A stretch of DNA of 64,000 nucleotides from Nitrospirota bacterium. Lineage in GTDB: Bacteria; Nitrospirota; Thermodesulfovibrionia; Thermodesulfovibrionales; Dissulfurispiraceae. The stretch is taken from assembly GCA_963790025.1 (NCBI GenBank), contig CAWBMP010000004.1, positions 960,001 through 1,024,000 on the forward strand, read 5' to 3'. Numbering within the stretch: position 1 is the stretch's first letter; every line of letters begins with the position of its first letter. The position numbers and the translations under genes were made by a program. The notes under the pieces are model-generated. The model did no database searches, was not told where the DNA came from, and worked only from the letters and a program-made list of their open reading frames with translations. Below are positions 1 through 64,000 of this stretch, piece after piece.

Positions 1-2357
1 AAGCCGTTTTTGTTTATGCCACCTGCGTAAGCGGGCTCATTGGTGAAGATATAGAGTCGGTTTGTAAAAGGGCTGAAAACAAGCTCGGGGTCCGGGTCAT
101 CCCGGTCAATGCCCCCGGCTTTGTCGGGCCCAAAAACCTGGGCAACAGAATCGCAGGTGAGGTGCTGCTCGACTCCGTGATAGGAAGGGCAGAGCCAGCT
201 TTGACCACTGACTTTGATATCAACCTTATCGGCGAATATAACATTGCTGGTGACATGTGGTTTGTCGAGCCCGTGCTTAAAGCTGCGGGAATCAGGGTCC
301 TGTCCAGGATCACAGGCAATGCCACCTTCGAAGAGATAACCCATGCACACAGGGCAAAACTTAATGTAGTGGTATGCAGTCGCGCATTGATCAATGTGGC
401 GCGGACGATGGATACAAAATACGGGATCCCTTATGTCGAGGTCTCTTTCTTCGGCAGGACTGAGATGGCAAAGGCCTTGCGCGCAATTGCGGAAAATCTG
501 CAGGGCGCGGAAAGGGCACAGCTTCCAGGCTTGAATGAAAAGGTTGAGGCGGTCATTGCAGAAGAGGAACGACGACTCGAAGAGGGCTTAAAAAAGTTTG
601 AGCATCTCAGGGGGAAAAAGGCGGTACTTTATACAGGCGGCGTCAAAAGCTGGTCTTTTATCTCGGCCCTTATGGACCTGGGGATAGGCATTGTCGCTGT
701 GGGGACAAAGAAGAGCACCGTCGAAGATGAGGAGAAGATGATATCTCTGCTGGGAGAGAATGCGCCGCTGGTGGAAGACGTGGCCCCAAAAAAACTTCTG
801 GGCCTGATGATCGAAAGGAAGGCGGACATCCTTGTAGCGGGTGGAAGAAATCAGTATCTTGCAATAAAAGAGGGATTCCCCTTTGTGGATGTGAACCAGG
901 AGAGACATACGGCGTATGCAGGATATGAAGGTCTCCTGAATTTGGCGCAGGATATTAGTAATAGTATTGAATTCTATGACAATGGTAAAAGGCAAAAGGT
1001 AAAAAGCGAAAGGCATAAAAAAGAAATCGGATCACATACGCCGGAAGACAGCGGGCTTGCAGCCTTTAACCCTTCACCTTTAACCATTAACCCTCTGAAA
1101 CATTCTCAGACCATAGGCGCTGCTATCGCTATGCAGGGGGTTGATGAGGCGCTGCCGGTGATCCATGGCGCACAGGGCTGCACATTTCTTGCAAAGGTGC
1201 TTCTGACAAAGCATTTCAGGGAGCCCATCGCCCTTGCCGGCACAAAGCAATTTGCCGAAGATATCATCATGGGAAGCGAGGAAAGCATCATCGGCGTGGT
1301 CGAGGGATTTATCGAAAAACAAAGCCCCGCAGTGGTTGGGGTCCTTTCCTCCGGACTATCAGAGGTGAAAGGTGATGATATAGGCTCAGCGATAAAGAAT
1401 ATCAGTTCTCCCCATGGCCCCTCCGGACCGGCATCGAAGGTGATAGCCATTACGACCCCTGATTACGAAGGGGGATTGGAAACAGGTTACACAGCTGCAG
1501 TGGAGGCCCTTACAGGCCTGGCCGCCAGGGGCACTCAAATGACAAAAGGTAGTATCAATGTTCTGGCCGGTTCACACCTGACACCCGCCGACTTCTCTGA
1601 GTTGAGGGAGATAATCGAAACGTTTGGCTTGCATCCTGTAATTCTCCCTGACCTCTCAGCCCTGGACGGCAGCAGACAGGGATTTTCCGCACTCGCAACC
1701 GGAGGAACAGAACTGGATGAGATCGAAACCATGGGCAGCGCCGAATTCACCCTTGCGATTGGAATGAGCATGGAGTCCCCGGCAAGGCGATTAAAGGAGC
1801 GGTTCGGCATTGAATACAAAGTGCTTGAGAGCATTGCAGGTCTGGGTGATACAGATCTATTGATGGAGACGCTTTCCCTGCTTAGCGGCAACGATGTACC
1901 GCTAAAGAACTTGAGACAGCGGCGCATTTTGGTTGACGGGATGAGAGATGCTCATTTTTACTTCGGCAAGAAAAAAGTGAGTTTGGCACTCGAACCTGAC
2001 CTTTCGGTGCAGACCTCGCGATGGCTCTCGGAAATGGGCGCTGAGGTAGTGCTTTCAGTCATTCCTCACGCTGCAGTGTCGGAAAAAAGTATCCAGGCAC
2101 GGAAGGTAATTATTGGAGGCCTGTGGAACATCAGGGATGACATAAAGGGACACAAAAGCGACCGTGGCAATGACTGTGATCTCCTGATCTCGAATTCTCA
2201 CGCGGAGGACACTGCCATGTGCTGCGGCATACCTCTTTACCAGTTGGGTTTTCCCCTCTATAAAATATTGAGTGGAAATTCCAGGATAACCATCGGGTAC
2301 AGGGGAACGCTCGGACTTATTAACGATGTGGCGACAATTTTTGCAGGAAAACACTAA
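1..2357 (+). CDS. nifEN: Fused nitrogenase FeMo-co scaffold NifE-NifN (5' truncated by window edge)
   Basis: Frame is open from the window edge (AVFVYATCVSGLIGED...). NifE motifs (YTGGVKSW) run without a stop into NifN motifs (INPLKHSQ, HGAQGC). Confidence 0.93.
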   Translation, partial: AVFVYATCVSGLIGEDIESVCKRAENKLGVRVIPVNAPGFVGPKNLGNRIAGEVLLDSVIGRAEPALTTDFDINLIGEYNIAGDMWFVEPVLKAAGIRVLSRITGNATFEEITHAHRAKLNVVVCSRALINVARTMDTKYGIPYVEVSFFGRTEMAKALRAIAENLQGAERAQLPGLNEKVEAVIAEEERRLEEGLKKFEHLRGKKAVLYTGGVKSWSFISALMDLGIGIVAVGTKKSTVEDEEKMISLLGENAPLVEDVAPKKLLGLMIERKADILVAGGRNQYLAIKEGFPFVDVNQERHTAYAGYEGLLNLAQDISNSIEFYDNGKRQKVKSERHKKEIGSHTPEDSGLAAFNPSPLTINPLKHSQTIGAAIAMQGVDEALPVIHGAQGCTFLAKVLLTKHFREPIALAGTKQFAEDIIMGSEESIIGVVEGFIEKQSPAVVGVLSSGLSEVKGDDIGSAIKNISSPHGPSGPASKVIAITTPDYEGGLETGYTAAVEALTGLAARGTQMTKGSINVLAGSHLTPADFSELREIIETFGLHPVILPDLSALDGSRQGFSALATGGTELDEIETMGSAEFTLAIGMSMESPARRLKERFGIEYKVLESIAGLGDTDLLMETLSLLSGNDVPLKNLRQRRILVDGMRDAHFYFGKKKVSLALEPDLSVQTSRWLSEMGAEVVLSVIPHAAVSEKSIQARKVIIGGLWNIRDDIKGHKSDRGNDCDLLISNSHAEDTAMCCGIPLYQLGFPLYKILSGNSRITIGYRGTLGLINDVATIFAGKH

Positions 2358-2418
2358 ACAAACAGGTTTAGGCAAAGGTAAAGGCAGAGAATCTGCCTGA
2401 CAATAAGGAGGTGCGGAC

Positions 2419-2817
2419 ATGAAGGTAGCATTTGCCACAACCGATGGAATTAATGTTGATGAGCATTTCGGCAGGGCGGGGCAGTTCGCAGTATATGAGT
2501 TGACCGATAAGGAGTACCGGTTTGTCGAAATAAGGAAATTCGCGGAAGGCAGGGACACCGAAATAGAGGCGACAAGGGACATGGGGGCTGAACATGAAAG
2601 CAAGGTGGAGAAAAAGGTCGGCAAATTGGCGGACTGCAAGATTATTTACCTCACCGAAATCGGGGGCCCCTCTGCGGCACGGCTCGTTAAGAAAGGCATC
2701 ATGCCGATAAAGGTAAAAGAGATTGCTTCCATAAAGGAATCACTTGAGAAACTGCTTGCCACAGCGCGGACATCACCGCCGCCGTGGTTTAAGAAGGCTC
2801 TTAATGACACGCGGTAA
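2419..2817 (+). CDS. nifX: NifX, FeMo-co carrier
   Basis: MKVAFAT..VDEHFG, IGGPSAA; follows nifEN; SD AAGGAGG. Confidence 0.9.
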   Translation: MKVAFATTDGINVDEHFGRAGQFAVYELTDKEYRFVEIRKFAEGRDTEIEATRDMGAEHESKVEKKVGKLADCKIIYLTEIGGPSAARLVKKGIMPIKVKEIASIKESLEKLLATARTSPPPWFKKALNDTR

Positions 2818-2870
2818 CAAGCCCGCTTGCAAGCTTGTAAGCCAAAAAATTTAAAGGAGAGAAAAAAACT

Positions 2871-3188
2871 ATGAAAATGATACGAGCATTTATACGGCCT
2901 GAAAAAGAGCAAGAGGTAGTTCTGGCACTTGAGGGGTCGGGTTTCCCGTCGCTGTCCAAGATGCCGGTCTTCGGAAGGGGGAAACAGAAAGGCCTCACAG
3001 TTGGCCCCGTGCATTACGACGAACTTCCCAAAACACTTCTCATGATGGTTGTCGAAGACCAGGATGTGGCCAAAGTAATAGGCATAATCAATGACAAGGC
3101 ACGGACAGGGTTCATAGGGGATGGAAAGATATTCACAAGCCCCGTAGACGGTGCTTACACTGTAAGAACAGGGGAGGCTGTATTATGA
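2871..3188 (+). CDS. nifI1: PII-family nitrogenase regulator NifI1
   Basis: PII fold (GRGKQKG, GDGKIF), short T-loop, YDELPK; tandem PII pair inside nif cluster. Confidence 0.85.
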   Translation: MKMIRAFIRPEKEQEVVLALEGSGFPSLSKMPVFGRGKQKGLTVGPVHYDELPKTLLMMVVEDQDVAKVIGIINDKARTGFIGDGKIFTSPVDGAYTVRTGEAVL

Positions 3189-3604
3189 AGGAGATTACCG
3201 CAATCATCAGGAGAGACAAGCTCCCTGAGACAAAGAAGGTCCTTGACGAGCTGGGATACCCCTCTGTCAGTATTCAGAGCATTGACGGAAGAGGGAAACA
3301 AAGGGGAGCAGTATGCGATAACGACCTCGATCCCGAACTGCCGGACAAATATTGCATGTCGGTAAAATTAAAACCAACACCTTCGACATACGCAATAGAG
3401 CATACACTGCCCAAAGTTGCTCTTTTCGTGCCGAAAAGAATGCTGACAATGATTGTACCCGATGATGTAGTAAGCAAGATCGTGAAATCGCTCATCAGGG
3501 TCAACCAGACAGGCAAGACAGGAGACGGCAAGATATTTGTCTCACCAATAGAAAACGCCTTACGGGTGAGGACAGGCGAAAAAGACGGAGAGGCAATAGC
3601 GTAA
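3185..3604 (+). CDS. nifI2: PII-family nitrogenase regulator NifI2
   Basis: PII motifs with long T-loop insertion; overlaps nifI1 stop (ATGA). Confidence 0.85.
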   Translation: MKEITAIIRRDKLPETKKVLDELGYPSVSIQSIDGRGKQRGAVCDNDLDPELPDKYCMSVKLKPTPSTYAIEHTLPKVALFVPKRMLTMIVPDDVVSKIVKSLIRVNQTGKTGDGKIFVSPIENALRVRTGEKDGEAIA

Positions 3605-3637
3605 TAAAACATAATTCTTTGATCAAGAGGTGATACT

Positions 3638-3913
3638 ATGAGCATTGTCGGATATACAAGGGGCGGTGACACATGGACGCCGCAATTTATAGAATCTATC
3701 GATGTCGAAAAATGCATTGGCTGCGGTCGCTGCTACAAGGTCTGCAGCAGGGACGTGCTGGAGCTTATCGAAAAACCCTTCGAGGGTGAAGATGAATACG
3801 GTGACGACATGGGCAACAAAGTGATGTCCATTGCCAATCCCGAGAACTGTATCGGATGCGAGGCGTGCAGGCGTGCCTGTACAAAAAAATGCCATGTGCA
3901 TATCGCACTGTAA
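3638..3913 (+). CDS. fdxB: nif-specific ferredoxin III, 2x[4Fe-4S]
   Basis: TRGGDTWTP N-terminus; CIGCGRC..C and CIGCEAC..C. Confidence 0.88.
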   Translation: MSIVGYTRGGDTWTPQFIESIDVEKCIGCGRCYKVCSRDVLELIEKPFEGEDEYGDDMGNKVMSIANPENCIGCEACRRACTKKCHVHIAL

Positions 3914-3930
3914 CTACACCCTTCACTGAA

Positions 3931-3953
3931 TCCCCTCCCTTCTAGGGAGGGGA
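3931..3953. terminator. GC-rich hairpin (REP-like or terminator) after fdxB
   Basis: TCCCCTCCCT-TCT-AGGGAGGGGA perfect stem; no U-tract. Confidence 0.45.
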
Positions 3954-3977
3954 GGACACAAAAGTAGTATAGATATA

Positions 3978-4069
3978 ACTATTTTGTAGTATATGATACA
4001 TTTTGAGTTCTAACCAAAAATTAAGTTCTTCCGCTTACCAATGACTTATATGATGGCACGCCGCTTGCT
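3978..4069 (+). promoter_or_regulatory. sigma54 promoter of the nifB-hesA genes with IHF-like site and enhancer
   Basis: TGGCACG-CCGC-TTGCT at 4054-4069; TACCAATGACTTA at 4036-4048; TGT-N10-ACA at 3985-4000. Confidence 0.85.
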
Positions 4070-4118
4070 ATTTAATGTCTGTTCATAAACAGACACTAAA
4101 TATTCAGGAGGTACTCCG

Positions 4119-5012
4119 GTGATACCACTTAGAGTGAGCAAGAAAGGAAGTATATTGGAGCAGCATCCATGCTTTTCGGAGAGCGCCCATCATAAATTTG
4201 GACGCATACATCTTCCGGTGGCCCCGGCGTGCAATATCCAGTGCAAATACTGCATAAGGAAATTCGATTGCGCAAACGAATCCAGGCCCGGGATTACCAG
4301 CAAGGTACTTACCGTTGACGAATCGCTGGAAAGAGTCCGGACCCTTGTGGACCGGAGCGAAAAACTCAGCGTTGTGGGAATAGCAGGGCCCGGCGACCCT
4401 CTGGCCAACAGCTCAACGTTCGATGTGATGAGTGCAGTGCATAGAGAATTCCCAGAACTTATTTTGTGTATATCTACAAACGGTCTCCTCATCCCCGACA
4501 GGCTTGAGACCTTGCTAAAGACGGGAGTGAGGAGTTTAACCATAACTATAAATGCCGTAAGCCCGGAGACCGCAGAAAAAATCTATGCCTGGATCATTTA
4601 TGAGGGGAAACGCTATGAAGGCAGGGAGGCGGCCGAACGCCTGTTATATGCCCAATGGAGGGGGCTAAATAATGCTATTGACGCGGGTTTCATCGTAAAG
4701 ATCAATACCGTCTATATCCCGGGGACCAACGACACGGACATACCTCTGATCGCCAGGAAAGCCGGAGAATGGGGCGCTGATATTATGAATATTCTGCCGC
4801 TTATTCCCCAGGCTTCGTTCGGGCATTTGGCGCGGCCATCAAGGGAAATGATTGCAAAAATGCGCGGGGAGTGCATAAAGTACATACCACAGATGACCCA
4901 CTGCAAACAATGCAGGGCTGATGCATGTGGAATTCTCGGTGAAGACAAAGATATGGAGCTTGAGATGCTGAACGCACAAATCGGAGAGGAGTACTGTGAA
5001 AGCGTCTTTTGA
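4119..5012 (+). CDS. nifB: NifB, radical-SAM-only architecture (no NifX-like domain)
   Basis: HPC, CNIQCKYC, ESRP, AGPG, TITIN and CKQCRADACG motifs. Confidence 0.88.
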   Translation: MIPLRVSKKGSILEQHPCFSESAHHKFGRIHLPVAPACNIQCKYCIRKFDCANESRPGITSKVLTVDESLERVRTLVDRSEKLSVVGIAGPGDPLANSSTFDVMSAVHREFPELILCISTNGLLIPDRLETLLKTGVRSLTITINAVSPETAEKIYAWIIYEGKRYEGREAAERLLYAQWRGLNNAIDAGFIVKINTVYIPGTNDTDIPLIARKAGEWGADIMNILPLIPQASFGHLARPSREMIAKMRGECIKYIPQMTHCKQCRADACGILGEDKDMELEMLNAQIGEEYCESVF

Positions 5013-5694
5013 AAGGTATCGAAGGCAATTAATGCTCGGCGGCTTTACCCCGGCCCATCAGCAGAAGCTTAAGGATTCCACTGTGCTTGTCGCCGGGATC
5101 GGCGGGCTCGGCGGAACTGCCGCGCTCTATCTCGCTGTTGCGGGTATCGGGAAAATGATTTTTGCCCACTCAGGCAACCTGACCCTTTCCAATATGAACA
5201 GGCAGTTATTGATGAGAGATGCCTGGATAGGAAAAAGCAGGGTTGTTCAGGGGATGAAGAGCATTGAAGAGATAAACCCGGAAGTAGAGGTTGAAATATA
5301 TGACGAAAGGACTTCTGAAGATAATATTGATAAACCCACTTTTCGCGAGCGGAGAGTGCTGAATAAGGCATGTGTAAAAAAGGGGATACCTCTGGTCGAA
5401 GCGGCAATGAATGGAATGGAAGGATACATTTTCAATATCATACCGGGGCAAACGCCGTGTCTTAATTGCCTGTATCCGGTCGATGATCCTGGATGGGAGG
5501 AACTCGGATTCCCGGTCCTCGGTGCGGTATCAGGCGTATTGGGATGCATAATGAGTATAGAGGCGATAAAGCTCCTTACAGGCTATGGAAAACCGCTGCG
5601 TTCGCAAATGCTCATGTTCAATACGATCGATATGGAATTTAAAAAATTCAATACCAGGAAAGACGCAAACTGTAATGTGTGTGGACATTCATGA
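4996..5694 (+). CDS. hesA: HesA/MoeB/ThiF family adenylyltransferase (possible internal deletion)
   Basis: RYRRQ, GIGGLG, SNMNRQ, two CxxC Zn motifs; nif context. Confidence 0.8.
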   Translation: MKASFERYRRQLMLGGFTPAHQQKLKDSTVLVAGIGGLGGTAALYLAVAGIGKMIFAHSGNLTLSNMNRQLLMRDAWIGKSRVVQGMKSIEEINPEVEVEIYDERTSEDNIDKPTFRERRVLNKACVKKGIPLVEAAMNGMEGYIFNIIPGQTPCLNCLYPVDDPGWEELGFPVLGAVSGVLGCIMSIEAIKLLTGYGKPLRSQMLMFNTIDMEFKKFNTRKDANCNVCGHS

Positions 5695-5815
5695 GCCTGT
5701 TTCATTAAAGCCATGAATTTTATTGAGTTGACCGTGAGTTTTTTTTAGTTTACCTTATTAATAAGATAGTCCTGAAAAATTTAAGAAGAAAGAAATTCAG
5801 GTAGGGGGTTATGCT

Positions 5816-6241
5816 ATGAAAATCAGCGCGAGAAATATTTTGGAAGGTACGGTCAGCGACGTTAAAAAGGGTCAGGTGATGGCTGTCATCAAAATCACAT
5901 TGCCATCGGGGACCGGGATTTCCTCGATTATCACCAATGAGAGCGCCGACCGTTTGGGTTTGAAAAATGGCGTCAAGGCGGAAGCCATTATCAAGGCCAG
6001 TTCGGTGATATTGGGGAAAGAAGTGGCCGGCATAAACATAAGTGCAAGAAACATTATTAAGGGCACGGTGCAAAAAGTAAAGGAGGGCATGGTGATGGCC
6101 GAGATAGTGCTGGATATCGGAGGAGGGAACCCCATTACCTCAACCATTTCCGATGAAAGCGTGAAACGCATGGAGGTTAAAGTTGGAGATGAGGCATACG
6201 CAATCATCAAAGCAACGAGTGTGATGATAGGAGTCGCCTGA
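5816..6241 (+). CDS. Tandem Mop/TOBE molybdate-binding protein
   Basis: Two ISARN...IIKAS/T repeats. Confidence 0.9.
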   Translation: MKISARNILEGTVSDVKKGQVMAVIKITLPSGTGISSIITNESADRLGLKNGVKAEAIIKASSVILGKEVAGINISARNIIKGTVQKVKEGMVMAEIVLDIGGGNPITSTISDESVKRMEVKVGDEAYAIIKATSVMIGVA

Positions 6242-6268
6242 CAATAATTCGGAGGAGGAACCCTGCTG

Positions 6269-7042
6269 ATGTTAAAAAAAATACTCTTTATACTGATTTC
6301 TGCGGTAGTTTTTTCGGCACCGTCGCTTGCTTTCGCAGAGGGCCAGAAGGAGATAATCGTTTCGGCTGCCATAAGCCTGAAAAACGCCTTTGAAGACATC
6401 GGGAAGCTCTATGAAACAAGAAATGCGGGAACAAAAATAACATTCAATTTCGGCGCTTCCGGAGACCTTATGAAGCAGATCGAGGGCGGCGCGCCTGTCG
6501 ATGTCTTTGCCTCTGCGGCCCAAAAGGACATGGATGACGCCGAGAAGAAGGGATTAATAGCGGTCGTATCCAGGGTCAACTTTGCCGCCAACAGCATTGT
6601 ACTTGTAATCCCTGTCAATACGAAGGTCGTGATAAAGTCCTTTGGCGATCTGAAATCCGGAAGCATCCGGAAAATCGCCGTGGGCAATCCGAGGACCGTG
6701 CCTGCCGGAAGGTATGCGGAAGAAGTCTTTACTTACTATAAGATGCTTAATGAGATAAAGGACAAATTGGTCTTCACCGAAAATGTGCGCCAGGCGCTTG
6801 ATTACGTGGTTAGGAACGAGGTTGATGCAGGAGTCGTGTATTCGACCGATGCGATGGTCAGGATAAGGGAATTGACCATTGCGGCAACAGCACCGGAGTC
6901 GAGCCACAAGCCGGTCGTATATCCTATTGCCGTGGTAAAAACGTCCAAGAACAGCGACGTTGCCAAAGCATTCATTTCCCTTGTCACTTCAGAGGAAGGG
7001 AAAAAGATATTGGCGAAATACGGATTTAAAGCTGGGAAATAA
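6269..7042 (+). CDS. modA: Molybdate ABC transporter substrate-binding protein
   Basis: Signal peptide; AAISL, GASG, VPAGRYA. Confidence 0.93.
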   Translation: MLKKILFILISAVVFSAPSLAFAEGQKEIIVSAAISLKNAFEDIGKLYETRNAGTKITFNFGASGDLMKQIEGGAPVDVFASAAQKDMDDAEKKGLIAVVSRVNFAANSIVLVIPVNTKVVIKSFGDLKSGSIRKIAVGNPRTVPAGRYAEEVFTYYKMLNEIKDKLVFTENVRQALDYVVRNEVDAGVVYSTDAMVRIRELTIAATAPESSHKPVVYPIAVVKTSKNSDVAKAFISLVTSEEGKKILAKYGFKAGK

Positions 7043-7066
7043 ATATGAAATTGACACAGTGTAAAA

Positions 7067-7732
7067 ATGGATAGTTCAGTACTCTTTTCAATGAGACTCT
7101 CTTTGCAGGTAGCGACCACGGCGACGGTCTTCATCGTGGTTATCGGGGTCGCCGCTGCCTATCTGCTTGCTCGAAAGGACTTCAGGGGCAAGGAAGTATT
7201 GGACATAGCCATTACCTTGCCTCTCGTGCTTCCCCCAACTGTCACGGGCTATTACCTGATAGTGCTCTTCGGCAGAAACGGATTGATCGGCAGATTCATT
7301 TACGAGTGGACAGGCTGGTCTATCATGTTCACATGGTATGCTGCCGTTCTAGCCTCATTTGTTGTGGCCCTGCCCCTCATGGTAAAAACAACGCGGGCGG
7401 CCATTGAATCAGTGGACAAGAACCTCATCAATGCCTCCTTCACGCTGGGCCATTCCGAATTCGAGACCGCGCTTAAGGTCATCCTGCCCCTCGCAAGGAA
7501 AGGCATAGTGGCTGGGACTGTGCTCTCTTTTGCACGGGCCCTCGGCGAGTTCGGAGCTACCCTGATGCTGGCAGGGGACTTGCCAGGCAAGACGGATACC
7601 ATGCCCATCGCCATTTATTCTCTTGCCGGAAGCGGAGATTGGTCGAAAGCCAATGGGATGGTCATTCTGTTGACTTTGATGTCAGGGGCCTTTCTATATT
7701 TAGCAAACAGGTACAGTAAAAGGATTATCTGA
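7067..7732 (+). CDS. modB: Molybdate ABC permease
   Basis: LPLVLPPTVTG, FARALGEFGAT. Confidence 0.93.
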   Translation: MDSSVLFSMRLSLQVATTATVFIVVIGVAAAYLLARKDFRGKEVLDIAITLPLVLPPTVTGYYLIVLFGRNGLIGRFIYEWTGWSIMFTWYAAVLASFVVALPLMVKTTRAAIESVDKNLINASFTLGHSEFETALKVILPLARKGIVAGTVLSFARALGEFGATLMLAGDLPGKTDTMPIAIYSLAGSGDWSKANGMVILLTLMSGAFLYLANRYSKRII

Positions 7733-8463
7733 TGGGTCTCGCGATAAAACTCAAGAAAAAGCTCAACGGCTTCAGCCTCGATGTCGAATGGGAGATAGGC
7801 AATGAGCTTGCTGTTCTTTTCGGCTATTCCGGTGCAGGGAAGTCGATAACTCTGCAGATGATTGCAGGGCTCATGACTGCCGACGAGGGATCGATTCGCA
7901 TAGATTCTGCAACAATATTTGACAGCCTGTCCAGGGTCAATGTGCCTGCTCAGCATCGTCATTTGGGTTATGTATTTCAAGACCTGGCGCTTTTTCCGCA
8001 TATGACAGTGTCCGAAAATATTGAATATGGTGCCAATGGCATGGCGAAAGGTGAAAAGCCGGGCAAGATAAAGCAGATGGTCGACATCTTTCATCTTCAG
8101 GGACTTGAACACAAATACCCTTCGGAGATATCGGGAGGACAGAAGCAGAGGGTCGCCTTTGCGCGTGCCCTCATTCGCAAACCGCCTCTGCTCCTGCTTG
8201 ATGAACCGTTTTCCGCGCTCGACAATCCTCTCCGGATCGAGATGCGGCAATTTCTGAACGATGTGAGAAAAACGTTCAATGTCCCTGTTGTCCTTGTCAC
8301 ACACGATACTGTTGAAGCCCACTCCATGGCGGACACCATCATTGTCTACGTAAACGGCAAGGTCGCCCAATCGGGACCTCCCTCCGAGGTATTCAACAAT
8401 CCCGTAAACGAAGAAGTTCAAGCGCTGGTGGACACCGGGCGTTACGGCTTTATAGCGTCGTGA
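7732..8463 (+). CDS. modC: Molybdate ABC ATPase
   Basis: GYSGAGKS, ISGGQKQ, LLLDEPF. Confidence 0.9.
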   Translation: MGLAIKLKKKLNGFSLDVEWEIGNELAVLFGYSGAGKSITLQMIAGLMTADEGSIRIDSATIFDSLSRVNVPAQHRHLGYVFQDLALFPHMTVSENIEYGANGMAKGEKPGKIKQMVDIFHLQGLEHKYPSEISGGQKQRVAFARALIRKPPLLLLDEPFSALDNPLRIEMRQFLNDVRKTFNVPVVLVTHDTVEAHSMADTIIVYVNGKVAQSGPPSEVFNNPVNEEVQALVDTGRYGFIAS

Positions 8464-8527
8464 GTTATCGGGTTATTTGTCTTTTGCGCTGTTATGCACA
8501 AAGCTAAGCCCAAATGATGGAGTAAAA

Positions 8528-8989
8528 ATGATAATAGAACCTATTGGCGTAATTCATTCGCCATACGAAGAAAAAAACGAATGTCCCATCCAACCCCTAT
8601 ACGCGCCTGATGCAATAGGCTTTGTCGAGGTATTTGAAAAATACTGTGCAGGATTAAAAGATGTAGAGACCTTTTCTCATATATATCTGCTCTATCATTT
8701 TGACAGGGCTGGAGAAATAAAACTAATAAGGCCACCTTTCCTGGATGATGAATCCCACGGATTATTTGCGACGAGGCACCCGTGCAGACCAAATGGGATT
8801 GGAATGTCCATAGTAAAATTAAAGAAGATAGAAAATAATGTTCTGATAGTGGAAGGCATTGATGTGTTAAACATGACCCCATTGCTCGACATAAAGCCAT
8901 ACATACCGCGTTTCGATCACATCGAAACAGCGAATGAAGGGTGGACGGCCAACAAACAATGGAGGCCAAAGCCAAAGGGAAGAGAGTAA
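8528..8989 (+). CDS. TrmO/TsaA (YaeB) family SAM-binding protein
   Basis: IEPIGVIHSPY, GLFATRHPCRPNGIG, TPLLDIKPY. Confidence 0.85.
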   Translation: MIIEPIGVIHSPYEEKNECPIQPLYAPDAIGFVEVFEKYCAGLKDVETFSHIYLLYHFDRAGEIKLIRPPFLDDESHGLFATRHPCRPNGIGMSIVKLKKIENNVLIVEGIDVLNMTPLLDIKPYIPRFDHIETANEGWTANKQWRPKPKGRE

Positions 8990-9045
8990 AGAAGTACTAA
9001 CAACACCCACTCATTCTTCTACCCCATTTTTGTAGCATTATGCCT

Positions 9046-9136
9046 ACAAAGTTGTAGCGACTCACAATTTTGTCATAGCACTTCCATTGAGGTTAATTTA
9101 CAAATCAAACAGTTACAGGTTGGCACGGTTTTGGCT
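9046..9136 (+). promoter_or_regulatory. sigma54 promoter with IHF site and two ACA-N4-TGT boxes
   Basis: TGGCACGGTTTTGGCT 9121-9136; AATCAAACAGTTA 9103-9115; boxes 9046-9055 and 9064-9073. Confidence 0.85.
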
Positions 9137-9158
9137 ATTCTTTTGACGAGGTGATGAG

Positions 9159-9371
9159 ATGAGCGCTATGTCTACATTAAAAGAAAAAGTGAAGGAAATG
9201 GAAAGAGAGGCCATTGTCGATGCCCTCGTGGAGTGCAGCTGGATAATGGCCAAGGCAGCCCGGAAACTGGGCATTACTGAAAGGATGATCGGGTACAAGA
9301 TCAAAAAATATGGAATAAAGAGAGGTGAGGAAAGACAGGAAAGCAGCAAAGACATTCATGTGATGCAGTAA
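9159..9371 (+). CDS. Stand-alone Fis-type HTH resembling the NifA C-terminal DNA-binding domain
   Basis: EREAIVDAL..CSWIMAKAARKLGITERMIGYKIKKYGI; SD GAGGT. Confidence 0.8.
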   Translation: MSAMSTLKEKVKEMEREAIVDALVECSWIMAKAARKLGITERMIGYKIKKYGIKRGEERQESSKDIHVMQ

Positions 9372-9418
9372 ATAGAAGAACAGGCTTGAGCCTGTAAAAC
9401 ATCACCAGGGAGGATACA

Positions 9419-10342
9419 GTGAAAAGAATCAGCAATTTTACCAGTGCTATTATCGTTTTAGCTTTAATCGCTTCAGTATCAGCCGGCGAAGTGTATGCAG
9501 AAGATCAAAAGCCTGCAACCGAGGTGCCGGCGGCAACTGCTCCGGCTGCAGCGCCTGCGGCAGCGGCGGCCCCTGCTCCACCGGCGGTCACCGGCAGCGC
9601 TTCACTCGCTGTTCTTAACCACTATATGTTCCGCGGCTATGAACTCAACAACGGCAGCGTCGTCATCCAGCCGACCGCTACTATCAATTACTCGGGCTTC
9701 TCGGCAACGTTCTGGAGCAACATCGATTCAAGAGAGAAAGCAACACAGTCTTTTACACCTGACAGACCGGGCAAGACAAGCTACAATGAAACCGATTTGA
9801 CCCTGAACTATACATACAATATCGACAAGCTTGCCCTTACCGGCGGCTATACCTATTATGGGATCAAGTATAACAACAATGCGGAGACACAGGAACTCTA
9901 CCTGAGCGCTGCGTATGACATGATTGCCCACCCGACTCTGGCGGTCTACAGGGACATCGACAATTTCCCCGGCACCTATTTAAACCTCTCTTTCTCGCAA
10001 TCGCTCCCTGTGTTTAAGATGGCCAGTGGCGACGCCACAGTCGATCTGGGTGCGGGGTTCGGATACGAGGCAGGGGACAGCAATGTCTGGAAGACATATG
10101 TTGCCAACAGAGGCTATGTCGGCAGCAACTACAGCGCGTTTCATGACGGCCATGTGCAGGTCGGCTTTACAGCACCTTTGACATCCAAGTTCTCTGTACA
10201 GCCCATTGTACAATACTGGTTCCCGCTTTCGGGTGACGCAAGCAAGACGATAACGGACAGGACCGGAGTTCACGACTTTAACCCTGATGGCCATCTTGCC
10301 GATAAATTTGTCTATGGCCTTAACCTGAATTTTAACTTTTAA
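9419..10342 (+). CDS. Putative outer-membrane beta-barrel protein
   Basis: Signal peptide, Pro/Ala linker, YMFRG motif, alternating beta-strand pattern, C-terminal Phe. Confidence 0.7.
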   Translation: MKRISNFTSAIIVLALIASVSAGEVYAEDQKPATEVPAATAPAAAPAAAAAPAPPAVTGSASLAVLNHYMFRGYELNNGSVVIQPTATINYSGFSATFWSNIDSREKATQSFTPDRPGKTSYNETDLTLNYTYNIDKLALTGGYTYYGIKYNNNAETQELYLSAAYDMIAHPTLAVYRDIDNFPGTYLNLSFSQSLPVFKMASGDATVDLGAGFGYEAGDSNVWKTYVANRGYVGSNYSAFHDGHVQVGFTAPLTSKFSVQPIVQYWFPLSGDASKTITDRTGVHDFNPDGHLADKFVYGLNLNFNF

Positions 10343-10365
10343 ATAGCAAGAAAAGGAGTATCACT

Positions 10366-12276
10366 ATGGCAAACGAACAAAAAACAGCTCCTCCCGCCAC
10401 AAGGGGAACATTAGGCCTCACAGGCCTTACAATGAACGCAATGGCCCTGATTGCTCCCGGAGCGTTCCTGTGGTTGACTTTTCAGATGCAAGCTCTTTAC
10501 GGCGCCCCGATGGCCGGCATTTCCATGTGGGCCGGCATTCTCTTCGCACTGCTGCTTTGCTTCGCTACTGCAATCAGCTACTCGGAATTGGCGAAGCTGT
10601 TTCCTGGTCCCGGTTCTTCGTACCTGTATGCGGAGCAGGCATACCTCTCGAAAACACATGCATACAAGTTCGCCCGTGTAGCGAAGTTCATCACAGGATG
10701 GGCTAGCCACCTTTATTACTGGGTATATCCGGGAGTCATGGTCGGAGTCACAGCGATCCTGGGCGGATGGCTGGCGAACCAGTTCTGGCCGGACACCTTC
10801 AGCGGCACCTATAACAGCCCCCTGTTCATGTGGATTTTCTGCATCGTGTTTGCTCTCGGAGTTGCATACATTGCTTATCGGGGCGTGACAGGCACGACTG
10901 CAGTCAATGTGGTGATTAATATAATCCAGATTTCTGCGCTCCTCGTTTTCTCGGTTATCGCCATAGGCTACCGCGTCCAGCATCCGCAAGGTTCGACCGG
11001 GTACCATCTGTCCAGCGGAATTGCCGTAAACTATCAGGTAGCCCAGGTGGTACAGAAGGACGATAAGGGCAATCCGGTTCCTATGCTCGATCCAGCCGGC
11101 AAGCCGACCGTAGACAAGGACGGCAACCCCGTATTTAACATGGTGGACGCGGCCGATGAGAAGACAGGTACGCCTGTGATGGCCGACAAGGACGGCAAGC
11201 CTGTAACCGATCCCAAGCTGGCCGCTCCGTTCACCATCGACTATACGGATGGAGCTATGACCAAGGACGATAAAGGCAACCCGGTGTTCAACTACCACAA
11301 AGACGCCACATCCGTTATCGCCCCGCATGGGTTCAACTTTGTCTTTATTCAGGCGGCCATTGCGATTTTGATCCTGGTAGGCTTCGAGTCAGTGACTGCT
11401 ATGGGCGAGGAGGCAAAACGTCCGAAGAAAGACATTCCCCGGGCAGTGCTCCTTTCGCTGGCGATCCAAGGCGCATTCTGTTATCTGATCGAGTATTTCG
11501 GCGCCAACTACCTACTGCACAACGGCTACACCCTGGCCAATGCAGGCGCTTCCGGCGCACCAATCGGCGATATGATGGTCATCGTCGGCACCTGGCTGTT
11601 CGGCAGTTACACGGCAGGCAAGGCGTTCATGCTGGTCCAGGCATTCACGGTGTTCCTGGCCCTGATTGGCACAACGTTGTCCTGTCTCAGTACCGGCGCA
11701 CGTGTCACCTATGCAATGGGCCGCGATGAGGAAGTGCCGTCGCATTTCGGGCTTTTGCACGGCAAACATATGTCGCCCCACAAGGCGATATGGACACTGG
11801 CCTATCTTTCCATTATCATCGGCATCATAACTGTAACGCTGTACATGGGCGGCCAGGCGACTGATCCCGCGGCCTTGGACAAGCACAACTTCTGGTACAG
11901 CATAGGGATCTTTTCACCTCATACATACGTTACGATGCCCAATACGCTGCTTATCGTGACACTGGTCAGCAATTTCGGGACATTCCTGCTTTACATGATC
12001 ACGTGCTGGATAGCGATGGTGGCCTTCAAAGAGCACCACAGCTTCAGCGGGATCAAGCACGTAGTCATACCCGTTCTCGGATTGCTGGCAAACCTTGCGA
12101 TTATGATCTTCTACCTGGTCGGACCGTTTACTGTCGCAGGCATGAGCTGGAAGGAACCGTATATAGCGCTGGGTTTCTGCGCGGTCTGGGGAATATACGG
12201 AGCTATCTATTTCGCGAAAAGCAGCAAGGCCAAAGGCAAGGAAGTGCTTCTCACCAGCAAACCTGCGGCCTCGTAA
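10366..12276 (+). CDS. APC-superfamily amino acid/amine permease with large loop insertion
   Basis: About 12 TM segments; SYSELA..FP..GSSY.Y, GFES....GEEAK.PKKDIPRA. Confidence 0.88.
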   Translation: MANEQKTAPPATRGTLGLTGLTMNAMALIAPGAFLWLTFQMQALYGAPMAGISMWAGILFALLLCFATAISYSELAKLFPGPGSSYLYAEQAYLSKTHAYKFARVAKFITGWASHLYYWVYPGVMVGVTAILGGWLANQFWPDTFSGTYNSPLFMWIFCIVFALGVAYIAYRGVTGTTAVNVVINIIQISALLVFSVIAIGYRVQHPQGSTGYHLSSGIAVNYQVAQVVQKDDKGNPVPMLDPAGKPTVDKDGNPVFNMVDAADEKTGTPVMADKDGKPVTDPKLAAPFTIDYTDGAMTKDDKGNPVFNYHKDATSVIAPHGFNFVFIQAAIAILILVGFESVTAMGEEAKRPKKDIPRAVLLSLAIQGAFCYLIEYFGANYLLHNGYTLANAGASGAPIGDMMVIVGTWLFGSYTAGKAFMLVQAFTVFLALIGTTLSCLSTGARVTYAMGRDEEVPSHFGLLHGKHMSPHKAIWTLAYLSIIIGIITVTLYMGGQATDPAALDKHNFWYSIGIFSPHTYVTMPNTLLIVTLVSNFGTFLLYMITCWIAMVAFKEHHSFSGIKHVVIPVLGLLANLAIMIFYLVGPFTVAGMSWKEPYIALGFCAVWGIYGAIYFAKSSKAKGKEVLLTSKPAAS

Positions 12277-12308
12277 TTAATGTCGAACTCTCCCAAAAGG
12301 AGCACGTC

Positions 12309-12343
12309 AGGGCGGTCACCTGTTAGGGTGGCCGTCCTTTTTT
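12309..12343 (+). terminator. Intrinsic terminator
   Basis: AGGGCGGTCACCT-GTT-AGGGTGGCCGTCC followed by T6. Confidence 0.75.
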
Positions 12344-12392
12344 GCACCATACTCTTTCAATATCTTAAAATAAATGGTAAAGTGCTTTAACT

Positions 12393-14192
12393 ATGGAACT
12401 GACCTACTATGAACTATCTTCACCCGGACCTGCCCGCGATAACAACGAGGATTTCGTGGGTTTCTGGCAGCCGGAAACCCTGGAAGAGAAGCGGGACCGC
12501 GGTGCGGTCGCAGTACTGGCCGACGGCGTCGGCGGGTTGCACCGTGGAGAAGTGGCCAGCCGACTGGCCGTGGAGACCGCGCTAAAAACGTTTCACGAGG
12601 CCCCGGAGGGAAAAACTCCGCAGCAATTGCTCACGCAGATGTTCAACGAGGCCAATCTTGCCGTATACGATAAAGGCATGGAAGACCACGGCAAGTCCCG
12701 GATGGCGACAACCCTGGCCATCGTCGTGCTTCGCAACGACGAAATCGTAGTTGGCAATGTGGGAGATTCGCGAGTCTATTTGGTCCATAAGGCCGAGATC
12801 AGGCAATTGTCCACAGACCATACCTACGTCGGCATGCAGCAAAAGTTCGGATTGATCTCGGAGCAGGACGCCAAGACCAGTGAAAACCGTTCCGTCCTGA
12901 CCCGCAGCGTCGGGAACGAGCCGGTGATCCGTCTTGACGTGGAGAGCACTACAGTGTTCAAGGGCGACCACGTCGTGCTTTGTTCCGACGGCTTGTATGC
13001 GCATGTCACAGACAGCGAGATCGCCGACATCGTGTCCAGGCTTTCTCCGGCCCAGGCTTGCCGTCAGCTCATCTCCTTGGCCGAGCAGCGCGGGACCGAC
13101 GACAATCTGTCCGTGCAGGTTCTGCAAATTAACGATGTCGAGAAAATGTCGTATTATCGTGGCGTTCCTCTGTATCAGGAGCCGGCAGAGACTACGATTT
13201 CTTATGAGCTCCAGCCGGGGAAGACCCTTGACAACCGTTTCTTCATCACAGAGACCATCACCCGCAGTGGTATGGCTACCATATTCAAGGCGACAGACCT
13301 CACAACCAAGGAAACAGTGGCTGTGAAGGTGCCTTTCATGGAGTTCGAGAGCGATCCAGGCTTTTATTCACGTTTTCAACGCGAAGAAGAGATAGGGCGC
13401 CTGTTGGACCATCCCTATATCCTGAAATTCATCCCTGTGGAGGAACAGCGCAGCCGTCCATACATCGTTACCGAATATCTTCGTGGCTATACGCTCTCGC
13501 ACCTGCTCAACAGCGTCCGTCCGATGCCCGAGAAAGACGCCGTAAAACTGGCCGGCGACATTTGCGAAGCATTGGCTTATATGCACGAGCACGGTGTAAT
13601 TCACCGGGACCTCAAGCCTCAGAACATCATGATCTGTTACGACGGTACGATCCGGATCATGGACTTCGGCATCGCCAAGGCTGCTGAGGGCAGAAGAATC
13701 ACATTTACCGGTTTCACACCGGCGGTCGGCACCCCCGATTACATGGCCCCCGAGCAGGTCAAGGGAAAGCGCGGGGACGAGCGTACCGACATTTACAGCC
13801 TCGGCGCAATGCTCTACGAAATGGTGGTCGGCATGACGCCGTTCGATAGCGAGAATGAAAACCCGTTCGTGATCATGAACGCCCGAGTCACCGGCGACCC
13901 CGTGGCCCCCCGAAAACGCAATCCAAAAATCATGCCTCAAGTCGAGGAGATCATACTTCACGCCATGGAGCGCGATCCCGGGAAGCGTTATCAAACAGCC
14001 GCCGCAATGAAAGCGGATTTGGACAATCCTGAAGCGGTGCATTTGACCGGACGATGCGACCGGCTTCAGACACCGACTCCCTGGAAGCGCGGATGGAAAA
14101 AAGCATTGTGGATTGCGCTGGGCATATCGGGCGCGCTCGCTATCCTGCTCCTGCTGGTCCTACTGATCATCCACCGCGGCACCGCACACTAA
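12393..14192 (+). CDS. PP2C phosphatase / Hanks Ser-Thr kinase fusion with C-terminal TM anchor
   Basis: NEDF, ADGVGG, GDSR, CSDG, DNLS; then VAVK, HRDLKPQN, DFG, GTPDYMAPE; hydrophobic C-terminus. Confidence 0.92.
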   Translation: MELTYYELSSPGPARDNNEDFVGFWQPETLEEKRDRGAVAVLADGVGGLHRGEVASRLAVETALKTFHEAPEGKTPQQLLTQMFNEANLAVYDKGMEDHGKSRMATTLAIVVLRNDEIVVGNVGDSRVYLVHKAEIRQLSTDHTYVGMQQKFGLISEQDAKTSENRSVLTRSVGNEPVIRLDVESTTVFKGDHVVLCSDGLYAHVTDSEIADIVSRLSPAQACRQLISLAEQRGTDDNLSVQVLQINDVEKMSYYRGVPLYQEPAETTISYELQPGKTLDNRFFITETITRSGMATIFKATDLTTKETVAVKVPFMEFESDPGFYSRFQREEEIGRLLDHPYILKFIPVEEQRSRPYIVTEYLRGYTLSHLLNSVRPMPEKDAVKLAGDICEALAYMHEHGVIHRDLKPQNIMICYDGTIRIMDFGIAKAAEGRRITFTGFTPAVGTPDYMAPEQVKGKRGDERTDIYSLGAMLYEMVVGMTPFDSENENPFVIMNARVTGDPVAPRKRNPKIMPQVEEIILHAMERDPGKRYQTAAAMKADLDNPEAVHLTGRCDRLQTPTPWKRGWKKALWIALGISGALAILLLLVLLIIHRGTAH

Positions 14193-14271
14193 GAACATAC
14201 AATGTGCTGCGTTCAGCTTTATAGCGCCAAGGCCAGTACGCTGGACTCTTTACGCAGAACGCGCTTAACCT

Positions 14272-14362
14272 ACAATGTTGTAGTGTCATACAATTTTGTC
14301 GTAAGACTCCCAGAAAAGTCCATTTAAAAATCAAGCAGTTGCCGGCTGGCATGGTTTTGGCT
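14272..14362 (+). promoter_or_regulatory. sigma54 promoter with IHF site and two ACA-N4-TGT boxes
   Basis: TGGCATGGTTTTGGCT 14347-14362; AATCAAGCAGTTG 14329-14341; boxes 14272-14281 and 14290-14299. Confidence 0.85.
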
Positions 14363-14418
14363 ATTATTCAGCGAAGTGCCCAGTATTCATAAATAGAGGG
14401 AACACTGGAGGATTGCAG

Positions 14419-14742
14419 ATGACTTTTATGGCCTGGTTTATTTTCATTTGTGCGGCAATTCTGGAGGTCGGCGGTGATGCGGTTGTTCGCAGAGGACTGC
14501 GCGGGAACAATCTAATGATAATTATGACTGGATTCGTCGTACTCGGTTCTTATGGCGTAGTTGTAAATATGGTTAAATGGGATTTTTCAAAACTACTCGG
14601 TGTATATGTCGCAGTCTTTGCGCTGATAAGCATTTTATTCGGTAAGTTCGTCTTTCAAGAAAACATACCGAATTCGACGTGGATCGGATTGGCAGTTATT
14701 ATTTGCGGCGGGATGATAATCCAATTTGGGAATAAAATATAA
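14419..14742 (+). CDS. Small 4-TM SMR/YnfA-like membrane protein
   Basis: AAILEVGG in TM1, four hydrophobic helices, SD GGAGGA. Confidence 0.7.
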   Translation: MTFMAWFIFICAAILEVGGDAVVRRGLRGNNLMIIMTGFVVLGSYGVVVNMVKWDFSKLLGVYVAVFALISILFGKFVFQENIPNSTWIGLAVIICGGMIIQFGNKI

Positions 14743-14780
14743 AAACCAGGTGTAGGCATAGACATAGAATGGAGGCTGAA

Positions 14781-16415
14781 ATGAAGAAGGTATTGATGTT
14801 CTTATTATTAATAGTATTGTTGAGCGGGCTCACAATGCCGGTGGTGCGGGCATATGCGGATGAACAGTCGCACCCTGGAGCTGCTGCTCCTCCTGCAGCG
14901 GCACCGTGCCCGGCGACTGAACTTCCTAAGCCTGATCCGTCCGGCGCCAATACAGGCGGAGCCGCCGATGTTGTGGGAGCCTCAGCCAATGCCCCTACTG
15001 CTGAAGAAATGAAAAAACTGGCTACCAATGAGCCGCTTGCTATGAAACTGGCGGATGTCGTAGGCCATAACAGAATCGCAATTAATTTTGTATGGACGTT
15101 GATCTGCGGCTATCTTGTCTTTTTCATGCAGACGGGCTTTGCCATGGTGGAGACCGGTTTTACGAGGGCAAAGAATGCAGCTCATACCATGGCGATGAAC
15201 ATGATGGTGTTTGTTTTCGGGGTGCTCGGTTACTGGATTTGCGGCTATGCTTTTCAGATGGGTGGCGTAGGCCCCGGGCCTCTGAGCGGCGGAACGGCAT
15301 TGTTGACTAATGAATACACCCTGAATCTTTTCGGAAAGGACTTCGGCATCTTCGGCACAACGGGATTTTTCCTTTCAGGCGTGAGCTATGATGCCTCGAT
15401 CGTCACGCTCTTTCTGTTCCAGGTGGTCTTCATGGATACCGCGGCTACAATACCTACCGGAGCTATGGCTGAACGCTGGACGTTTAAATCATTCATGGTT
15501 TTCGGGTTCTTTATCGCTATGTTCACATACCCTATTTATGCAAATTGGGTATGGGGCGGCGGGTGGCTGTCACAACTCGGCAAGAACTTCGGGCTTGGCC
15601 ATGGGGTCCTCGATTTCGCGGGCTCATCAGTAGTGCATATGGTCGGCGGCGTTTCGGCGCTGGCAGGAGCGATAGCCCTTGGCCCCCGCATCGGAAAATT
15701 CAGGCCTGATGGAACTCCCAATGCAATACCGGGACACCACATTCCCATGGCTATAATCGGGTGCTTAATACTTTTCTTCGGTTGGTTCGGATTCAATCCC
15801 GGCTCGACCCTGGCCGGCGGTGATTTGAGGATCGGGATAATAGCTGTAAATACCATGCTCGCATCCTGCGCAGGCTCCTTCTCGGCAATGGCGTACATGT
15901 GGATCTTTTATGGCAAGCCGGACCTTTCCCTGTCAGCTAACGGACTCCTTGCAGGACTTGTTGCCATAACAGCGCCGTGCGCATTCGTAAGTACGGTTGG
16001 AGCAGTGATTATAGGGCTTATTGCAGGCGTGCTTTGCTGCATGAGCATCTTCTTTGTTGAAAGGACACTAAAAGTTGACGACCCTGTGGGCGCAATATCC
16101 GTTCACGGCACATGCGGGGCCTGGGGCCTTATCGGGCTCGGACTTTTCGCTGACGGGACATACGGCGACGGCCTGAACAACGTCGCCGGTACCGTAAAAG
16201 GACTTTTTTATGGCGGCTCTTCACAATTCGTGGCTGAGGTCATTGGTGTTTGCGTTAATTTCATCTTTGTTTTTGTGGTAATGTTCGTATTCTTCAAGGT
16301 GCTTGATAAAATAATTCCCCTGCGGGTATCGCCTGAAATAGAGATCGAAGGACTCGACTTGAACGAAGTCAATGTTACCGCATATCCAAACTTCAACCTT
16401 AAGACCCACAGGTAG
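14781..16415 (+). CDS. amt: Ammonium transporter with signal peptide and N-terminal extension
   Basis: FMQTGFAMVETG, DFAGSSVVH, GWFGFNPGS, DDPVGAISVH. Confidence 0.95.
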   Translation: MKKVLMFLLLIVLLSGLTMPVVRAYADEQSHPGAAAPPAAAPCPATELPKPDPSGANTGGAADVVGASANAPTAEEMKKLATNEPLAMKLADVVGHNRIAINFVWTLICGYLVFFMQTGFAMVETGFTRAKNAAHTMAMNMMVFVFGVLGYWICGYAFQMGGVGPGPLSGGTALLTNEYTLNLFGKDFGIFGTTGFFLSGVSYDASIVTLFLFQVVFMDTAATIPTGAMAERWTFKSFMVFGFFIAMFTYPIYANWVWGGGWLSQLGKNFGLGHGVLDFAGSSVVHMVGGVSALAGAIALGPRIGKFRPDGTPNAIPGHHIPMAIIGCLILFFGWFGFNPGSTLAGGDLRIGIIAVNTMLASCAGSFSAMAYMWIFYGKPDLSLSANGLLAGLVAITAPCAFVSTVGAVIIGLIAGVLCCMSIFFVERTLKVDDPVGAISVHGTCGAWGLIGLGLFADGTYGDGLNNVAGTVKGLFYGGSSQFVAEVIGVCVNFIFVFVVMFVFFKVLDKIIPLRVSPEIEIEGLDLNEVNVTAYPNFNLKTHR

Positions 16416-16427
16416 CGTTGTGCATAA

Positions 16428-16463
16428 GGCGTTCAGCGTACTGGCTTTTTTGACGCTGAACGC
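16428..16463. terminator. Hairpin after amt built from heptamer repeats
   Basis: GGCGTTCAGCGT...ACGCTGAACGCC. Confidence 0.55.
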
Positions 16464-16521
16464 CGTGCGCTTTGCATTTTATCTTCCAAACTCTTTTATC
16501 ACTTTTGGTATAATTAACTGA

Positions 16522-16767
16522 ATGACTCCAAAACTAAAAAACCAGAGAAAATTTTCCCCTATTGCGAGAGCGGCAGTTGAGACGTGTTTTATAATATTTC
16601 TCTTTTATTCCAATCTTCTGATGGGAGAATTTACTAATACAAACGGACATGGAAAGAGCTTGCTCTTTGCTGTTCAGGATATTTTTACAGCTGCTAATTT
16701 TGCAGTTGCCGTTATCACTGCCCTGATTGGTTATGGAGTTTTTGAATATCTTCGAAAGAAACTTTAA
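16522..16767 (+). CDS. Small 2-TM hypothetical protein
   Basis: Two hydrophobic segments; TG-N-TATAAT ends 7 nt before the ATG. Confidence 0.6.
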   Translation: MTPKLKNQRKFSPIARAAVETCFIIFLFYSNLLMGEFTNTNGHGKSLLFAVQDIFTAANFAVAVITALIGYGVFEYLRKKL

Positions 16768-16790
16768 TGACCCGTAGTTTCTTTGAATGA

Positions 16791-17249
16791 TTACAAATTA
16801 CCAATTCTTCTCTCCGATAAAATTTCTCTTTGCCTCACAAAAATATACCTTTCAATATGAGACTCGGTTTCTTTCTCTAAATCTACAAACATTACACTTA
16901 TCTTGTGGTCCTGGGAATTCTCGATCCGCTCGACCCTGAGGACCCTGGCATTTACCGTAACGGGCTCAAAAAGAGGATATGTCCTCCTGAAATGTAAAGT
17001 TATCTCTATATGAGTATTGACATGATAATGCCGCCGGGATAAAAACTGGAGGCCGTTTGCACTGATGTCAACCGTATAGTGCTCGCCAAGCACTCCGGTT
17101 TTTTCCGTCGTTATATCACCTGTGAGATTGTCCTCTTCAGACTCCTTTATTGCCTTGACTTTGATTCGCAGGCGTTCGTGTAGTCTAAAAAACTGACGCT
17201 TGTTACTAACTTTTCCTCCATGTTTGTTATCGTTGGGTTCCGCAACCAT
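16791..17249 (-). CDS. PilZ-domain protein
   Basis: KRQFFR (RxxxR) and DISANG (DxSxxG). Confidence 0.85.
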   Translation of the reverse strand: MVAEPNDNKHGGKVSNKRQFFRLHERLRIKVKAIKESEEDNLTGDITTEKTGVLGEHYTVDISANGLQFLSRRHYHVNTHIEITLHFRRTYPLFEPVTVNARVLRVERIENSQDHKISVMFVDLEKETESHIERYIFVRQREILSERRIGNL

Positions 17250-17404
17250 ATGCGATTACTCTATAATATTTGTCATAAAAAAGTTAAGAAGTTTTTGCAG
17301 CTATGAATTCTTAATGAACCAACTCTTAGTTTACCCAGGCAATATGTAACAATGGTTAAAAAGCAAAATACTCAGTAAATCAAGGATAGCTGAGATAAAT
17401 CCAG

Positions 17405-17509
17405 ACAATTTTGTTAATACAAAATTGTCATAATAACAAAATTGTAGCACCGTAAAATCTAGTCTCTCTAATAAAATCAAATGGTTATATGCCTGGCACA
17501 GTTTTAGCT
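17405..17509 (+). promoter_or_regulatory. sigma54 promoter of glnA copy 1 with IHF site and three boxes
   Basis: TGGCACAGTTTTAGCT 17494-17509; AATCAAATGGTTA 17475-17487; boxes at 17405, 17419, 17436. Confidence 0.85.
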
Positions 17510-17557
17510 CTCATATTTGATACGTGAGTAATGCGATAAAGACAGGCATACGCTTGC

Positions 17558-19025
17558 ACTAAAAATAAAGGAGGGAATATGACACCAAAAGATGTACTGA
17601 AGATGGCGCAGGAAAACAAGGCTGTAATGGCAAACTTCAAGTTTCTTGATTATCCCGGGATATGGCAGCACTTTGGAGCACCAATCTCGGAATTAACGGA
17701 GGATGTATTTGAGAGCGGACTGGGTTTTGACGGCTCCTCGATAAGGGGCTGGCAGGCTATACATACGTCTGATATGCTGATAATTCCGGACCCATCCACG
17801 GCCTTTATCGACCCCTTCATGGAATACCCGACCATAAGCCTCATCTGCAATATCATGGACCCGATCACCAAAGAGTTTTATACAAGAGACCCCCGCTATA
17901 TTGCTCAAAAGGCGGAGGCCTATTTGAAATCTACCGGGATTGGTGATACGGCGTATTTCGGTCCTGAGGCAGAGTTCTTTATTTTTGACGACATCATGTT
18001 CGACCAGAACTCACACAGCGGCTATTATTTCATCGATTCAGTTGAAGGTATCTGGAATTCGGGCCGTGATGAAAAGCCGAACCTCGGCTATAAGCCAAGG
18101 CATAAAGAAGGCTATTTCCCTGTTCCTCCAACCGACAGTCTCGTCAACCTGAGAACAGAGATGGTCATGGAAATGCTGAAATGCGGCATCTATGTGGAAA
18201 AAGAACACCATGAAGTGGCCACTGCGGGGCAGGCCGAGATAGATATGAGATTTGAGTCCCTGCTCAAGATGGCGGACAATCTCATGCTCTTCAAATACAT
18301 AATCAAGAATGTCGCAAAGAGGCATAACAAGACAGTTACATTCATGCCGAAGCCCCTTTTCGGCGACAACGGTTCGGGGATGCATACACACCAGAGCATA
18401 TGGAAAAACGGAAAGCCTGTTTTTGCAGGCAATGGCTATGCAGGCCTTAGCGAAACAGCACTCTACTACATCGGCGGCATACTGAAGCACGCAAAATCCC
18501 TGGCAGCCATTACCAATCCAACAACCAATTCATACAAAAGATTGACCCCGGGCTTTGAAGCGCCGGTGAACCTTGCCTACTCTGCAAGAAACCGTTCGGC
18601 TGGAGTCAGGATACCAACTTACTCTCCAAGCCCGAAAGCAAAGAGGGCAGAAGTAAGGTTCCCTGACCCCTCATGTAATGGCTATCTTGCCTTTGCAGCC
18701 ATGCTGATGGCAGGACTTGACGGCATCGAAAATAAGATACATCCGGGCGAGCCGCTCGATAAAGATATTTACGAACTCGGCCCCGAAGAGCTTGCATCGG
18801 TGCCGACCATGCCTGGAAGCCTCGAGGAGGCCCTCGGCAACCTTGAAGAAGACCACGATTACCTGAGGAAAGGCGATGTCTTTACCGAAGACGCACTGGA
18901 AACGTGGATAAGCTACAAGAGGTCAAAAGAAGTGGATGCCCTACGACTGAGGCCGCACCCTTATGAGTTTTTCCTGTATTACGATATTTAAGATACTCTT
19001 TACATAATGACAAAAAAAGGGGGAC
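17558..19025 (+). repeat. About 1.47 kb direct repeat, copy 1 (RBS + glnA + start of terminator)
   Basis: Matches 23936-25403 at constant offset 6378; one substitution seen. Confidence 0.95.
17579..18991 (+). CDS. glnA: Glutamine synthetase type I, copy 1
   Basis: [30 protein letters not shown], adenylylation loop DIYEL. Confidence 0.98.
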
Positions 19026-19046
19026 CCTGTAGAGTCCCCTTTTTTT
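19012..19046. terminator. Bidirectional intrinsic terminator
   Basis: A7-GGGGGACCCT-GT-AGAGTCCCC-T7. Confidence 0.85.
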
Positions 19047-19098
19047 ACTTTTGTATTATTCCAGACCGCAATATAGCCGTTTCTTCAAAAACGTACAA

Positions 19099-19202
19099 AC
19101 AATAATGTAGCGACAATTTTGTTATATATACAAAATTGTACCATCGTGAAAAGGCAACATTCTCATAAAATCAATATGTTATACATTGGCATGGTTCTGG
19201 CA
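19099..19202 (+). promoter_or_regulatory. sigma54 promoter of amtB-glnK with IHF site and three boxes
   Basis: TGGCATGGTTCTGGCA 19187-19202; AATCAATATGTTA 19169-19181; boxes at 19099, 19113, 19130. Confidence 0.85.
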
Positions 19203-19269
19203 ACAAAAAAGTAGCTTGGCTGTTGCAGTCCGGGCATTCTCATGCACATTTTATGGTTTGGAGGAAGTA

Positions 19270-20628
19270 ATGAAAACAATGAAGGGCATTACATTTGTTG
19301 TCGTAGTAATAATGGCTCTGCTTTCTTTCTCGGCAGTCTTGCTCTATGCTGAAGATCAGAAACCGGCCGGCGCTCAGGCACCAGCTGCGCAACAGGCGCC
19401 GGCACCGGCACCGAAGATTGATACAGGGGACACTGCCTGGATGATCGTGGCTACGGCATTAGTTATGCTTATGACGATACCGGGCCTGGCCTTGTTCTAT
19501 GGCGGCATGGCGAAAGGTAAAAACGTACTGAATACTCTGGCAATGTCTTTTGCCACATTCGCCATCGTCAGCGTTCTCTGGGTAATTTATGGTTATACTT
19601 TTGCGTTCGGCACCGATGTAGGAGGCTTTATCGGCAGAGCCGAGAAACTGTTACTCTCGGGAGTAGGCGTAAATAGTATCAGCGACCTGGCAAAGACAAT
19701 ACCCGAGTTTATATTCATCGCATACCAGCTGACCTTTGCGGCGATCACGGTTGCGCTGGCGAGCGGCTCATATGTGGAAAGGATGAAGTTCTCGGCCTGG
19801 GTGCTGTTCTCAATACTCTGGTTAACCATTACCTATCTGCCGATAGCCCATTGGGTATGGGGCAACGGCTTTCTCATGAAGATGGGAGCCCTCGATTTTG
19901 CGGGTGGCACTGTCGTTCATATCAATGCCGGTGTCGCTGGACTCGTAGGTGCGATAATGCTTGGAAAAAGGAAGGACCCCACCTATAAACCAAACAACCT
20001 TCCTTTTGTAGTCATTGGCGCAGGACTCTTGTGGTTCGGCTGGTTCGGATTCAACGCCGGGTCTGCTCTTGCAGCCAACGGCCTTGCAGGGGCCGCCTTT
20101 CTTAATACAAATACAGCCACCGCGATGGCGACAGTGGCGTGGATGGTAACTGAATGGATACATGGCGGGAAGCCTACCGTCCTGGGTCTGGCTTCAGGGG
20201 CCGTCGCAGGACTTGTCACGATCACACCCGCTGCCGGTTTCGTAAATATTACCGGGGCCATAGTAATTGGGACAGCGGCGGGGATAATTCCCTTTTTCTG
20301 TGTTGCGAAACTCAAACCCTTGCTCGGCTACGACGACGCCCTCGACGCCTTCGGTGTTCACGCAATAGGCGGTACGATTGGAGCGCTTCTTACCGGTATA
20401 TTTGCCGATCCTGCCATCAATGACGCGGGCAAGGGTCTTCTTTATGGAAATCCGGGTCAGTTACTCATACAGCTTAAAGCTGTGGGAGTAACAATAGCGT
20501 ATACCGCGATAACAACCGCAATCATTTTTATGATAATCAAGGCAGTGACTGGTATCAGGGTCGATGCTGAGGAAGAGATGACAGGGCTCGACGAAAGTGC
20601 ACACGGCGAAAGGGCATATAACCTGTAA
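19270..20628 (+). CDS. amtB: Ammonium transporter AmtB
   Basis: GLALFYGG, DFAGGTVVH, GWFGFNAGS, DDALDAFGVH; start moved to ATG after GGAGG. Confidence 0.96.
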   Translation: MKTMKGITFVVVVIMALLSFSAVLLYAEDQKPAGAQAPAAQQAPAPAPKIDTGDTAWMIVATALVMLMTIPGLALFYGGMAKGKNVLNTLAMSFATFAIVSVLWVIYGYTFAFGTDVGGFIGRAEKLLLSGVGVNSISDLAKTIPEFIFIAYQLTFAAITVALASGSYVERMKFSAWVLFSILWLTITYLPIAHWVWGNGFLMKMGALDFAGGTVVHINAGVAGLVGAIMLGKRKDPTYKPNNLPFVVIGAGLLWFGWFGFNAGSALAANGLAGAAFLNTNTATAMATVAWMVTEWIHGGKPTVLGLASGAVAGLVTITPAAGFVNITGAIVIGTAAGIIPFFCVAKLKPLLGYDDALDAFGVHAIGGTIGALLTGIFADPAINDAGKGLLYGNPGQLLIQLKAVGVTIAYTAITTAIIFMIIKAVTGIRVDAEEEMTGLDESAHGERAYNL

Positions 20629-20707
20629 AGACAGTGCCAGTTTGTAGTGTCAGTAAACAGGGTCCTCCACTGACACTGAATACTGACGCTAAACATAAAG
20701 GAGATAA

Positions 20708-21049
<342 letters not shown>

Positions 21050-21065
21050 AGAGCTTGATTTTCCC

Positions 21066-21235
21066 ACATTTTTGTAGAAGGTACATTTTTGTAGGAATCG
21101 CGCTATGCTCTTGTTTTGAAGAATTAAAACTTCGCTTGTTCCCTGAAAATCCTACATTTTTGTAGGATTTTCAGGGAACTTATCTTATTATTATCCTTAA
21201 ATATCAATTAGTTAATAAGTGGCATGGTTCTGGCA
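21066..21235 (+). promoter_or_regulatory. sigma54 promoter of third amt with IHF site, three boxes and long palindrome
   Basis: TGGCATGGTTCTGGCA 21220-21235; TATCAATTAGTTA 21202-21214; ACATTTTTGT at 21066, 21083, 21154. Confidence 0.85.
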
Positions 21236-21285
21236 ATTCAAAAAAGTTTGTAATCATAGTTTTTTTGACTAAAAGGAGCCAGATC

Positions 21286-22599
21286 ATGAAGTTCAAAAAA
21301 ATTCTTCCTTATTTTTCAATATTTTTTTTGTTATTCCCTCTGAATACGTTTGCCCAAATCTCCGGTGAATCTTCCGGTAAAATAGACTCAGGGGATACCG
21401 CTTTTCTGCTTTTGTCTGCAGCGCTGGTCATGCTGATGACGCCTGCACTTGCGATCTTTTATGGTGGTATGGTGAGGAGAAAAAACGTCCTCGGAACAAT
21501 AATGCAAAGCTTTGTTGCCATTGCAATCATAAGTATACAATGGATTCTGTATGGTTATAGTCTCTCTTTTGGGCCCGATGTGCATGGAATAATAGGCAAT
21601 CTTGACTGGATAGGACTGAGAGGTGTGGGAGTTGCGCCTAACCCGGGTTATGCACCGACAGTACCTCATATAGCTTTCATGATATACCAGTGTATGTTTT
21701 CCGTCATTACCCCTGCGTTGATTACAGGTGCATTTGCAGAGCGTATGAAATTTTCTGCTTTTTTAGCTTTCGCCATCCTGTGGTCGACGTTAGTATATGA
21801 TCCAATCTGCCACTGGATATGGGCCAACGGCGGCTGGCTCAAAAATATGGGCGCTCTCGATTTTGCCGGAGGGATGGTAGTGCACATCACGTCAGGCATA
21901 TCAGCCCTGGCTGCTGCTCTCATTATTGGTAAAAGAAAGGGACATGCACACGACTTTACGCCTCACGACCTCCCTTTAACCGTTCTCGGCGCCGGACTTT
22001 TATGGTTCGGATGGTTTGGGTTTAATGCTGGAAGCGCCCTTTCCTCAGGCGCACTGAGCGCAATGACCTTCGCTGTTACGCATATTTCAGCGGTGGGGGC
22101 TACACTCATATGGGTTGTTATAGAGTGGCTTCACAGAGGGAAGCCCACCATGTTCGGGGCCGCAACAGGCGCCATCGCAGGACTCGCAACAATTACCCCT
22201 GCATCAGGATTTGTGGGACCCATGTCCGCCTTGATCATTGGATTATGTGCCGGGACCATTTGCTACCTGGCGCTGAACATGAAAAGCCGTTTCGGTTACG
22301 ATGACTCGCTGGATGCCTTCGGGGTGCATGGAATCGGCGGTATAATCGGCACCCTCGCCACCGGACTTTTTGCTCAAAAACTAATAAATCCGGCTGGGGC
22401 CGACGGCCTGTTCTTCGGCAATTCAGGAGTCTTTGTAACCCAGGTTATCAGTATATCCATAACAATTGTCTACTCATTCTGCGTTACCGCCCTGATCCTG
22501 AAAGTTCTGGATAGACTTATAGGATTAAGAGTCGACGACGAATCAGAAGTTCTCGGACTTGATTTATCTCAGCACGGCGAGAGCGGATACACATTGTAA
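21286..22599 (+). CDS. amtB: Ammonium transporter AmtB paralog
   Basis: DFAGGMVVH, GWFGFNAGS, DDSLDAFGVH. Confidence 0.96.
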   Translation: MKFKKILPYFSIFFLLFPLNTFAQISGESSGKIDSGDTAFLLLSAALVMLMTPALAIFYGGMVRRKNVLGTIMQSFVAIAIISIQWILYGYSLSFGPDVHGIIGNLDWIGLRGVGVAPNPGYAPTVPHIAFMIYQCMFSVITPALITGAFAERMKFSAFLAFAILWSTLVYDPICHWIWANGGWLKNMGALDFAGGMVVHITSGISALAAALIIGKRKGHAHDFTPHDLPLTVLGAGLLWFGWFGFNAGSALSSGALSAMTFAVTHISAVGATLIWVVIEWLHRGKPTMFGAATGAIAGLATITPASGFVGPMSALIIGLCAGTICYLALNMKSRFGYDDSLDAFGVHGIGGIIGTLATGLFAQKLINPAGADGLFFGNSGVFVTQVISISITIVYSFCVTALILKVLDRLIGLRVDDESEVLGLDLSQHGESGYTL

Positions 22600-22724
22600 T
22601 CGATTGCCTGAAATGTTGGCGGTAGCGGCCTTTTATTCGGGCAATTGCTGATGACTTTTGTTGCCGAACTCTCTGTTTTTAATCATTGCTATTCTGCCAC
22701 ATCACTTGCTATCATATTGTCCAT

Positions 22725-23429
22725 ATGTCCGTAATGATCTGCAAGAATATGGAAAACGAGGGCCCAGGCACTATTGAGGATTTTCTCAAGAAAGAGAATA
22801 TCGCTTATACTGTTTTGGAGATGCCGGGGACCGAAAATATCCCCAGTCCTGACGATTTCGATACTCTTCTGATGATGGGCGGCCCGATGAGTGTCAATGA
22901 GGATGATCTCTATCCCTATATTAATAAAGAGGAAGCGCTTGTAAAGGATTTTATTGCTAAAAGCAAACGCGTGCTCGGTGTATGTCTTGGAGCGCAGATA
23001 ATGGCAAAGGCACTCGGATCGCGAGTTTACAAAGGCGCTGAACAAGAGATAGGCTGGTATGATATAAACATTACCGGGGAGGGTTTGAGTGATGGACGCA
23101 TATTGCGTCTTGCCACTCATCCTCAGGATGGAAACATTTGTACGAAATTCAAAGTCTTCCACTGGCATGGTGAGACGTTCGATGTCCCTGACGGTGCTGT
23201 CGGGCTTGCAAGTTCGGCACTTTATCCGAATCAGGCATTCAGGTACGGCAAAAATGCATATGCATTTCAGTTCCATATTGAAGTAAAAAAGGGTATGATA
23301 TACGAGTGGCTGAAAAATGAGACAGTCGATCTTGAAAAAATAAGGGCTGAAACAGAAAGGCTTTATGATGTCTATACTGCCCGGGCACATAAGTTTTACG
23401 AAGCATTTTTTGGCCCATATAAAACATAA
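22725..23429 (+). CDS. Type 1 glutamine amidotransferase
   Basis: MGGPMSV, GVCLGAQ, FHWHGE, QFHIE triad. Confidence 0.9.
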   Translation: MSVMICKNMENEGPGTIEDFLKKENIAYTVLEMPGTENIPSPDDFDTLLMMGGPMSVNEDDLYPYINKEEALVKDFIAKSKRVLGVCLGAQIMAKALGSRVYKGAEQEIGWYDINITGEGLSDGRILRLATHPQDGNICTKFKVFHWHGETFDVPDGAVGLASSALYPNQAFRYGKNAYAFQFHIEVKKGMIYEWLKNETVDLEKIRAETERLYDVYTARAHKFYEAFFGPYKT

Positions 23430-23509
23430 ATCCACAGCATTCCATTGTGTTTTGGCTTAGGGCCTCTACTTTTTTTGCTGTGGTTAAGATTTGACACTAC
23501 AGGAGGTGA

Positions 23510-23851
<342 letters not shown>

Positions 23852-23935
23852 AAGAGTAAATGGGTAAATGGGCGAATGGGTATATGAGTTAAAGACATCA
23901 TATACTCATGCACTCATATACTCATCAAATCATTT

Positions 23936-25403
23936 ACTAAAAATAAAGGAGGGAATATGACACCAAAAGATGTACTGAAGATGGCGCAGGAAAACAAGGC
24001 TGTAATGGCAAACTTCAAGTTTCTTGATTATCCCGGGATATGGCAGCACTTTGGAGCACCAATCTCGGAATTAACGGAGGATGTATTTGAGAGCGGACTG
24101 GGTTTTGACGGCTCCTCGATAAGGGGCTGGCAGGCTATACATACGTCTGATATGCTGATAATTCCGGACCCATCCACGGCCTTTATCGACCCCTTCATGG
24201 AATACCCGACCATAAGCCTCATCTGCAATATCATGGACCCGATCACCAAAGAGTTTTATACAAGAGACCCCCGCTATATTGCTCAAAAGGCGGAGGCCTA
24301 TTTGAAATCTACCGGGATTGGTGATACGGCGTATTTCGGTCCTGAGGCAGAGTTCTTTATTTTTGACGACATCATGTTCGACCAGAACTCACACAGCGGC
24401 TATTATTTCATCGATTCAGTTGAAGGTATCTGGAATTCGGGCCGTGATGAAAAGCCGAACCTCGGCTATAAGCCAAGGCATAAAGAAGGCTATTTCCCTG
24501 TTCCTCCAACCGACAGTCTCGTCAACCTGAGAACAGAGATGGTCATGGAAATGCTGAAATGCGGCATCTATGTGGAAAAAGAACACCATGAAGTGGCCAC
24601 TGCGGGGCAGGCCGAGATAGATATGAGATTTGAGTCCCTGCTCAAGATGGCGGACAATCTCATGCTCTTCAAATACATAATCAAGAATGTCGCAAAGAGG
24701 CATAACAAGACAGTTACATTCATGCCGAAGCCCCTTTTCGGCGACAACGGTTCGGGGATGCATACACACCAGAGCATATGGAAAAACGGAAAGCCTGTTT
24801 TTGCAGGCAATGGCTATGCAGGCCTTAGCGAAACAGCACTCTACTACATCGGCGGCATACTGAAGCACGCAAAATCCCTGGCAGCCATTACCAATCCAAC
24901 AACCAATTCATACAAAAGATTGACCCCGGGCTTTGAAGCGCCGGTGAACCTTGCCTACTCTGCAAGAAACCGTTCGGCTGGAGTCAGGATACCAACTTAC
25001 TCTCCAAGCCCGAAAGCAAAGAGGGCAGAAGTAAGGTTCCCTGACCCCTCATGTAATGGCTATCTTGCCTTTGCAGCCATGCTGATGGCAGGACTTGACG
25101 GCATCGAAAATAAGATACATCCGGGCGAGCCGCTCGATAAAGATATTTACGAACTCGGCCCCGAAGAGCTTGCATCGGTGCCGACCATGCCTGGAAGCCT
25201 CGAGGAGGCCCTCGGCAACCTCGAAGAAGACCACGATTACCTGAGGAAAGGCGATGTCTTTACCGAAGACGCACTGGAAACGTGGATAAGCTACAAGAGG
25301 TCAAAAGAAGTGGATGCCCTACGACTGAGGCCGCACCCTTATGAGTTTTTCCTGTATTACGATATTTAAGATACTCTTTACATAATGACAAAAAAAGGGG
25401 GAC
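23936..25403 (+). repeat. About 1.47 kb direct repeat, copy 2
   Basis: Matches 17558-19025. Confidence 0.95.
23957..25369 (+). CDS. glnA: Glutamine synthetase type I, copy 2
   Basis: Translation identical to copy 1. Confidence 0.98.
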
Positions 25404-25426
25404 TCTACAGAGCCCCCCTTTTTTTT
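25390..25426. terminator. Bidirectional intrinsic terminator
   Basis: A7-GGGGGACTCT-AC-AGAGCCCCCC-T8 between convergent genes. Confidence 0.85.
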
Positions 25427-25430
25427 CGTT

Positions 25431-25868
25431 CTACCCATATCTTTCAGTGATACATGTTTCGAGTGTACGTATGGTGACCTCCTGGTCGGAAATAATTTCA
25501 TTAACCACGTCCCCTATAGTTATAATGCCTACAACTAGATCACTGTCGATGACGGGTAAACAACGGATTTTTTTTGCCGAAATCAGGGCCATGCATTCAG
25601 CCATCGTATTCCCCGGGTTAACATAAAACACCTGTTGTGTCATCACTTCGCTGACACACGTATCCTTTGAAGACTTTCCCTGAAGGATGACTTTTCTAGC
25701 GTAATCACGTTCCGAAAAAATCCCGACAAGTTTGCAGTTATCAATGACTAATACGGTCCCGATATCCTTTGCGGCCATCAATTCAAGGGCCGCGAATGCA
25801 GTTAACTCGGGAGAAACCGACCAGACATTTCGGCTATGGGTCTTCAAGAACTCCCTAACGTTTTTCAT
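25431..25868 (-). CDS. Tandem CBS-domain protein
   Basis: LVGIFSERDYARK, VGIITIGDVV. Confidence 0.9.
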   Translation of the reverse strand: MKNVREFLKTHSRNVWSVSPELTAFAALELMAAKDIGTVLVIDNCKLVGIFSERDYARKVILQGKSSKDTCVSEVMTQQVFYVNPGNTMAECMALISAKKIRCLPVIDSDLVVGIITIGDVVNEIISDQEVTIRTLETCITERYG

Positions 25869-25904
25869 GTGACATTCTCTCCATGTCCATAGATACTGAT
25901 TTGC

Positions 25905-26432
25905 TTATTTATTTCCGATAGCTTTTGTCGTGGACTGAATCATTGCCGTATCTTCAGCCCTGCCGAGAAGCATGTCCATATCGAGCAATATAATAAGCCG
26001 CTCATCCAGCTTGGCGATCCCTTTTATGAACTCGGCCCTTATATTGGATGCCATAGGCGGTGTAGGCTCAACTGTCGAAGAGGGAATTCTAAGCACTTCA
26101 GATACCGAATCGACGACAAGGCCCATTGTTATACCCTGCACATCCATTATCATTATGCGAGTATGCTCGTCATTCTCCCTTTCGGCAAGGCCAAACTTTC
26201 GTCTGATATTCACTACCGGTATCACCTTGCCCCTAAGGTTAATCACACCCTCAACATAAGGCGGGGAGTTAGGCACCCGTGTAATTTCTTTCATCCGGTT
26301 AATTTCCTGCACCTTGAGAATAGCTACGGCGTATTCCTCGCTGCCAAGATTAAAGGTAACAAGTTGGAGAAGTTCGTCACTCCCCGCTGTCTTTATTGCT
26401 TCTGAGGAATCTGTTGATACCATTTCGCCCAT
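25905..26432 (-). CDS. cheW: Chemotaxis adaptor CheW
   Basis: QLVTFNL..EEYA, GVINLRGKVIPV, GLVVDSVSEV. Confidence 0.95.
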   Translation of the reverse strand: MGEMVSTDSSEAIKTAGSDELLQLVTFNLGSEEYAVAILKVQEINRMKEITRVPNSPPYVEGVINLRGKVIPVVNIRRKFGLAERENDEHTRIMIMDVQGITMGLVVDSVSEVLRIPSSTVEPTPPMASNIRAEFIKGIAKLDERLIILLDMDMLLGRAEDTAMIQSTTKAIGNK

Positions 26433-26602
26433 GCGACACCTCCAGCTATAAAAAATTATAAATGCTGAATGCAGGATGTTGCCTTAATGAGAAAACCATC
26501 CATGCAACATTTAACCTTTAAAACTCAGCATTGCTTCTCTCTTTAATTGGTTTTATTATACTGAATTGCTTAGTTTTTTTCATTACGCATCCCTTGTGAC
26601 TG

Positions 26603-29419
26603 CTAAGCTATGTGGTCCCACATGCCGCTGACCAGGGCCTTTCTCCCGCGCAGTGTCACCAGGAGTTCCTCGTCGCTCATACCACCGAGATCAGCCATAC
26701 CATGCAGGACAGATCCCTTGTCTTTCAATACCGCTTCATTTTTCAGACGCAGCATTGTTTCGATATTGCGGTAAAAGACATAGCTATCGCTGAGCATGCG
26801 CGAATCGTCTTCCATAAGAATACCCGCCCTACAAATGCGCCTTATTGCTTCAAAGGTATGCTGTACCAACAGTTCAGGGTGGTCCCTGCAGTGCTTCATT
26901 TGCAGATACTGTATCATAAATTCAAGCTCGATAAGCCCCCCTTCACCCCGCTTTATATCATATAATCCGGAGCTTATCGATTCCTTCGAAAGTTCCTTGC
27001 CGATTCTTTCGAGCATTCTTTTTATTTCCGCTACAGTTACGTCGCTGCCTTTGGCAAGCAATACTTCCCTTCTCATCGCCATGAAAGACCTGTTCGTATT
27101 TTTGTCGCCGGTTATAGGGCGCGCCTTCAAAAGGGCCTGCAATTCCCACAGCCCGGCGGAGCGGCGATAGTAAGCAGCAAGCCCGTCGATCGAGCTTACA
27201 AGCGGACCCTTATTGCCGTCGGGACGCAGCCGCGTATCCATTTTATAGGCAATGCCATCTTTTGTATGCAACATGGCAATTTTCAGTATATGCTCTGCTG
27301 CTTTTATGTCATCAATTGACGGCTCATAACGTGTCAAAAATACTATGTCGAGATCTGAATTAAACGTAATTTCGCGCCCGCCCAGCTTGCCGTAACTTAT
27401 GATTGAGAGTGCCGATGTTTCGGAACTGTGCTCCTGTACCAATAGTGCCGCTACAGCCTCCGCGACATTGCTCAGCGATTTCATAAGCTGCAGTATATTC
27501 AGCTGCCTGCCCAAAAACAGAATTCCCAGCCTGACCTCCTCAAGCCTTCTAAATAGCCGGACAGCCGTAGCTGCCCCGTGCAGTCCGGCAAGCATTGCGA
27601 GTTCTTTCTTCAGTCCATCGAGTCTCTTTACTCTTACTTCACCTTCCACAAGGGAGTCCAGGTATGCAGTATTGCTCATGAGTATCTTTGAGAGGTACTC
27701 GCTATGGGAGAAGACAAAAATGAGAAGAGATATTAATTCTCTCCGCCCGGCAATTGTTTCCAGATATGATTCCTTTGTAGACATAAGAGCGGCGAAATCC
27801 ACGAGTTGGAGCAGCGCGAGATCCGTGTCAAAGCTTTGCAGTGCCTCTTCAATAAATTGCGGCATGATATCTTCCAGCAGCCTTCTGCCCCTTATCGTCT
27901 GGAAAAAGTTGACCGTATTCCTGAGCTTCATTAAATAGTGAATCGCTCTCCTGGTATCTTTAACCCCCTTTTTCGCAAGCTCTTCGGCCATAAGTTCCTC
28001 AACAGGCATATCGATATCCCAGAACTCGGCGCTCATAATGCCAAGATAGGTTGACCTGTGAATATCTCCGTTTTTCACGAAAAGCAAAGAATCATATATT
28101 GACCGAACCTTGTGCCTTCTGTTTGACAGTTCCTGCAAAAAGGCTGTCCCGCTTCCGAATCCCATACGCCTGCCGACTATCTCAAACTCCTTATCGCCAA
28201 CCGGAATCGTGTGGGTCTGAAGGTCATTCATCTGCTGGAGGCGGTGTTCGAGCGTCCTCAAAAAAACATAGTTGTCAGTCAGATGGCGAAAATCCTCATA
28301 GCCGATCAGTCTCTTCTGCATAAGCCGGTCGAGAATAAGAAAAGTGCTCCTTTCCCTCAGAAATACTTCTTTTCCCCCGTAAATCAGTTGGAAAATCTGT
28401 ATAAAAAATTCTATTTCACGTATACCGCCGTAGCCCCTCTTTATGTCTCTGCCGAGAGTGCCGGACTTAATCTGTTCGACCTGGGACTTCATACGTCTTA
28501 TTTCGTCGATGGCGTCGAAGTCAAGGTATTTCCTGTAGACAAAAGGCCTCACCATCTGAAGGAATTCTTTCCCCAGTGCCGGATTGCCGGCCACAACACG
28601 GGCCCGGAGAAGCGCTGCCCGCTCCCACAGCTGTCCCCATGACTCATAATAGTCCTCGTGCCCCCTCAGCGACAGGGCCAGACTGCCAAGTTGCCCCTGC
28701 GGTCTAAGCCGTAAATCGACACGGTAAGCAAAACCATCACTGGTATTAGCGGAAAGGAAACGTGCATACTCTTCCACAAGTTTGGAGTAATATTCGGCAG
28801 CAGTAATCTTGTTTATCGTTACGCCGCGACTCATCTTCAATCCTGTCGTTTCACCTTCATCTTTATATACAAAGATGATGTCTACATCCGAACTGTAATT
28901 GAGTTCTTGCGCCCCCAGTTTCCCGAGACCTATGACGACCAGAGCGTTGTTCCTGGGCCGCCCATACCGTTGTTCAATAAAAGACTCTATAAAAATCAGG
29001 GATTCATCCAATACCGTATCGGCAAGATTGCTTATATCGAGCATCGATGATTGAAGGTCCGCCAGCTTGAGAATGTCCTTGAGGGTGACAGTGAGCATTT
29101 CCTGTTTTCTGAAGTGCCGCAGTGCTCTCATGCCTTCATCTATCGAGGCACATGTACTGAACATGCTCTTCAGCTTTTTCCGCAGATATGCCTTTTCAAA
29201 AGAAAGACCGAGGCTATTGATCGCATGGAATAAAACATCCGGGTATTGTATTGAGTAATTCGCAAGGAACTGACTGTAAGAAAACAGCATGGATACCCGG
29301 TACAGATTTTGTTCCAGTTTATCCGCGTACCCTGGGTTTTGCGAGAGAAAGGCCTCTATATTATTGCCGGCGCGTTCGGGATCGGGGCAGAAAGACAAAT
29401 CAAAACCGGTGACCCTCAT
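26603..29419 (-). CDS. glnE: Glutamine synthetase adenylyltransferase / adenylyl-removing enzyme
   Basis: Two nucleotidyltransferase domains: GKLGAQELNYSSDVD + DLRLRP; GKLGGREITFNSDLD + DTRLRP. Confidence 0.95.
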   Translation of the reverse strand: MRVTGFDLSFCPDPERAGNNIEAFLSQNPGYADKLEQNLYRVSMLFSYSQFLANYSIQYPDVLFHAINSLGLSFEKAYLRKKLKSMFSTCASIDEGMRALRHFRKQEMLTVTLKDILKLADLQSSMLDISNLADTVLDESLIFIESFIEQRYGRPRNNALVVIGLGKLGAQELNYSSDVDIIFVYKDEGETTGLKMSRGVTINKITAAEYYSKLVEEYARFLSANTSDGFAYRVDLRLRPQGQLGSLALSLRGHEDYYESWGQLWERAALLRARVVAGNPALGKEFLQMVRPFVYRKYLDFDAIDEIRRMKSQVEQIKSGTLGRDIKRGYGGIREIEFFIQIFQLIYGGKEVFLRERSTFLILDRLMQKRLIGYEDFRHLTDNYVFLRTLEHRLQQMNDLQTHTIPVGDKEFEIVGRRMGFGSGTAFLQELSNRRHKVRSIYDSLLFVKNGDIHRSTYLGIMSAEFWDIDMPVEELMAEELAKKGVKDTRRAIHYLMKLRNTVNFFQTIRGRRLLEDIMPQFIEEALQSFDTDLALLQLVDFAALMSTKESYLETIAGRRELISLLIFVFSHSEYLSKILMSNTAYLDSLVEGEVRVKRLDGLKKELAMLAGLHGAATAVRLFRRLEEVRLGILFLGRQLNILQLMKSLSNVAEAVAALLVQEHSSETSALSIISYGKLGGREITFNSDLDIVFLTRYEPSIDDIKAAEHILKIAMLHTKDGIAYKMDTRLRPDGNKGPLVSSIDGLAAYYRRSAGLWELQALLKARPITGDKNTNRSFMAMRREVLLAKGSDVTVAEIKRMLERIGKELSKESISSGLYDIKRGEGGLIELEFMIQYLQMKHCRDHPELLVQHTFEAIRRICRAGILMEDDSRMLSDSYVFYRNIETMLRLKNEAVLKDKGSVLHGMADLGGMSDEELLVTLRGRKALVSGMWDHIA

Positions 29420-30252
29420 TCACGCCACAACCGCGGGTCGAGCGCGTCGCGTAATCCTTCCCCGACAAGATTATAACTCAGCACCGTAATAAGAATGGCA
29501 AAGCCCGGGAAAAGCGAAAGCCACCACGCAACAGTAATATTATCCTTTCCCGATGTAAGGATATTCCCCCAGCTCGGTTCAGGCGGCTGTACGCCAAGCC
29601 CCAGGAATGACAGGGCCGATTCGGTCAGTATCGCCCCGGCAATACCAAACGTAGCGGCCACAAACACGGGAGAAAGGGCATTTGGGATGATGTGCCTGAA
29701 AATAATTCTGGGATTGCTCGCGCCGATTGCCCTTGCAGCCGAAACGAAGTCGCGCTCTTTGAGTGTCAAAAATTCCGCCCTGACAAGCCGGGAAACGTCC
29801 ATCCAACCAGTAAGCCCAATAATAATCATTATCGTGGAAATGCTCGGCTCGACAATCGCAATGACTGCCAGTATCAGGAAGAATGTTGGAAAGCAAAGCA
29901 TTATATCGACAAACCGCATAAGCAGAGAATCTATTATGCCTCCGTAATATCCCGCCATAGCGCCGAGGACAGTTCCTATCGTTATTGCAATGCCTACGGC
30001 GATAAAACCAACTTTCAGGGATGAGCGGCTGCCCCATATCATTCGCGACAAAACATCCCTGCCCAATTCATCGGTCCCGAACGGATGGGCCGCATTGGGA
30101 GTTGACAGGACATCGTAAACGTTAATAGCGGTCGGACTGTAAGGAGCGATAATGGGAGCAAACAGCGCGACCATGGCAAGGAGCAGAATAATAATCGCCC
30201 CTGTCACAGAGAGTGGATTCTTCTTGAACCTGTTCCAGATTATACGAAGCAT
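29416..30252 (-). CDS. Peptide/nickel ABC permease (DppC/OppC-like)
   Basis: HPFGTDELGRD, ESALSFLGLG. Confidence 0.92.
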   Translation of the reverse strand: MLRIIWNRFKKNPLSVTGAIIILLLAMVALFAPIIAPYSPTAINVYDVLSTPNAAHPFGTDELGRDVLSRMIWGSRSSLKVGFIAVGIAITIGTVLGAMAGYYGGIIDSLLMRFVDIMLCFPTFFLILAVIAIVEPSISTIMIIIGLTGWMDVSRLVRAEFLTLKERDFVSAARAIGASNPRIIFRHIIPNALSPVFVAATFGIAGAILTESALSFLGLGVQPPEPSWGNILTSGKDNITVAWWLSLFPGFAILITVLSYNLVGEGLRDALDPRLWRE

Positions 30253-31223
30253 TACTTCACCCGGATCCTCGGGTCTACAAGGGAATAGGATATGTCGGCA
30301 ATCAAATTGCCGAAGAGAGTCAGTATAGCGCCAATGACCAATATGCCCATGATAGTGGGATAATCTCTTGACATGGTAGAGGCGTAAAAGAGTTGCCCCA
30401 TTCCCGGTATGGCAAAAATTGTTTCGAATATAACCGAACCGCCGATAAGGCCCGGAACCGAGAGGCCGAGGATAGTGACGATGGGCAAAAGGGCGTTCCT
30501 CACCGCATGCCGGACAATGACCTCCGACTCCTTCAGGCCCTTTGCCCTTGCAGTCCTTATATAGTCCTGTCTGATCACCTCAAGCACGCTCGAACGGCTG
30601 TATCTGCTGAATCCAGCAATGCCCCCAAAGGCGCTCAAACTTACCGGCAGAACGAGGTGACGGGCCCAATCCCCCAACCTTCCCAATGGTCCCATGCCTG
30701 AAACATCTATATTCTGTATTCCCGAAATAGGCAATAGTCCCAGATCGACTCCGAATATGATCATCAAGATCAACGCGAGCCAGAAAGTAGGCGTGGAAAA
30801 TCCCAGGAACACAAATACCGTAGTCAGCTTATCAAAAACCGAGTACTGCTTCACCGCAGACAGTACGCCTATTGGGATGGCCGTAACAATAATCAGCAGC
30901 AGCGAAAGAAGATTGATAACCAGTGTAACCCGAATCCGTTCCTTTATTTTATCGGTGACCTTCTTACCGTCGACAAAAGAAGTTCCGAAGTCCAGTTTCA
31001 CAAACCTATTGAGCCATTCAAAATACTGGACGTGCAGCGGTTTATCGAGACCATAAAGCCTCTTGAGGTTCTCTCTTGCCTGGGCAGATGACTTGAGGGA
31101 CATTTCGGTTTCAACCTCAACAGGTCCGCCAGGCGCCAGATGTATGACAGCAAAGGTGATCAGCGTAATCCCGAAAATGAGCGGGACCATTAACAGAAGG
31201 CGTTTAAAGATATATACCGACAT
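30252..31223 (-). CDS. Peptide/nickel ABC permease (DppB/OppB-like)
   Basis: [22 protein letters not shown]. Confidence 0.92.
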
Positions 31224-31420
31224 ATCAACTTACCCGTTTCAGCTCCTTTTCATTTACCCGCGTCGAGCGACACAGTTTCTCAACTCCGACAATTCTTATT
31301 ATACTATAGCTGCGGCGGTTGCAGATCACAAAACCCGGCAATTGTAGATTGTGGGAATATCCACTATACTACATTTAACACGGCGACAAATGAAACCAAA
31401 AAGCCAAAAGGAGAAATATT

Positions 31421-32455
31421 ATGCGTTATCGTCTGTTTGGCAGGACAGGTCTGTACGTTTCCGAACTTTGTCTTGGAACCATGACATTCGCCGGGCAGGG
31501 AGGATTCTGGGGTCTTATAGGCAAGCTTTCTGCGCAAGAGGCCGAAGCGCTCATCGGAACGGCACTTGATGCCGGCGTAAACTTAATTGACACTGCTGAC
31601 GTCTATTCCGAAGGGGAGTCGGAGAAGTTCGTAGGTTCGGCGCTTGCTTCTCTTGGGCGGCCCCGCGATCAGGTCCTCGTTGCCACCAAGGTCCACTTTC
31701 GTATGGGCGCGGGGCCGAATCAGGTGGGCCTATCGCGCGCACATATTTTTGCTGCTGTCGAGGCCAGCCTGCGCCGCCTGAAGCTGGACTTCATCGACCT
31801 CTATCAGATCCATGGGTGCGACCTCGACACGCCTATAGAAGAGACGGTGCGGGCACTCGATGACTTGGTCCGCGCAGGCAGGGTGCGCTATACCGGTTTC
31901 TGCAATCTGCCGGCCTGGTTGGCGATGAAGGCCCTCGGACATGCCGACGCGAATGGTCTTTCACGCTTTGTCAGCGCACAGATGTACTACTCCATCGCAG
32001 GCCGCGACATCGAACGCGAGGTGGTACCCATGGCCCTCGATCAGGGCCTCGCAATTCTTCCATGGAGCCCGCTGGCTGGGGGTTTGCTCTCAGGCAAGTT
32101 TGATCTTGAGAAACCGGGACCGGAGGGCGCGAGACGCACCTCTTTCGATTTTCCGCCAGTTGATAAAGTTCGTGCTGCGGCGGTAATCAAGGTGATGCGT
32201 GCCGTCGCCGGGGAGATGGGCATCTCCGTTGCAAAAGTCGCTCTCGCCTGGCTTCTGTCACGACCCTTCGTTACAAGCGTCATCATCGGAGCAAAGTCGC
32301 ACGAGCAACTCTCAGATAATCTGGCCTCAAGCGACGTACGTTTAGCCCAGGAGCACATAATCCAACTCAATGAAGCAAGTGCGTTGCCCTCAGAGTATCC
32401 AGGCTGGATGGTAGAAAGACAGAACAGGGATCGGCGTCCGGCAACAGCAGTCTGA
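31421..32455 (+). CDS. Aldo/keto reductase
   Basis: LCLGTMTF, DTADVY, ATK, DLYQIH, PWSPLAGG. Confidence 0.93.
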   Translation: MRYRLFGRTGLYVSELCLGTMTFAGQGGFWGLIGKLSAQEAEALIGTALDAGVNLIDTADVYSEGESEKFVGSALASLGRPRDQVLVATKVHFRMGAGPNQVGLSRAHIFAAVEASLRRLKLDFIDLYQIHGCDLDTPIEETVRALDDLVRAGRVRYTGFCNLPAWLAMKALGHADANGLSRFVSAQMYYSIAGRDIEREVVPMALDQGLAILPWSPLAGGLLSGKFDLEKPGPEGARRTSFDFPPVDKVRAAAVIKVMRAVAGEMGISVAKVALAWLLSRPFVTSVIIGAKSHEQLSDNLASSDVRLAQEHIIQLNEASALPSEYPGWMVERQNRDRRPATAV

Positions 32456-32485
32456 TCGCAACCTCAGGCGAGACAAATGGCGCAT

Positions 32486-33238
32486 TTAAGCTTCGTCATC
32501 TATGTCGCCGCTACGATAGTACTTGTGCATCTCATCGGTATAGTTGCCGTCTTCATTATATATGATAAGCGGCTTTTCGATTTTCATGCCGGTCCTGGCC
32601 CCTTTGGCAGCCTCAATTAGAAGCATCTTTGCATCGCTATTGACGGTCGAATGGACACAACGCACGCGTTTCACTTCCAGCCCATTGTCCTTCATGACAC
32701 TAACGATTTCGGCCATCCGCTCCGGCAAATGAATAAGGCACAATCTTCCGTGGTGCTTCAGGAGGGCCGAGCCGGCCTTCACCAAATCTGCCAGGGAAAG
32801 CAGTATTTCATGCCTGGCAATGGCCTTTTCATCATCGGGATTGATCAGTCCGGATTTCATCCTTCTGTATGGCGGGTTTGAAACAACGAGGTCGTATGCC
32901 GGAGGACCCAGCGCCGAGGCGCCGAATCCATTTTCCGGCGAAAACATTTTTATGTCCATTCTGATTACCTTTACACGGTCTTCAAGCCTGTTCATTTCAA
33001 TATTTCTCTCGGCGAGCAGTGCGAGTTTTTCCTGCAATTCGACTAATACTACTTTTGAGCCGGCGTCTTTCTTGGCAAGGAGAAGTCCTATAATCCCGGA
33101 ACCGGCGCCGAAATCTGCGATCTTCCCGACAACCGGGCAGCGTGCAAAAGAGGCAAGCAGCAGCGCATCAACCGAAAAACGGTAGCCGTTTTTATGCTGA
33201 TAGACCTTGACACCTTTTAAAAAGTCGAGTGTAGTCAT
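32486..33238 (-). CDS. tRNA1(Val) A37 N6-methyltransferase family (YfiC/TrmN6-like)
   Basis: GYRFSVDALLL, DFGAGSG, SNPPY, ARHE. Confidence 0.88.
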   Translation of the reverse strand: MTTLDFLKGVKVYQHKNGYRFSVDALLLASFARCPVVGKIADFGAGSGIIGLLLAKKDAGSKVVLVELQEKLALLAERNIEMNRLEDRVKVIRMDIKMFSPENGFGASALGPPAYDLVVSNPPYRRMKSGLINPDDEKAIARHEILLSLADLVKAGSALLKHHGRLCLIHLPERMAEIVSVMKDNGLEVKRVRCVHSTVNSDAKMLLIEAAKGARTGMKIEKPLIIYNEDGNYTDEMHKYYRSGDIDDEA

Positions 33239-33315
33239 CCTGGATAAGTTATTCCTGGGTAATGAAGGAAATATATACATATGATTTTAAGAAGTCAAGA
33301 GTCCCAAGGTTGACC

Positions 33316-34760
33316 TGTCAAGCCAATTTAGAAATGTCCTATTTTTACCAAAATAGAAATGTCCGGTTTTTACGCTGCTGCTTTCCTCAACCTTTTCCTC
33401 AACTCTTGCCTTTTGAATATAAGGTCTTGTGATGTTCTCCAGAGATGATCTTTTGCCGGCACGCTATTTTGTGAATATCGTCTAATGGTGCTTTTCTCTT
33501 TATTCATCTTTTCCGGCCGGGCATCAATTTCTTTATACTTAATGCGCCTATCCTGGTACATTACTAACATCGTGCCGTCAATGCGTTCTTCGACTATTAC
33601 TCTCGTCTTCTTTGGAAACGCCTCTTTAAGCTGATAGATTTTTTTATTGTGCCGTATAGTATTGTCATTTCCTACTGTATGCTCTGACCGTATACATAAT
33701 ATCCTGTTGAGGTTAAGTCCCTTTGGAATAGCCCTATGAATATCTTCCTTATGATGCGGATGAACCATAAATTTCTTATTAAAGTCAGCCCAATAATGTT
33801 CTTCCATGAACATGTTTGCTTCTTCTATTGTGTTGATTCCGCGCAGTCGCAGTTCCTTTACCAGTCGGTCCTGTAACGTTTCATACAGCCTCTCCACGCG
33901 CCCTTTCGCCTGAGGAGAATAAGCATGAATGCGTTTTACTCCAAGTTCTGCCAATGCTCTGCCAAACTCGCTCAAGGGTTCAGTGCCGTTAATCTCGTCC
34001 TCTATGGAGGGCTCAGATGAAGATTTATAGGTCTTGTGCCTATCAAAATATACGCTCATAGGAATGCCATATTTCCTTATGTACCGCTTAAAACTGTCCA
34101 TCGCAGGGATTGTGCCCTCGTATTCATAAAACCTGCCATATACTCTGCCCGTTGCGTCATCTATATAGGCCATTAGAACACATTGTGGGCCTCTGTCTTC
34201 AAACCATTTGTGATGTGAGCCATCCATCTGCAACATTTCCCCACAATTCATTTTCCGTGGACGCCATTGTCTATGTATCTTTCTTTTTCGTCTTTTCTGC
34301 CATTCTCCTGCCTCAATAAGCCATAAGCGTAAGGTCTCATCACTTATCTTTATTTCGTCTATCTCAAAGAGCTTTTCTGCTGCCAGAGTAGGCCCAAATC
34401 CTTTATACCGCTCCTTATATAACTTGATAACCCTTTCTTTGAGCTTCCTTGGCCTTTGTCTGTTCGATTGTCTGCCGCGAGATCGGTGCCTTATTCCTGT
34501 ATCCCCTTCCTCGCTTATACGTTTAACTATTCTCCTTATCTGTCTTTCACTCATTGAAATAATTTCGGCTGCCAGCCTCTGAGTTATCTCTCCTTCGATT
34601 ACTTTGTGAATTACATGCAATATCCTCAATTCCTTCTGCCGTACCATGATAATGTCCCCTTCTGCCATCCCGCCTCCCTCTCAAAAAGAGGCAGTATAGC
34701 ATTACCTCAATAGGACATTTCTAAATTGGTACTATAGGACATTATCATTTTGGCGCGACA
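33316..34760 (-). mobile_element. Complete IS1202-like (ISNCY) insertion sequence, 1445 bp, 17-bp target duplication
   Basis: Ends TGTCAAGCCA / TGGCGCGACA; paired subterminal GGACATT repeats; DR GAGTCCCAAGGTTGACC at 33299-33315 and 34761-34777. Confidence 0.93.
33370..34668 (-). CDS. DDE transposase
   Basis: N-terminal HTH; QMDGSHH, IDDATG, YFDRH, PQAKGRVER, TLQDRL. Confidence 0.95.
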   Translation of the reverse strand: MAEGDIIMVRQKELRILHVIHKVIEGEITQRLAAEIISMSERQIRRIVKRISEEGDTGIRHRSRGRQSNRQRPRKLKERVIKLYKERYKGFGPTLAAEKLFEIDEIKISDETLRLWLIEAGEWQKRRKRKIHRQWRPRKMNCGEMLQMDGSHHKWFEDRGPQCVLMAYIDDATGRVYGRFYEYEGTIPAMDSFKRYIRKYGIPMSVYFDRHKTYKSSSEPSIEDEINGTEPLSEFGRALAELGVKRIHAYSPQAKGRVERLYETLQDRLVKELRLRGINTIEEANMFMEEHYWADFNKKFMVHPHHKEDIHRAIPKGLNLNRILCIRSEHTVGNDNTIRHNKKIYQLKEAFPKKTRVIVEERIDGTMLVMYQDRRIKYKEIDARPEKMNKEKSTIRRYSQNSVPAKDHLWRTSQDLIFKRQELRKRLRKAAA

Positions 34761-34822
34761 GAGTCCCAAGGTTGACCGAAACCACTTTCCTTCGCTATCA
34801 TATGATCTGAAAGGAACCCTTA

Positions 34823-35716
34823 ATGCGCCCATTCAAAGAAATCAAGCATGATTACCGTTTTACTGAAGAAGATCAAAAGCGCCTCGTAGCACTTCAGTCT
34901 CTTATGACAGAACACACCGAGGAGATCATGAGCACGCTTAACCTCTGGTTCATGGGCACCAGAGGCGCCGCGACCTTCTTCACGACCGCGACGCTTAAAA
35001 ACCATGTGTTCAAGGCCCAGAAGGTGTGGTTTGAGGGGCTCTTTTCCGGTACCTATGACAACCGGTTCTACGAACGGCTCATAAAGATAGGCGGCGCCCA
35101 TGTGAGGCGAAATGTCGATGTCCACTACTTGCAGCGTGCAGCCAACATCATCAAAAACGCATGCACTGGGGTCCTCTCCGAGGTAGACGAACCGGTGGCG
35201 GAGATCACAAGCAATATGATCAGTGTGGGAAAGATCATTGACATCAGCATGAACGTGATCATAAGCGCGTACATCGAAGAAGAGATACGCCTCTACTCCC
35301 CCATCTACAAAGTAAAAAGCGCTCTGCTCAGCTTTTCTGAGCTCTTCTCACAGGGCACCAATTTCATGCTGGTGTTCGCGCTCATCGGTCTGACGCTCGG
35401 GGTCGTGTGGCTTTTCCTCCGGGATGTGATCAATATCTTCTCCGGTGATCTCGAGCAGGGCATTATCTCTTCCCTCGGGTCCATGCTCCTGATCTGGCTA
35501 ATGATAGAACTCATGAACACCGAGATCTCGCATCTGAAAGGCGGCAAATTTCACATAAGCGTTTTCGTGGGTGTTGCGCTTGTGACGATGATCCGGGAAA
35601 CGATGATCGCCACCCTCCGCCATGAAAAACCGGAGTCAGTTTATTATCTTATAGCCGCCATCCTCGTGATCGGTTTCGTATACTGGATTGTCACCAAAAC
35701 CGAAGATCGGAAATAA
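34823..35716 (+). CDS. Protoglobin-like sensor globin fused to PsiE-like membrane domain
   Basis: Globin-coupled-sensor-like N-terminus (KIGGAHVR), then four TM helices (LIWLMIELM, VALVTMIRE). Confidence 0.72.
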   Translation: MRPFKEIKHDYRFTEEDQKRLVALQSLMTEHTEEIMSTLNLWFMGTRGAATFFTTATLKNHVFKAQKVWFEGLFSGTYDNRFYERLIKIGGAHVRRNVDVHYLQRAANIIKNACTGVLSEVDEPVAEITSNMISVGKIIDISMNVIISAYIEEEIRLYSPIYKVKSALLSFSELFSQGTNFMLVFALIGLTLGVVWLFLRDVINIFSGDLEQGIISSLGSMLLIWLMIELMNTEISHLKGGKFHISVFVGVALVTMIRETMIATLRHEKPESVYYLIAAILVIGFVYWIVTKTEDRK

Positions 35717-35727
35717 TAAACTCTGTT

Positions 35728-36786
35728 CTATGCTTCCCTGATCATTATCATCAGCGCTTCGAGCAACTCGTCCTCTTTGACCTGTCTTACCACTTCCCCT
35801 TTTTTAAAGACAAGTCCCATGCCCTTTCCCCCTGCGATGCCGAAATCTGCTTCTCTGGCCTCACCGGGACCGTTAACCACACAGCCCATGACCGCAACGC
35901 TGATCGGTTCTTTAATGTCCTTAATCGCATCTTCCACTTTTTGTGCAAGCGGCTTTAAATCAATACAGCACCTGCCGCATGTAGGGCATGAAATTAGTTC
36001 AGGTCCATGCCGGCGCAGACCGAGAGATTTCAGAATCTCATATGCCACCCGGATCTCTTCCGCCGGCTCGGCGGTTAGCGACACCCTCATCGTATCGCCT
36101 ATCCCTTCGGCAAGCAATATGCCGAGCCCGACAGAACTTTTAATGGTCCCGGTGAAAGGGGGGCCTGCCTCTGAAATGCCGATATGGAGCGGGTAATCAT
36201 ATTTTCCCGAAAACAAGCGGTAGGCTTCGACTGTTTTCATAACATTCGAGGCCTTGAGCGATATCTTTATATTTTGAAAATTCAAGTCTTCAAGTATCCT
36301 GATATGGGCCTCGGCACTTTCCACAAGGGCCTCTGGAGTCGGATGTCCGAACTTCTCAAGCAGGGTTTTATCCAGCGAACCGGCATTTACGCCGATCCTT
36401 ATAGGCACGGAGCGTTCAGATGCAGCGAGCACTACCTCTTTTATCTTCCAGAGAGCGCCGATATTGCCCGGATTCAGCCTTAGACCATCTACACCCTGTG
36501 TCAGCGCCTCAAGCGCTAACCTCCAGTCGAAATGTATATCGGCAACAAGAGGGATATTTACTTCCTTCTTGATCGGCCCGAGGGAGCGGGCTGCATCCAT
36601 GTCCGGGACAGCCAGCCGGATAATCTCACATCCCTGCGTTTCGAGATAGTGTATTTGTTCGGCAGTCGCCCTAACATTGCGTGTATCGGTTTTTGTCATT
36701 GATTGAACTGATATAGGGCTGCCCCCGCCTATTGGAACGTCTCCGACATATATCTGCCTGGTTTTTTTTCTATCAATTAGTGACAT
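35728..36786 (-). CDS. ispG: HMBPP synthase
   Basis: VQSMT, ADIHF, RIGVNAGS, CPTCGR, VMGCVVNGPGE. Confidence 0.97.
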   Translation of the reverse strand: MSLIDRKKTRQIYVGDVPIGGGSPISVQSMTKTDTRNVRATAEQIHYLETQGCEIIRLAVPDMDAARSLGPIKKEVNIPLVADIHFDWRLALEALTQGVDGLRLNPGNIGALWKIKEVVLAASERSVPIRIGVNAGSLDKTLLEKFGHPTPEALVESAEAHIRILEDLNFQNIKISLKASNVMKTVEAYRLFSGKYDYPLHIGISEAGPPFTGTIKSSVGLGILLAEGIGDTMRVSLTAEPAEEIRVAYEILKSLGLRRHGPELISCPTCGRCCIDLKPLAQKVEDAIKDIKEPISVAVMGCVVNGPGEAREADFGIAGGKGMGLVFKKGEVVRQVKEDELLEALMIMIREA

Positions 36787-36805
36787 ACATATTCATCCTC
36801 TCTTA

Positions 36806-37804
36806 TTAGGAATCTCCGCCGGACCGTATTCTCCTGATCGCAGCCATATGCTCTTCCAGTGTTTTTGAGAAGTAGTGCTTACCGTTGTTTTCCGACACAA
36901 AATACAGGTAGGGCACCTTCGCAGGGTACAATGCCGCGGTAATAGATTTTATTCCGGGGCACGCTATCGGGCCAGGAGGAAGCCCTTTAATTACATAAGT
37001 ATTGTAATCGGTCTTTCTTTTGAGATCACTCCTCGTTATTTTTCGTCTGCTGCTTTTTACACCGTAGATTGAGGTTGGATCTGCCTGCAGGGGCATGTCC
37101 TTCTTTATCCTGTTATGATAGACAGCGGAAATGATGGGCCGCTCATCATCGCTTATTGCCTCTTTTTCTATAATGGATGCAAGAGTCAACACCCTGTTCT
37201 CGCTCCAGCCGATTTCCTTCATGCGCTCCAGCAACTTTTCTGTATACTCACTTCTGAGCATGCCTACCATGCCTTTCAACAGCACCTTAGGATTTACCCC
37301 TTTGGGAATTCTGTAGGTTTGTGGGAAAATATAACCCTCCAGGCTAGGGGCATCGACATCAAGGAGTTTCAAAAAATCTCTGTCCCTTGTGAGACGATTA
37401 AAATCTTCTATATGCATAATTTTATTTTCAGCAAGCTTATTGCCGATTTCAAGCAGACTGTCTCCCTCGACAATTGTCACATCATATTCTATAATTTTCC
37501 CCTCTTTCAGGCGTTTGAACACCTGAAAAGGGCTCATAGTTCCCCAAAAAGAGTAAAACCCGTACCGTATTTTCCGGTCAAGGCCCGTCAGTCTCCCAAG
37601 TACAATAAAAATATTTTTGTCCCTGATAAGATTGTTCCCGTAGAGAATATTGATGGCCTGCTTATAGGTAGCCCCTTCCGGTATCTCCACCTCAAGCTGT
37701 TTTTTCCCGATATCCGAGGGTACGAAAAGCTGCATGCTCACATACACCAGTGGAAGAATCAAGAGTGTTGCTATGACAATTTTGAAATTCTGTTTTATGC
37801 TCAT
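36806..37804 (-). CDS. mltG: Endolytic transglycosylase
   Basis: N-terminal TM, LEGYIFP, LASIIEKEA, LQADPT, GLPPGPI. Confidence 0.95.
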   Translation of the reverse strand: MSIKQNFKIVIATLLILPLVYVSMQLFVPSDIGKKQLEVEIPEGATYKQAINILYGNNLIRDKNIFIVLGRLTGLDRKIRYGFYSFWGTMSPFQVFKRLKEGKIIEYDVTIVEGDSLLEIGNKLAENKIMHIEDFNRLTRDRDFLKLLDVDAPSLEGYIFPQTYRIPKGVNPKVLLKGMVGMLRSEYTEKLLERMKEIGWSENRVLTLASIIEKEAISDDERPIISAVYHNRIKKDMPLQADPTSIYGVKSSRRKITRSDLKRKTDYNTYVIKGLPPGPIACPGIKSITAALYPAKVPYLYFVSENNGKHYFSKTLEEHMAAIRRIRSGGDS

Positions 37805-37844
37805 AGTATTTAAGGATAACAGATAATAATTAAAAAACAGAAAC

Positions 37845-37868
37845 GGGGCGGTCTGAAAAGACCGCCCC
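37845..37868 (-). terminator. groEL terminator hairpin
   Basis: GGGGCGGTCT-GAAA-AGACCGCCCC flanked by A/T runs. Confidence 0.85.
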
Positions 37869-37899
37869 TGTTTTTATTCTGATTTCTGACTTCTATCGT

Positions 37900-39534
37900 T
37901 TAGTACATTCCTTCCATACCGCCGCCGCCAGGCATCGGAGGCATCTTTTTGTCCTCCTCAGGCAACTCGGTAATCATTACTTCCGTAGTAAGCATCAAGC
38001 CGGCCACTGACGATGCATTCTGCAGTGCGGATCTGGTGACCTTTGTAGGATCGATGATGCCCGCCTTGATCATATCGACAAATTCCTCCTTGTATGCATC
38101 GTATCCGTAATTTACATCTTTCGAAGCCTTCACCTTTTCAACGATAACAGCACTCTCGATGCCGGCATTCTGAATTATTTGCTTTATCGGCTCTTCAAGC
38201 GCCTTCTTGACTATACTCACGCCAAGCTGCTGGTCATGGTCCAGCTTCATCTTATCCAGCGCCTTCATGCACCTGATAAGGGCAACACCTCCGCCAGGCA
38301 CAATACCTTCTTCAACTGCCGCCCTCGTTGCATGGAGAGCGTCTTCAACTCTGGCCTTTTTCTCTTTCATTTCAGATTCGGTCGCGGCACCGACGTTAAT
38401 AACTGCTACGCCCCCGACCAGTTTCGCAAGCCGCTCCTGAAGTTTTTCCCTGTCGTAGTCAGAAGTGGTCTCATCAACCTGGGTCTTGATCTGTTTTACC
38501 CTGCCCTGAATCTGCGCTTCGTTGCCCGCGCCCTCGACAATCGTGGTATTTTCCTTATCGATGGTGATTTTGCGGGCCCTGCCCAAATCATTGATCTTTA
38601 CGTTTTCGAGTTTAAGTCCGAGGTCCTCGGAAATGACTGTACCGCCGGTCAGAATGGCGATATCTTCGAGCATTGCCTTTCTTCTGTCTCCAAAACCCGG
38701 GGCCTTCACCGCCGCAACCTGAAGGGTCCCGCGCAATTTGTTCACAACGAGTGTTGCAAGTGCCTCTCCCTCGACTTCTTCGGAAATGATGACAAGTGGC
38801 TTGCCCATTTTTGCGATCTGTTCAAGAATGGGAAGGAGGTCTTTCATGGTCGAAATCTTTTTGTCGTGCAGAAGAATGAAGGCATCATCAAGTGCACACT
38901 CCATCCTGTCGGGATCGGTGATAAAGTACGGGGAAATATATCCCCTGTCAAACTGCATTCCCTCTACCACGTCCAGGGTCGTTGCCATCCCCTTAGCTTC
39001 TTCAACCGTAATAACGCCGTCTTTGCCGACCTTGTCCATCGCCTCGGCAATCAATTCGCCGACCGAAGGATCACTATTGGCAGAGATGGTGCCTACCTGG
39101 GCAATTTCCTTCTTCTCGGCAACAGGCCTGCTCATTGTTTTTAATTCTTCCACCACGGTTTCGACTGCTCTGTCGATTCCCCGCTTCAGGTCGATGGAAT
39201 TGGCGCCTGCGGTCACATGCCTCATGCCCTCTTTGTAAATAGCATAAGCGAGCACGGTCGCGGTTGTTGTCCCGTCACCTGCCACATCAGAGGTTTTGGA
39301 AGCGACCTCTCTCAGGAGCTGGGCGCCCATATTCTCGTAAGGGTCTTTCAGCTCGATTTCCTTTGCAACGGTAACGCCGTCCTTGGTTATATTCGGCGCA
39401 CCGAATTTCCTGTCTATAATAACATTCCTTCCCCTAGGGCCTAGAGTCGCCTTGACTGCGTCTGTAAGTATGGTCACGCCCTTTAAAATCGTCTGTCTTG
39501 CCGCTTCGTCAAACAGAAGTTGTTTTGCCGCCAT
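37900..39534 (-). CDS. groL: Chaperonin GroEL
   Basis: [23 protein letters not shown], Gly/Met-rich tail. Confidence 0.99.
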
Positions 39535-39557
39535 AATGTTCAGTCCTCCTTTTTTTC

Positions 39558-39821
39558 TTACTCAATTATTCCTAAAAGATCTTCTTCTTTTACGATGAGA
39601 TATTCAACGTTGTCGATCTTGATTTTCGATCCCGAATACTTGTCGAAAAGCACCTGATTTCCGGCTTTCACTTCCTTCACTTCAGAGCCGACTGCATCCA
39701 CCGTTCCCTTTTGGGGTTTCTCCTTTGCAACATCGGGAACATAAATGCCCCCCGCTGTCTTTTCGATGTCCTCTTCTGAATACCTGATGACTACTTTGTC
39801 CTTAAGTGGCTTAATCTTCAT
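39558..39821 (-). CDS. groS: Co-chaperonin GroES
   Basis: [22 protein letters not shown]. Confidence 0.98.
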
Positions 39822-39906
39822 ACCGAACTAACCTCCTTCTAAAAGTAATTTTCAATCCTTAACGGAAAAACCGTTTAAGGTAATGATTGATATTGATGGC
39901 CCATTA

Positions 39907-39933
39907 TTAGCACTCATCACCATTGAGTGCTAA
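39907..39933. promoter_or_regulatory. CIRCE element (HrcA operator)
   Basis: Perfect TTAGCACTC-N9-GAGTGCTAA upstream of groES. Confidence 0.97.
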
Positions 39934-40052
39934 TAATAACGCGAAAACGAGGGTAGTTGCAAGGCTTCACAAGAACAAATATAGCCTACCAGAGATAAAT
40001 ATTAGTGATTTTTAGCTATTTTCTACGATTTCTAGCTCTTTTCTAACAAAAT

Positions 40053-40715
40053 CTATCTTTTTTGCGGCAACCACAACTTTATTGTGCCCAGGCCTGCCAG
40101 AAAGCCGCCTACGTGAGCAAACCATGCAACCCCGCCATGTTGAAGAGAGCCGGCACTAAGGAGTCCGCTGATGACCTGCAGCAGTATCCAAAAACCGATG
40201 ACAAAAACTGCGGGGATTCGAACAACTTGCCAGAAAAATCCAAAGAAAAGAAGGGTATGCACCTTTGCTCTAGGGAAAAGCAGGATGTAGGCGCCCAATA
40301 TGCCTGATATTGCACCACTGGCGCCGATCATGGGCATCATCGATTTGGGATCAGTCAGCGCATACGCATATACCGCGACAATACCTGAAAATAGGTAAAA
40401 CAATAAAAACATGAAGTGGCCGAGCTCATCTTCAATATTATCGCCAAATATCCACAGGAAAAGCATATTCCCCGCTACATGCAAAAAACCGCCATGAAGG
40501 AACATGGAGGTAAATATACTTTCAAGCGGAGACACCTGCTGTGCGCTGTGAAAAGTAATAAGGTTATGAGGTATGGCCCCATAGAGCAAGGCAATCTGCT
40601 CACCCTCAACTGGGGTCATCATTTCCCAGAGAAACACTATAATATTGGCAATAATCAGCCCCACGGTGACGAATGGAAAAGTGCGGGACGGATTATCTAC
40701 TTTAAAGGGAATCAT
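40053..40715 (-). CDS. Rhomboid intramembrane serine protease
   Basis: MFLHGG..H..GNM, GASGA, AHVGG. Confidence 0.93.
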   Translation of the reverse strand: MIPFKVDNPSRTFPFVTVGLIIANIIVFLWEMMTPVEGEQIALLYGAIPHNLITFHSAQQVSPLESIFTSMFLHGGFLHVAGNMLFLWIFGDNIEDELGHFMFLLFYLFSGIVAVYAYALTDPKSMMPMIGASGAISGILGAYILLFPRAKVHTLLFFGFFWQVVRIPAVFVIGFWILLQVISGLLSAGSLQHGGVAWFAHVGGFLAGLGTIKLWLPQKR

Positions 40716-40966
40716 TTATGCACCATAATTTGATTAGTTTGCTTCTGTAACTTACTCATATTTAAGTTATATTGTATTCTGTCTTGATTGCTTTTGTAAA
40801 AGTTCATCCCTCCGTGACAATTATGAATCAGGGCACGCAAGCCTTGGGAATGTCAAAAAAGCAAAAATTTTTTAGGTGTGTGGAAGCCTGGAATAGTAAA
40901 TGAACCACGCTCCGGGTTGTAACCGGGAGCGTGGCTCATTTATTGTTTGGGTCAAGAGCAGCGCGG

Positions 40967-41266
40967 TCAGCAGAAGAATGTTTGCAGTTTTCCCCTGAGT
41001 CCTTTTGCGGTTTGCAGAAGTGTTGTCGACATCTTCCTTATCGTCGCCAGGCCACAAGTAATGACGTCTTTGGTCGTCACTTCCCAGCCCTCTTTAATTT
41101 TTCCCGATATCAATCTCAAAATTTTCGCTATGGCTTCATGGAAACGTTCGATGAGTTTCTCCAGAAGGTAAGCGATATAAACTTCTATGGCGAGAGCTGC
41201 AAAGCTTGCCAACTCCTGATGATGATTACGGAAATCTTTTACAAGCTGCTCTATTAAATGATTCAT
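40967..41266 (-). CDS. Hypothetical helical protein
   Basis: Strong SD AAAGGAGG, last gene of cassette, followed by hairpin at about 40905-40935. Confidence 0.6.
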   Translation of the reverse strand: MNHLIEQLVKDFRNHHQELASFAALAIEVYIAYLLEKLIERFHEAIAKILRLISGKIKEGWEVTTKDVITCGLATIRKMSTTLLQTAKGLRGKLQTFFC

Positions 41267-41276
41267 AGTTCCTCCT

Positions 41277-42044
41277 TTAAATATTGAAAGTGGCGCTTAC
41301 CGGGCAGTGGTCTGAAACAGTTGACCAGTAGTTATAATCATCTTCGTGGCTTTTGCAGTCCAGGCGGCAGGCCCCTCCAACGGACACACCTTTAAAATGC
41401 GGGACAAGGGCAGGAGAAACAAGGATATGGTCAACCCTGCTTCCGTACTTCTCGGTCATGGTGTAAGCATCTCCAGCAGTAGCCAGCACAAATCTGGTAG
41501 CCTTTACAAAAGACTTGAGTTCCTCAAGGTTCTCGCCTCGACCACTAAAGCAGTTCATGTCGCCCAGGAGCAGCATGCGCTTATCGGCGGCAAGCTCTTT
41601 AATTATCCTGGTGAGCACTTTCCACTGCATCCTTCTTGTGTTCATATCCTTTTTCTTCTTTCCGGACTTCAGGTGGACGACAAGGACTTCAAAAAGAAGA
41701 CCTGTCTCAGTGAATTCAAATTCACCAAGCAGCGCAGGTCTTACTCTTCTGCCAACATCCACCTCGTCGTACGTTTTGAAACCAAGAGATTTCACGCGTA
41801 AGCCGTTGTAGAGCAGGCCGACCTTCTGGCTTGGATACTTCGTGGCAACAAATTTCCACTCTTCGCCGAGGAAATAAGTCGCATCCTTCTGAAAAAGACC
41901 GGGGTCCGTGATTTCCTGAACACCTGCAACGTCACATCCCTCCATCTCGCTGAAAAGGGCCATGTTGTCTTTTTCATAGCCCGCCTTTCCAAACCACTCT
42001 ATATTTAGAGTGGTTACTGTAAGTCCTTCTGTTTTTTTCTCCAT
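41277..42044 (-). CDS. Endonuclease/exonuclease/phosphatase (EEP) family protein
   Basis: TLNIEWF, VQEI, VHLKSG, GDMN, DHILV, SDHCPV; no signal peptide. Confidence 0.9.
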   Translation of the reverse strand: MEKKTEGLTVTTLNIEWFGKAGYEKDNMALFSEMEGCDVAGVQEITDPGLFQKDATYFLGEEWKFVATKYPSQKVGLLYNGLRVKSLGFKTYDEVDVGRRVRPALLGEFEFTETGLLFEVLVVHLKSGKKKKDMNTRRMQWKVLTRIIKELAADKRMLLLGDMNCFSGRGENLEELKSFVKATRFVLATAGDAYTMTEKYGSRVDHILVSPALVPHFKGVSVGGACRLDCKSHEDDYNYWSTVSDHCPVSATFNI

Positions 42045-42065
42045 TTCTTCTCCTTTTTTGGGCAC

Positions 42066-42104
42066 AAAAAAGCCGGTGATCCGTATAACCGATACCAGCC
42101 CTTT
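42066..42104 (-). terminator. Terminator/attenuator directly before the RBS of the EEP gene
   Basis: Minus strand GGCTGGT...ACCGGC-TTTTTTGTG then AAAAGGAG. Confidence 0.7.
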
Positions 42105-42144
42105 AGGGGTTATTTGTCTGAGGCGAAAATTCTAACTGCGGATT

Positions 42145-43119
42145 TTAGTGAGGCAGGGCTACTGTAAAGAAAACAAAGGCGTGGTCCGATGCGAAGACCT
42201 TTTCCTCAACTTCAGAAAAGCGTTCGAAGTCAAAGGGGACTGTGTTCCCATCCTCGAAAACAGCCGTTCCGCTACCCTTGGGCAATCCTCTTCTCTCGAT
42301 ATAAGGGATTCCTCTGCTGCTCTTCGAAAGAGCCGGGCTAAGTAGTATGTAGTCGAAATGCGTGACGATGTGGTGTGCGGTCCAGTAATGTGTCCACCGT
42401 TCATACTCCGGCAGCCGTGCAATAACGTCTTCCATCCCAAGTTCAAAAAGTGGCTGGAGCGCCGATGAATCCGGAGTGTCGTTAAGGTCACCAGCCACAA
42501 CAAAGGCAGCCGATTCAAATAACTCATCAGGAAACCGGCCCTTAATGATCTCTGCAACTCGTTCAGCCTGCATTCTTCTTTTGACACAAGCAGCCTCTTT
42601 CTCGTCATCTGTTCTTCCTGAACGGGATTTGAAGTGGTTAGCAAAAATCGTGAGCGGGGCGCCGTTGACATCCAGGGTTATCTCCAAACAATCCCTGCTG
42701 AAGAGGTATTCTCCATGCTCGGTTCTCTCATCTTTGTGGCTCCTCACGCTTACAACAGGAAACATACTCATAACGCCGACATTCACCAGCCGCTCATAGT
42801 GTCCGGCAACAAGCATGGTATATTGATACGCATCATCCAGGAAACTTTTATTGAAAACATCAAGCGCCGCCATGCTTTCAACTTCCTGAAGTATTACCAC
42901 GTCCGGCAAACTGCCGTTGCCGCATTTCAGAGCTAACGCCGCAAGCTCTCGAGATTCCGGATGACTCAGAATTTGACTGTCGTCCGTGGCGGCAGGAAGA
43001 TACCTGTAATCTTTGGGCACCTCCTCATAATGAAATTGACCGGGTGCCTTAAACCCTGTTTTGTACAGCACAAACATGTTATGCATATTGGCAGTGCAGA
43101 CCGTTACGGTTTTCATCAT
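42145..43119 (-). CDS. EEP family protein
   Basis: TANMHN, LQEVE, SRDCLE, NHFKS, GDLND, DYILLS, SDH. Confidence 0.9.
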   Translation of the reverse strand: MMKTVTVCTANMHNMFVLYKTGFKAPGQFHYEEVPKDYRYLPAATDDSQILSHPESRELAALALKCGNGSLPDVVILQEVESMAALDVFNKSFLDDAYQYTMLVAGHYERLVNVGVMSMFPVVSVRSHKDERTEHGEYLFSRDCLEITLDVNGAPLTIFANHFKSRSGRTDDEKEAACVKRRMQAERVAEIIKGRFPDELFESAAFVVAGDLNDTPDSSALQPLFELGMEDVIARLPEYERWTHYWTAHHIVTHFDYILLSPALSKSSRGIPYIERRGLPKGSGTAVFEDGNTVPFDFERFSEVEEKVFASDHAFVFFTVALPH

Positions 43120-43131
43120 TTCCTCCTTTCA

Positions 43132-44151
43132 TTAATTGCTGCGCTCAGACTCTGCTGATGCTCTTTCAAAAGCGGCGTCAGTCATTGAGCCTATGTAGTC
43201 CGCAACCATCCTTTTGATTGATGTGGTTGAAATGTAGCCCCTGTCCATTGCTTTGACCCATCGGCCAATGTCCGAGTCCATTCCCCTGCGAAGCTGTTCG
43301 CAACATGAATAAAAAAGGAATCGGAAACTGCTTTCCCGTTTCTTCCTCAACTGTTCAGATGCCGCATAGGAATATATGGCCCGGTAATTAAACGCGAGCA
43401 ATCCCTCAATCGCCTTAAACACCCTTTTCGAAAAAGCGACCATGGAGCTGCTGCTCTGTCTGACCAAGTCATCAATCAGGATGTCCCTGATAGAAGCTTC
43501 CGTATCGCCAAGCACACAAGCGATTTGATCAGGTATATCGCCCCGGGTTATGAGGCCCACTGCAATGGCGTCCTCGATGTCACGGCCTAAATAGGCAATG
43601 ACATCAGAGGCGCGCACTATGCAGCCCTCGAGAGTCATCGGCATAATCAGAGTGCTGTAGTGCGCCACTTTAAAACAGCTATTGAGTTCTGTTTCGAAAC
43701 ATGTCCAGGTCTTGCGGTAATTGGGGACATACTGTCTGCGTAACATCTCGCCGTTGTGGCAGAGGATTCCATCCAGCACCGGCAGCGACAACTCCAGTCC
43801 GTTTTCAAGCACCGTGAGTATCCTTGCGCTCTGGGCGTTATGGGCAAAGAATCCGCAGCCCGACTCCATGCACAGGGCATTCAGATATGCCTCTCCTTCG
43901 TGACCATATGGCGTATGCCCCAGGTCGTGACCAAGTGCGATTGCCTCGGTGAGATATTCGTCACACCTTAATAAACGGGCTATCCAGCGGGCCACGTGAC
44001 TGACGAGTTGCACATGTAGCCACCTCCGGGTGATTCCATCTCCTGCTCCCGCCTGAAACGCCTGGGTCTTGTCATACCGGGCATACGCTTTTGACCCAAT
44101 AATCACCCCGCTTTCCTTAAAATAGTCGGCTCCGGCCTGCATTGTTTTCAT
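43132..44151 (-). CDS. HD-domain dNTP triphosphohydrolase (dGTPase-like), divergent N-terminus
   Basis: KTQAF, GHDLGHTPYGHEGE, HNAQS, SDVIAY..RDIEDA, DYIGSMTD. Confidence 0.88.
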   Translation of the reverse strand: MKTMQAGADYFKESGVIIGSKAYARYDKTQAFQAGAGDGITRRWLHVQLVSHVARWIARLLRCDEYLTEAIALGHDLGHTPYGHEGEAYLNALCMESGCGFFAHNAQSARILTVLENGLELSLPVLDGILCHNGEMLRRQYVPNYRKTWTCFETELNSCFKVAHYSTLIMPMTLEGCIVRASDVIAYLGRDIEDAIAVGLITRGDIPDQIACVLGDTEASIRDILIDDLVRQSSSSMVAFSKRVFKAIEGLLAFNYRAIYSYAASEQLRKKRESSFRFLFYSCCEQLRRGMDSDIGRWVKAMDRGYISTTSIKRMVADYIGSMTDAAFERASAESERSN

Positions 44152-44175
44152 ACTCTTCGTTCCTCCTTTTCAAAC

Positions 44176-44217
44176 AAAAAAAAGGCTGATGCCCTAACGT
44201 TCGGGCAGTCAGCCTTT
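44176..44217 (-). terminator. Terminator/attenuator directly before the RBS of the dNTPase gene
   Basis: Minus AAAGGCTGACTGCCC-GAACGTTA-GGGCATCAGCC-T8-GTTTG-AAAAGGAGG. Confidence 0.85.
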
Positions 44218-44241
44218 CTTTAAATGGCTATTACTCTTTGC

Positions 44242-44409
44242 CTATACTTTGCTAAGGATCCACCCTAGCCTCTTCCGGTCCGATTCAGGCAACGTTGAAA
44301 GTGCCCGTATTACGAGCCAAGGCTTCTCTTTTATCAGTGCTTCTATCCTTTTATAGCTGCTCGTGCCGGTAGTTCCCTTGTCTCTTGCTATGTGTCTGCC
44401 GCCGTTCAT
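44242..44409 (-). CDS. Small basic hypothetical protein (55 aa)
   Basis: SD AAGGAGG with normal spacing; lies between two terminators. Confidence 0.5.
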   Translation of the reverse strand: MNGGRHIARDKGTTGTSSYKRIEALIKEKPWLVIRALSTLPESDRKRLGWILSKV

Positions 44410-44429
44410 TGTGCACCTCCTTTTCAAAC

Positions 44430-44478
44430 AAAAAAGGCGGCCGGCTTTTCACTCCGAAGGAGCTACTTGCCGGCCGCC
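44430..44478 (-). terminator. Terminator/attenuator directly before RBS
   Basis: Minus GGCGGCCGGC...GCCGGCCGCC-T6-GTTTG-AAAAGGAGG. Confidence 0.85.
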
Positions 44479-44504
44479 ATGATTGCTGCAATTAAGAAGT
44501 TATG

Positions 44505-44816
44505 TTACTGCGGTGATATCCCGCTGCGTACCATATGTAACCGAGTTTTGCCGTCACATATGTCCATGGCAGCGATAAGCATGGAAAGTACTCTTTCTGT
44601 TGCAAGCTGAAGTTCCTTTTCAGACCACTCGGGGTGGGCAGCTTTGTTGGCCCTATAAACTTCCATGAAGTTGTAAGACTTTTTGATCGTGTTGCAATTA
44701 ACGCGGATGGAAGAGTTAATCGCCCCTCCTGTCGCCACGTTATCCCCGGCAACTGCAAGACCTGCCGGTATTAAGGCTAAAGCTAAAGCAATTGCGAGAC
44801 TGTAATGTGTTTTCAT
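44505..44816 (-). CDS. Small exported hypothetical protein
   Basis: SD AAGGAGG; signal peptide MKTHYSLAIALALALIPAGLAVA; two Cys. Confidence 0.65.
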   Translation of the reverse strand: MKTHYSLAIALALALIPAGLAVAGDNVATGGAINSSIRVNCNTIKKSYNFMEVYRANKAAHPEWSEKELQLATERVLSMLIAAMDICDGKTRLHMVRSGISPQ

Positions 44817-44862
44817 AACTTCCTCCTTAGGGCTTGCGAATAAATAACTTGCCCTTAAAAAC

Positions 44863-44908
44863 AAAAAAAGGCACAGCCCCTTCCAATGGTTGGGAGACTG
44901 TGCTCTTT
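44863..44908 (-). terminator. Leader terminator/attenuator upstream of first cassette gene
   Basis: Minus GCACAGTCTC..GGGGCTGTGC-C-T7-G. Confidence 0.75.
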
Positions 44909-45753
44909 CTGTGTTGCCTAATTTTTAACTTATTGTTTTTCGCAAAAAATATTTAAGCGGCAGGATAAAAATTCTCCAATACTGTTTTTTTGAGATGATG
45001 TTGATATGTCGCTTGAGGAGTAGATTGATCCAAGGTTGATATAAAACCTTTTGGAAATCAATCAAAAAAAACTTTATGAAAATTGTCGTTAGATTCGTCA
45101 GTGAAGGTTATTTCTAAAAATACTATAATAATAAAGGGCTGCCTTGTAAATAAAAAAGGGACATTAACAGTGAAACCAATTGAAATGTCTATGAATTACG
45201 TTTGATAAAAACTACGCTCCCCCCATTTGCCCCAAGATGGCGGAAGAAACTCGTAAAAACAAAGAGATACTCTTTAAAAGAACCTTCAAAAACAAAAGAA
45301 CTCTTAAAAGAATAAAACGAAAATATTTATTCATACATAATCGGTATATAATTTCACTCATTCCCAATTACTTTTCAATGTGTTCACAGTTTCCCAGTAA
45401 CTCTCTAGTCATGACTATAGTCACCTGTTGACTTACTAATCAGTCATTACTCCAGTCACCCTTCTTCTGCCTTTTGGTAGTGTTGAAAGGTTAGAGGTTA
45501 GACAACCTCAAACCTTTCAACTTGCTATCAATAAGAAAGCTACATGCTAACAAAAAAGCGTCTTCCTTACTGCTGAAAGCATATTGCTATCGAAAGTAAT
45601 ATCTATTTACGTACAGCATACAGCGTTCAGTGTTCAGCGTACTCCGTTGCAAACAAGACAGTTAATTATTGCAGTTTCAGTCGGTTAGAGCTTTTTAACT
45701 GTACGCCGAACACAGTACGGTGAACATGTTACGCAAAAGGGGGGTAGAGTATT

Positions 45754-46737
45754 ATGAAGATAGGAATTGATGTAGGATACGGGTATACCAAGGTCGTCAC
45801 AACGCATTCCTCAATTATCTTTCCATCCCGTGTGGGTCCTGCCAGGGAGTTGTCGTACTCGCTCAAAGAAGGCACTGACGTTATGGGAGAAACTGTCGAA
45901 TATGAGGGCGAACGATATTTTGTAGGGGAGAAGGCAAGACATAGCGATGTTACCTACACCCTCATGACAAGAGGCTGGATCGAGAGCAAGATGTATGGGG
46001 CATTGCTTACTTCGGCCCTTACCAGGGCAATGAACGGCAGATATGCTTTAGCTGACCCTGAAGAAATAATTATTGTCACCGGCCTTCCCGTAGATTATAT
46101 GAGAGATAAAACCAAAGCCGAAGAGAGCCTCGGAAAGGCGTGCGATGGGATTGGCCTCCGTATCACAGGCATCAATATAATACCGCAGCCTTTCGGCTCT
46201 TTTTTTGACATGTTTTACGATAATAACGGTGATATTGCCGGCAGCGCACCTTTCTTAAAAAGGATTGGGATAGTCGATATCGGTTATCACACCACGGATT
46301 ATATTCTTATCGAGGAGGCTCAACGCAATATCGAGAAGGCCTCTGGCAGCGTTCCTACTGGGGCCCATGAGATATACGATATTGTAGCCAGAGAATTAAA
46401 GAACATGTTCGACAGAGATACAGTTACTGCGGAAGAGGCCGAGCACTGCGTTAAAACCAAACATTATAAAGTCTCGGGTCAAAACAAAGATATGGGTACC
46501 CTGGTTGGCCGAGTGCTGTCACAAGTGGGGCAAAAGATAACTGGTATTGTTAAATCTAAATGGAACCTTGAAGGAGAAATTGACATTGTCCTGCTAACCG
46601 GAGGCGGAGCTGCGCTTATTCAGCCGCACATCTCATCTATAGCGCATACTCACTTCCTGATAAATGAACCCCAGATGGCCAATGCGCGAGGATATTATAA
46701 GAGGAGCGTCATCCTGGAACGAAAAATTAAAGGTTAG
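45754..46737 (+). CDS. ParM/StbA-family actin-like ATPase
   Basis: GIDVGYGYTK, TGLP, PQP, DIGYHTTD, LTGGGA, ANARGY. Confidence 0.9.
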   Translation: MKIGIDVGYGYTKVVTTHSSIIFPSRVGPARELSYSLKEGTDVMGETVEYEGERYFVGEKARHSDVTYTLMTRGWIESKMYGALLTSALTRAMNGRYALADPEEIIIVTGLPVDYMRDKTKAEESLGKACDGIGLRITGINIIPQPFGSFFDMFYDNNGDIAGSAPFLKRIGIVDIGYHTTDYILIEEAQRNIEKASGSVPTGAHEIYDIVARELKNMFDRDTVTAEEAEHCVKTKHYKVSGQNKDMGTLVGRVLSQVGQKITGIVKSKWNLEGEIDIVLLTGGGAALIQPHISSIAHTHFLINEPQMANARGYYKRSVILERKIKG

Positions 46738-46752
46738 CGGAGACATGGGCGG

Positions 46753-47049
46753 ATGGAAAAAACAGCAATATGCTTCATACGATTGTACCCTGATAATCCG
46801 GAGGATGCCCTTATTATTGCCGGCCTCGGCACAAGAAAAAGAAAAGGGGAGAAATCCAGGGTCATAAAAGACATACTTTATGCTCATTTCAGAAATAAGA
46901 AGAGCAGTCTCCCGGAACCGCCAACCGAATCACGCAAGGGGATTAAAGGACCATCGTCTCAGCTCCATCCGAAAAGCACTGCGCTGTCGGATGATGAAAA
47001 AGTGACATTAAAAAAGAACCTCGACGAACTTTCAGATATGCTTATGTAG
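46753..47049 (+). CDS. Putative ParR-like adaptor
   Basis: Small basic gene right after the ParM-like gene; RHH-like N-terminus, Pro-rich linker, acidic C-terminal helix. Confidence 0.6.
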   Translation: MEKTAICFIRLYPDNPEDALIIAGLGTRKRKGEKSRVIKDILYAHFRNKKSSLPEPPTESRKGIKGPSSQLHPKSTALSDDEKVTLKKNLDELSDMLM

Positions 47050-47075
47050 TTCACCCGCGAAGAATTTGGTTCCCT

Positions 47076-47867
47076 CTAAAAAGCACTCTTCACCACTCCG
47101 CCATCAACCCTCAATGGAGCACCCGTAGTTGCAGACGAAAGCGGGCTGGCGATATAGGTTACCAATGCAGCAACCTCCTCGCACGAGGCAAACCGCTTGA
47201 TTAGAGATGTGGGCCGGACCTTCTCGAAAAATTCTCTTTCGACTTCCTCGATAGTTTTACCTTGGGCCTTTGAATATGTCTCGACAAAATCACCTACCCC
47301 CCGGGATTTTGTTGGTCCTGGAAGCACGGTATTTACCGTGATGCCTGTACCGGCCACTGCCTCAGCCACGCCGCGGGCCACCCCCAGCATTGCTGTCTTG
47401 GTTACGCCATAATGAATCATGTCACCAGGAATTTGCACACCGCTCTCGCTGGAAATAAAGATGATGCGCCCCCAGTTGCGGCGCTTCATTCCGGGGAGAA
47501 AAAGCCGGGTCAGGCGAATTCCGCTTAAAACATTTACCTCAAATATACGCCGCCAGTCATCATCCGAGGTGTCTTCAAAAGACCGCAGCTCATAGATGCC
47601 CAGGTTGTTGACCAGTATTTCTACATCGGGATATCCCCTAGCAAGTTCATTAGCCGCTTCAGCCGTACTCAGATCACCGGCAAATCCATAAAGTGTGCCT
47701 TTGCCGGTTTCCCGTAACTTTGCTACCGCCGTATCTACCGAAGCCTTTCCGCGGCCATTGACGATCACGCGGGCACCTTCCCGCGCAAGTGATTCTGCTA
47801 TCGCATAACCAATCCCGGCCGTGCTGCCGGAAACAAGAGCAAGTTTATTTTTGATCTTTAAATCCAT
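47076..47867 (-). CDS. SDR oxidoreductase
   Basis: GSTAGIG, LVNN, YGVTK, DGG. Confidence 0.93.
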   Translation of the reverse strand: MDLKIKNKLALVSGSTAGIGYAIAESLAREGARVIVNGRGKASVDTAVAKLRETGKGTLYGFAGDLSTAEAANELARGYPDVEILVNNLGIYELRSFEDTSDDDWRRIFEVNVLSGIRLTRLFLPGMKRRNWGRIIFISSESGVQIPGDMIHYGVTKTAMLGVARGVAEAVAGTGITVNTVLPGPTKSRGVGDFVETYSKAQGKTIEEVEREFFEKVRPTSLIKRFASCEEVAALVTYIASPLSSATTGAPLRVDGGVVKSAF

Positions 47868-48082
47868 GATCTACCCCCTCTCCGCCTTTTTTTATGATTA
47901 TATCGCTCTCTTGTTTGTCAATCAACCTGGACCCTGACCTTGTAGTTGGTTGTACGAAAGCCCTGCAGCATTTTCTTAAAGCCGCTGCAATTTTATGATA
48001 CAATCATCTAAGGTACAGCAGCGTGTAATTTAAAACTTTGGGACCTGAACGCTGTGATCCTCTTAATCAAATGGGAGAAGGC

Positions 48083-49132
48083 ATGGATGAAGAACGTCTG
48101 CAACATCTGATGAAACTTATCAAGGGCGATGGAGAAGTAAAAAGCGTAGAGGGTCGCTGCGAAGTAAAGGAAAATGATAAATCCGACGTGGAGCTTCTCG
48201 ACGTATACTCGCGTGCAGTTATAACGGTAGTCGACGCTGTAGGGCCGGCAGTTCTGAGTGTTTCTGTCGGCGCGCAATCCCGGGCGAACAAAACAGAACA
48301 GATCGGATCGGGCTCTGGTGTTATGATCGCTCCGGACGGCTATATCCTAACGAACGATCACGTTGTGCATAACGCTACACAGCTATCTGTAACACTTACG
48401 GATGGAACAACACTCCCGGCGACAGTTGTCGGTGTCGACCCGGCTACAGATCTGGCTGTGATCCGTGCTGACGGTTCCGGGCTGCCGTATGCAACACTCG
48501 GCGATTCAGGCTCATTGCGTGTGGGGCAATTAATCATTGCAATAGGTAACCCCTTTGGGTTCCAGTCCACGGTATCTACCGGCGTTGTGAGTGCTCTTGG
48601 CCGGGCCTTGCGAAGCCGTCAAGAACGGCTCATTGAGAATATTATTCAACATACGGCGCCTCTGAATCCCGGAAACTCTGGCGGTCCGCTGGTCGATTCC
48701 AGAGGGAGGATCGTCGGCATTAACACAGCGATCATCATGATGGCCCAGGGGATAGGTTTTTCCATTCCGTCAAATACAGCCGAATGGGTAGTGTCTCAAT
48801 TGCTTACTCATGGCCGGGTGCGCCGGGGGTATCTGGGCATTACTGCACAGCAGCGGCCTCTCACCAGACGATTGGTCAGATTTCATAATCTGAATAGCGA
48901 TTTTGCCGTCGAGGTTGTGTCGGTCATACCTGACAGTCCAGCCGCTAAGAGCGGCATACTGGAGGGTGATATAATAGTGGCTATTAACGATCAGGGTGTG
49001 ACAAGCGTGGACCACATCCATCGCTTTCTCGGTGAATGGCCTGTGGGAAAGTCGGTGAAGCTCACTGTTATCCGTTGGCAGGAGCGGCTCGAAAAAGAGA
49101 TTATTCCCTCTGAGGAAAAAAGTCTGAATTAG
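48083..49132 (+). CDS. HtrA-like trypsin protease with one PDZ, no obvious signal peptide
   Basis: GSG, TNDHV, DLAV, NPGNSGGPL, RGYLGI. Confidence 0.92.
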   Translation: MDEERLQHLMKLIKGDGEVKSVEGRCEVKENDKSDVELLDVYSRAVITVVDAVGPAVLSVSVGAQSRANKTEQIGSGSGVMIAPDGYILTNDHVVHNATQLSVTLTDGTTLPATVVGVDPATDLAVIRADGSGLPYATLGDSGSLRVGQLIIAIGNPFGFQSTVSTGVVSALGRALRSRQERLIENIIQHTAPLNPGNSGGPLVDSRGRIVGINTAIIMMAQGIGFSIPSNTAEWVVSQLLTHGRVRRGYLGITAQQRPLTRRLVRFHNLNSDFAVEVVSVIPDSPAAKSGILEGDIIVAINDQGVTSVDHIHRFLGEWPVGKSVKLTVIRWQERLEKEIIPSEEKSLN

Positions 49133-49168
49133 CTTAACAAACCTGACATCAATAAGGAGGATTGCGTC

Positions 49169-49666
49169 ATGTCAACTTCTGAAGCGGCTCAATTATCAGA
49201 GGCTATTCTACTTAGAGTAAAAGAAGTGAAGGAAATTTATGCGGGGTTGGATGAGAACACTGCCTCCAGCGCTCCTTCCGGTCGATGGTCACCCAAACAA
49301 ATCCTTTCTCACCTCTGTGGCCCTGAAGGACGCGGTCATTTACCGCTCATTAAGGTTTTTCTGGAACATGACACCCCTCGAATAGACCTTGACATCGGGA
49401 ATGATTTCTTTTCGGGGAAGCGTTCGCGGATAACCGTTACAGAGCTTTTGTCGGAGTTTGAACAAGATTACAGCAGAATAGCAGAATTTGCCTCTGGTTT
49501 AACAGGAGAACAGCTGAACAGGAAAGCTCATATTCCTGCACTGAAAGAATCGCCATTGGGCGAGTACCCTACGTTGGCAACATGGATTAAAGGGCTGGGG
49601 GAGTACCACGTCGGCTCTCATATAGACCATTTGCGGGAGATTTTAAAGGCCCTCGGGGCGGCATAG
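49169..49666 (+). CDS. DinB-like protein
   Basis: WSPKQILSHL ... H..SHIDHL. Confidence 0.75.
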   Translation: MSTSEAAQLSEAILLRVKEVKEIYAGLDENTASSAPSGRWSPKQILSHLCGPEGRGHLPLIKVFLEHDTPRIDLDIGNDFFSGKRSRITVTELLSEFEQDYSRIAEFASGLTGEQLNRKAHIPALKESPLGEYPTLATWIKGLGEYHVGSHIDHLREILKALGAA

Positions 49667-49693
49667 GTTTCCATGAAATGCCATACGTAAGTT

Positions 49694-50635
49694 CTATTTA
49701 AAAATAAGTTCCGGTTTTTTCATGAACACGCGTGTATCGGGCGGTACCGAGTCTGTAATCCACACGTTCCCCCCGATTACCGAACGGGCGCCAATCACTG
49801 TATCGCCACCCAATATGGTCACGCCTGAATAGACGATTACGTCATCCTCAAGTGTTGGATGGCGTTTTTCATTGCGGAGCTGTCCCACTTCATCTTTCGA
49901 GAGAGAAAGTGCCCCAAGCGTGACTCCCTGATATATCCGTACGCGGTCTCCGATTTTCGTTGTTTCCCCGATAACCACACCGGTCCCGTGGTCGATGAAA
50001 AAACTCTCCCCGATTCGGGCGCCAGGATGAATGTCGATGCCTGTCACGCTGTGCGCATATTCAGACATTATACGGGGGACCAGCGGAACATTTTGCCTAT
50101 AGAGCTGGTGTGCCATCCGGTGCACGGTAACTGCAAAGAGACCGGGATAACTGAATATCACTTCATCGTAGCTCTTCGCTGCAGGATCACCGTCATAGGC
50201 AGCGCGAACGTCCTTGGCGAGCAAGGTCCTCATATGAGGAAGCTCCTGCATAAAATTTACAGTAATCTCCTCGCCTTGCTCTTCGCATACGACGCACTCA
50301 AGGTTACGGCGGCGGCATTCATGACGTATTGCAAAGGTGACCTGTTTCGACAACTTTTCAAAAAACGTCGTTACTTCCTGCCCATAATAGTAGACCAGAT
50401 TAACTTTATCTATTCGCGTGGGGGAGAAGTAACCTGGATACAATAATCCACACGCCATATGCGTAATCTCTATGATAGATTCCTTTGAAGGCAGTGGTTC
50501 CAGGTCTACATGGTCAAAACAATTTTGTGCATGGCAGACTGCTACAAGGTTCTCCACTATTACAGGAATTTGGTCGCGAAACTGCCTATGTTTTTCTATA
50601 CTGATACTACACTGCTCAGAATCAGTCCTGTCCAT
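49694..50635 (-). CDS. cysE: Serine O-acetyltransferase
   Basis: GDPAA, GIDIHPGA, IDHGTGVVIGET, KRHPT. Confidence 0.92.
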   Translation of the reverse strand: MDRTDSEQCSISIEKHRQFRDQIPVIVENLVAVCHAQNCFDHVDLEPLPSKESIIEITHMACGLLYPGYFSPTRIDKVNLVYYYGQEVTTFFEKLSKQVTFAIRHECRRRNLECVVCEEQGEEITVNFMQELPHMRTLLAKDVRAAYDGDPAAKSYDEVIFSYPGLFAVTVHRMAHQLYRQNVPLVPRIMSEYAHSVTGIDIHPGARIGESFFIDHGTGVVIGETTKIGDRVRIYQGVTLGALSLSKDEVGQLRNEKRHPTLEDDVIVYSGVTILGGDTVIGARSVIGGNVWITDSVPPDTRVFMKKPELIFK

Positions 50636-50725
50636 TGCCGGCCCTTATGCCTCCACAAAATCATAAATTCATGAGAGGCGTACCAGGTACGCCCCTCGAA
50701 ACAATATCTCCCTTTCACTCTACCC

Positions 50726-51319
50726 CTAAACACCTGCTGCCGCAGTCAGCGCCGAGTATGGCACAGCACGGCGGGCCCATTCGCTCCCCGGGTATTTCTC
50801 CGTCAGGGTATCGTAAGCCCTGCGCAATGGTGAAGCCTCATGAAACTTCTTGTACTCGGCCACACCCAGATAAAAAATAGCCTCTGGAGTTGCCCCTGCA
50901 TTTGGATGCTGCTCTATGACTGAAGTGAATGCCTTGATCGCGTCGTTAAAGTGGTCGGTGTCGAAAAAGACCTTTGCCCTGCCAAGTTCAAGATGGGCAA
51001 GCAGGTCATCAATGGGGACATATCCCACTATCCGGTGGTGCTCTTTCCCCGACTTACCGTGGATTATAAGGGTCGGGGTCCATTTGATGTTAAATTGTTC
51101 CATAAGCTCAACCGGCTTATCAAAGAAGCACTGGGTTTTCAGAGGAATGAAATTATCCTGGATAAACTTCTGGACCTGCTCACTTGAATACGGACCCGTA
51201 TTCATTGCAGCGCAACCAATTCAACCGTCAAACCAGAAATCATGATAGATCGGCTTGCCTTCCCTTTTAGCCTTTTTTATTGCCTCGTTGAAGTTCCCTT
51301 CCCATATTATCTCGGCCAT
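50726..51319 (-). CDS. Selenocysteine thioredoxin-fold + TPR-like protein (UxxC), 197 aa
   Basis: SD GGAGG, MAEIIWE...DFWFDG-U-IGC; in-frame TGA 51223-51221; hairpin TGAATACG-GGTC-CGTATTCA 16 nt downstream; WTPT cis-Pro motif. Confidence 0.85.
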
Positions 51320-51359
51320 AACGCACCTCCGTTTGGATTAATGGTTAGCTCCATATCAA

Positions 51360-54300
51360 TCATTTATCATGAAACTGACCTGATGTCAAACACCCTGTTC
51401 CTGCACGCACCCGTTTGCCGGTGATTATCCTTGACGCATTGCTTTCAAGTGTATCTATCCTACCCTCAAATGCTGCATTAGCCAAAATCGTGGTTGTCCT
51501 CTGAAATGCTGCCGACGCAAGAAAACTTTTTGAGTACAGCGGTATCTGACTGATGCCGAGGAGCACGGGAGTCGCTGTCGGAGGCTTCAAGCCTCTTCGC
51601 CGGGTCCTGTCACACTCATCTTCAAATTCGCTCTTATGAATAATATCACCTGTCAGAAACCTTGCCCCCCGGCTGTCTGTAACTTTCACAAATCCGGTCA
51701 TCTGGCTAAGTATTATTTCAAAATGCTTGTCATGTATTACCACTCCCTGTTTGCGGTATATCTTCTGGGCTTCATCGAGTAAATATTTCCACACTGCTCC
51801 GCCACCTGCAGCATGCAACAGATCATGGGGGTTGACTGCACCGTCAATGTTACTGAGCTCCGCCGCTCTGCGCGGCCTTCTTGCTTCAAGAAGGTCAATA
51901 ACCTCCGGAAGCCCGCCGGTTATGTCCATGGGAGTGACAACTGCTCCACCGGTATGAAATGTTCGCAGGGTAAGCTGGGTCCCGGGCTCACCTATGGACT
52001 GAGCTGCGATAATACCCACCGCGTCCCCTGTCTCTGCGGGCCTGCGGCTGCCGACATTGAATCCGTAGCAGCGCGCACAAACGCCGCGTTGCGCCTTGCA
52101 GGTAAGCACAGACCGCACTTTGACCTTTTCTATTTTTGCCTTGCTGATTTTTGCCGCTGTCGCTTTATCCAAAACGGTGCCATACGATACGAGCACAGTG
52201 CAGGAGTCTATGTCCAGAACGTTATCTGCCAATGCCCTGCCGGTTATTCTCTCCTCCAGAGAAATTTCTACTGTACCGCCGTTCTTCAGCGGTCCAAGGT
52301 AAATGCCTTCGAGCGTCCCGCAATCATCCGTAGTTACGATGAGGTCACGCGCAGCACTCACCAGCCTTCTCGTAAAATAGCCCGCCGCCGGCGTCTTCAT
52401 GGGGCCATCCACCCTGCCCTTTCGCGCCCCGTGCGTGGAAAGAAAAAACTGGAATGCACTTAACCCTTCTCTGAAATTCGATGTAATCGGCATTTCTACA
52501 ATTTCACCCGTGGGCTTGGCCATCAAACCCCTCATGCCGTTTATTTGGCGTATCTGGTTGAAGTCGCCTCTCGCGCCAGAATCACACATCATAAAAAGGG
52601 CATTGGATTCTACATGCCGGTCTTCTTTTAATACGCGCATCGCTTCAGATGTTATCCTGTCGGTTGCTCTCGTCCATACGTCGATTTCCTTATTATGCCT
52701 TTCGTTGTCAGACATCAAACCGGTTTCATAATGGCTCCTCACCTCCGCTGCTTCCTCCTCTGCCTCAGCAACAATGGCCGCCTTTTCGGAAGGGACGAGC
52801 ATGTCATCAAGACAAAGCGATATGCCCGACAACGTCGCATATTTAAACCCAATGCCTTTTATCTCATCCAGAAACCTGATCGTCTCCCTGACGCCGCACT
52901 TTTCATAGCACAACTCGATTAAGCCGGCAAGTTCCTTTTTATTTAAGACTTTATTTATTACCGCGAAGGGTATACCTGCTGGAGTTATGGCATAGAACAG
53001 CACCCTTCCAGCCGTTGTTCTTACCAAGGCGCCATCTATTCTGACCTGAATGCTGGAATGTTCTTCTACAATATTGTTTGCATATGCAATACACACCTCG
53101 TCCACATCCGAGAAAAGCATTCCTTCCCCTTTTCCCCTTTTTCCCGATTTCCCATCGCTGGTCAAATAATAAATACCCAGGACAATGTCCTGAGACGGCA
53201 ATAAAGCAGGCCTGCCGTTGGCCGGATGGAATAAATTGTTAGTGGACATCATGAGGACCCTCGCCTCTATCTGTGCTTCAAGTGAGAGAGGCACATGCAC
53301 TGCAATGGTATCTCCGTCAAAATCGGCATTGAAGCCCGAACACACAAGAGGATGGAGCCTTATTGCAGCGCCTTCAACAAGGACAGGATCAAAGGCTTGC
53401 ATGCTTAATTTATGCAAAGTCGGCGCCCGGTTTATTATGACTGGATGCTCGGCAATTATATCATCGAGGGCGTCCCAGACTTCTGGTTTCTCTTTTTCAA
53501 AAAGCCGCTTTGCCTGTTTCAGCCTTGGGGCAAACCCATTTTTAATAAGCCACCGGTATATAAATGGCCTGAAAAGCTCAAGTGCCATTGCCTTCGGAAT
53601 GCCGACCTGATGGATTTTCAATTCCGGCCCTATAGTAATATGTGCCCTTCCGGAATAGTCGACCCTTTTGGCAAGAAGATTATGTCTGAATATTCCACTC
53701 TTAGAGCTTATCATCTCTGAGAGCGATTTAAGCGGCCTTTTTTGAGACCGGTTTTTGACGGCAACATTCCTGCCATTGTCGAGCAGGCTGTCAACTGCGG
53801 CCTGAAGAAGCCTTTTTGCATTCTGAAGTATTATTTCTGGAGCGCCGAGGTGAATAAGTCTTCGCAAGCTTTGATTTTTGTAAATGACCTTGCTATAAAG
53901 CAGATTAAGATCGGAGGCAACAGTAGTCCCGGCGTCAGGAAAAATTATGGGGCGCAGGTCAGGGGGCAATACAGGCAGCATGTCTAAAATCATCCACTCC
54001 GGTTTGTTTCCGGACTTCAGGAGTTTCTCGATCAAAGAGAGTCTGCTTCTTTTTCTCAGGGATAACGTGCCATTCTCTTTAAGTCCCTTCGGAATGGCAT
54101 CCAGGTCAAGGCCTGTAAGTAGTTTCCTGATCGCTTCCGCACCGGTTTCAACATGGAAATGATCGCATGAAGTCCGGTATTTTCTGTACTCTTCATGTGT
54201 AATTGTCTGGTTCTGTTTGAGACCGCTGTCGCCCGGATCAATTACAACATAAAATTCGTATTGCACGATTTTTTGGACCTGCCGGGGAGGCAGTCCCAGT

Positions 54301-54671
54301 ATCCTTGCAAGAACGCTTTTAGGCCCTTTGTAATACCAGATGTGCGCAACAGGCGCAGCGAGAGTTATGTGGCCGAGTCTTTTTCTTCTCTCTTCCGGTT
54401 CCAGCAGCCCCGTACCGCAAGTCTTACATGAGGCTGCTCCACCGTTATCTGTGCCACAAGAACATTTACCCTTTCTTACCGGGCCGAATATTCCTTCGCA
54501 GAATAACCCATTTTTTACCGGGCCGCCATTTTTTAAACTGAATGTTTCCGGCGAAGACACCTCGCCATAAGATAATAAACTCTTCCCGAGGGGACTTAAA
54601 AGACCGATTCTAAGAGAATCAAATGCCTGATTATCGATCATAGGTTGTTGGCTGCAGGGACATGCCTCCAT
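51360..54671 (-). CDS. rpoC: Orphan divergent RNA polymerase beta-prime paralog (1103 aa; start uncertain)
   Basis: GLFCEGIFGP, PVLPPDLRP, KRVDYSGR, NRAPTLH, NADFDGD, SGARG, GEPGTQLTLRTFH, DITGGLP, DKHFE, AGTG. Confidence 0.95.
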   Translation of the reverse strand: MEACPCSQQPMIDNQAFDSLRIGLLSPLGKSLLSYGEVSSPETFSLKNGGPVKNGLFCEGIFGPVRKGKCSCGTDNGGAASCKTCGTGLLEPEERRKRLGHITLAAPVAHIWYYKGPKSVLARILGLPPRQVQKIVQYEFYVVIDPGDSGLKQNQTITHEEYRKYRTSCDHFHVETGAEAIRKLLTGLDLDAIPKGLKENGTLSLRKRSRLSLIEKLLKSGNKPEWMILDMLPVLPPDLRPIIFPDAGTTVASDLNLLYSKVIYKNQSLRRLIHLGAPEIILQNAKRLLQAAVDSLLDNGRNVAVKNRSQKRPLKSLSEMISSKSGIFRHNLLAKRVDYSGRAHITIGPELKIHQVGIPKAMALELFRPFIYRWLIKNGFAPRLKQAKRLFEKEKPEVWDALDDIIAEHPVIINRAPTLHKLSMQAFDPVLVEGAAIRLHPLVCSGFNADFDGDTIAVHVPLSLEAQIEARVLMMSTNNLFHPANGRPALLPSQDIVLGIYYLTSDGKSGKRGKGEGMLFSDVDEVCIAYANNIVEEHSSIQVRIDGALVRTTAGRVLFYAITPAGIPFAVINKVLNKKELAGLIELCYEKCGVRETIRFLDEIKGIGFKYATLSGISLCLDDMLVPSEKAAIVAEAEEEAAEVRSHYETGLMSDNERHNKEIDVWTRATDRITSEAMRVLKEDRHVESNALFMMCDSGARGDFNQIRQINGMRGLMAKPTGEIVEMPITSNFREGLSAFQFFLSTHGARKGRVDGPMKTPAAGYFTRRLVSAARDLIVTTDDCGTLEGIYLGPLKNGGTVEISLEERITGRALADNVLDIDSCTVLVSYGTVLDKATAAKISKAKIEKVKVRSVLTCKAQRGVCARCYGFNVGSRRPAETGDAVGIIAAQSIGEPGTQLTLRTFHTGGAVVTPMDITGGLPEVIDLLEARRPRRAAELSNIDGAVNPHDLLHAAGGGAVWKYLLDEAQKIYRKQGVVIHDKHFEIILSQMTGFVKVTDSRGARFLTGDIIHKSEFEDECDRTRRRGLKPPTATPVLLGISQIPLYSKSFLASAAFQRTTTILANAAFEGRIDTLESNASRIITGKRVRAGTGCLTSGQFHDK

Positions 54672-54773
54672 TATTTTGTCGCAACAAGACGCTATAGTAA
54701 ATATTACTTTCTTAATTGATATTTACGGCATTTGTTTTACGATATGTATATCGATGATATTTTAGGAGGACAA

Positions 54774-55019
54774 ATGGTAACAACTACAATATCACCTAAA
54801 TATGAGGAAGAAGCACTTGTTGCAGCAGGTCTTATCAACAGGACATCGGTTATTAAGCTCACTGAAAGCATTGCTATCTTCGCAGCAGACCTGAGCCTGA
54901 AATGCGGGCTGCCGATGGCCGATGCTGTTGTATACGCCACTGCACGGGAGGAAGATTGCCAGGTAGTGACTGGTGATGCCCATTTTAAGGGGCTCGACAA
55001 AGTTGAGTTTATTTCATAA
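54774..55019 (+). pseudogene. Collapsed vapBC: AbrB-type antitoxin N-terminus fused to the C-terminal half of a PIN toxin
   Basis: SD AGGAGG; MVTTTISPKY then ...LPMADAVVYATA..VVTGDAHF; PIN N-terminal acidic motif missing. Confidence 0.7.
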
Positions 55020-55122
55020 TTGGGGAGTGTACTAAGTACGTCCCTTAGTGTGGTGTCCCCGGCACTGTCCCACATGCTATTATATATAAACGGTATGGAA
55101 ATCGATTATTTGGAGGAAGCAC

Positions 55123-55833
55123 ATGAGAGTATTTGTCGTTGCAGTATTGGGCCTTATTCTTTTTGCCGGGCAGTCTTTCGCGGGAGATAATAAACAGATG
55201 AGTGAAAAGGAAAAACTGAGTTACAGCCTTGGATATGCACAGGGCAGCAACATGGCTGGTTTTTTCAAAACCCAGTCTGTTGACATAGATACAAATGTTT
55301 TTGTCGAGGCCTTCAAAGCCGGCCTTTCCGGAACCAAACCGCTTCTGACGGACCAGGAAATACATCAAACCCTGGCGGACTTTCAGAAAAGCATGGCGGC
55401 CAAACAGGGGAAAGTCATGCAGGAATCAGCTGAAGCTAATAAAAAAGCTGGGGAAACGTTTCTTGCTGAAAATAAGAAAAAGGCTGGTGTTATAACACTG
55501 CCAAGCGGCCTTCAATATATAGTCCTGAAGGAAGGCACAGGGGAAACTCCTAAAGCAACGGACAAGGTCACAGTCAATTATCGGGGGACCCTCATCGACG
55601 GGAGAGAATTTGACAGTTCCTACAAACGCGGAGAGCCCGCAGTGTTTCCTGTCAATAAAGTGATCCCTGGCTGGACCGAGGCGCTGCAATTAATGAGAGT
55701 TGGTTCGAAATGGAAGGTCTTTATACCCTCAAATCTAGCTTACGGCGAAAGGACCGCAGGCCAGATGATAACGCCCAACTCAACCCTTATCTTTGAGGTC
55801 GAGCTTCTTTCTATAGAATCAGATAAACAGTAA
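55123..55833 (+). CDS. FKBP-type PPIase (Mip/FkpA-like), exported
   Basis: Signal peptide, SYSLG, SGLQY, YRGTL, FDSS, VIPGWTEAL. Confidence 0.95.
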   Translation: MRVFVVAVLGLILFAGQSFAGDNKQMSEKEKLSYSLGYAQGSNMAGFFKTQSVDIDTNVFVEAFKAGLSGTKPLLTDQEIHQTLADFQKSMAAKQGKVMQESAEANKKAGETFLAENKKKAGVITLPSGLQYIVLKEGTGETPKATDKVTVNYRGTLIDGREFDSSYKRGEPAVFPVNKVIPGWTEALQLMRVGSKWKVFIPSNLAYGERTAGQMITPNSTLIFEVELLSIESDKQ

Positions 55834-55925
55834 GAACTGATAGTGAAGGGCCCACAAAAAAAGGGTACACATCCTTTATTTTCCGCAAATTAACATCCCT
55901 GCGAAAAAATGGGGACCTGTACCCA

Positions 55926-56188
55926 TCAATTATATTCTCTATACACTTCCTTGCGATGTATCACTGCGATAATGAAAAAAGTATTTTTGTCTGGCTTTAT
56001 CCAATATATTACTCTATAATAGTCAACCCTGAGTCTGAATTTTTTTTGAATTTTCCTTCTATAGGCTTGCAATCGGCTGATGGATCGCAAACCAACCTGC
56101 TTACGGCATTCAGTATGCTGATTGCATTTTGCTTATCGATTTTTTTTAGCTGTCTGTGGGTATTGGAGGTCAGGCCTATACTGTTCAC
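55926..56188 (-). pseudogene. RelE/ParE-family toxin split by a frameshift in an A8 tract
   Basis: RQLKKIDKQ..CKPIEGKFKK in one frame; FRLRVDYYRVIY..VIHRKEVY in the -1 frame; T8 at 56040-56047. Confidence 0.8.
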
Positions 56189-56536
56189 CTTTCCCGGTAA
56201 CTGCGAGTGTGGATGTCTAACGGTATAGTCCTGACCCCCAGTTTGCAGTTTGCAGTTTTCGGTATTCATAGCAACAATGTTTAAATGTTTACAGAGAGTG
56301 CGTGTTCCTGTCAACATCAAACGACACCCTAAGCTACTTCTTTGATAAGTAAATAATGATTAAATGTACTGGATTAGGTAATATAACGATGAAAGTATTA
56401 TGTATACTATGCCGGAAGATGTGCGGGCGGAATAAAAGGATAGGAGTAGTGTTCGAGACGTGACATGAATAGTGTGTTGAAGGTTTTGGTTTCGATGTTC
56501 CTGATGACAGGGTTGTGTGGGTGCGGTTGAGGTAAG

Positions 56537-57127
56537 ATGAAACAATTCATTCTCTCAACAATTGTGACAGTGGCGCTATGCGCTACGGCGTGCACGATTG
56601 CTGGAAGAGACTTTGTTAGAGCCGATTGGGAAAAACTAAATTATGGGGAGATGACACGCGAGCAAATAATTCAGGAATTTGGTGAGCCACTTCACGAAAC
56701 CCCACTTGAAATTAATAATTCTTCATGTACAGCTTTAGTTTATGATTTCGGCGGACCGACAGTAGGAACACGAACCCAGGTGTTTTACTTTTTCTCTAAT
56801 AGACTCATAGGGTATTTTTTTACCGGCGATCTTAAGGGCGCAGGTATTGACCCTGAGTCTTTTTCAAAAATCTCTCTTATACAAAAAGGGGTGACAAGAA
56901 TGGGCCAGGTCGATGCCCTTTTTGGAAAGGCACGTGGAATCTTTATATACCCGATGACGAAGAATAAAGAGGACAGGACTTTTGTTTATGCGTACTTGCA
57001 TGGGGGATTCAGTCGTCCAGATGAAAGAATGTTGATTATTAATTATGATACCCAAGGAATAGTGAAAGATTTTAAATATTCCATTATATTAGGCCTCAAG
57101 TCTTTCCTCGACTTTATAGTGATGTAA
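56537..57127 (+). CDS. Putative lipoprotein with two BamE/SmpA-like repeats
   Basis: Hydrophobic leader ending ATAC; GEMTREQIIQEFGEP and GVTRMGQVDALFGKA. Confidence 0.65.
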   Translation: MKQFILSTIVTVALCATACTIAGRDFVRADWEKLNYGEMTREQIIQEFGEPLHETPLEINNSSCTALVYDFGGPTVGTRTQVFYFFSNRLIGYFFTGDLKGAGIDPESFSKISLIQKGVTRMGQVDALFGKARGIFIYPMTKNKEDRTFVYAYLHGGFSRPDERMLIINYDTQGIVKDFKYSIILGLKSFLDFIVM

Positions 57128-57184
57128 TTCCTTTCGATGCGGCACTTATAACCTGAAGTGCCGCGCATTCTCTCCAGAAATTTT

Positions 57185-58825
57185 TTACTCTGTATATGGA
57201 TAATTATACTGTTGCAAATCCCTCGTGGGTTGATGAAACATTTCATTGTAAACCTGTTTAAACCTCGGATCATCTGACCCTATCTGTGTAACCACCGTAG
57301 CTCCGCAGCCTTTCGTGTGCGAAGCCCCGCCGCATGCCAGAGCCTGCCGGAGGTCAATTTTGCCGATGAACGTCCCATATTTGCAAGGAGTCGCGTCGAA
57401 CGCTGCATTCAACCATTGCGCATCAGTACGGCTGGCCACTATTGCGCCATCGCCGGTAGTGCTCGGCGTTGTGAGGTCATAAGACGAATCGAAAAATGGC
57501 GTTATATCTGCAGTAGTTTGGGTTGTTGGTGAAAACCCGGATGCTACGAGCCCGCCGACAGCACCGGCACTGCCTCCAATAAGCGCTCCCGTCCATACTG
57601 CATTAAGCCCAGCGGAAGAAGCTGCGCCAGCAGTGGCACCGGCCCCGCCCCCAGCGCCGGCACCCCCAGGTATAAGAGCACCAATTGCTGCACCACCAAC
57701 CGCCATAATAACAATACACGCAATAAACACAAACAGGCCCGTAAATCCCGACTGAGACTTCGACCACTGATACAACAATATCTCCGAATTATCAAAGTTC
57801 GCGCCCTGTCCAGTAACCTGAGTAAATCCAACCTGGTTCCCATCAACCCACGTCGGGTTATAAACAAAATCGGCATACGAACCACTATGTGCTTTCATTG
57901 CAACTGTCCAGTCCTGGCTAAGCCAGTACGACACAGTCACTTTCACTGTTTTCGTAAAAAAACCACCGTGTGATTCTTTTTTTATGTCCTGCCGTATCTT
58001 CGAATTAGCCACAAACGCCACAGCCGCCTTATGTGTCATCAATGCAAGCGCCACCAGATTGTACAGTCCTGCCTGCGTGATGTTATGGAAATCACCGTCT
58101 CCGTTGTCGAAATCCCTGAGCCCCCGGTGTGTGTAACACGGGTCGCTGTTGAACCGCTGGTGAAAGTAATAGTTGCTGTGATTGATCTTGTCCTGATCAG
58201 CGCCGAAGATAAAGTAAGGCTGCAACATCGTTCTGCCGAAGTCATACTCGGCAACATCGTGCATGATCCGGGTATTATCGACATTCGGCGGGTCGGATGT
58301 GGACAACTGGTGCTCCGTCGGATCGCACCCTGGTCCGGAATTATAATCCAGCCAAGCGAAATTATAATAATGCTTCCCCATGAAATGATGAAAATTGCCG
58401 GGTGTGATCTGCAGAAGATCCGCCCTGATGTTGGGACCTACCTGCGCCATACGCATCAGCGCGAGAGTCGCGGTATTTGTGGCTGGGTCATATTTAGCGA
58501 GGACCATAGGCGGCGGTGCGCTCGGCAGGACAATTGTATTTGATAGCTGATTGCTGGGAATATTGAGGTATACAGCGTCTTCCCTGCCTGCCATTCGGGC
58601 CCACGCATACTTCAACATCCCATGGGGCGCCGACGTGTCCGTAGGAAGCGGCGGCACTGGCCCCGGAGTGCCTTGATATATGCCGCCGGCATATGCGCTT
58701 GCTATTCCCACTTGCAGGCCCAGTTCTTTAGTCTCCTCATGCGGCATGAAGATCAGAAATGTCCACGTGAATAGTGTCACAAGGAATGCGCTGATTGTCT
58801 TATGAACCCATGTCTTTTGTGCCAT
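57185..58825 (-). CDS. Exported hypothetical protein with Gly/Ala-rich hydrophobic hairpin
   Basis: 546-aa ORF, SD GAGGA, N-terminal hydrophobic leader, internal FVFIACIVIMAVGGAAIG..GALIGGSAGAVGG. Confidence 0.75.
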   Translation of the reverse strand: MAQKTWVHKTISAFLVTLFTWTFLIFMPHEETKELGLQVGIASAYAGGIYQGTPGPVPPLPTDTSAPHGMLKYAWARMAGREDAVYLNIPSNQLSNTIVLPSAPPPMVLAKYDPATNTATLALMRMAQVGPNIRADLLQITPGNFHHFMGKHYYNFAWLDYNSGPGCDPTEHQLSTSDPPNVDNTRIMHDVAEYDFGRTMLQPYFIFGADQDKINHSNYYFHQRFNSDPCYTHRGLRDFDNGDGDFHNITQAGLYNLVALALMTHKAAVAFVANSKIRQDIKKESHGGFFTKTVKVTVSYWLSQDWTVAMKAHSGSYADFVYNPTWVDGNQVGFTQVTGQGANFDNSEILLYQWSKSQSGFTGLFVFIACIVIMAVGGAAIGALIPGGAGAGGGAGATAGAASSAGLNAVWTGALIGGSAGAVGGLVASGFSPTTQTTADITPFFDSSYDLTTPSTTGDGAIVASRTDAQWLNAAFDATPCKYGTFIGKIDLRQALACGGASHTKGCGATVVTQIGSDDPRFKQVYNEMFHQPTRDLQQYNYPYTE

Positions 58826-59107
58826 AAGAATCCTCTTTTTATTGTCCCGTCCCCTGTAGGGGGGTAAAAACCAGGGGACGGGAATGTTAGGCCTTCATCA
58901 GGATATTACTTTTAAATTCTTCTCAGTGTACCCAGGAGATTATTTCTCCATTATGATTTATTGTTTCATTGTGCAATAGGAGGGACATCGATTACATAAA
59001 ATTCTTGACATTTTTATATAATCCTTCTTAATTTACCGTATGTGCTTTGATTATTCGGGGTGATTAGTTCCAGAACTCTGCGCACTACTATGCTTAAGGA
59101 GGTATGT

Positions 59108-62100
59108 ATGGGCGTATCCAGAAGAGATTTCCTGAAGATTTCCGGCGGATCTGTTCTTGCGGGGTCTTTGGGAGTGGGAGTTAAACAGGCAGAAGCAGAT
59201 ACAGCAGAGCTTAAAATCAAAAATGCAAAAGAGACCCTTACCATATGCCCATTTTGCTCCGTGGGTTGCGGCATTGTTGTACACTCGGCAAACGGCAAAG
59301 TCATAAATACCGAGGGCGATCCAGATCACCCCATAAACGAAGGCACGCTCTGCTCAAAAGGCTCCTCGATGTATCAGGTCATAAACAATCCGTCCCGGCT
59401 CACAAAGCCGCTCTACCGTGCACCAGGCGCCGCTCAATGGAAAGAGGTTGAGTGGGAATGGGCCTTTGATGAGATTGCAAATAGAATAAAAGATACGCGT
59501 GACAGGACGTTCAAAACCACCTCAAAGTCAAAAGTGAAAGAAAAGGGCCCTGATGGAAATGAAGTAGAGGTAGAGAAGGAATTCTTGGTCAACCGGACCG
59601 ACGGGATCGCCCATGTGGGAAGCGCCGCCCTTGATAATGAGGAATGCTATCTGATACAGAAATGGGTCCGCTCTCTGGGACTTGTTTATGTAGAGCACCA
59701 GGCCCGAATATGACACTCCGCAACTGTAGCGGCTCTGGCAGAGTCGTTCGGACGCGGTGCAATGACAAACCACTGGATAGACCTCAGGAATGCCGATGTT
59801 ATTCTCGTAATGGGTGGAAACCCTGCGGAAAACCATCCCATATCAATGAAATGGATCATGATGGCCAGGGAGAGAGGCGCAAAACTCATAGTCGTTGATC
59901 CGCGTTTTACCCGTACTGCAGCAAAGGCCGATATATATGCCTCACTTCGTTCAGGGACCGATATCGCTTTCCTCGGCGGCATGATTAAATACATTTTCGA
60001 TCACAACCTCTACTTCAGGGATTATGTCGTGAATTATACCAATGCAGCATTTCTTGTTAATCCTGACTTCAAAGGCCCTGGAGAATTGGAAGGACTCTTC
60101 TCCGGATATGACCCCAAAGCCAGAAAATATGATAAAAAGACATGGTCCTTCCAGATGGACGCAAGCGGCGTACCGAAGAAAGACCCGACACTCAAAGATC
60201 CCCATTGTGTTTTTCAGCTGCTAAGGAAACAGTATGCACGTTATACTCTCGATAAAGTTTCAAGCATTACCGGGACCCCGAAGGAAGACCTCCTGAAGGT
60301 ATACAAAACTTATGCCTCAACCGGAAGGCCGGACAGGGCAGGCACCGAATGTTACGCAATGGGCTGGACCCAGCATACGGTAGGGACCCAGAATATAAGG
60401 ACCATGTCAATAATCCAGCTCCTTCTCGGCAATATTGGAATAGCCGGGGGTGGAGTAAACGCCCTGAGAGGCGAATCCAATGTCCAGGGTTCTACAGATC
60501 ACGGGCTGCTTTTCCACGTATTGCCGGGTTATCTTCCGGTGCCCAGTGCTACAGTTGTTGATCTGAAAGCCTACATAGACAAATTCACCCCGAAGACAAA
60601 AGAGCCTAAAAGCGTGAATTGGATGAGCAATATAGGCAAATACATGACGAGTTACCTGAAAGCTATATACGGGGACCATGCGACAAAGGAAAATGATTTC
60701 GGATATGCCTGGCTTCCCAAGCCCGATGAAGGAATGAACGCATCATGGCTCATGATTTTTGACCAGATGTTCAAGGGGAAATTCGATGGTTTCTTTGCCT
60801 GGGGACAAAATCCCGCATGTTCGGGTGCGAATTCTATCAAGACGAGAAAGGCACTGGCAAAGCTGAAATGGATGGTGAATGTAAATCTGTTTGATAATGA
60901 AACAGGCTCGTTCTGGAGGGGCCCCGGAGTGAATCCAAAAGAAATTCAGACTGAGGTCTTCATGCTTCCATGCTGCTCATCGGTTGAAAAGGAAGGCAGC
61001 ATCTCTAATTCAGGGCGCTGGGCACAATGGCGATACAAGGCGATACCTCCTATCGGCCAATCCAAACCGGACAGTGACATCATGAATGAACTCTTCTTCA
61101 GAGTAAAAAAACTCTACGCCCGCAAAGGCGGTGCATTCCCAGCCCCGATACTGAACCTGACATGGAACTATGGTGAAAGAGGTCCGGACGGGAAGGTCAA
61201 AGAGATCAATACTCACCTCATCGCCAGGGAGATTAACGGGTACTATCTTGAAGACCTATTTGACAAGAAAGCCACTCCTCCAAAGCAGCTCGGGAAGAAG
61301 GGAGAACTCTGCGCCACCTTCGTGCATCTTCAGGACGACGGATCTACGTCATGCGGCAACTGGATATATAGCCAGAGTTATACTCAGAAAGACGGGAAAA
61401 TCATTAATATGATGGCGAGGAGGAAAAAGACCGATCCTACAGGGCTGGGACTTTATCCTGAATGGTCGTGGTGCTGGCCAGTGAACAGGAGGATAATCTA
61501 CAATCGCGCATCCGTTGACCCGCAAGGCAGGCCGTGGGACCAGAAAAGGGTCCTTCTTAAATGGAACGCCGAAAAAGAAGATCCCAACACAAAAAAGCCC
61601 GGCGTATGGGAAGGAGATGTGCCTGACGGCCCTGCTCCTCCGTTAGCTTCGGAAAAAGGGAAATACCCTTTCATCATGAAGCCGGATGGCGTGGGTTCTG
61701 TGTTCGGGCCGGGACTTAATGACGGGCCGTTCCCTGAACATTATGAGGCGCTCGAATGTCCCGTGCATGAAAATCCGATGTCGAAGCAGAGGATCAATCC
61801 CGCAATCAAACTTTTTGCTGATACAGACACGTTCTCGTGTGATTTAAGGTTCCCTTACGTGGCTACAACATATCGCATTTCCGAGCACTGGCAGACAGGT
61901 GTCATGACGAGGCATGAGCCGTGGCTGCTTGAGGCGGTCCCGCAGCAGTTCGTCGAAATGAGCGAGGAGCTTGCCAGGGACAAGAATATTAAATCAGGCG
62001 ATAAAGTAACTATAAAATCCGGTCGCGGCGAAATATGGGCCGTTGCAGTGGTGACAAAAAGATTCAAGCCTTTTAAGATCGCGGGCGGCATAGTGCACCA

Positions 62101-62254
62101 GGTAGGGCTGCCGTGGTGTTTTGGATGGCAGTATCCCGAGGACGGCAGCGGAGGCGACAGTTCCAATATTTTGACCTCCACCATTGGTGACGCAAATACC
62201 ATGATCCCTGAATCCAAGGCCTTCATGGTGAATATCGAGAAGGCAAAGGTATAG
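59108..62254 (+). CDS. fdnG: Formate dehydrogenase alpha subunit, selenocysteine, Tat-exported
   Basis: SRRDFLK; CPFCSVGC; HQARI-U-HSATV (TGA 59711-59713) in frame with ORF 59762-62254; SECIS-like GCGGCTCT-GGC-AGAGTCGT. Confidence 0.95.
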
Positions 62255-62262
62255 GAGGAGAT

Positions 62263-63078
62263 ATGGCAACCGCAATTAAAACAAAAGGCGCATTGATAGA
62301 TTTGACCAAGTGCATTGGATGCAGGGGCTGTCAGATCGCCTGCAAAAACTGGAACAGCCGCTCGGTGAAAAAAACAGTGATGACCGGCAATTTTACCAGC
62401 CCCGTTGATCTTAACTCTGAGACGTATACTATGGTGAAATTTGTTGAGCAGGAGCACGACAACAGGCTCGGATGGGATTTCATAAAACTGCAATGCATGC
62501 ACTGTAATGACCCGGCATGCGCATCCGTGTGTCCCGTAGGCGCTTTAAAAAAGAGCCCTGCCGGACCGGTCATTTATGAAGCCGACCGCTGTATCGGCTG
62601 CCGGTACTGCATGCTGGCTTGTCCGTTCCAGGTCCCCAAATATGAATGGGAAAAGACGTTTCCGCTTGTTCAAAAGTGTACGTTCTGCGCTGACAGGATA
62701 GCAGGTGGGATGACGCCTGCCTGTGCAAAGTCATGTGCACCCGGCGCAATTCTTTTCGGTGATCATGAAAAGGTCGCCGCCGAAGCCGAGCGCCGTATCA
62801 GGGAACACCCCAATAAATATGTGAATCACATTTATGGAAAGGAGGAAGCGGGCGGCACATTATGGATGTACATATCAGGCGTTCCCTTTGAGACCCTGGG
62901 CTTCAGAATGAACATCCCCAAAGTTGCCCTTCCTTCATTAACATGGGCATCTCTGGCAAAACTCCCTTATGCAGTCGGCGGCCTGGTGACCATTCTGTCG
63001 CTTATTGCCTATTTCAGAAACCGCGGAGCAGAACATGAATCTGCCACGCGGAACAACAGCGAGAAGGAGGGACAATAA
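62263..63078 (+). CDS. fdnH: Formate dehydrogenase Fe-S beta subunit with C-terminal TM
   Basis: CIGCRGCQIAC, CMHCNDPACASVCP, CIGCRYCMLACP, KCTFC. Confidence 0.9.
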   Translation: MATAIKTKGALIDLTKCIGCRGCQIACKNWNSRSVKKTVMTGNFTSPVDLNSETYTMVKFVEQEHDNRLGWDFIKLQCMHCNDPACASVCPVGALKKSPAGPVIYEADRCIGCRYCMLACPFQVPKYEWEKTFPLVQKCTFCADRIAGGMTPACAKSCAPGAILFGDHEKVAAEAERRIREHPNKYVNHIYGKEEAGGTLWMYISGVPFETLGFRMNIPKVALPSLTWASLAKLPYAVGGLVTILSLIAYFRNRGAEHESATRNNSEKEGQ

Positions 63079-64000
63079 TGAATACAATCGAAAGCCGGCC
63101 AACTGCATCATTTTTGTCGCCGGGCACGCTGATATTGATAGCGTTAATTTTCATAGGAGGGTTTGCCGCTTTCTACCGCTTCGCAAACGGATTGGGCGCG
63201 GCTACGAACCTTAGCGATAACGTACCCTGGGGCTTATGGATTGCGTGCGATGTCCTGAGTGGAGTGGCGCTTGCAGCCGGAGGTTTTACCATAACAGCGG
63301 CAGTCTATATCTTCAATATGAAAAAATACAAACCTATTGCCCGCCCTGCCATCCTGACTGCATTTATCGGTTATCTGATGGTCATCGTAGGGATCGTCAT
63401 CGACATAGGACAGCCCCTCAGGATAATGCATCCCATCTATATGTGGCAGCACCGTTCCGTCATGTTCGAGGTTGTCATATGCGTTGCTCTTTATACAGCG
63501 GTGCTCACGCTCGAATTCGCCCCATCTTTTCTTGAACGGTTCAGGCTTCATGGATTGCTGAAAATCCTCAAATTCTTCACTTTCCCGATTGTGATAGCAG
63601 GCATCACCCTTTCGTTCCTTCACCAGTCTTCGTTGGGTGCCCTCTACTTAATAGTACCAGCTAAGATGAGCAAGCTCTGGTACTCTCCTGTCATGCCTCA
63701 GATGTTTTATTTATCAGCTATCTGTGTGGGATTGGCAATGACGAATTTTGAGACTATAATGAGCGCCAGGGTATTCAAAAAAGAATATGAACACGACATT
63801 ATCAGTGGACTTGCAAAGGGGACTTCGATAGCGCTTCTCATATATCTTGTACTTAAAGTAATAGACCTGCAAGTCAGAGGGGCTTTACCGCTGCTTTTTG
63901 GCGGAAGTGCGGCTGCCAAAATGTTCCTCTCCGAAATAACAATTGGTGTCATCGCGCCAATGGTGATGCTCTGGATCAAAAATATTCGCGAGTCGATCGG
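63078..64000 (+). CDS. NrfD/HybB-family membrane anchor (3' truncated; absent from ORF track)
   Basis: ATG overlaps fdnH stop; RFANGLGAATNLSDNVPWGLWI..DV..GVALAAGG, SVMFEV, LSFLHQSSLG. Confidence 0.9.
   Translation, partial: MNTIESRPTASFLSPGTLILIALIFIGGFAAFYRFANGLGAATNLSDNVPWGLWIACDVLSGVALAAGGFTITAAVYIFNMKKYKPIARPAILTAFIGYLMVIVGIVIDIGQPLRIMHPIYMWQHRSVMFEVVICVALYTAVLTLEFAPSFLERFRLHGLLKILKFFTFPIVIAGITLSFLHQSSLGALYLIVPAKMSKLWYSPVMPQMFYLSAICVGLAMTNFETIMSARVFKKEYEHDIISGLAKGTSIALLIYLVLKVIDLQVRGALPLLFGGSAAAKMFLSEITIGVIAPMVMLWIKNIRESI

What the first reader, a model, noticed from the sequence alone, without database searches (positions are those of the whole stretch)
51360..54671. Orphan, streamlined RNA polymerase beta-prime paralog: candidate alternative RNAP core subunit
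Seen: an uninterrupted 1103-aa beta-prime ORF with no rpoB, rplL or rpsL nearby, flanked by a selenoprotein gene and a TA relic. The catalytic core is kept (NADFDGD at 53310-53330, NRAPTLH, trigger-loop RTFH, both sets of Zn cysteines). Established: housekeeping rpoC is normally single-copy, lies after rpoB and is nearly invariant in the motifs changed here. Inference: an intact frame plus a conserved active site amid heavy divergence suggests selection on a second beta-prime. It could assemble with host alpha2-beta into a specialised polymerase, or act as a decoy that sequesters beta.
Basis: partly seen in the sequence, partly recalled or inferred. Interest (0 to 1): 0.92.

Follow-up and report, generated by a model that had tools for sequence, protein, structure and literature searches.

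The report
Second, stripped-down RNA polymerase β′ subunit
A sulfur-cycling Nitrospirota bacterium carries, far from any other polymerase gene, an intact but fast-evolving and trimmed copy of the catalytic subunit of RNA polymerase, which most likely builds a second kind of transcription enzyme beside the housekeeping one.

Summary
Window 51360-54671 (minus strand) is an intact 1103-aa β′ (TIGR02386 1262.6 bits, cutoff 963.5). All catalytic and zinc residues are present, and no other RNAP gene lies in the 64 kb.

It belongs to a small, apparently undescribed β′ clade of Nitrospirota: 18 of the 120 best database clusters, in short and long forms.
- The clade is only 47-55% identical to the 102 canonical Nitrospirota β′.
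- It carries fixed changes at universally invariant sites. These include two prolines in the bridge helix and remodelled lid, clamp helices and C-terminus.
- The short forms lack both SI3 (187 aa) and the jaw (52 aa).

The gene sits beside groEL in at least four other genomes. It diverges about 3.5 times faster than GroEL, whereas canonical β′ keeps pace with GroEL. The cultured relative Dissulfurispira thermophila (GroEL 89% identical) has a canonical β′ and no detected copy of this clade.

A paralog beside a housekeeping rpoC is therefore strongly implied, but I could not show the housekeeping copy in this genome.

Best reading: an accessory, catalytically competent alternative β′ giving a pause-insensitive core with an altered σ interface. 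A published precedent exists (alternate β′ in Beggiatoaceae), but that one has lost its catalytic triad.

The parts
51360..54671 (-). Coding sequence of the β′ paralog (P0001, 1103 aa). Orthologue N-termini suggest the real start may be Met11.
54417..54464 (-). N-terminal zinc site, C70/C72/C82/C85, kept. The surrounding zipper/Zn-binding region is heavily changed: 16 of 48 canonical-invariant columns.
53913..53951 (-). Lid loop (residues 241-253, aligned to E. coli 251-263). 7 of 10 canonical-invariant columns are changed.
   Evidence: region limits recalled from the literature
53775..53912 (-). Clamp helices / coiled-coil, the σ-binding surface (residues 254-299). 11 of 33 invariant columns are changed, 8 of them fixed in the short forms, including E. 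coli R275K, R278S, E295A and E301A.
   Evidence: role of R275/E295/A302 from PMC8321222
53310..53330 (-). NADFDGD Mg-binding motif (D450, D452, D454), kept. The next residue is Q->T (E. coli Q465) in 14 of 16 clade members.
52347..52457 (-). Bridge helix (residues 739-775) with P757 (52401-52403) and P761 (52389-52391). The changes are E. coli L783R, A784V, T786G, A787P, A791P, L796F and Q805R.
52068..52322 (-). Second zinc site, C784 and C858/C865/C868, kept.
51879..51992 (-). Trigger loop without an insertion. R903 and H906 are kept, with M932L in E. coli numbering. The junction where SI3 (E. coli 941-1127) is missing lies at 51939-51944.
51843..51848 (-). Junction where the roughly 50-aa jaw segment (E. 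coli 1160-1211) is missing.
51429..51443 (-). C-terminal motif SNASR in place of the universal GLKEN (E. coli 1346-1350). The tail after AGTG is also truncated (E. coli 1372-1407 absent).
50726..51319 (-). Downstream gene, possibly co-transcribed (40-nt gap). It encodes a selenocysteine (TGA 51221-51223) thioredoxin-like + TPR protein. It is listed as context, not as a shown functional partner.
54672..54773 (.). 102-nt divergent intergenic region between the paralog and the PIN fragment, presumably holding the promoter. One weak σ70-like match on the minus strand (54783-54754) is no better than the shuffles.

Best explanation
The gene encodes an accessory, vertically inherited and fast-evolving β′ paralog that is still catalytically competent. 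It belongs to a β′ clade of Nitrospirota (Thermodesulfovibrionia) that I did not find described.

Proposed mechanism (inferred): the protein takes the place of housekeeping β′ in part of the cell's α2β(ω) cores. Two consequences follow.
- Elongation. The enzyme would lack the SI3-jaw module that holds the trigger loop open, and its bridge helix would be proline-kinked. It should therefore add nucleotides with little hairpin-stabilised pausing.
- Initiation. The zipper/Zn domain, lid and clamp helices are remodelled, so its use of σ or other initiation factors should differ from the housekeeping core.

Shown:
- The intact gene and its membership of the clade.
- Conservation of the catalytic residues.
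- The loss of SI3 and jaw.
- The fixed substitutions at universal sites.
- Linkage to groEL and the 3.5-fold rate.

Inferred:
- Coexistence with a canonical rpoBC in this genome.
- Assembly with β.
- The kinetic and σ consequences.
For: 1. Family and catalytic core.
- TIGR02386 scores 1262.6 bits against a cutoff of 963.5, and all five Rpb1 domains are present.
- D450/D452/D454, trigger-loop R903/H906 and both zinc sites are invariant in the clade alignment.

2. A distinct clade.
- 18 of the 120 best clusters are of this type, against 102 canonical ones whose bridge-helix and trigger-loop motifs do not vary.
- The clade is monophyletic with support of 100.

3. Constraint.
- 284 of 1071 columns are invariant in all 16 full-length members. 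256 match the canonical majority and 28 are clade-specific.
- Conservation profiles correlate with the canonical ones (Spearman 0.49).
- Of 99 changes at 446 canonical-invariant columns, 47 are the same new residue in at least 10 of 11 short forms.

4. Not the ordinary orthologue.
- P0001 is 52.1% identical to D. thermophila β′, while the GroELs are 89.3% identical.
- Between two Dissulfurispira, canonical β′ is 95.5% and GroEL 95.2% identical.
- Nine canonical β′ clusters lie at the expected 88.9-90.8% from D. thermophila.

5. Vertical inheritance and rate.
- Four exact contig-length matches link GroEL and clade members (159401, 68242, 33014, 27246).
- In 10 of 10 genome pairs the paralog diverges 2.9-5.6 times as fast as GroEL.

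6. Patchy presence.
- No clade member was seen for the D. thermophila chromosome (2,445,501 bp), which does hold a canonical β′.
- None was seen for 6 large-contig relatives inside the same 31-row GroEL clade.

7. Native composition. The RSCU distance of 0.273 is the second lowest of 23 window genes.

8. Literature.
- ΔSI3 and Δjaw E. coli RNAPs are active and shorten his-pause lifetime about 3- and 5-fold, non-additively (PMC4227799, passages).
- Prolines in the C-terminal hinge of the bridge helix are tolerated and can raise activity (PMC2988716, passages).
- E295K in the coiled-coil impairs holoenzyme formation (PMC8321222, passages).
Against: - No canonical rpoC or rpoB of this genome was found. 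None lies in the window. No canonical β′ cluster representative sits on a 1,736,176-bp contig among the 120 rows listed in each.
- The accession look-ups did not link any clade member to a canonical copy in one assembly.
- 'Absent from relatives' rests on contig lengths of cluster representatives only, so absences are weak evidence.
- There is no orthologue DNA, hence no dN/dS. There are no expression data.
- The first proline (E. coli A787, central bridge helix) lies in a stretch reported as sensitive to proline in the archaeal enzyme (PMC2988716), so the enzyme might be slow or inactive.
- The mean column entropy of the clade (0.89) exceeds that of the canonical set (0.53), so part of the divergence is relaxation.
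- Under LG+G4 the clade does not nest with Nitrospirota canonical β′ (AU p=0.0006), so its origin is unresolved.
- No structure model was obtained.
Confidence: 0.55

Rival explanations
1. Spare β′ that resists an inhibitor. The paralog forms an active core, as in the best explanation, but what is selected is insensitivity to a natural RNAP inhibitor that targets the bridge helix, trigger loop, lid or switch region. This would parallel the second rpoB of some actinomycetes.
For: The fixed changes cluster in the bridge helix (11 of 30 invariant columns), lid (7 of 10) and around the active site. These are sites where, from recall, several RNAP inhibitors bind. Actinomycete rpoB paralogs give two RNAP forms (PMC5431353, abstract start seen in the listing). 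Presence among close relatives is patchy.
Against: No biosynthetic or resistance genes lie next to the gene. The loss of SI3 and jaw and the clamp-helix changes are not explained by resistance. No inhibitor is known for this habitat. Nothing was tested.
Confidence: 0.12
2. Non-transcribing regulator or decoy. The protein binds β, α or σ and withholds them from the housekeeping enzyme. This was proposed for the alternate β′ of Cand. Maribeggiatoa and Thioploca ingrica.
For: The published precedent is an orphan β′-like gene suggested to be a negative regulator (PMC4679880, abstract and sections 21 and 26). Here, universal bridge-helix and C-terminal motifs are altered, and a central bridge-helix proline may cripple catalysis (PMC2988716).
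Against: Unlike the Beggiatoaceae proteins, which lack a complete D-D-D triad, all 16 full-length members here keep NADFDGD, the trigger-loop arginine and histidine (R903 and H906 in P0001; the two residues between them vary among the long forms) and both Zn sites. The F-loop (22 of 24 invariant columns) and trigger loop (20 of 22) are nearly untouched. A decoy has no need to keep these.
Confidence: 0.12
3. Sole β′. The housekeeping rpoC was lost, and this fast-evolving gene is the only catalytic subunit in this genome and in other carriers.
For: No canonical rpoC of this genome was found. The protein passes the NCBIfam rpoC cutoff and keeps the catalytic core.
Against: Close relatives have canonical β′ at the identity expected from GroEL. 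The clade is much older than the split between carriers and non-carriers: long forms occur in Cand. Nitrobium versatile and a Nitrospirales MAG. The two types therefore coexisted for a long time. Carriers and apparent non-carriers interleave in the GroEL tree. rpoC without an adjacent rpoB is rare: 66 of 68 testable loci have a large ORF directly upstream.
Confidence: 0.07
4. Decaying duplicate with no function, still open by chance or because of recent origin.
For: It evolves 3.5 times faster than GroEL. Its entropy is higher than canonical. Two domains are lost. A broken PIN gene lies next door.
Against: 16 intact full-length members span 53-79% identity. 284 columns are invariant. 47 substitutions are fixed to the same new residue. 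Topology matches that of GroEL. A gene under no selection would not stay open over that much divergence.
Confidence: 0.05

Closest known systems
Putative alternate β′ subunits of Cand. Maribeggiatoa (BOGUAY_0018) and Thioploca ingrica (THII_0330), MacGregor 2015, PMC4679880
   Same: A second, different β′-like gene in a genome. It is not next to rpoB, its N-terminal interaction regions are kept, and it differs in the SI3 region. The authors suggest it competes for the β′ place in the core (abstract, sections 21 and 26). PMC6403173 independently lists T. ingrica as the only one of 2,307 Proteobacteria with two rpoC and one rpoB.
   Different: Those proteins lack a complete D-D-D triad and are followed by a hybrid sensor kinase. 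The paper found them 'in no others'. The clade here keeps the triad, the trigger-loop arginine and histidine (R903/H906 of P0001) and both Zn sites. It lacks SI3 and jaw in its short forms, has two bridge-helix prolines, and sits beside groEL in a different phylum. I did not have the Beggiatoaceae sequences, so kinship is untested.
Second rpoB (rpoB(R)) of Nonomuraea and other actinomycetes, PMC5431353
   Same: A paralog of a catalytic core subunit gives two RNAP forms in one bacterium (abstract start in the listing).
   Different: It concerns the other subunit (β) and another phylum. From recall, the differences are a few residues linked to rifamycin resistance and secondary metabolism, not domain losses.
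Francisella α1/α2, PMC3294249
   Same: Two non-identical genes for one core subunit, both used in the enzyme (abstract start in the listing).
   Different: Both α proteins sit in the same enzyme as a heterodimer. No alternative catalytic subunit is involved.
Largest subunits of plant Pol IV and Pol V (NRPD1/NRPE1)
   Same: Works-like analogy only. These are non-essential paralogs of the catalytic subunit that share the second-largest subunit. Their bridge helix and trigger loop are relaxed and remodelled, including a natural bridge-helix proline (PMC2988716, passages).
   Different: They are eukaryotic, arose independently, and have the proline at the position of archaeal S824 rather than at A818/A822. 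No membership is implied.
SI3-less housekeeping β′ of Bacillota (about 1170-1200 aa)
   Same: There is no insertion in the trigger loop (3 residues in the SI3 region in L013 and L025). Overall length is similar. The nearest ESM-Atlas feature clusters are 1171-1199 aa.
   Different: The Bacillota proteins keep the jaw (50 residues in both) and the canonical bridge helix, and they follow rpoB. P0001 is only 44-47% identical to them.

Membership tests
Bacterial RNAP β′ (RpoC, NCBIfam TIGR02386 equivalog) | Score above the curated cutoff over the full length | tested here: met
   1262.6 bits against a cutoff of 963.5, in two stretches, residues 20-947 on profile positions 2-943 of 1147.
Bacterial RNAP β′ (RpoC) | Five Rpb1 domains in order | tested here: met
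   PF04997, PF00623, PF04983, PF05000 and PF04998 are all above their gathering scores.
Bacterial RNAP β′ (RpoC) | Mg-binding NADFDGD, trigger-loop Arg/His, and two Cys4 zinc sites | tested here: met
   D450/D452/D454, R903/H906, C70/C72/C82/C85 and C784/C858/C865/C868 are all present.
Housekeeping (canonical) β′ | Universal bridge-helix sequence (G-L-A-D-T-A-L-K-T-A) | tested here: not met
   P0001 has G-R-V-D-G-P-M-K-T-P. L783, A791 and Q805 are the same residue in 117, 117 and 116 of 117 canonical sequences, and none of those sequences carries the clade's residue. 0 of 176 Nitrospirota-type canonical sequences and 1 of 93 diverse representatives have any proline there.
Housekeeping (canonical) β′ | Jaw segment present | tested here: not met
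   P0001 and all 11 short forms have 0 residues in this region. All 102 canonical Nitrospirota have at least 50 residues. All 14 canonical β′ from loci have 50-62 residues, including 2 SI3-less Bacillota.
Housekeeping (canonical) β′ | Gene directly downstream of rpoB | tested here: not met
   There is no rpoB in the 64 kb. In the control set, 66 of 68 testable canonical loci have an ORF of at least 900 aa directly upstream. One of the two exceptions (L012) has one by the listing, and L005 was not checked.
Housekeeping (canonical) β′ | Divergence from relatives in step with other housekeeping proteins (orthology) | tested here: not met
   P0001 is 52.1% identical to D. thermophila β′ where GroEL is 89.3% identical. 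The canonical pair is 95.5% where GroEL is 95.2%. The rate ratio to GroEL is 2.9-5.6 in 10 of 10 pairs.
Core-subunit paralog coexisting with a housekeeping copy (as for rpoB(R) and the Beggiatoaceae alternate β′) | A second, canonical gene for the same subunit in the same genome | tested here: inconclusive
   Only indirect support. The direct tests failed: the genome scan missed the clade, no accession link was found, and no canonical representative sits on the 1,736,176-bp contig.
Beggiatoaceae-type alternate β′ (PMC4679880) | Incomplete D-D-D catalytic triad, with a hybrid sensor kinase directly downstream | tested here: not met
   The triad is complete. The downstream genes are a Sec-thioredoxin-like protein and a CysE-like acetyltransferase. 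Sequence kinship was not tested because those sequences were not in hand.
Phage or plasmid RNAP subunit, or defence-system component | A close relative on a phage or plasmid record, or a PADLOC model hit | tested here: not met
   The best tblastn identity is 47% in plasmid records and 46% in phage records. All such hits are ordinary rpoC, many on mislabelled chromosomes. There were 0 PADLOC hits. The only strong PHROGs hit is a full-length β′-like family of unknown function.

The most novel reading that the evidence does not exclude
Some Thermodesulfovibrionia run two RNA polymerase cores. One is the housekeeping enzyme. The other is built on this β′: naturally SI3-less and jaw-less, with a proline-kinked bridge helix and its own σ/initiation interface, and dedicated to a particular gene set or growth state.

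That would be a bacterial counterpart of the specialised eukaryotic polymerases (Pol IV/V-like evolution of the catalytic subunit).

The apparently independent co-loss of SI3 and jaw in a second, distant branch (P0175 beside the long form P0154) would then mark a recurrent route to a 'pause-blind' polymerase.
Probability: 0.35. Interest if true: 0.85.

Novelty: new variant of a known kind. Interest (0 to 1): 0.62.

Why it matters
Bacteria are generally held to have a single RNA polymerase core and to retarget it with σ factors. The documented exceptions are few:
- Two α genes in Francisella.
- A second β gene in some actinomycetes.
- An apparently inactive β′-like gene in two Beggiatoaceae.

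A conserved β′ paralog with an intact active site would add an alternative catalytic subunit to that short list.

It would also be a natural experiment on three much-studied parts of the enzyme:
- The SI3-jaw module, which is essential or important in E. coli.
- The bridge helix, where natural prolines were called exceedingly rare.
- The σ-binding clamp helices.

There is a practical side. TIGR02386 is, from recall, used as a single-copy marker, so genomes with this gene may be scored as contaminated.

The proposal is directly testable by reconstitution. A cultured relative, Dissulfurispira thermophila, could supply the partner subunits.

Tried and rejected
1. Genome scan for orthologous loci. 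The 80 loci returned are ordinary rpoC of many phyla at 42-51% identity, with no clade member among them. That used the only genome-contig scan. Hence there is no orthologue DNA, no dN/dS, no synteny by DNA and no view of the rest of this genome.

2. Linking clade members to canonical copies by accession series. Only P0008 (MBF0557265.1), P0015 (MFO0753586.1), P0147 (MCC6346551.1) and P0294 (MBZ0154952.1) carry accessions. None of the 10 canonical proteins looked up lies in the same series. This is uninformative rather than negative.

3. Looking for a canonical β′ on a contig of 1,736,176 bp. None was found among the 120 rows of each call. The figures describe cluster representatives only, and only the best 120 rows are shown.

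4. Supplementary tables.
- PMC8906906: 0 occurrences of rpoC or RNA polymerase terms in the one file held.
- PMC5812927: the file could not be searched. Its metaproteome could bear on expression.

5. Structure prediction. The first job failed after 19 calls. No model and no fold search were obtained.

6. Complex prediction was not sent. β plus β′ exceeds the size limit, the host's β, σ and ω are not in hand, and a textbook pair would pass by likeness to solved structures.

7. Mobile or defence origin is rejected.
- No PADLOC hit.
- The best tblastn identity on any plasmid or phage record is 47%.
- Codon usage is native.

8. Rfam found nothing in the window. The promoter and terminator scans were no better than shuffles.

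9. The ESM Atlas returned only β′ clusters of 1170-1199 aa and no model.

10. Origin of the clade. An AU test rejects grouping it with Nitrospirota canonical β′ (p=0.0006). Long branches are involved, so I draw no donor from it.

11. Literature. None found a paper on a β′ paralog in Nitrospirota. The only β′ precedent found is PMC4679880.

Full report
**1. The observation**

Window 51360-54671 holds, on the minus strand, an uninterrupted ORF of 1103 codons.
- It matches all five Pfam Rpb1 domains.
- It scores 1262.6 bits on NCBI's rpoC equivalog model, whose cutoff is 963.5.
- Its best solved relatives are ordinary bacterial β′ chains, the best being 7ye1_D at 1070.7 bits.

None of the other 143 ORFs of at least 90 aa in the 64 kb matches an RNAP subunit, a σ factor, L7/L12 or S12.

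The flanks are also as described.
- Downstream, 40 nt after the stop and on the same strand, lies a thioredoxin-like/TPR gene with an in-frame TGA.
- Upstream and divergent lies a truncated PIN domain.

The window is ordinary chromosome. It carries nif genes, two glnA, amt genes, glnE, groEL, ispG, mltG and a Sec-formate dehydrogenase. The gene's codon usage is among the closest to its neighbours.

**2. What it is related to**

Of the 120 best clusters in 5.8 billion, 18 (query included) form one group and 102 are canonical Nitrospirota β′. The split is sharp.
- All 102 canonical proteins share one bridge-helix sequence and one trigger-loop sequence.
- All 18 others differ in both.

The group has three sub-types:
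- Short forms of 1053-1127 aa, 66-77% identical to P0001 by BLASTP (69-79% in my global alignments).
- Long forms of 1325-1341 aa, 56-59% identical.
- Two more divergent long forms, P0017 and P0018, 53-55% identical.

Canonical proteins are 47-55% identical to P0001.

Named members are MAG proteins: 'Nitrospirae bacterium' (MBF0557265.1), 'Thermodesulfovibrionales bacterium' (MFO0753586.1), 'Nitrospirales bacterium' (MCC6346551.1) and 'Candidatus Nitrobium versatile' (MBZ0154952.1).

In trees the group is monophyletic (support 100) on a long stem of 0.65 substitutions per site in FastTree.

In the library clustered at 50% identity it collapses to two representatives plus a fragment. Everything else is at most 49% identical.

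Three further proteins without names (P0154, P0175, P0200) join it with support 100. They share its Leu-to-Arg and Thr-to-Gly changes in the bridge helix and the Met-to-Leu change in the trigger loop, but they lack the prolines. Long branches meet there, so this wider kinship is a lead only.

**3. How it differs from a housekeeping β′**

I aligned it with 117 canonical proteins: the 102 above, 14 from the loci (12 from other phyla, 2 Nitrospirota) and E. coli K-12.

Of 446 columns at least 98% invariant in those 117:
- P0001 keeps 330, changes 99 and lacks 17.
- 47 of the 99 changes are the same new residue in at least 10 of 11 short forms.
- 28 are the same in at least 14 of 16 full-length members.

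The changes are concentrated (region limits in E. coli numbering are recalled from the literature):

| Region | Changed / invariant columns |
|---|---|
| Lid | 7 of 10 |
| Clamp helices | 11 of 33 (8 fixed) |
| Bridge helix | 11 of 30 (8 fixed) |
| C-terminal region | 10 of 24 (7 fixed) |
| N-terminal zipper/Zn domain | 16 of 48 |

Little or nothing changed elsewhere:

| Region | Kept / invariant columns |
|---|---|
| Residues 501-648 | 23 of 23 |
| F-loop | 22 of 24 |
| Trigger loop | 20 of 22 |
| Around the active site | 45 of 52 |

Twenty-eight columns are invariant in all 16 members yet differ from the canonical majority. They include L783R, A791P, Q805R, M932L and L1347N. At the four sites other than M932L, none of the 117 canonical sequences carries the clade's residue; at M932L one does.

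The second proline position (A787) holds Pro in 15 of 16 members. P0005 has a one-residue gap there.

Prolines in this helix are rare. 0 of 176 Nitrospirota-type canonical proteins have one, and 1 of 93 diverse representatives does. Weinzierl (PMC2988716, passages read) called natural bridge-helix prolines 'exceedingly rare', known only at two other positions.

**4. Domain losses**

Relative to E. coli, P0001 lacks 941-1127 (SI3) and 1160-1211 (jaw). It also lacks 708-718, 210-215 and the tail after 1371.

The jaw region holds:
- 0 residues in 11 of 11 short forms.
- 49-51 residues in 5 of 5 long forms.
- At least 50 residues in 102 of 102 canonical Nitrospirota.
- 50-62 residues in 14 of 14 canonical proteins from loci, including two SI3-less Bacillota.

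So the long forms show the clade's substitutions without the deletions, and the deletions came later.

P0175, whose nearest relative P0154 is a long form, also lacks both segments. That suggests a second, independent co-loss.

**5. Is it a second copy?**

I could not show a canonical rpoBC in this genome.
- Accession series gave no link.
- No canonical representative sits on a contig of this contig's length.

The indirect case is nevertheless strong.

(a) Relatives with canonical β′.
- The window's GroEL has 119 listed relatives at 86-94% identity, named Dissulfurispiraceae, Nitrospirae or Thermodesulfovibrionales. They include Dissulfurispira thermophila on a 2,445,501-bp contig.
- None of the clade clusters, nor any listed member of those I expanded (P0009, P0012 and P0014 were not expanded), has that contig length.

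(b) Calibration of rates.
- Between D. thermophila and a Dissulfurispira sp., canonical β′ is 95.5% and GroEL 95.2% identical.
- Between the window and D. thermophila, GroEL is 89.3% but P0001 is 52.1% identical to that β′.

(c) Nine canonical β′ clusters lie at 88.9-90.8% from D. thermophila. That is where the canonical copies of the window's GroEL clade (median 89.7%) should lie.

(d) Age. The clade's own depth (short versus long forms, 56-59%) far exceeds the split between carriers and D. thermophila. The two gene types must therefore have coexisted for a long time.

(e) Gene order. rpoC without rpoB is unusual.
- 66 of 68 testable loci have a large ORF directly upstream.
- PMC6403173 (passages) found multiple rpoC in 4 of 2,307 Proteobacteria.

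I put the chance that a canonical copy exists in this genome at about 0.9.

**6. Inheritance and rate**

The two genes are therefore linked in at least four other genomes. In the window they are 12 kb apart.

Both trees pair the same genomes.

Across the 10 pairs of these five genomes, the paralog's divergence is 2.9-5.6 times that of GroEL, with a median of 3.5.

All five linked GroELs fall in one clade of 31 rows (SH-aLRT 91). Presence therefore looks patchy. The caveat is that the contig figures describe cluster representatives only.

**7. How it most likely works**

The catalytic machinery is conserved under selection. What changed falls into three sets:
- The parts that meet σ, promoter DNA and the RNA exit: zipper/Zn domain, lid and clamp helices.
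- The moving helix at the active site.
- The module that restrains the trigger loop.

The experimental literature bears on each.
- In E. coli, ΔSI3, Δjaw and ΔSI3Δjaw enzymes are active. Deleting SI3 or the jaw shortens the his-pause lifetime about 3- and 5-fold, non-additively, because a jaw-SI3 contact lets SI3 hinder trigger-loop folding (PMC4227799, passages).
- SI3 is essential in E. coli unless a trigger-loop suppressor is present (PMC11077087, abstract).
- In the archaeal enzyme, prolines at and just before the C-terminal hinge (A822/Q823/S824) are tolerated and raise activity. The central stretch Q817-R820 is sensitive to proline (PMC2988716).
- By ungapped counting from T821 = E. coli T790, the clade's prolines fall at A818 and A822. 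That mapping is my inference.
- In the coiled-coil, R275Q, E295K and A302D impair holoenzyme formation (PMC8321222, passages). The clade has R275K, E295A (10 of 11 short forms) and A302 unchanged, plus N274Y, R278S and E301A.

I therefore propose an alternative β′ that joins the housekeeping α2β(ω). It would yield a core with easy trigger-loop closure, little hairpin pausing and altered σ use. All of this is inference, and a slow or inactive enzyme is not excluded.

**8. Rivals**

- A spare subunit resistant to an inhibitor (0.12) explains the bridge-helix and lid changes, but not the domain losses.
- A decoy (0.12) has a published precedent, but a decoy has no need to keep the Mg triad, the trigger-loop arginine and histidine, both zinc sites and a nearly untouched F-loop.
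- A sole β′ (0.07) conflicts with points (a) to (e) of section 5.
- A decaying copy (0.05) conflicts with 16 intact members and 284 invariant columns.
- Mobile or defence origin found no support.

**9. Comparison with what is known, and novelty**

The closest precedent is MacGregor 2015 (PMC4679880; abstract and sections 21 and 26 read). It describes orphan, different β′-like genes in Cand. Maribeggiatoa and Thioploca ingrica. These lack a complete D-D-D triad, are followed by a sensor kinase, and are proposed as possible negative regulators.

The present clade differs in four ways.
- It keeps the triad.
- It has other neighbours.
- It has lost SI3 and jaw.
- It lives in another phylum.

Whether the two are kin is untested.

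Other paralogous core subunits are the actinomycete second rpoB and the Francisella α pair (abstract starts seen in the listing).

In my ten searches I found no paper on such a gene in Nitrospirota. The library lacks most subscription journals.

I rate it a new variant of a known kind, with interest 0.62.

**10. What stayed open**

- The rest of this genome, and orthologue DNA.
- Expression, and a structure model (the jobs never returned).
- The closed collections metagenome contigs and viral contigs.
- The supplement of PMC5812927.

Noticed in passing
window 17558-19010 and 23936-25390: glnA is present twice. 1286 nt are exactly identical, and near-identity continues to the gene end, with the copies 6378 nt apart. 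Each copy sits among amt and P-II genes, with glnE at 26603-29419 (-). This is a recent duplication or gene conversion inside a nitrogen-assimilation cluster.
   Followed up: partly
window 50726-51319 (-): Selenoprotein: a thioredoxin-like domain with a U-x-x-C redox motif (TGA at 51221-51223) fused to TPR repeats. It starts 40 nt after the β′ paralog's stop, so it may be co-transcribed. A CysE-like serine acetyltransferase follows at 49697-50635.
   Followed up: partly
window 59060-63998 (+): Tat-signal formate dehydrogenase-N α subunit read through a TGA (59711-59713) as selenocysteine. It is followed by an HmcB/FdnH-like iron-sulfur subunit and an NrfD-like membrane subunit.
   Followed up: partly
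window 54774-55019 (+): 81-aa ORF with a good Shine-Dalgarno sequence that matches only the C-terminal half of a PIN domain (profile positions 53-119 of 120). This is a truncated VapC-like toxin gene with no antitoxin gene seen beside it.
   Followed up: partly
window 43135-46734: A dGTP triphosphohydrolase (PADLOC dGTPase model, E 4.7e-42) lies beside a ParM/ALP-type actin-like partition protein (phrog_691, E 6.3e-53), with about 1.6 kb of sequence without long ORFs between them. This may be a remnant of a mobile element or a defence islet.
   Followed up: no
window 33373-34668 (-): ISNCY-family transposase (NF033594, 415 bits), with GC 42.5% against about 48% around it.
   Followed up: no
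window 12393-14189 (+): A single ORF fuses a PP2C-type Ser/Thr phosphatase (N-terminal) to a Ser/Thr protein kinase (C-terminal). Its GC3 (0.69) is higher than that of its neighbours.
   Followed up: no
window 162-5009 (+): Nitrogen-fixation accessory genes: a fused nifE-nifN, nifX, two P-II-like genes, fdxN and nifB. The mod ABC transporter follows at 6269-8460.
   Followed up: no
proteins P0154, P0175, P0200, P0427 (no window coordinates): A second set of divergent β′ proteins without names shares the Leu-to-Arg and Thr-to-Gly bridge-helix changes and the Met-to-Leu trigger-loop change. One of them (P0175, 1114 aa) also lacks SI3 and jaw, while its relative P0154 (1342 aa) keeps them. They group with the Nitrospirota clade with support 100, but on long branches.
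   Followed up: partly
protein P0218 (no window coordinates): One of the 93 diverse β′ representatives has a proline at the position of E. coli A791, the same position as the clade's second proline. Its origin is unknown.
   Followed up: no
protein P0001 residues 907-915 (window 51927-51953): P0001 has the shortest trigger-loop tip of the clade. The other 10 short forms keep 14 residues in the SI3 region where P0001 has none.
   Followed up: no
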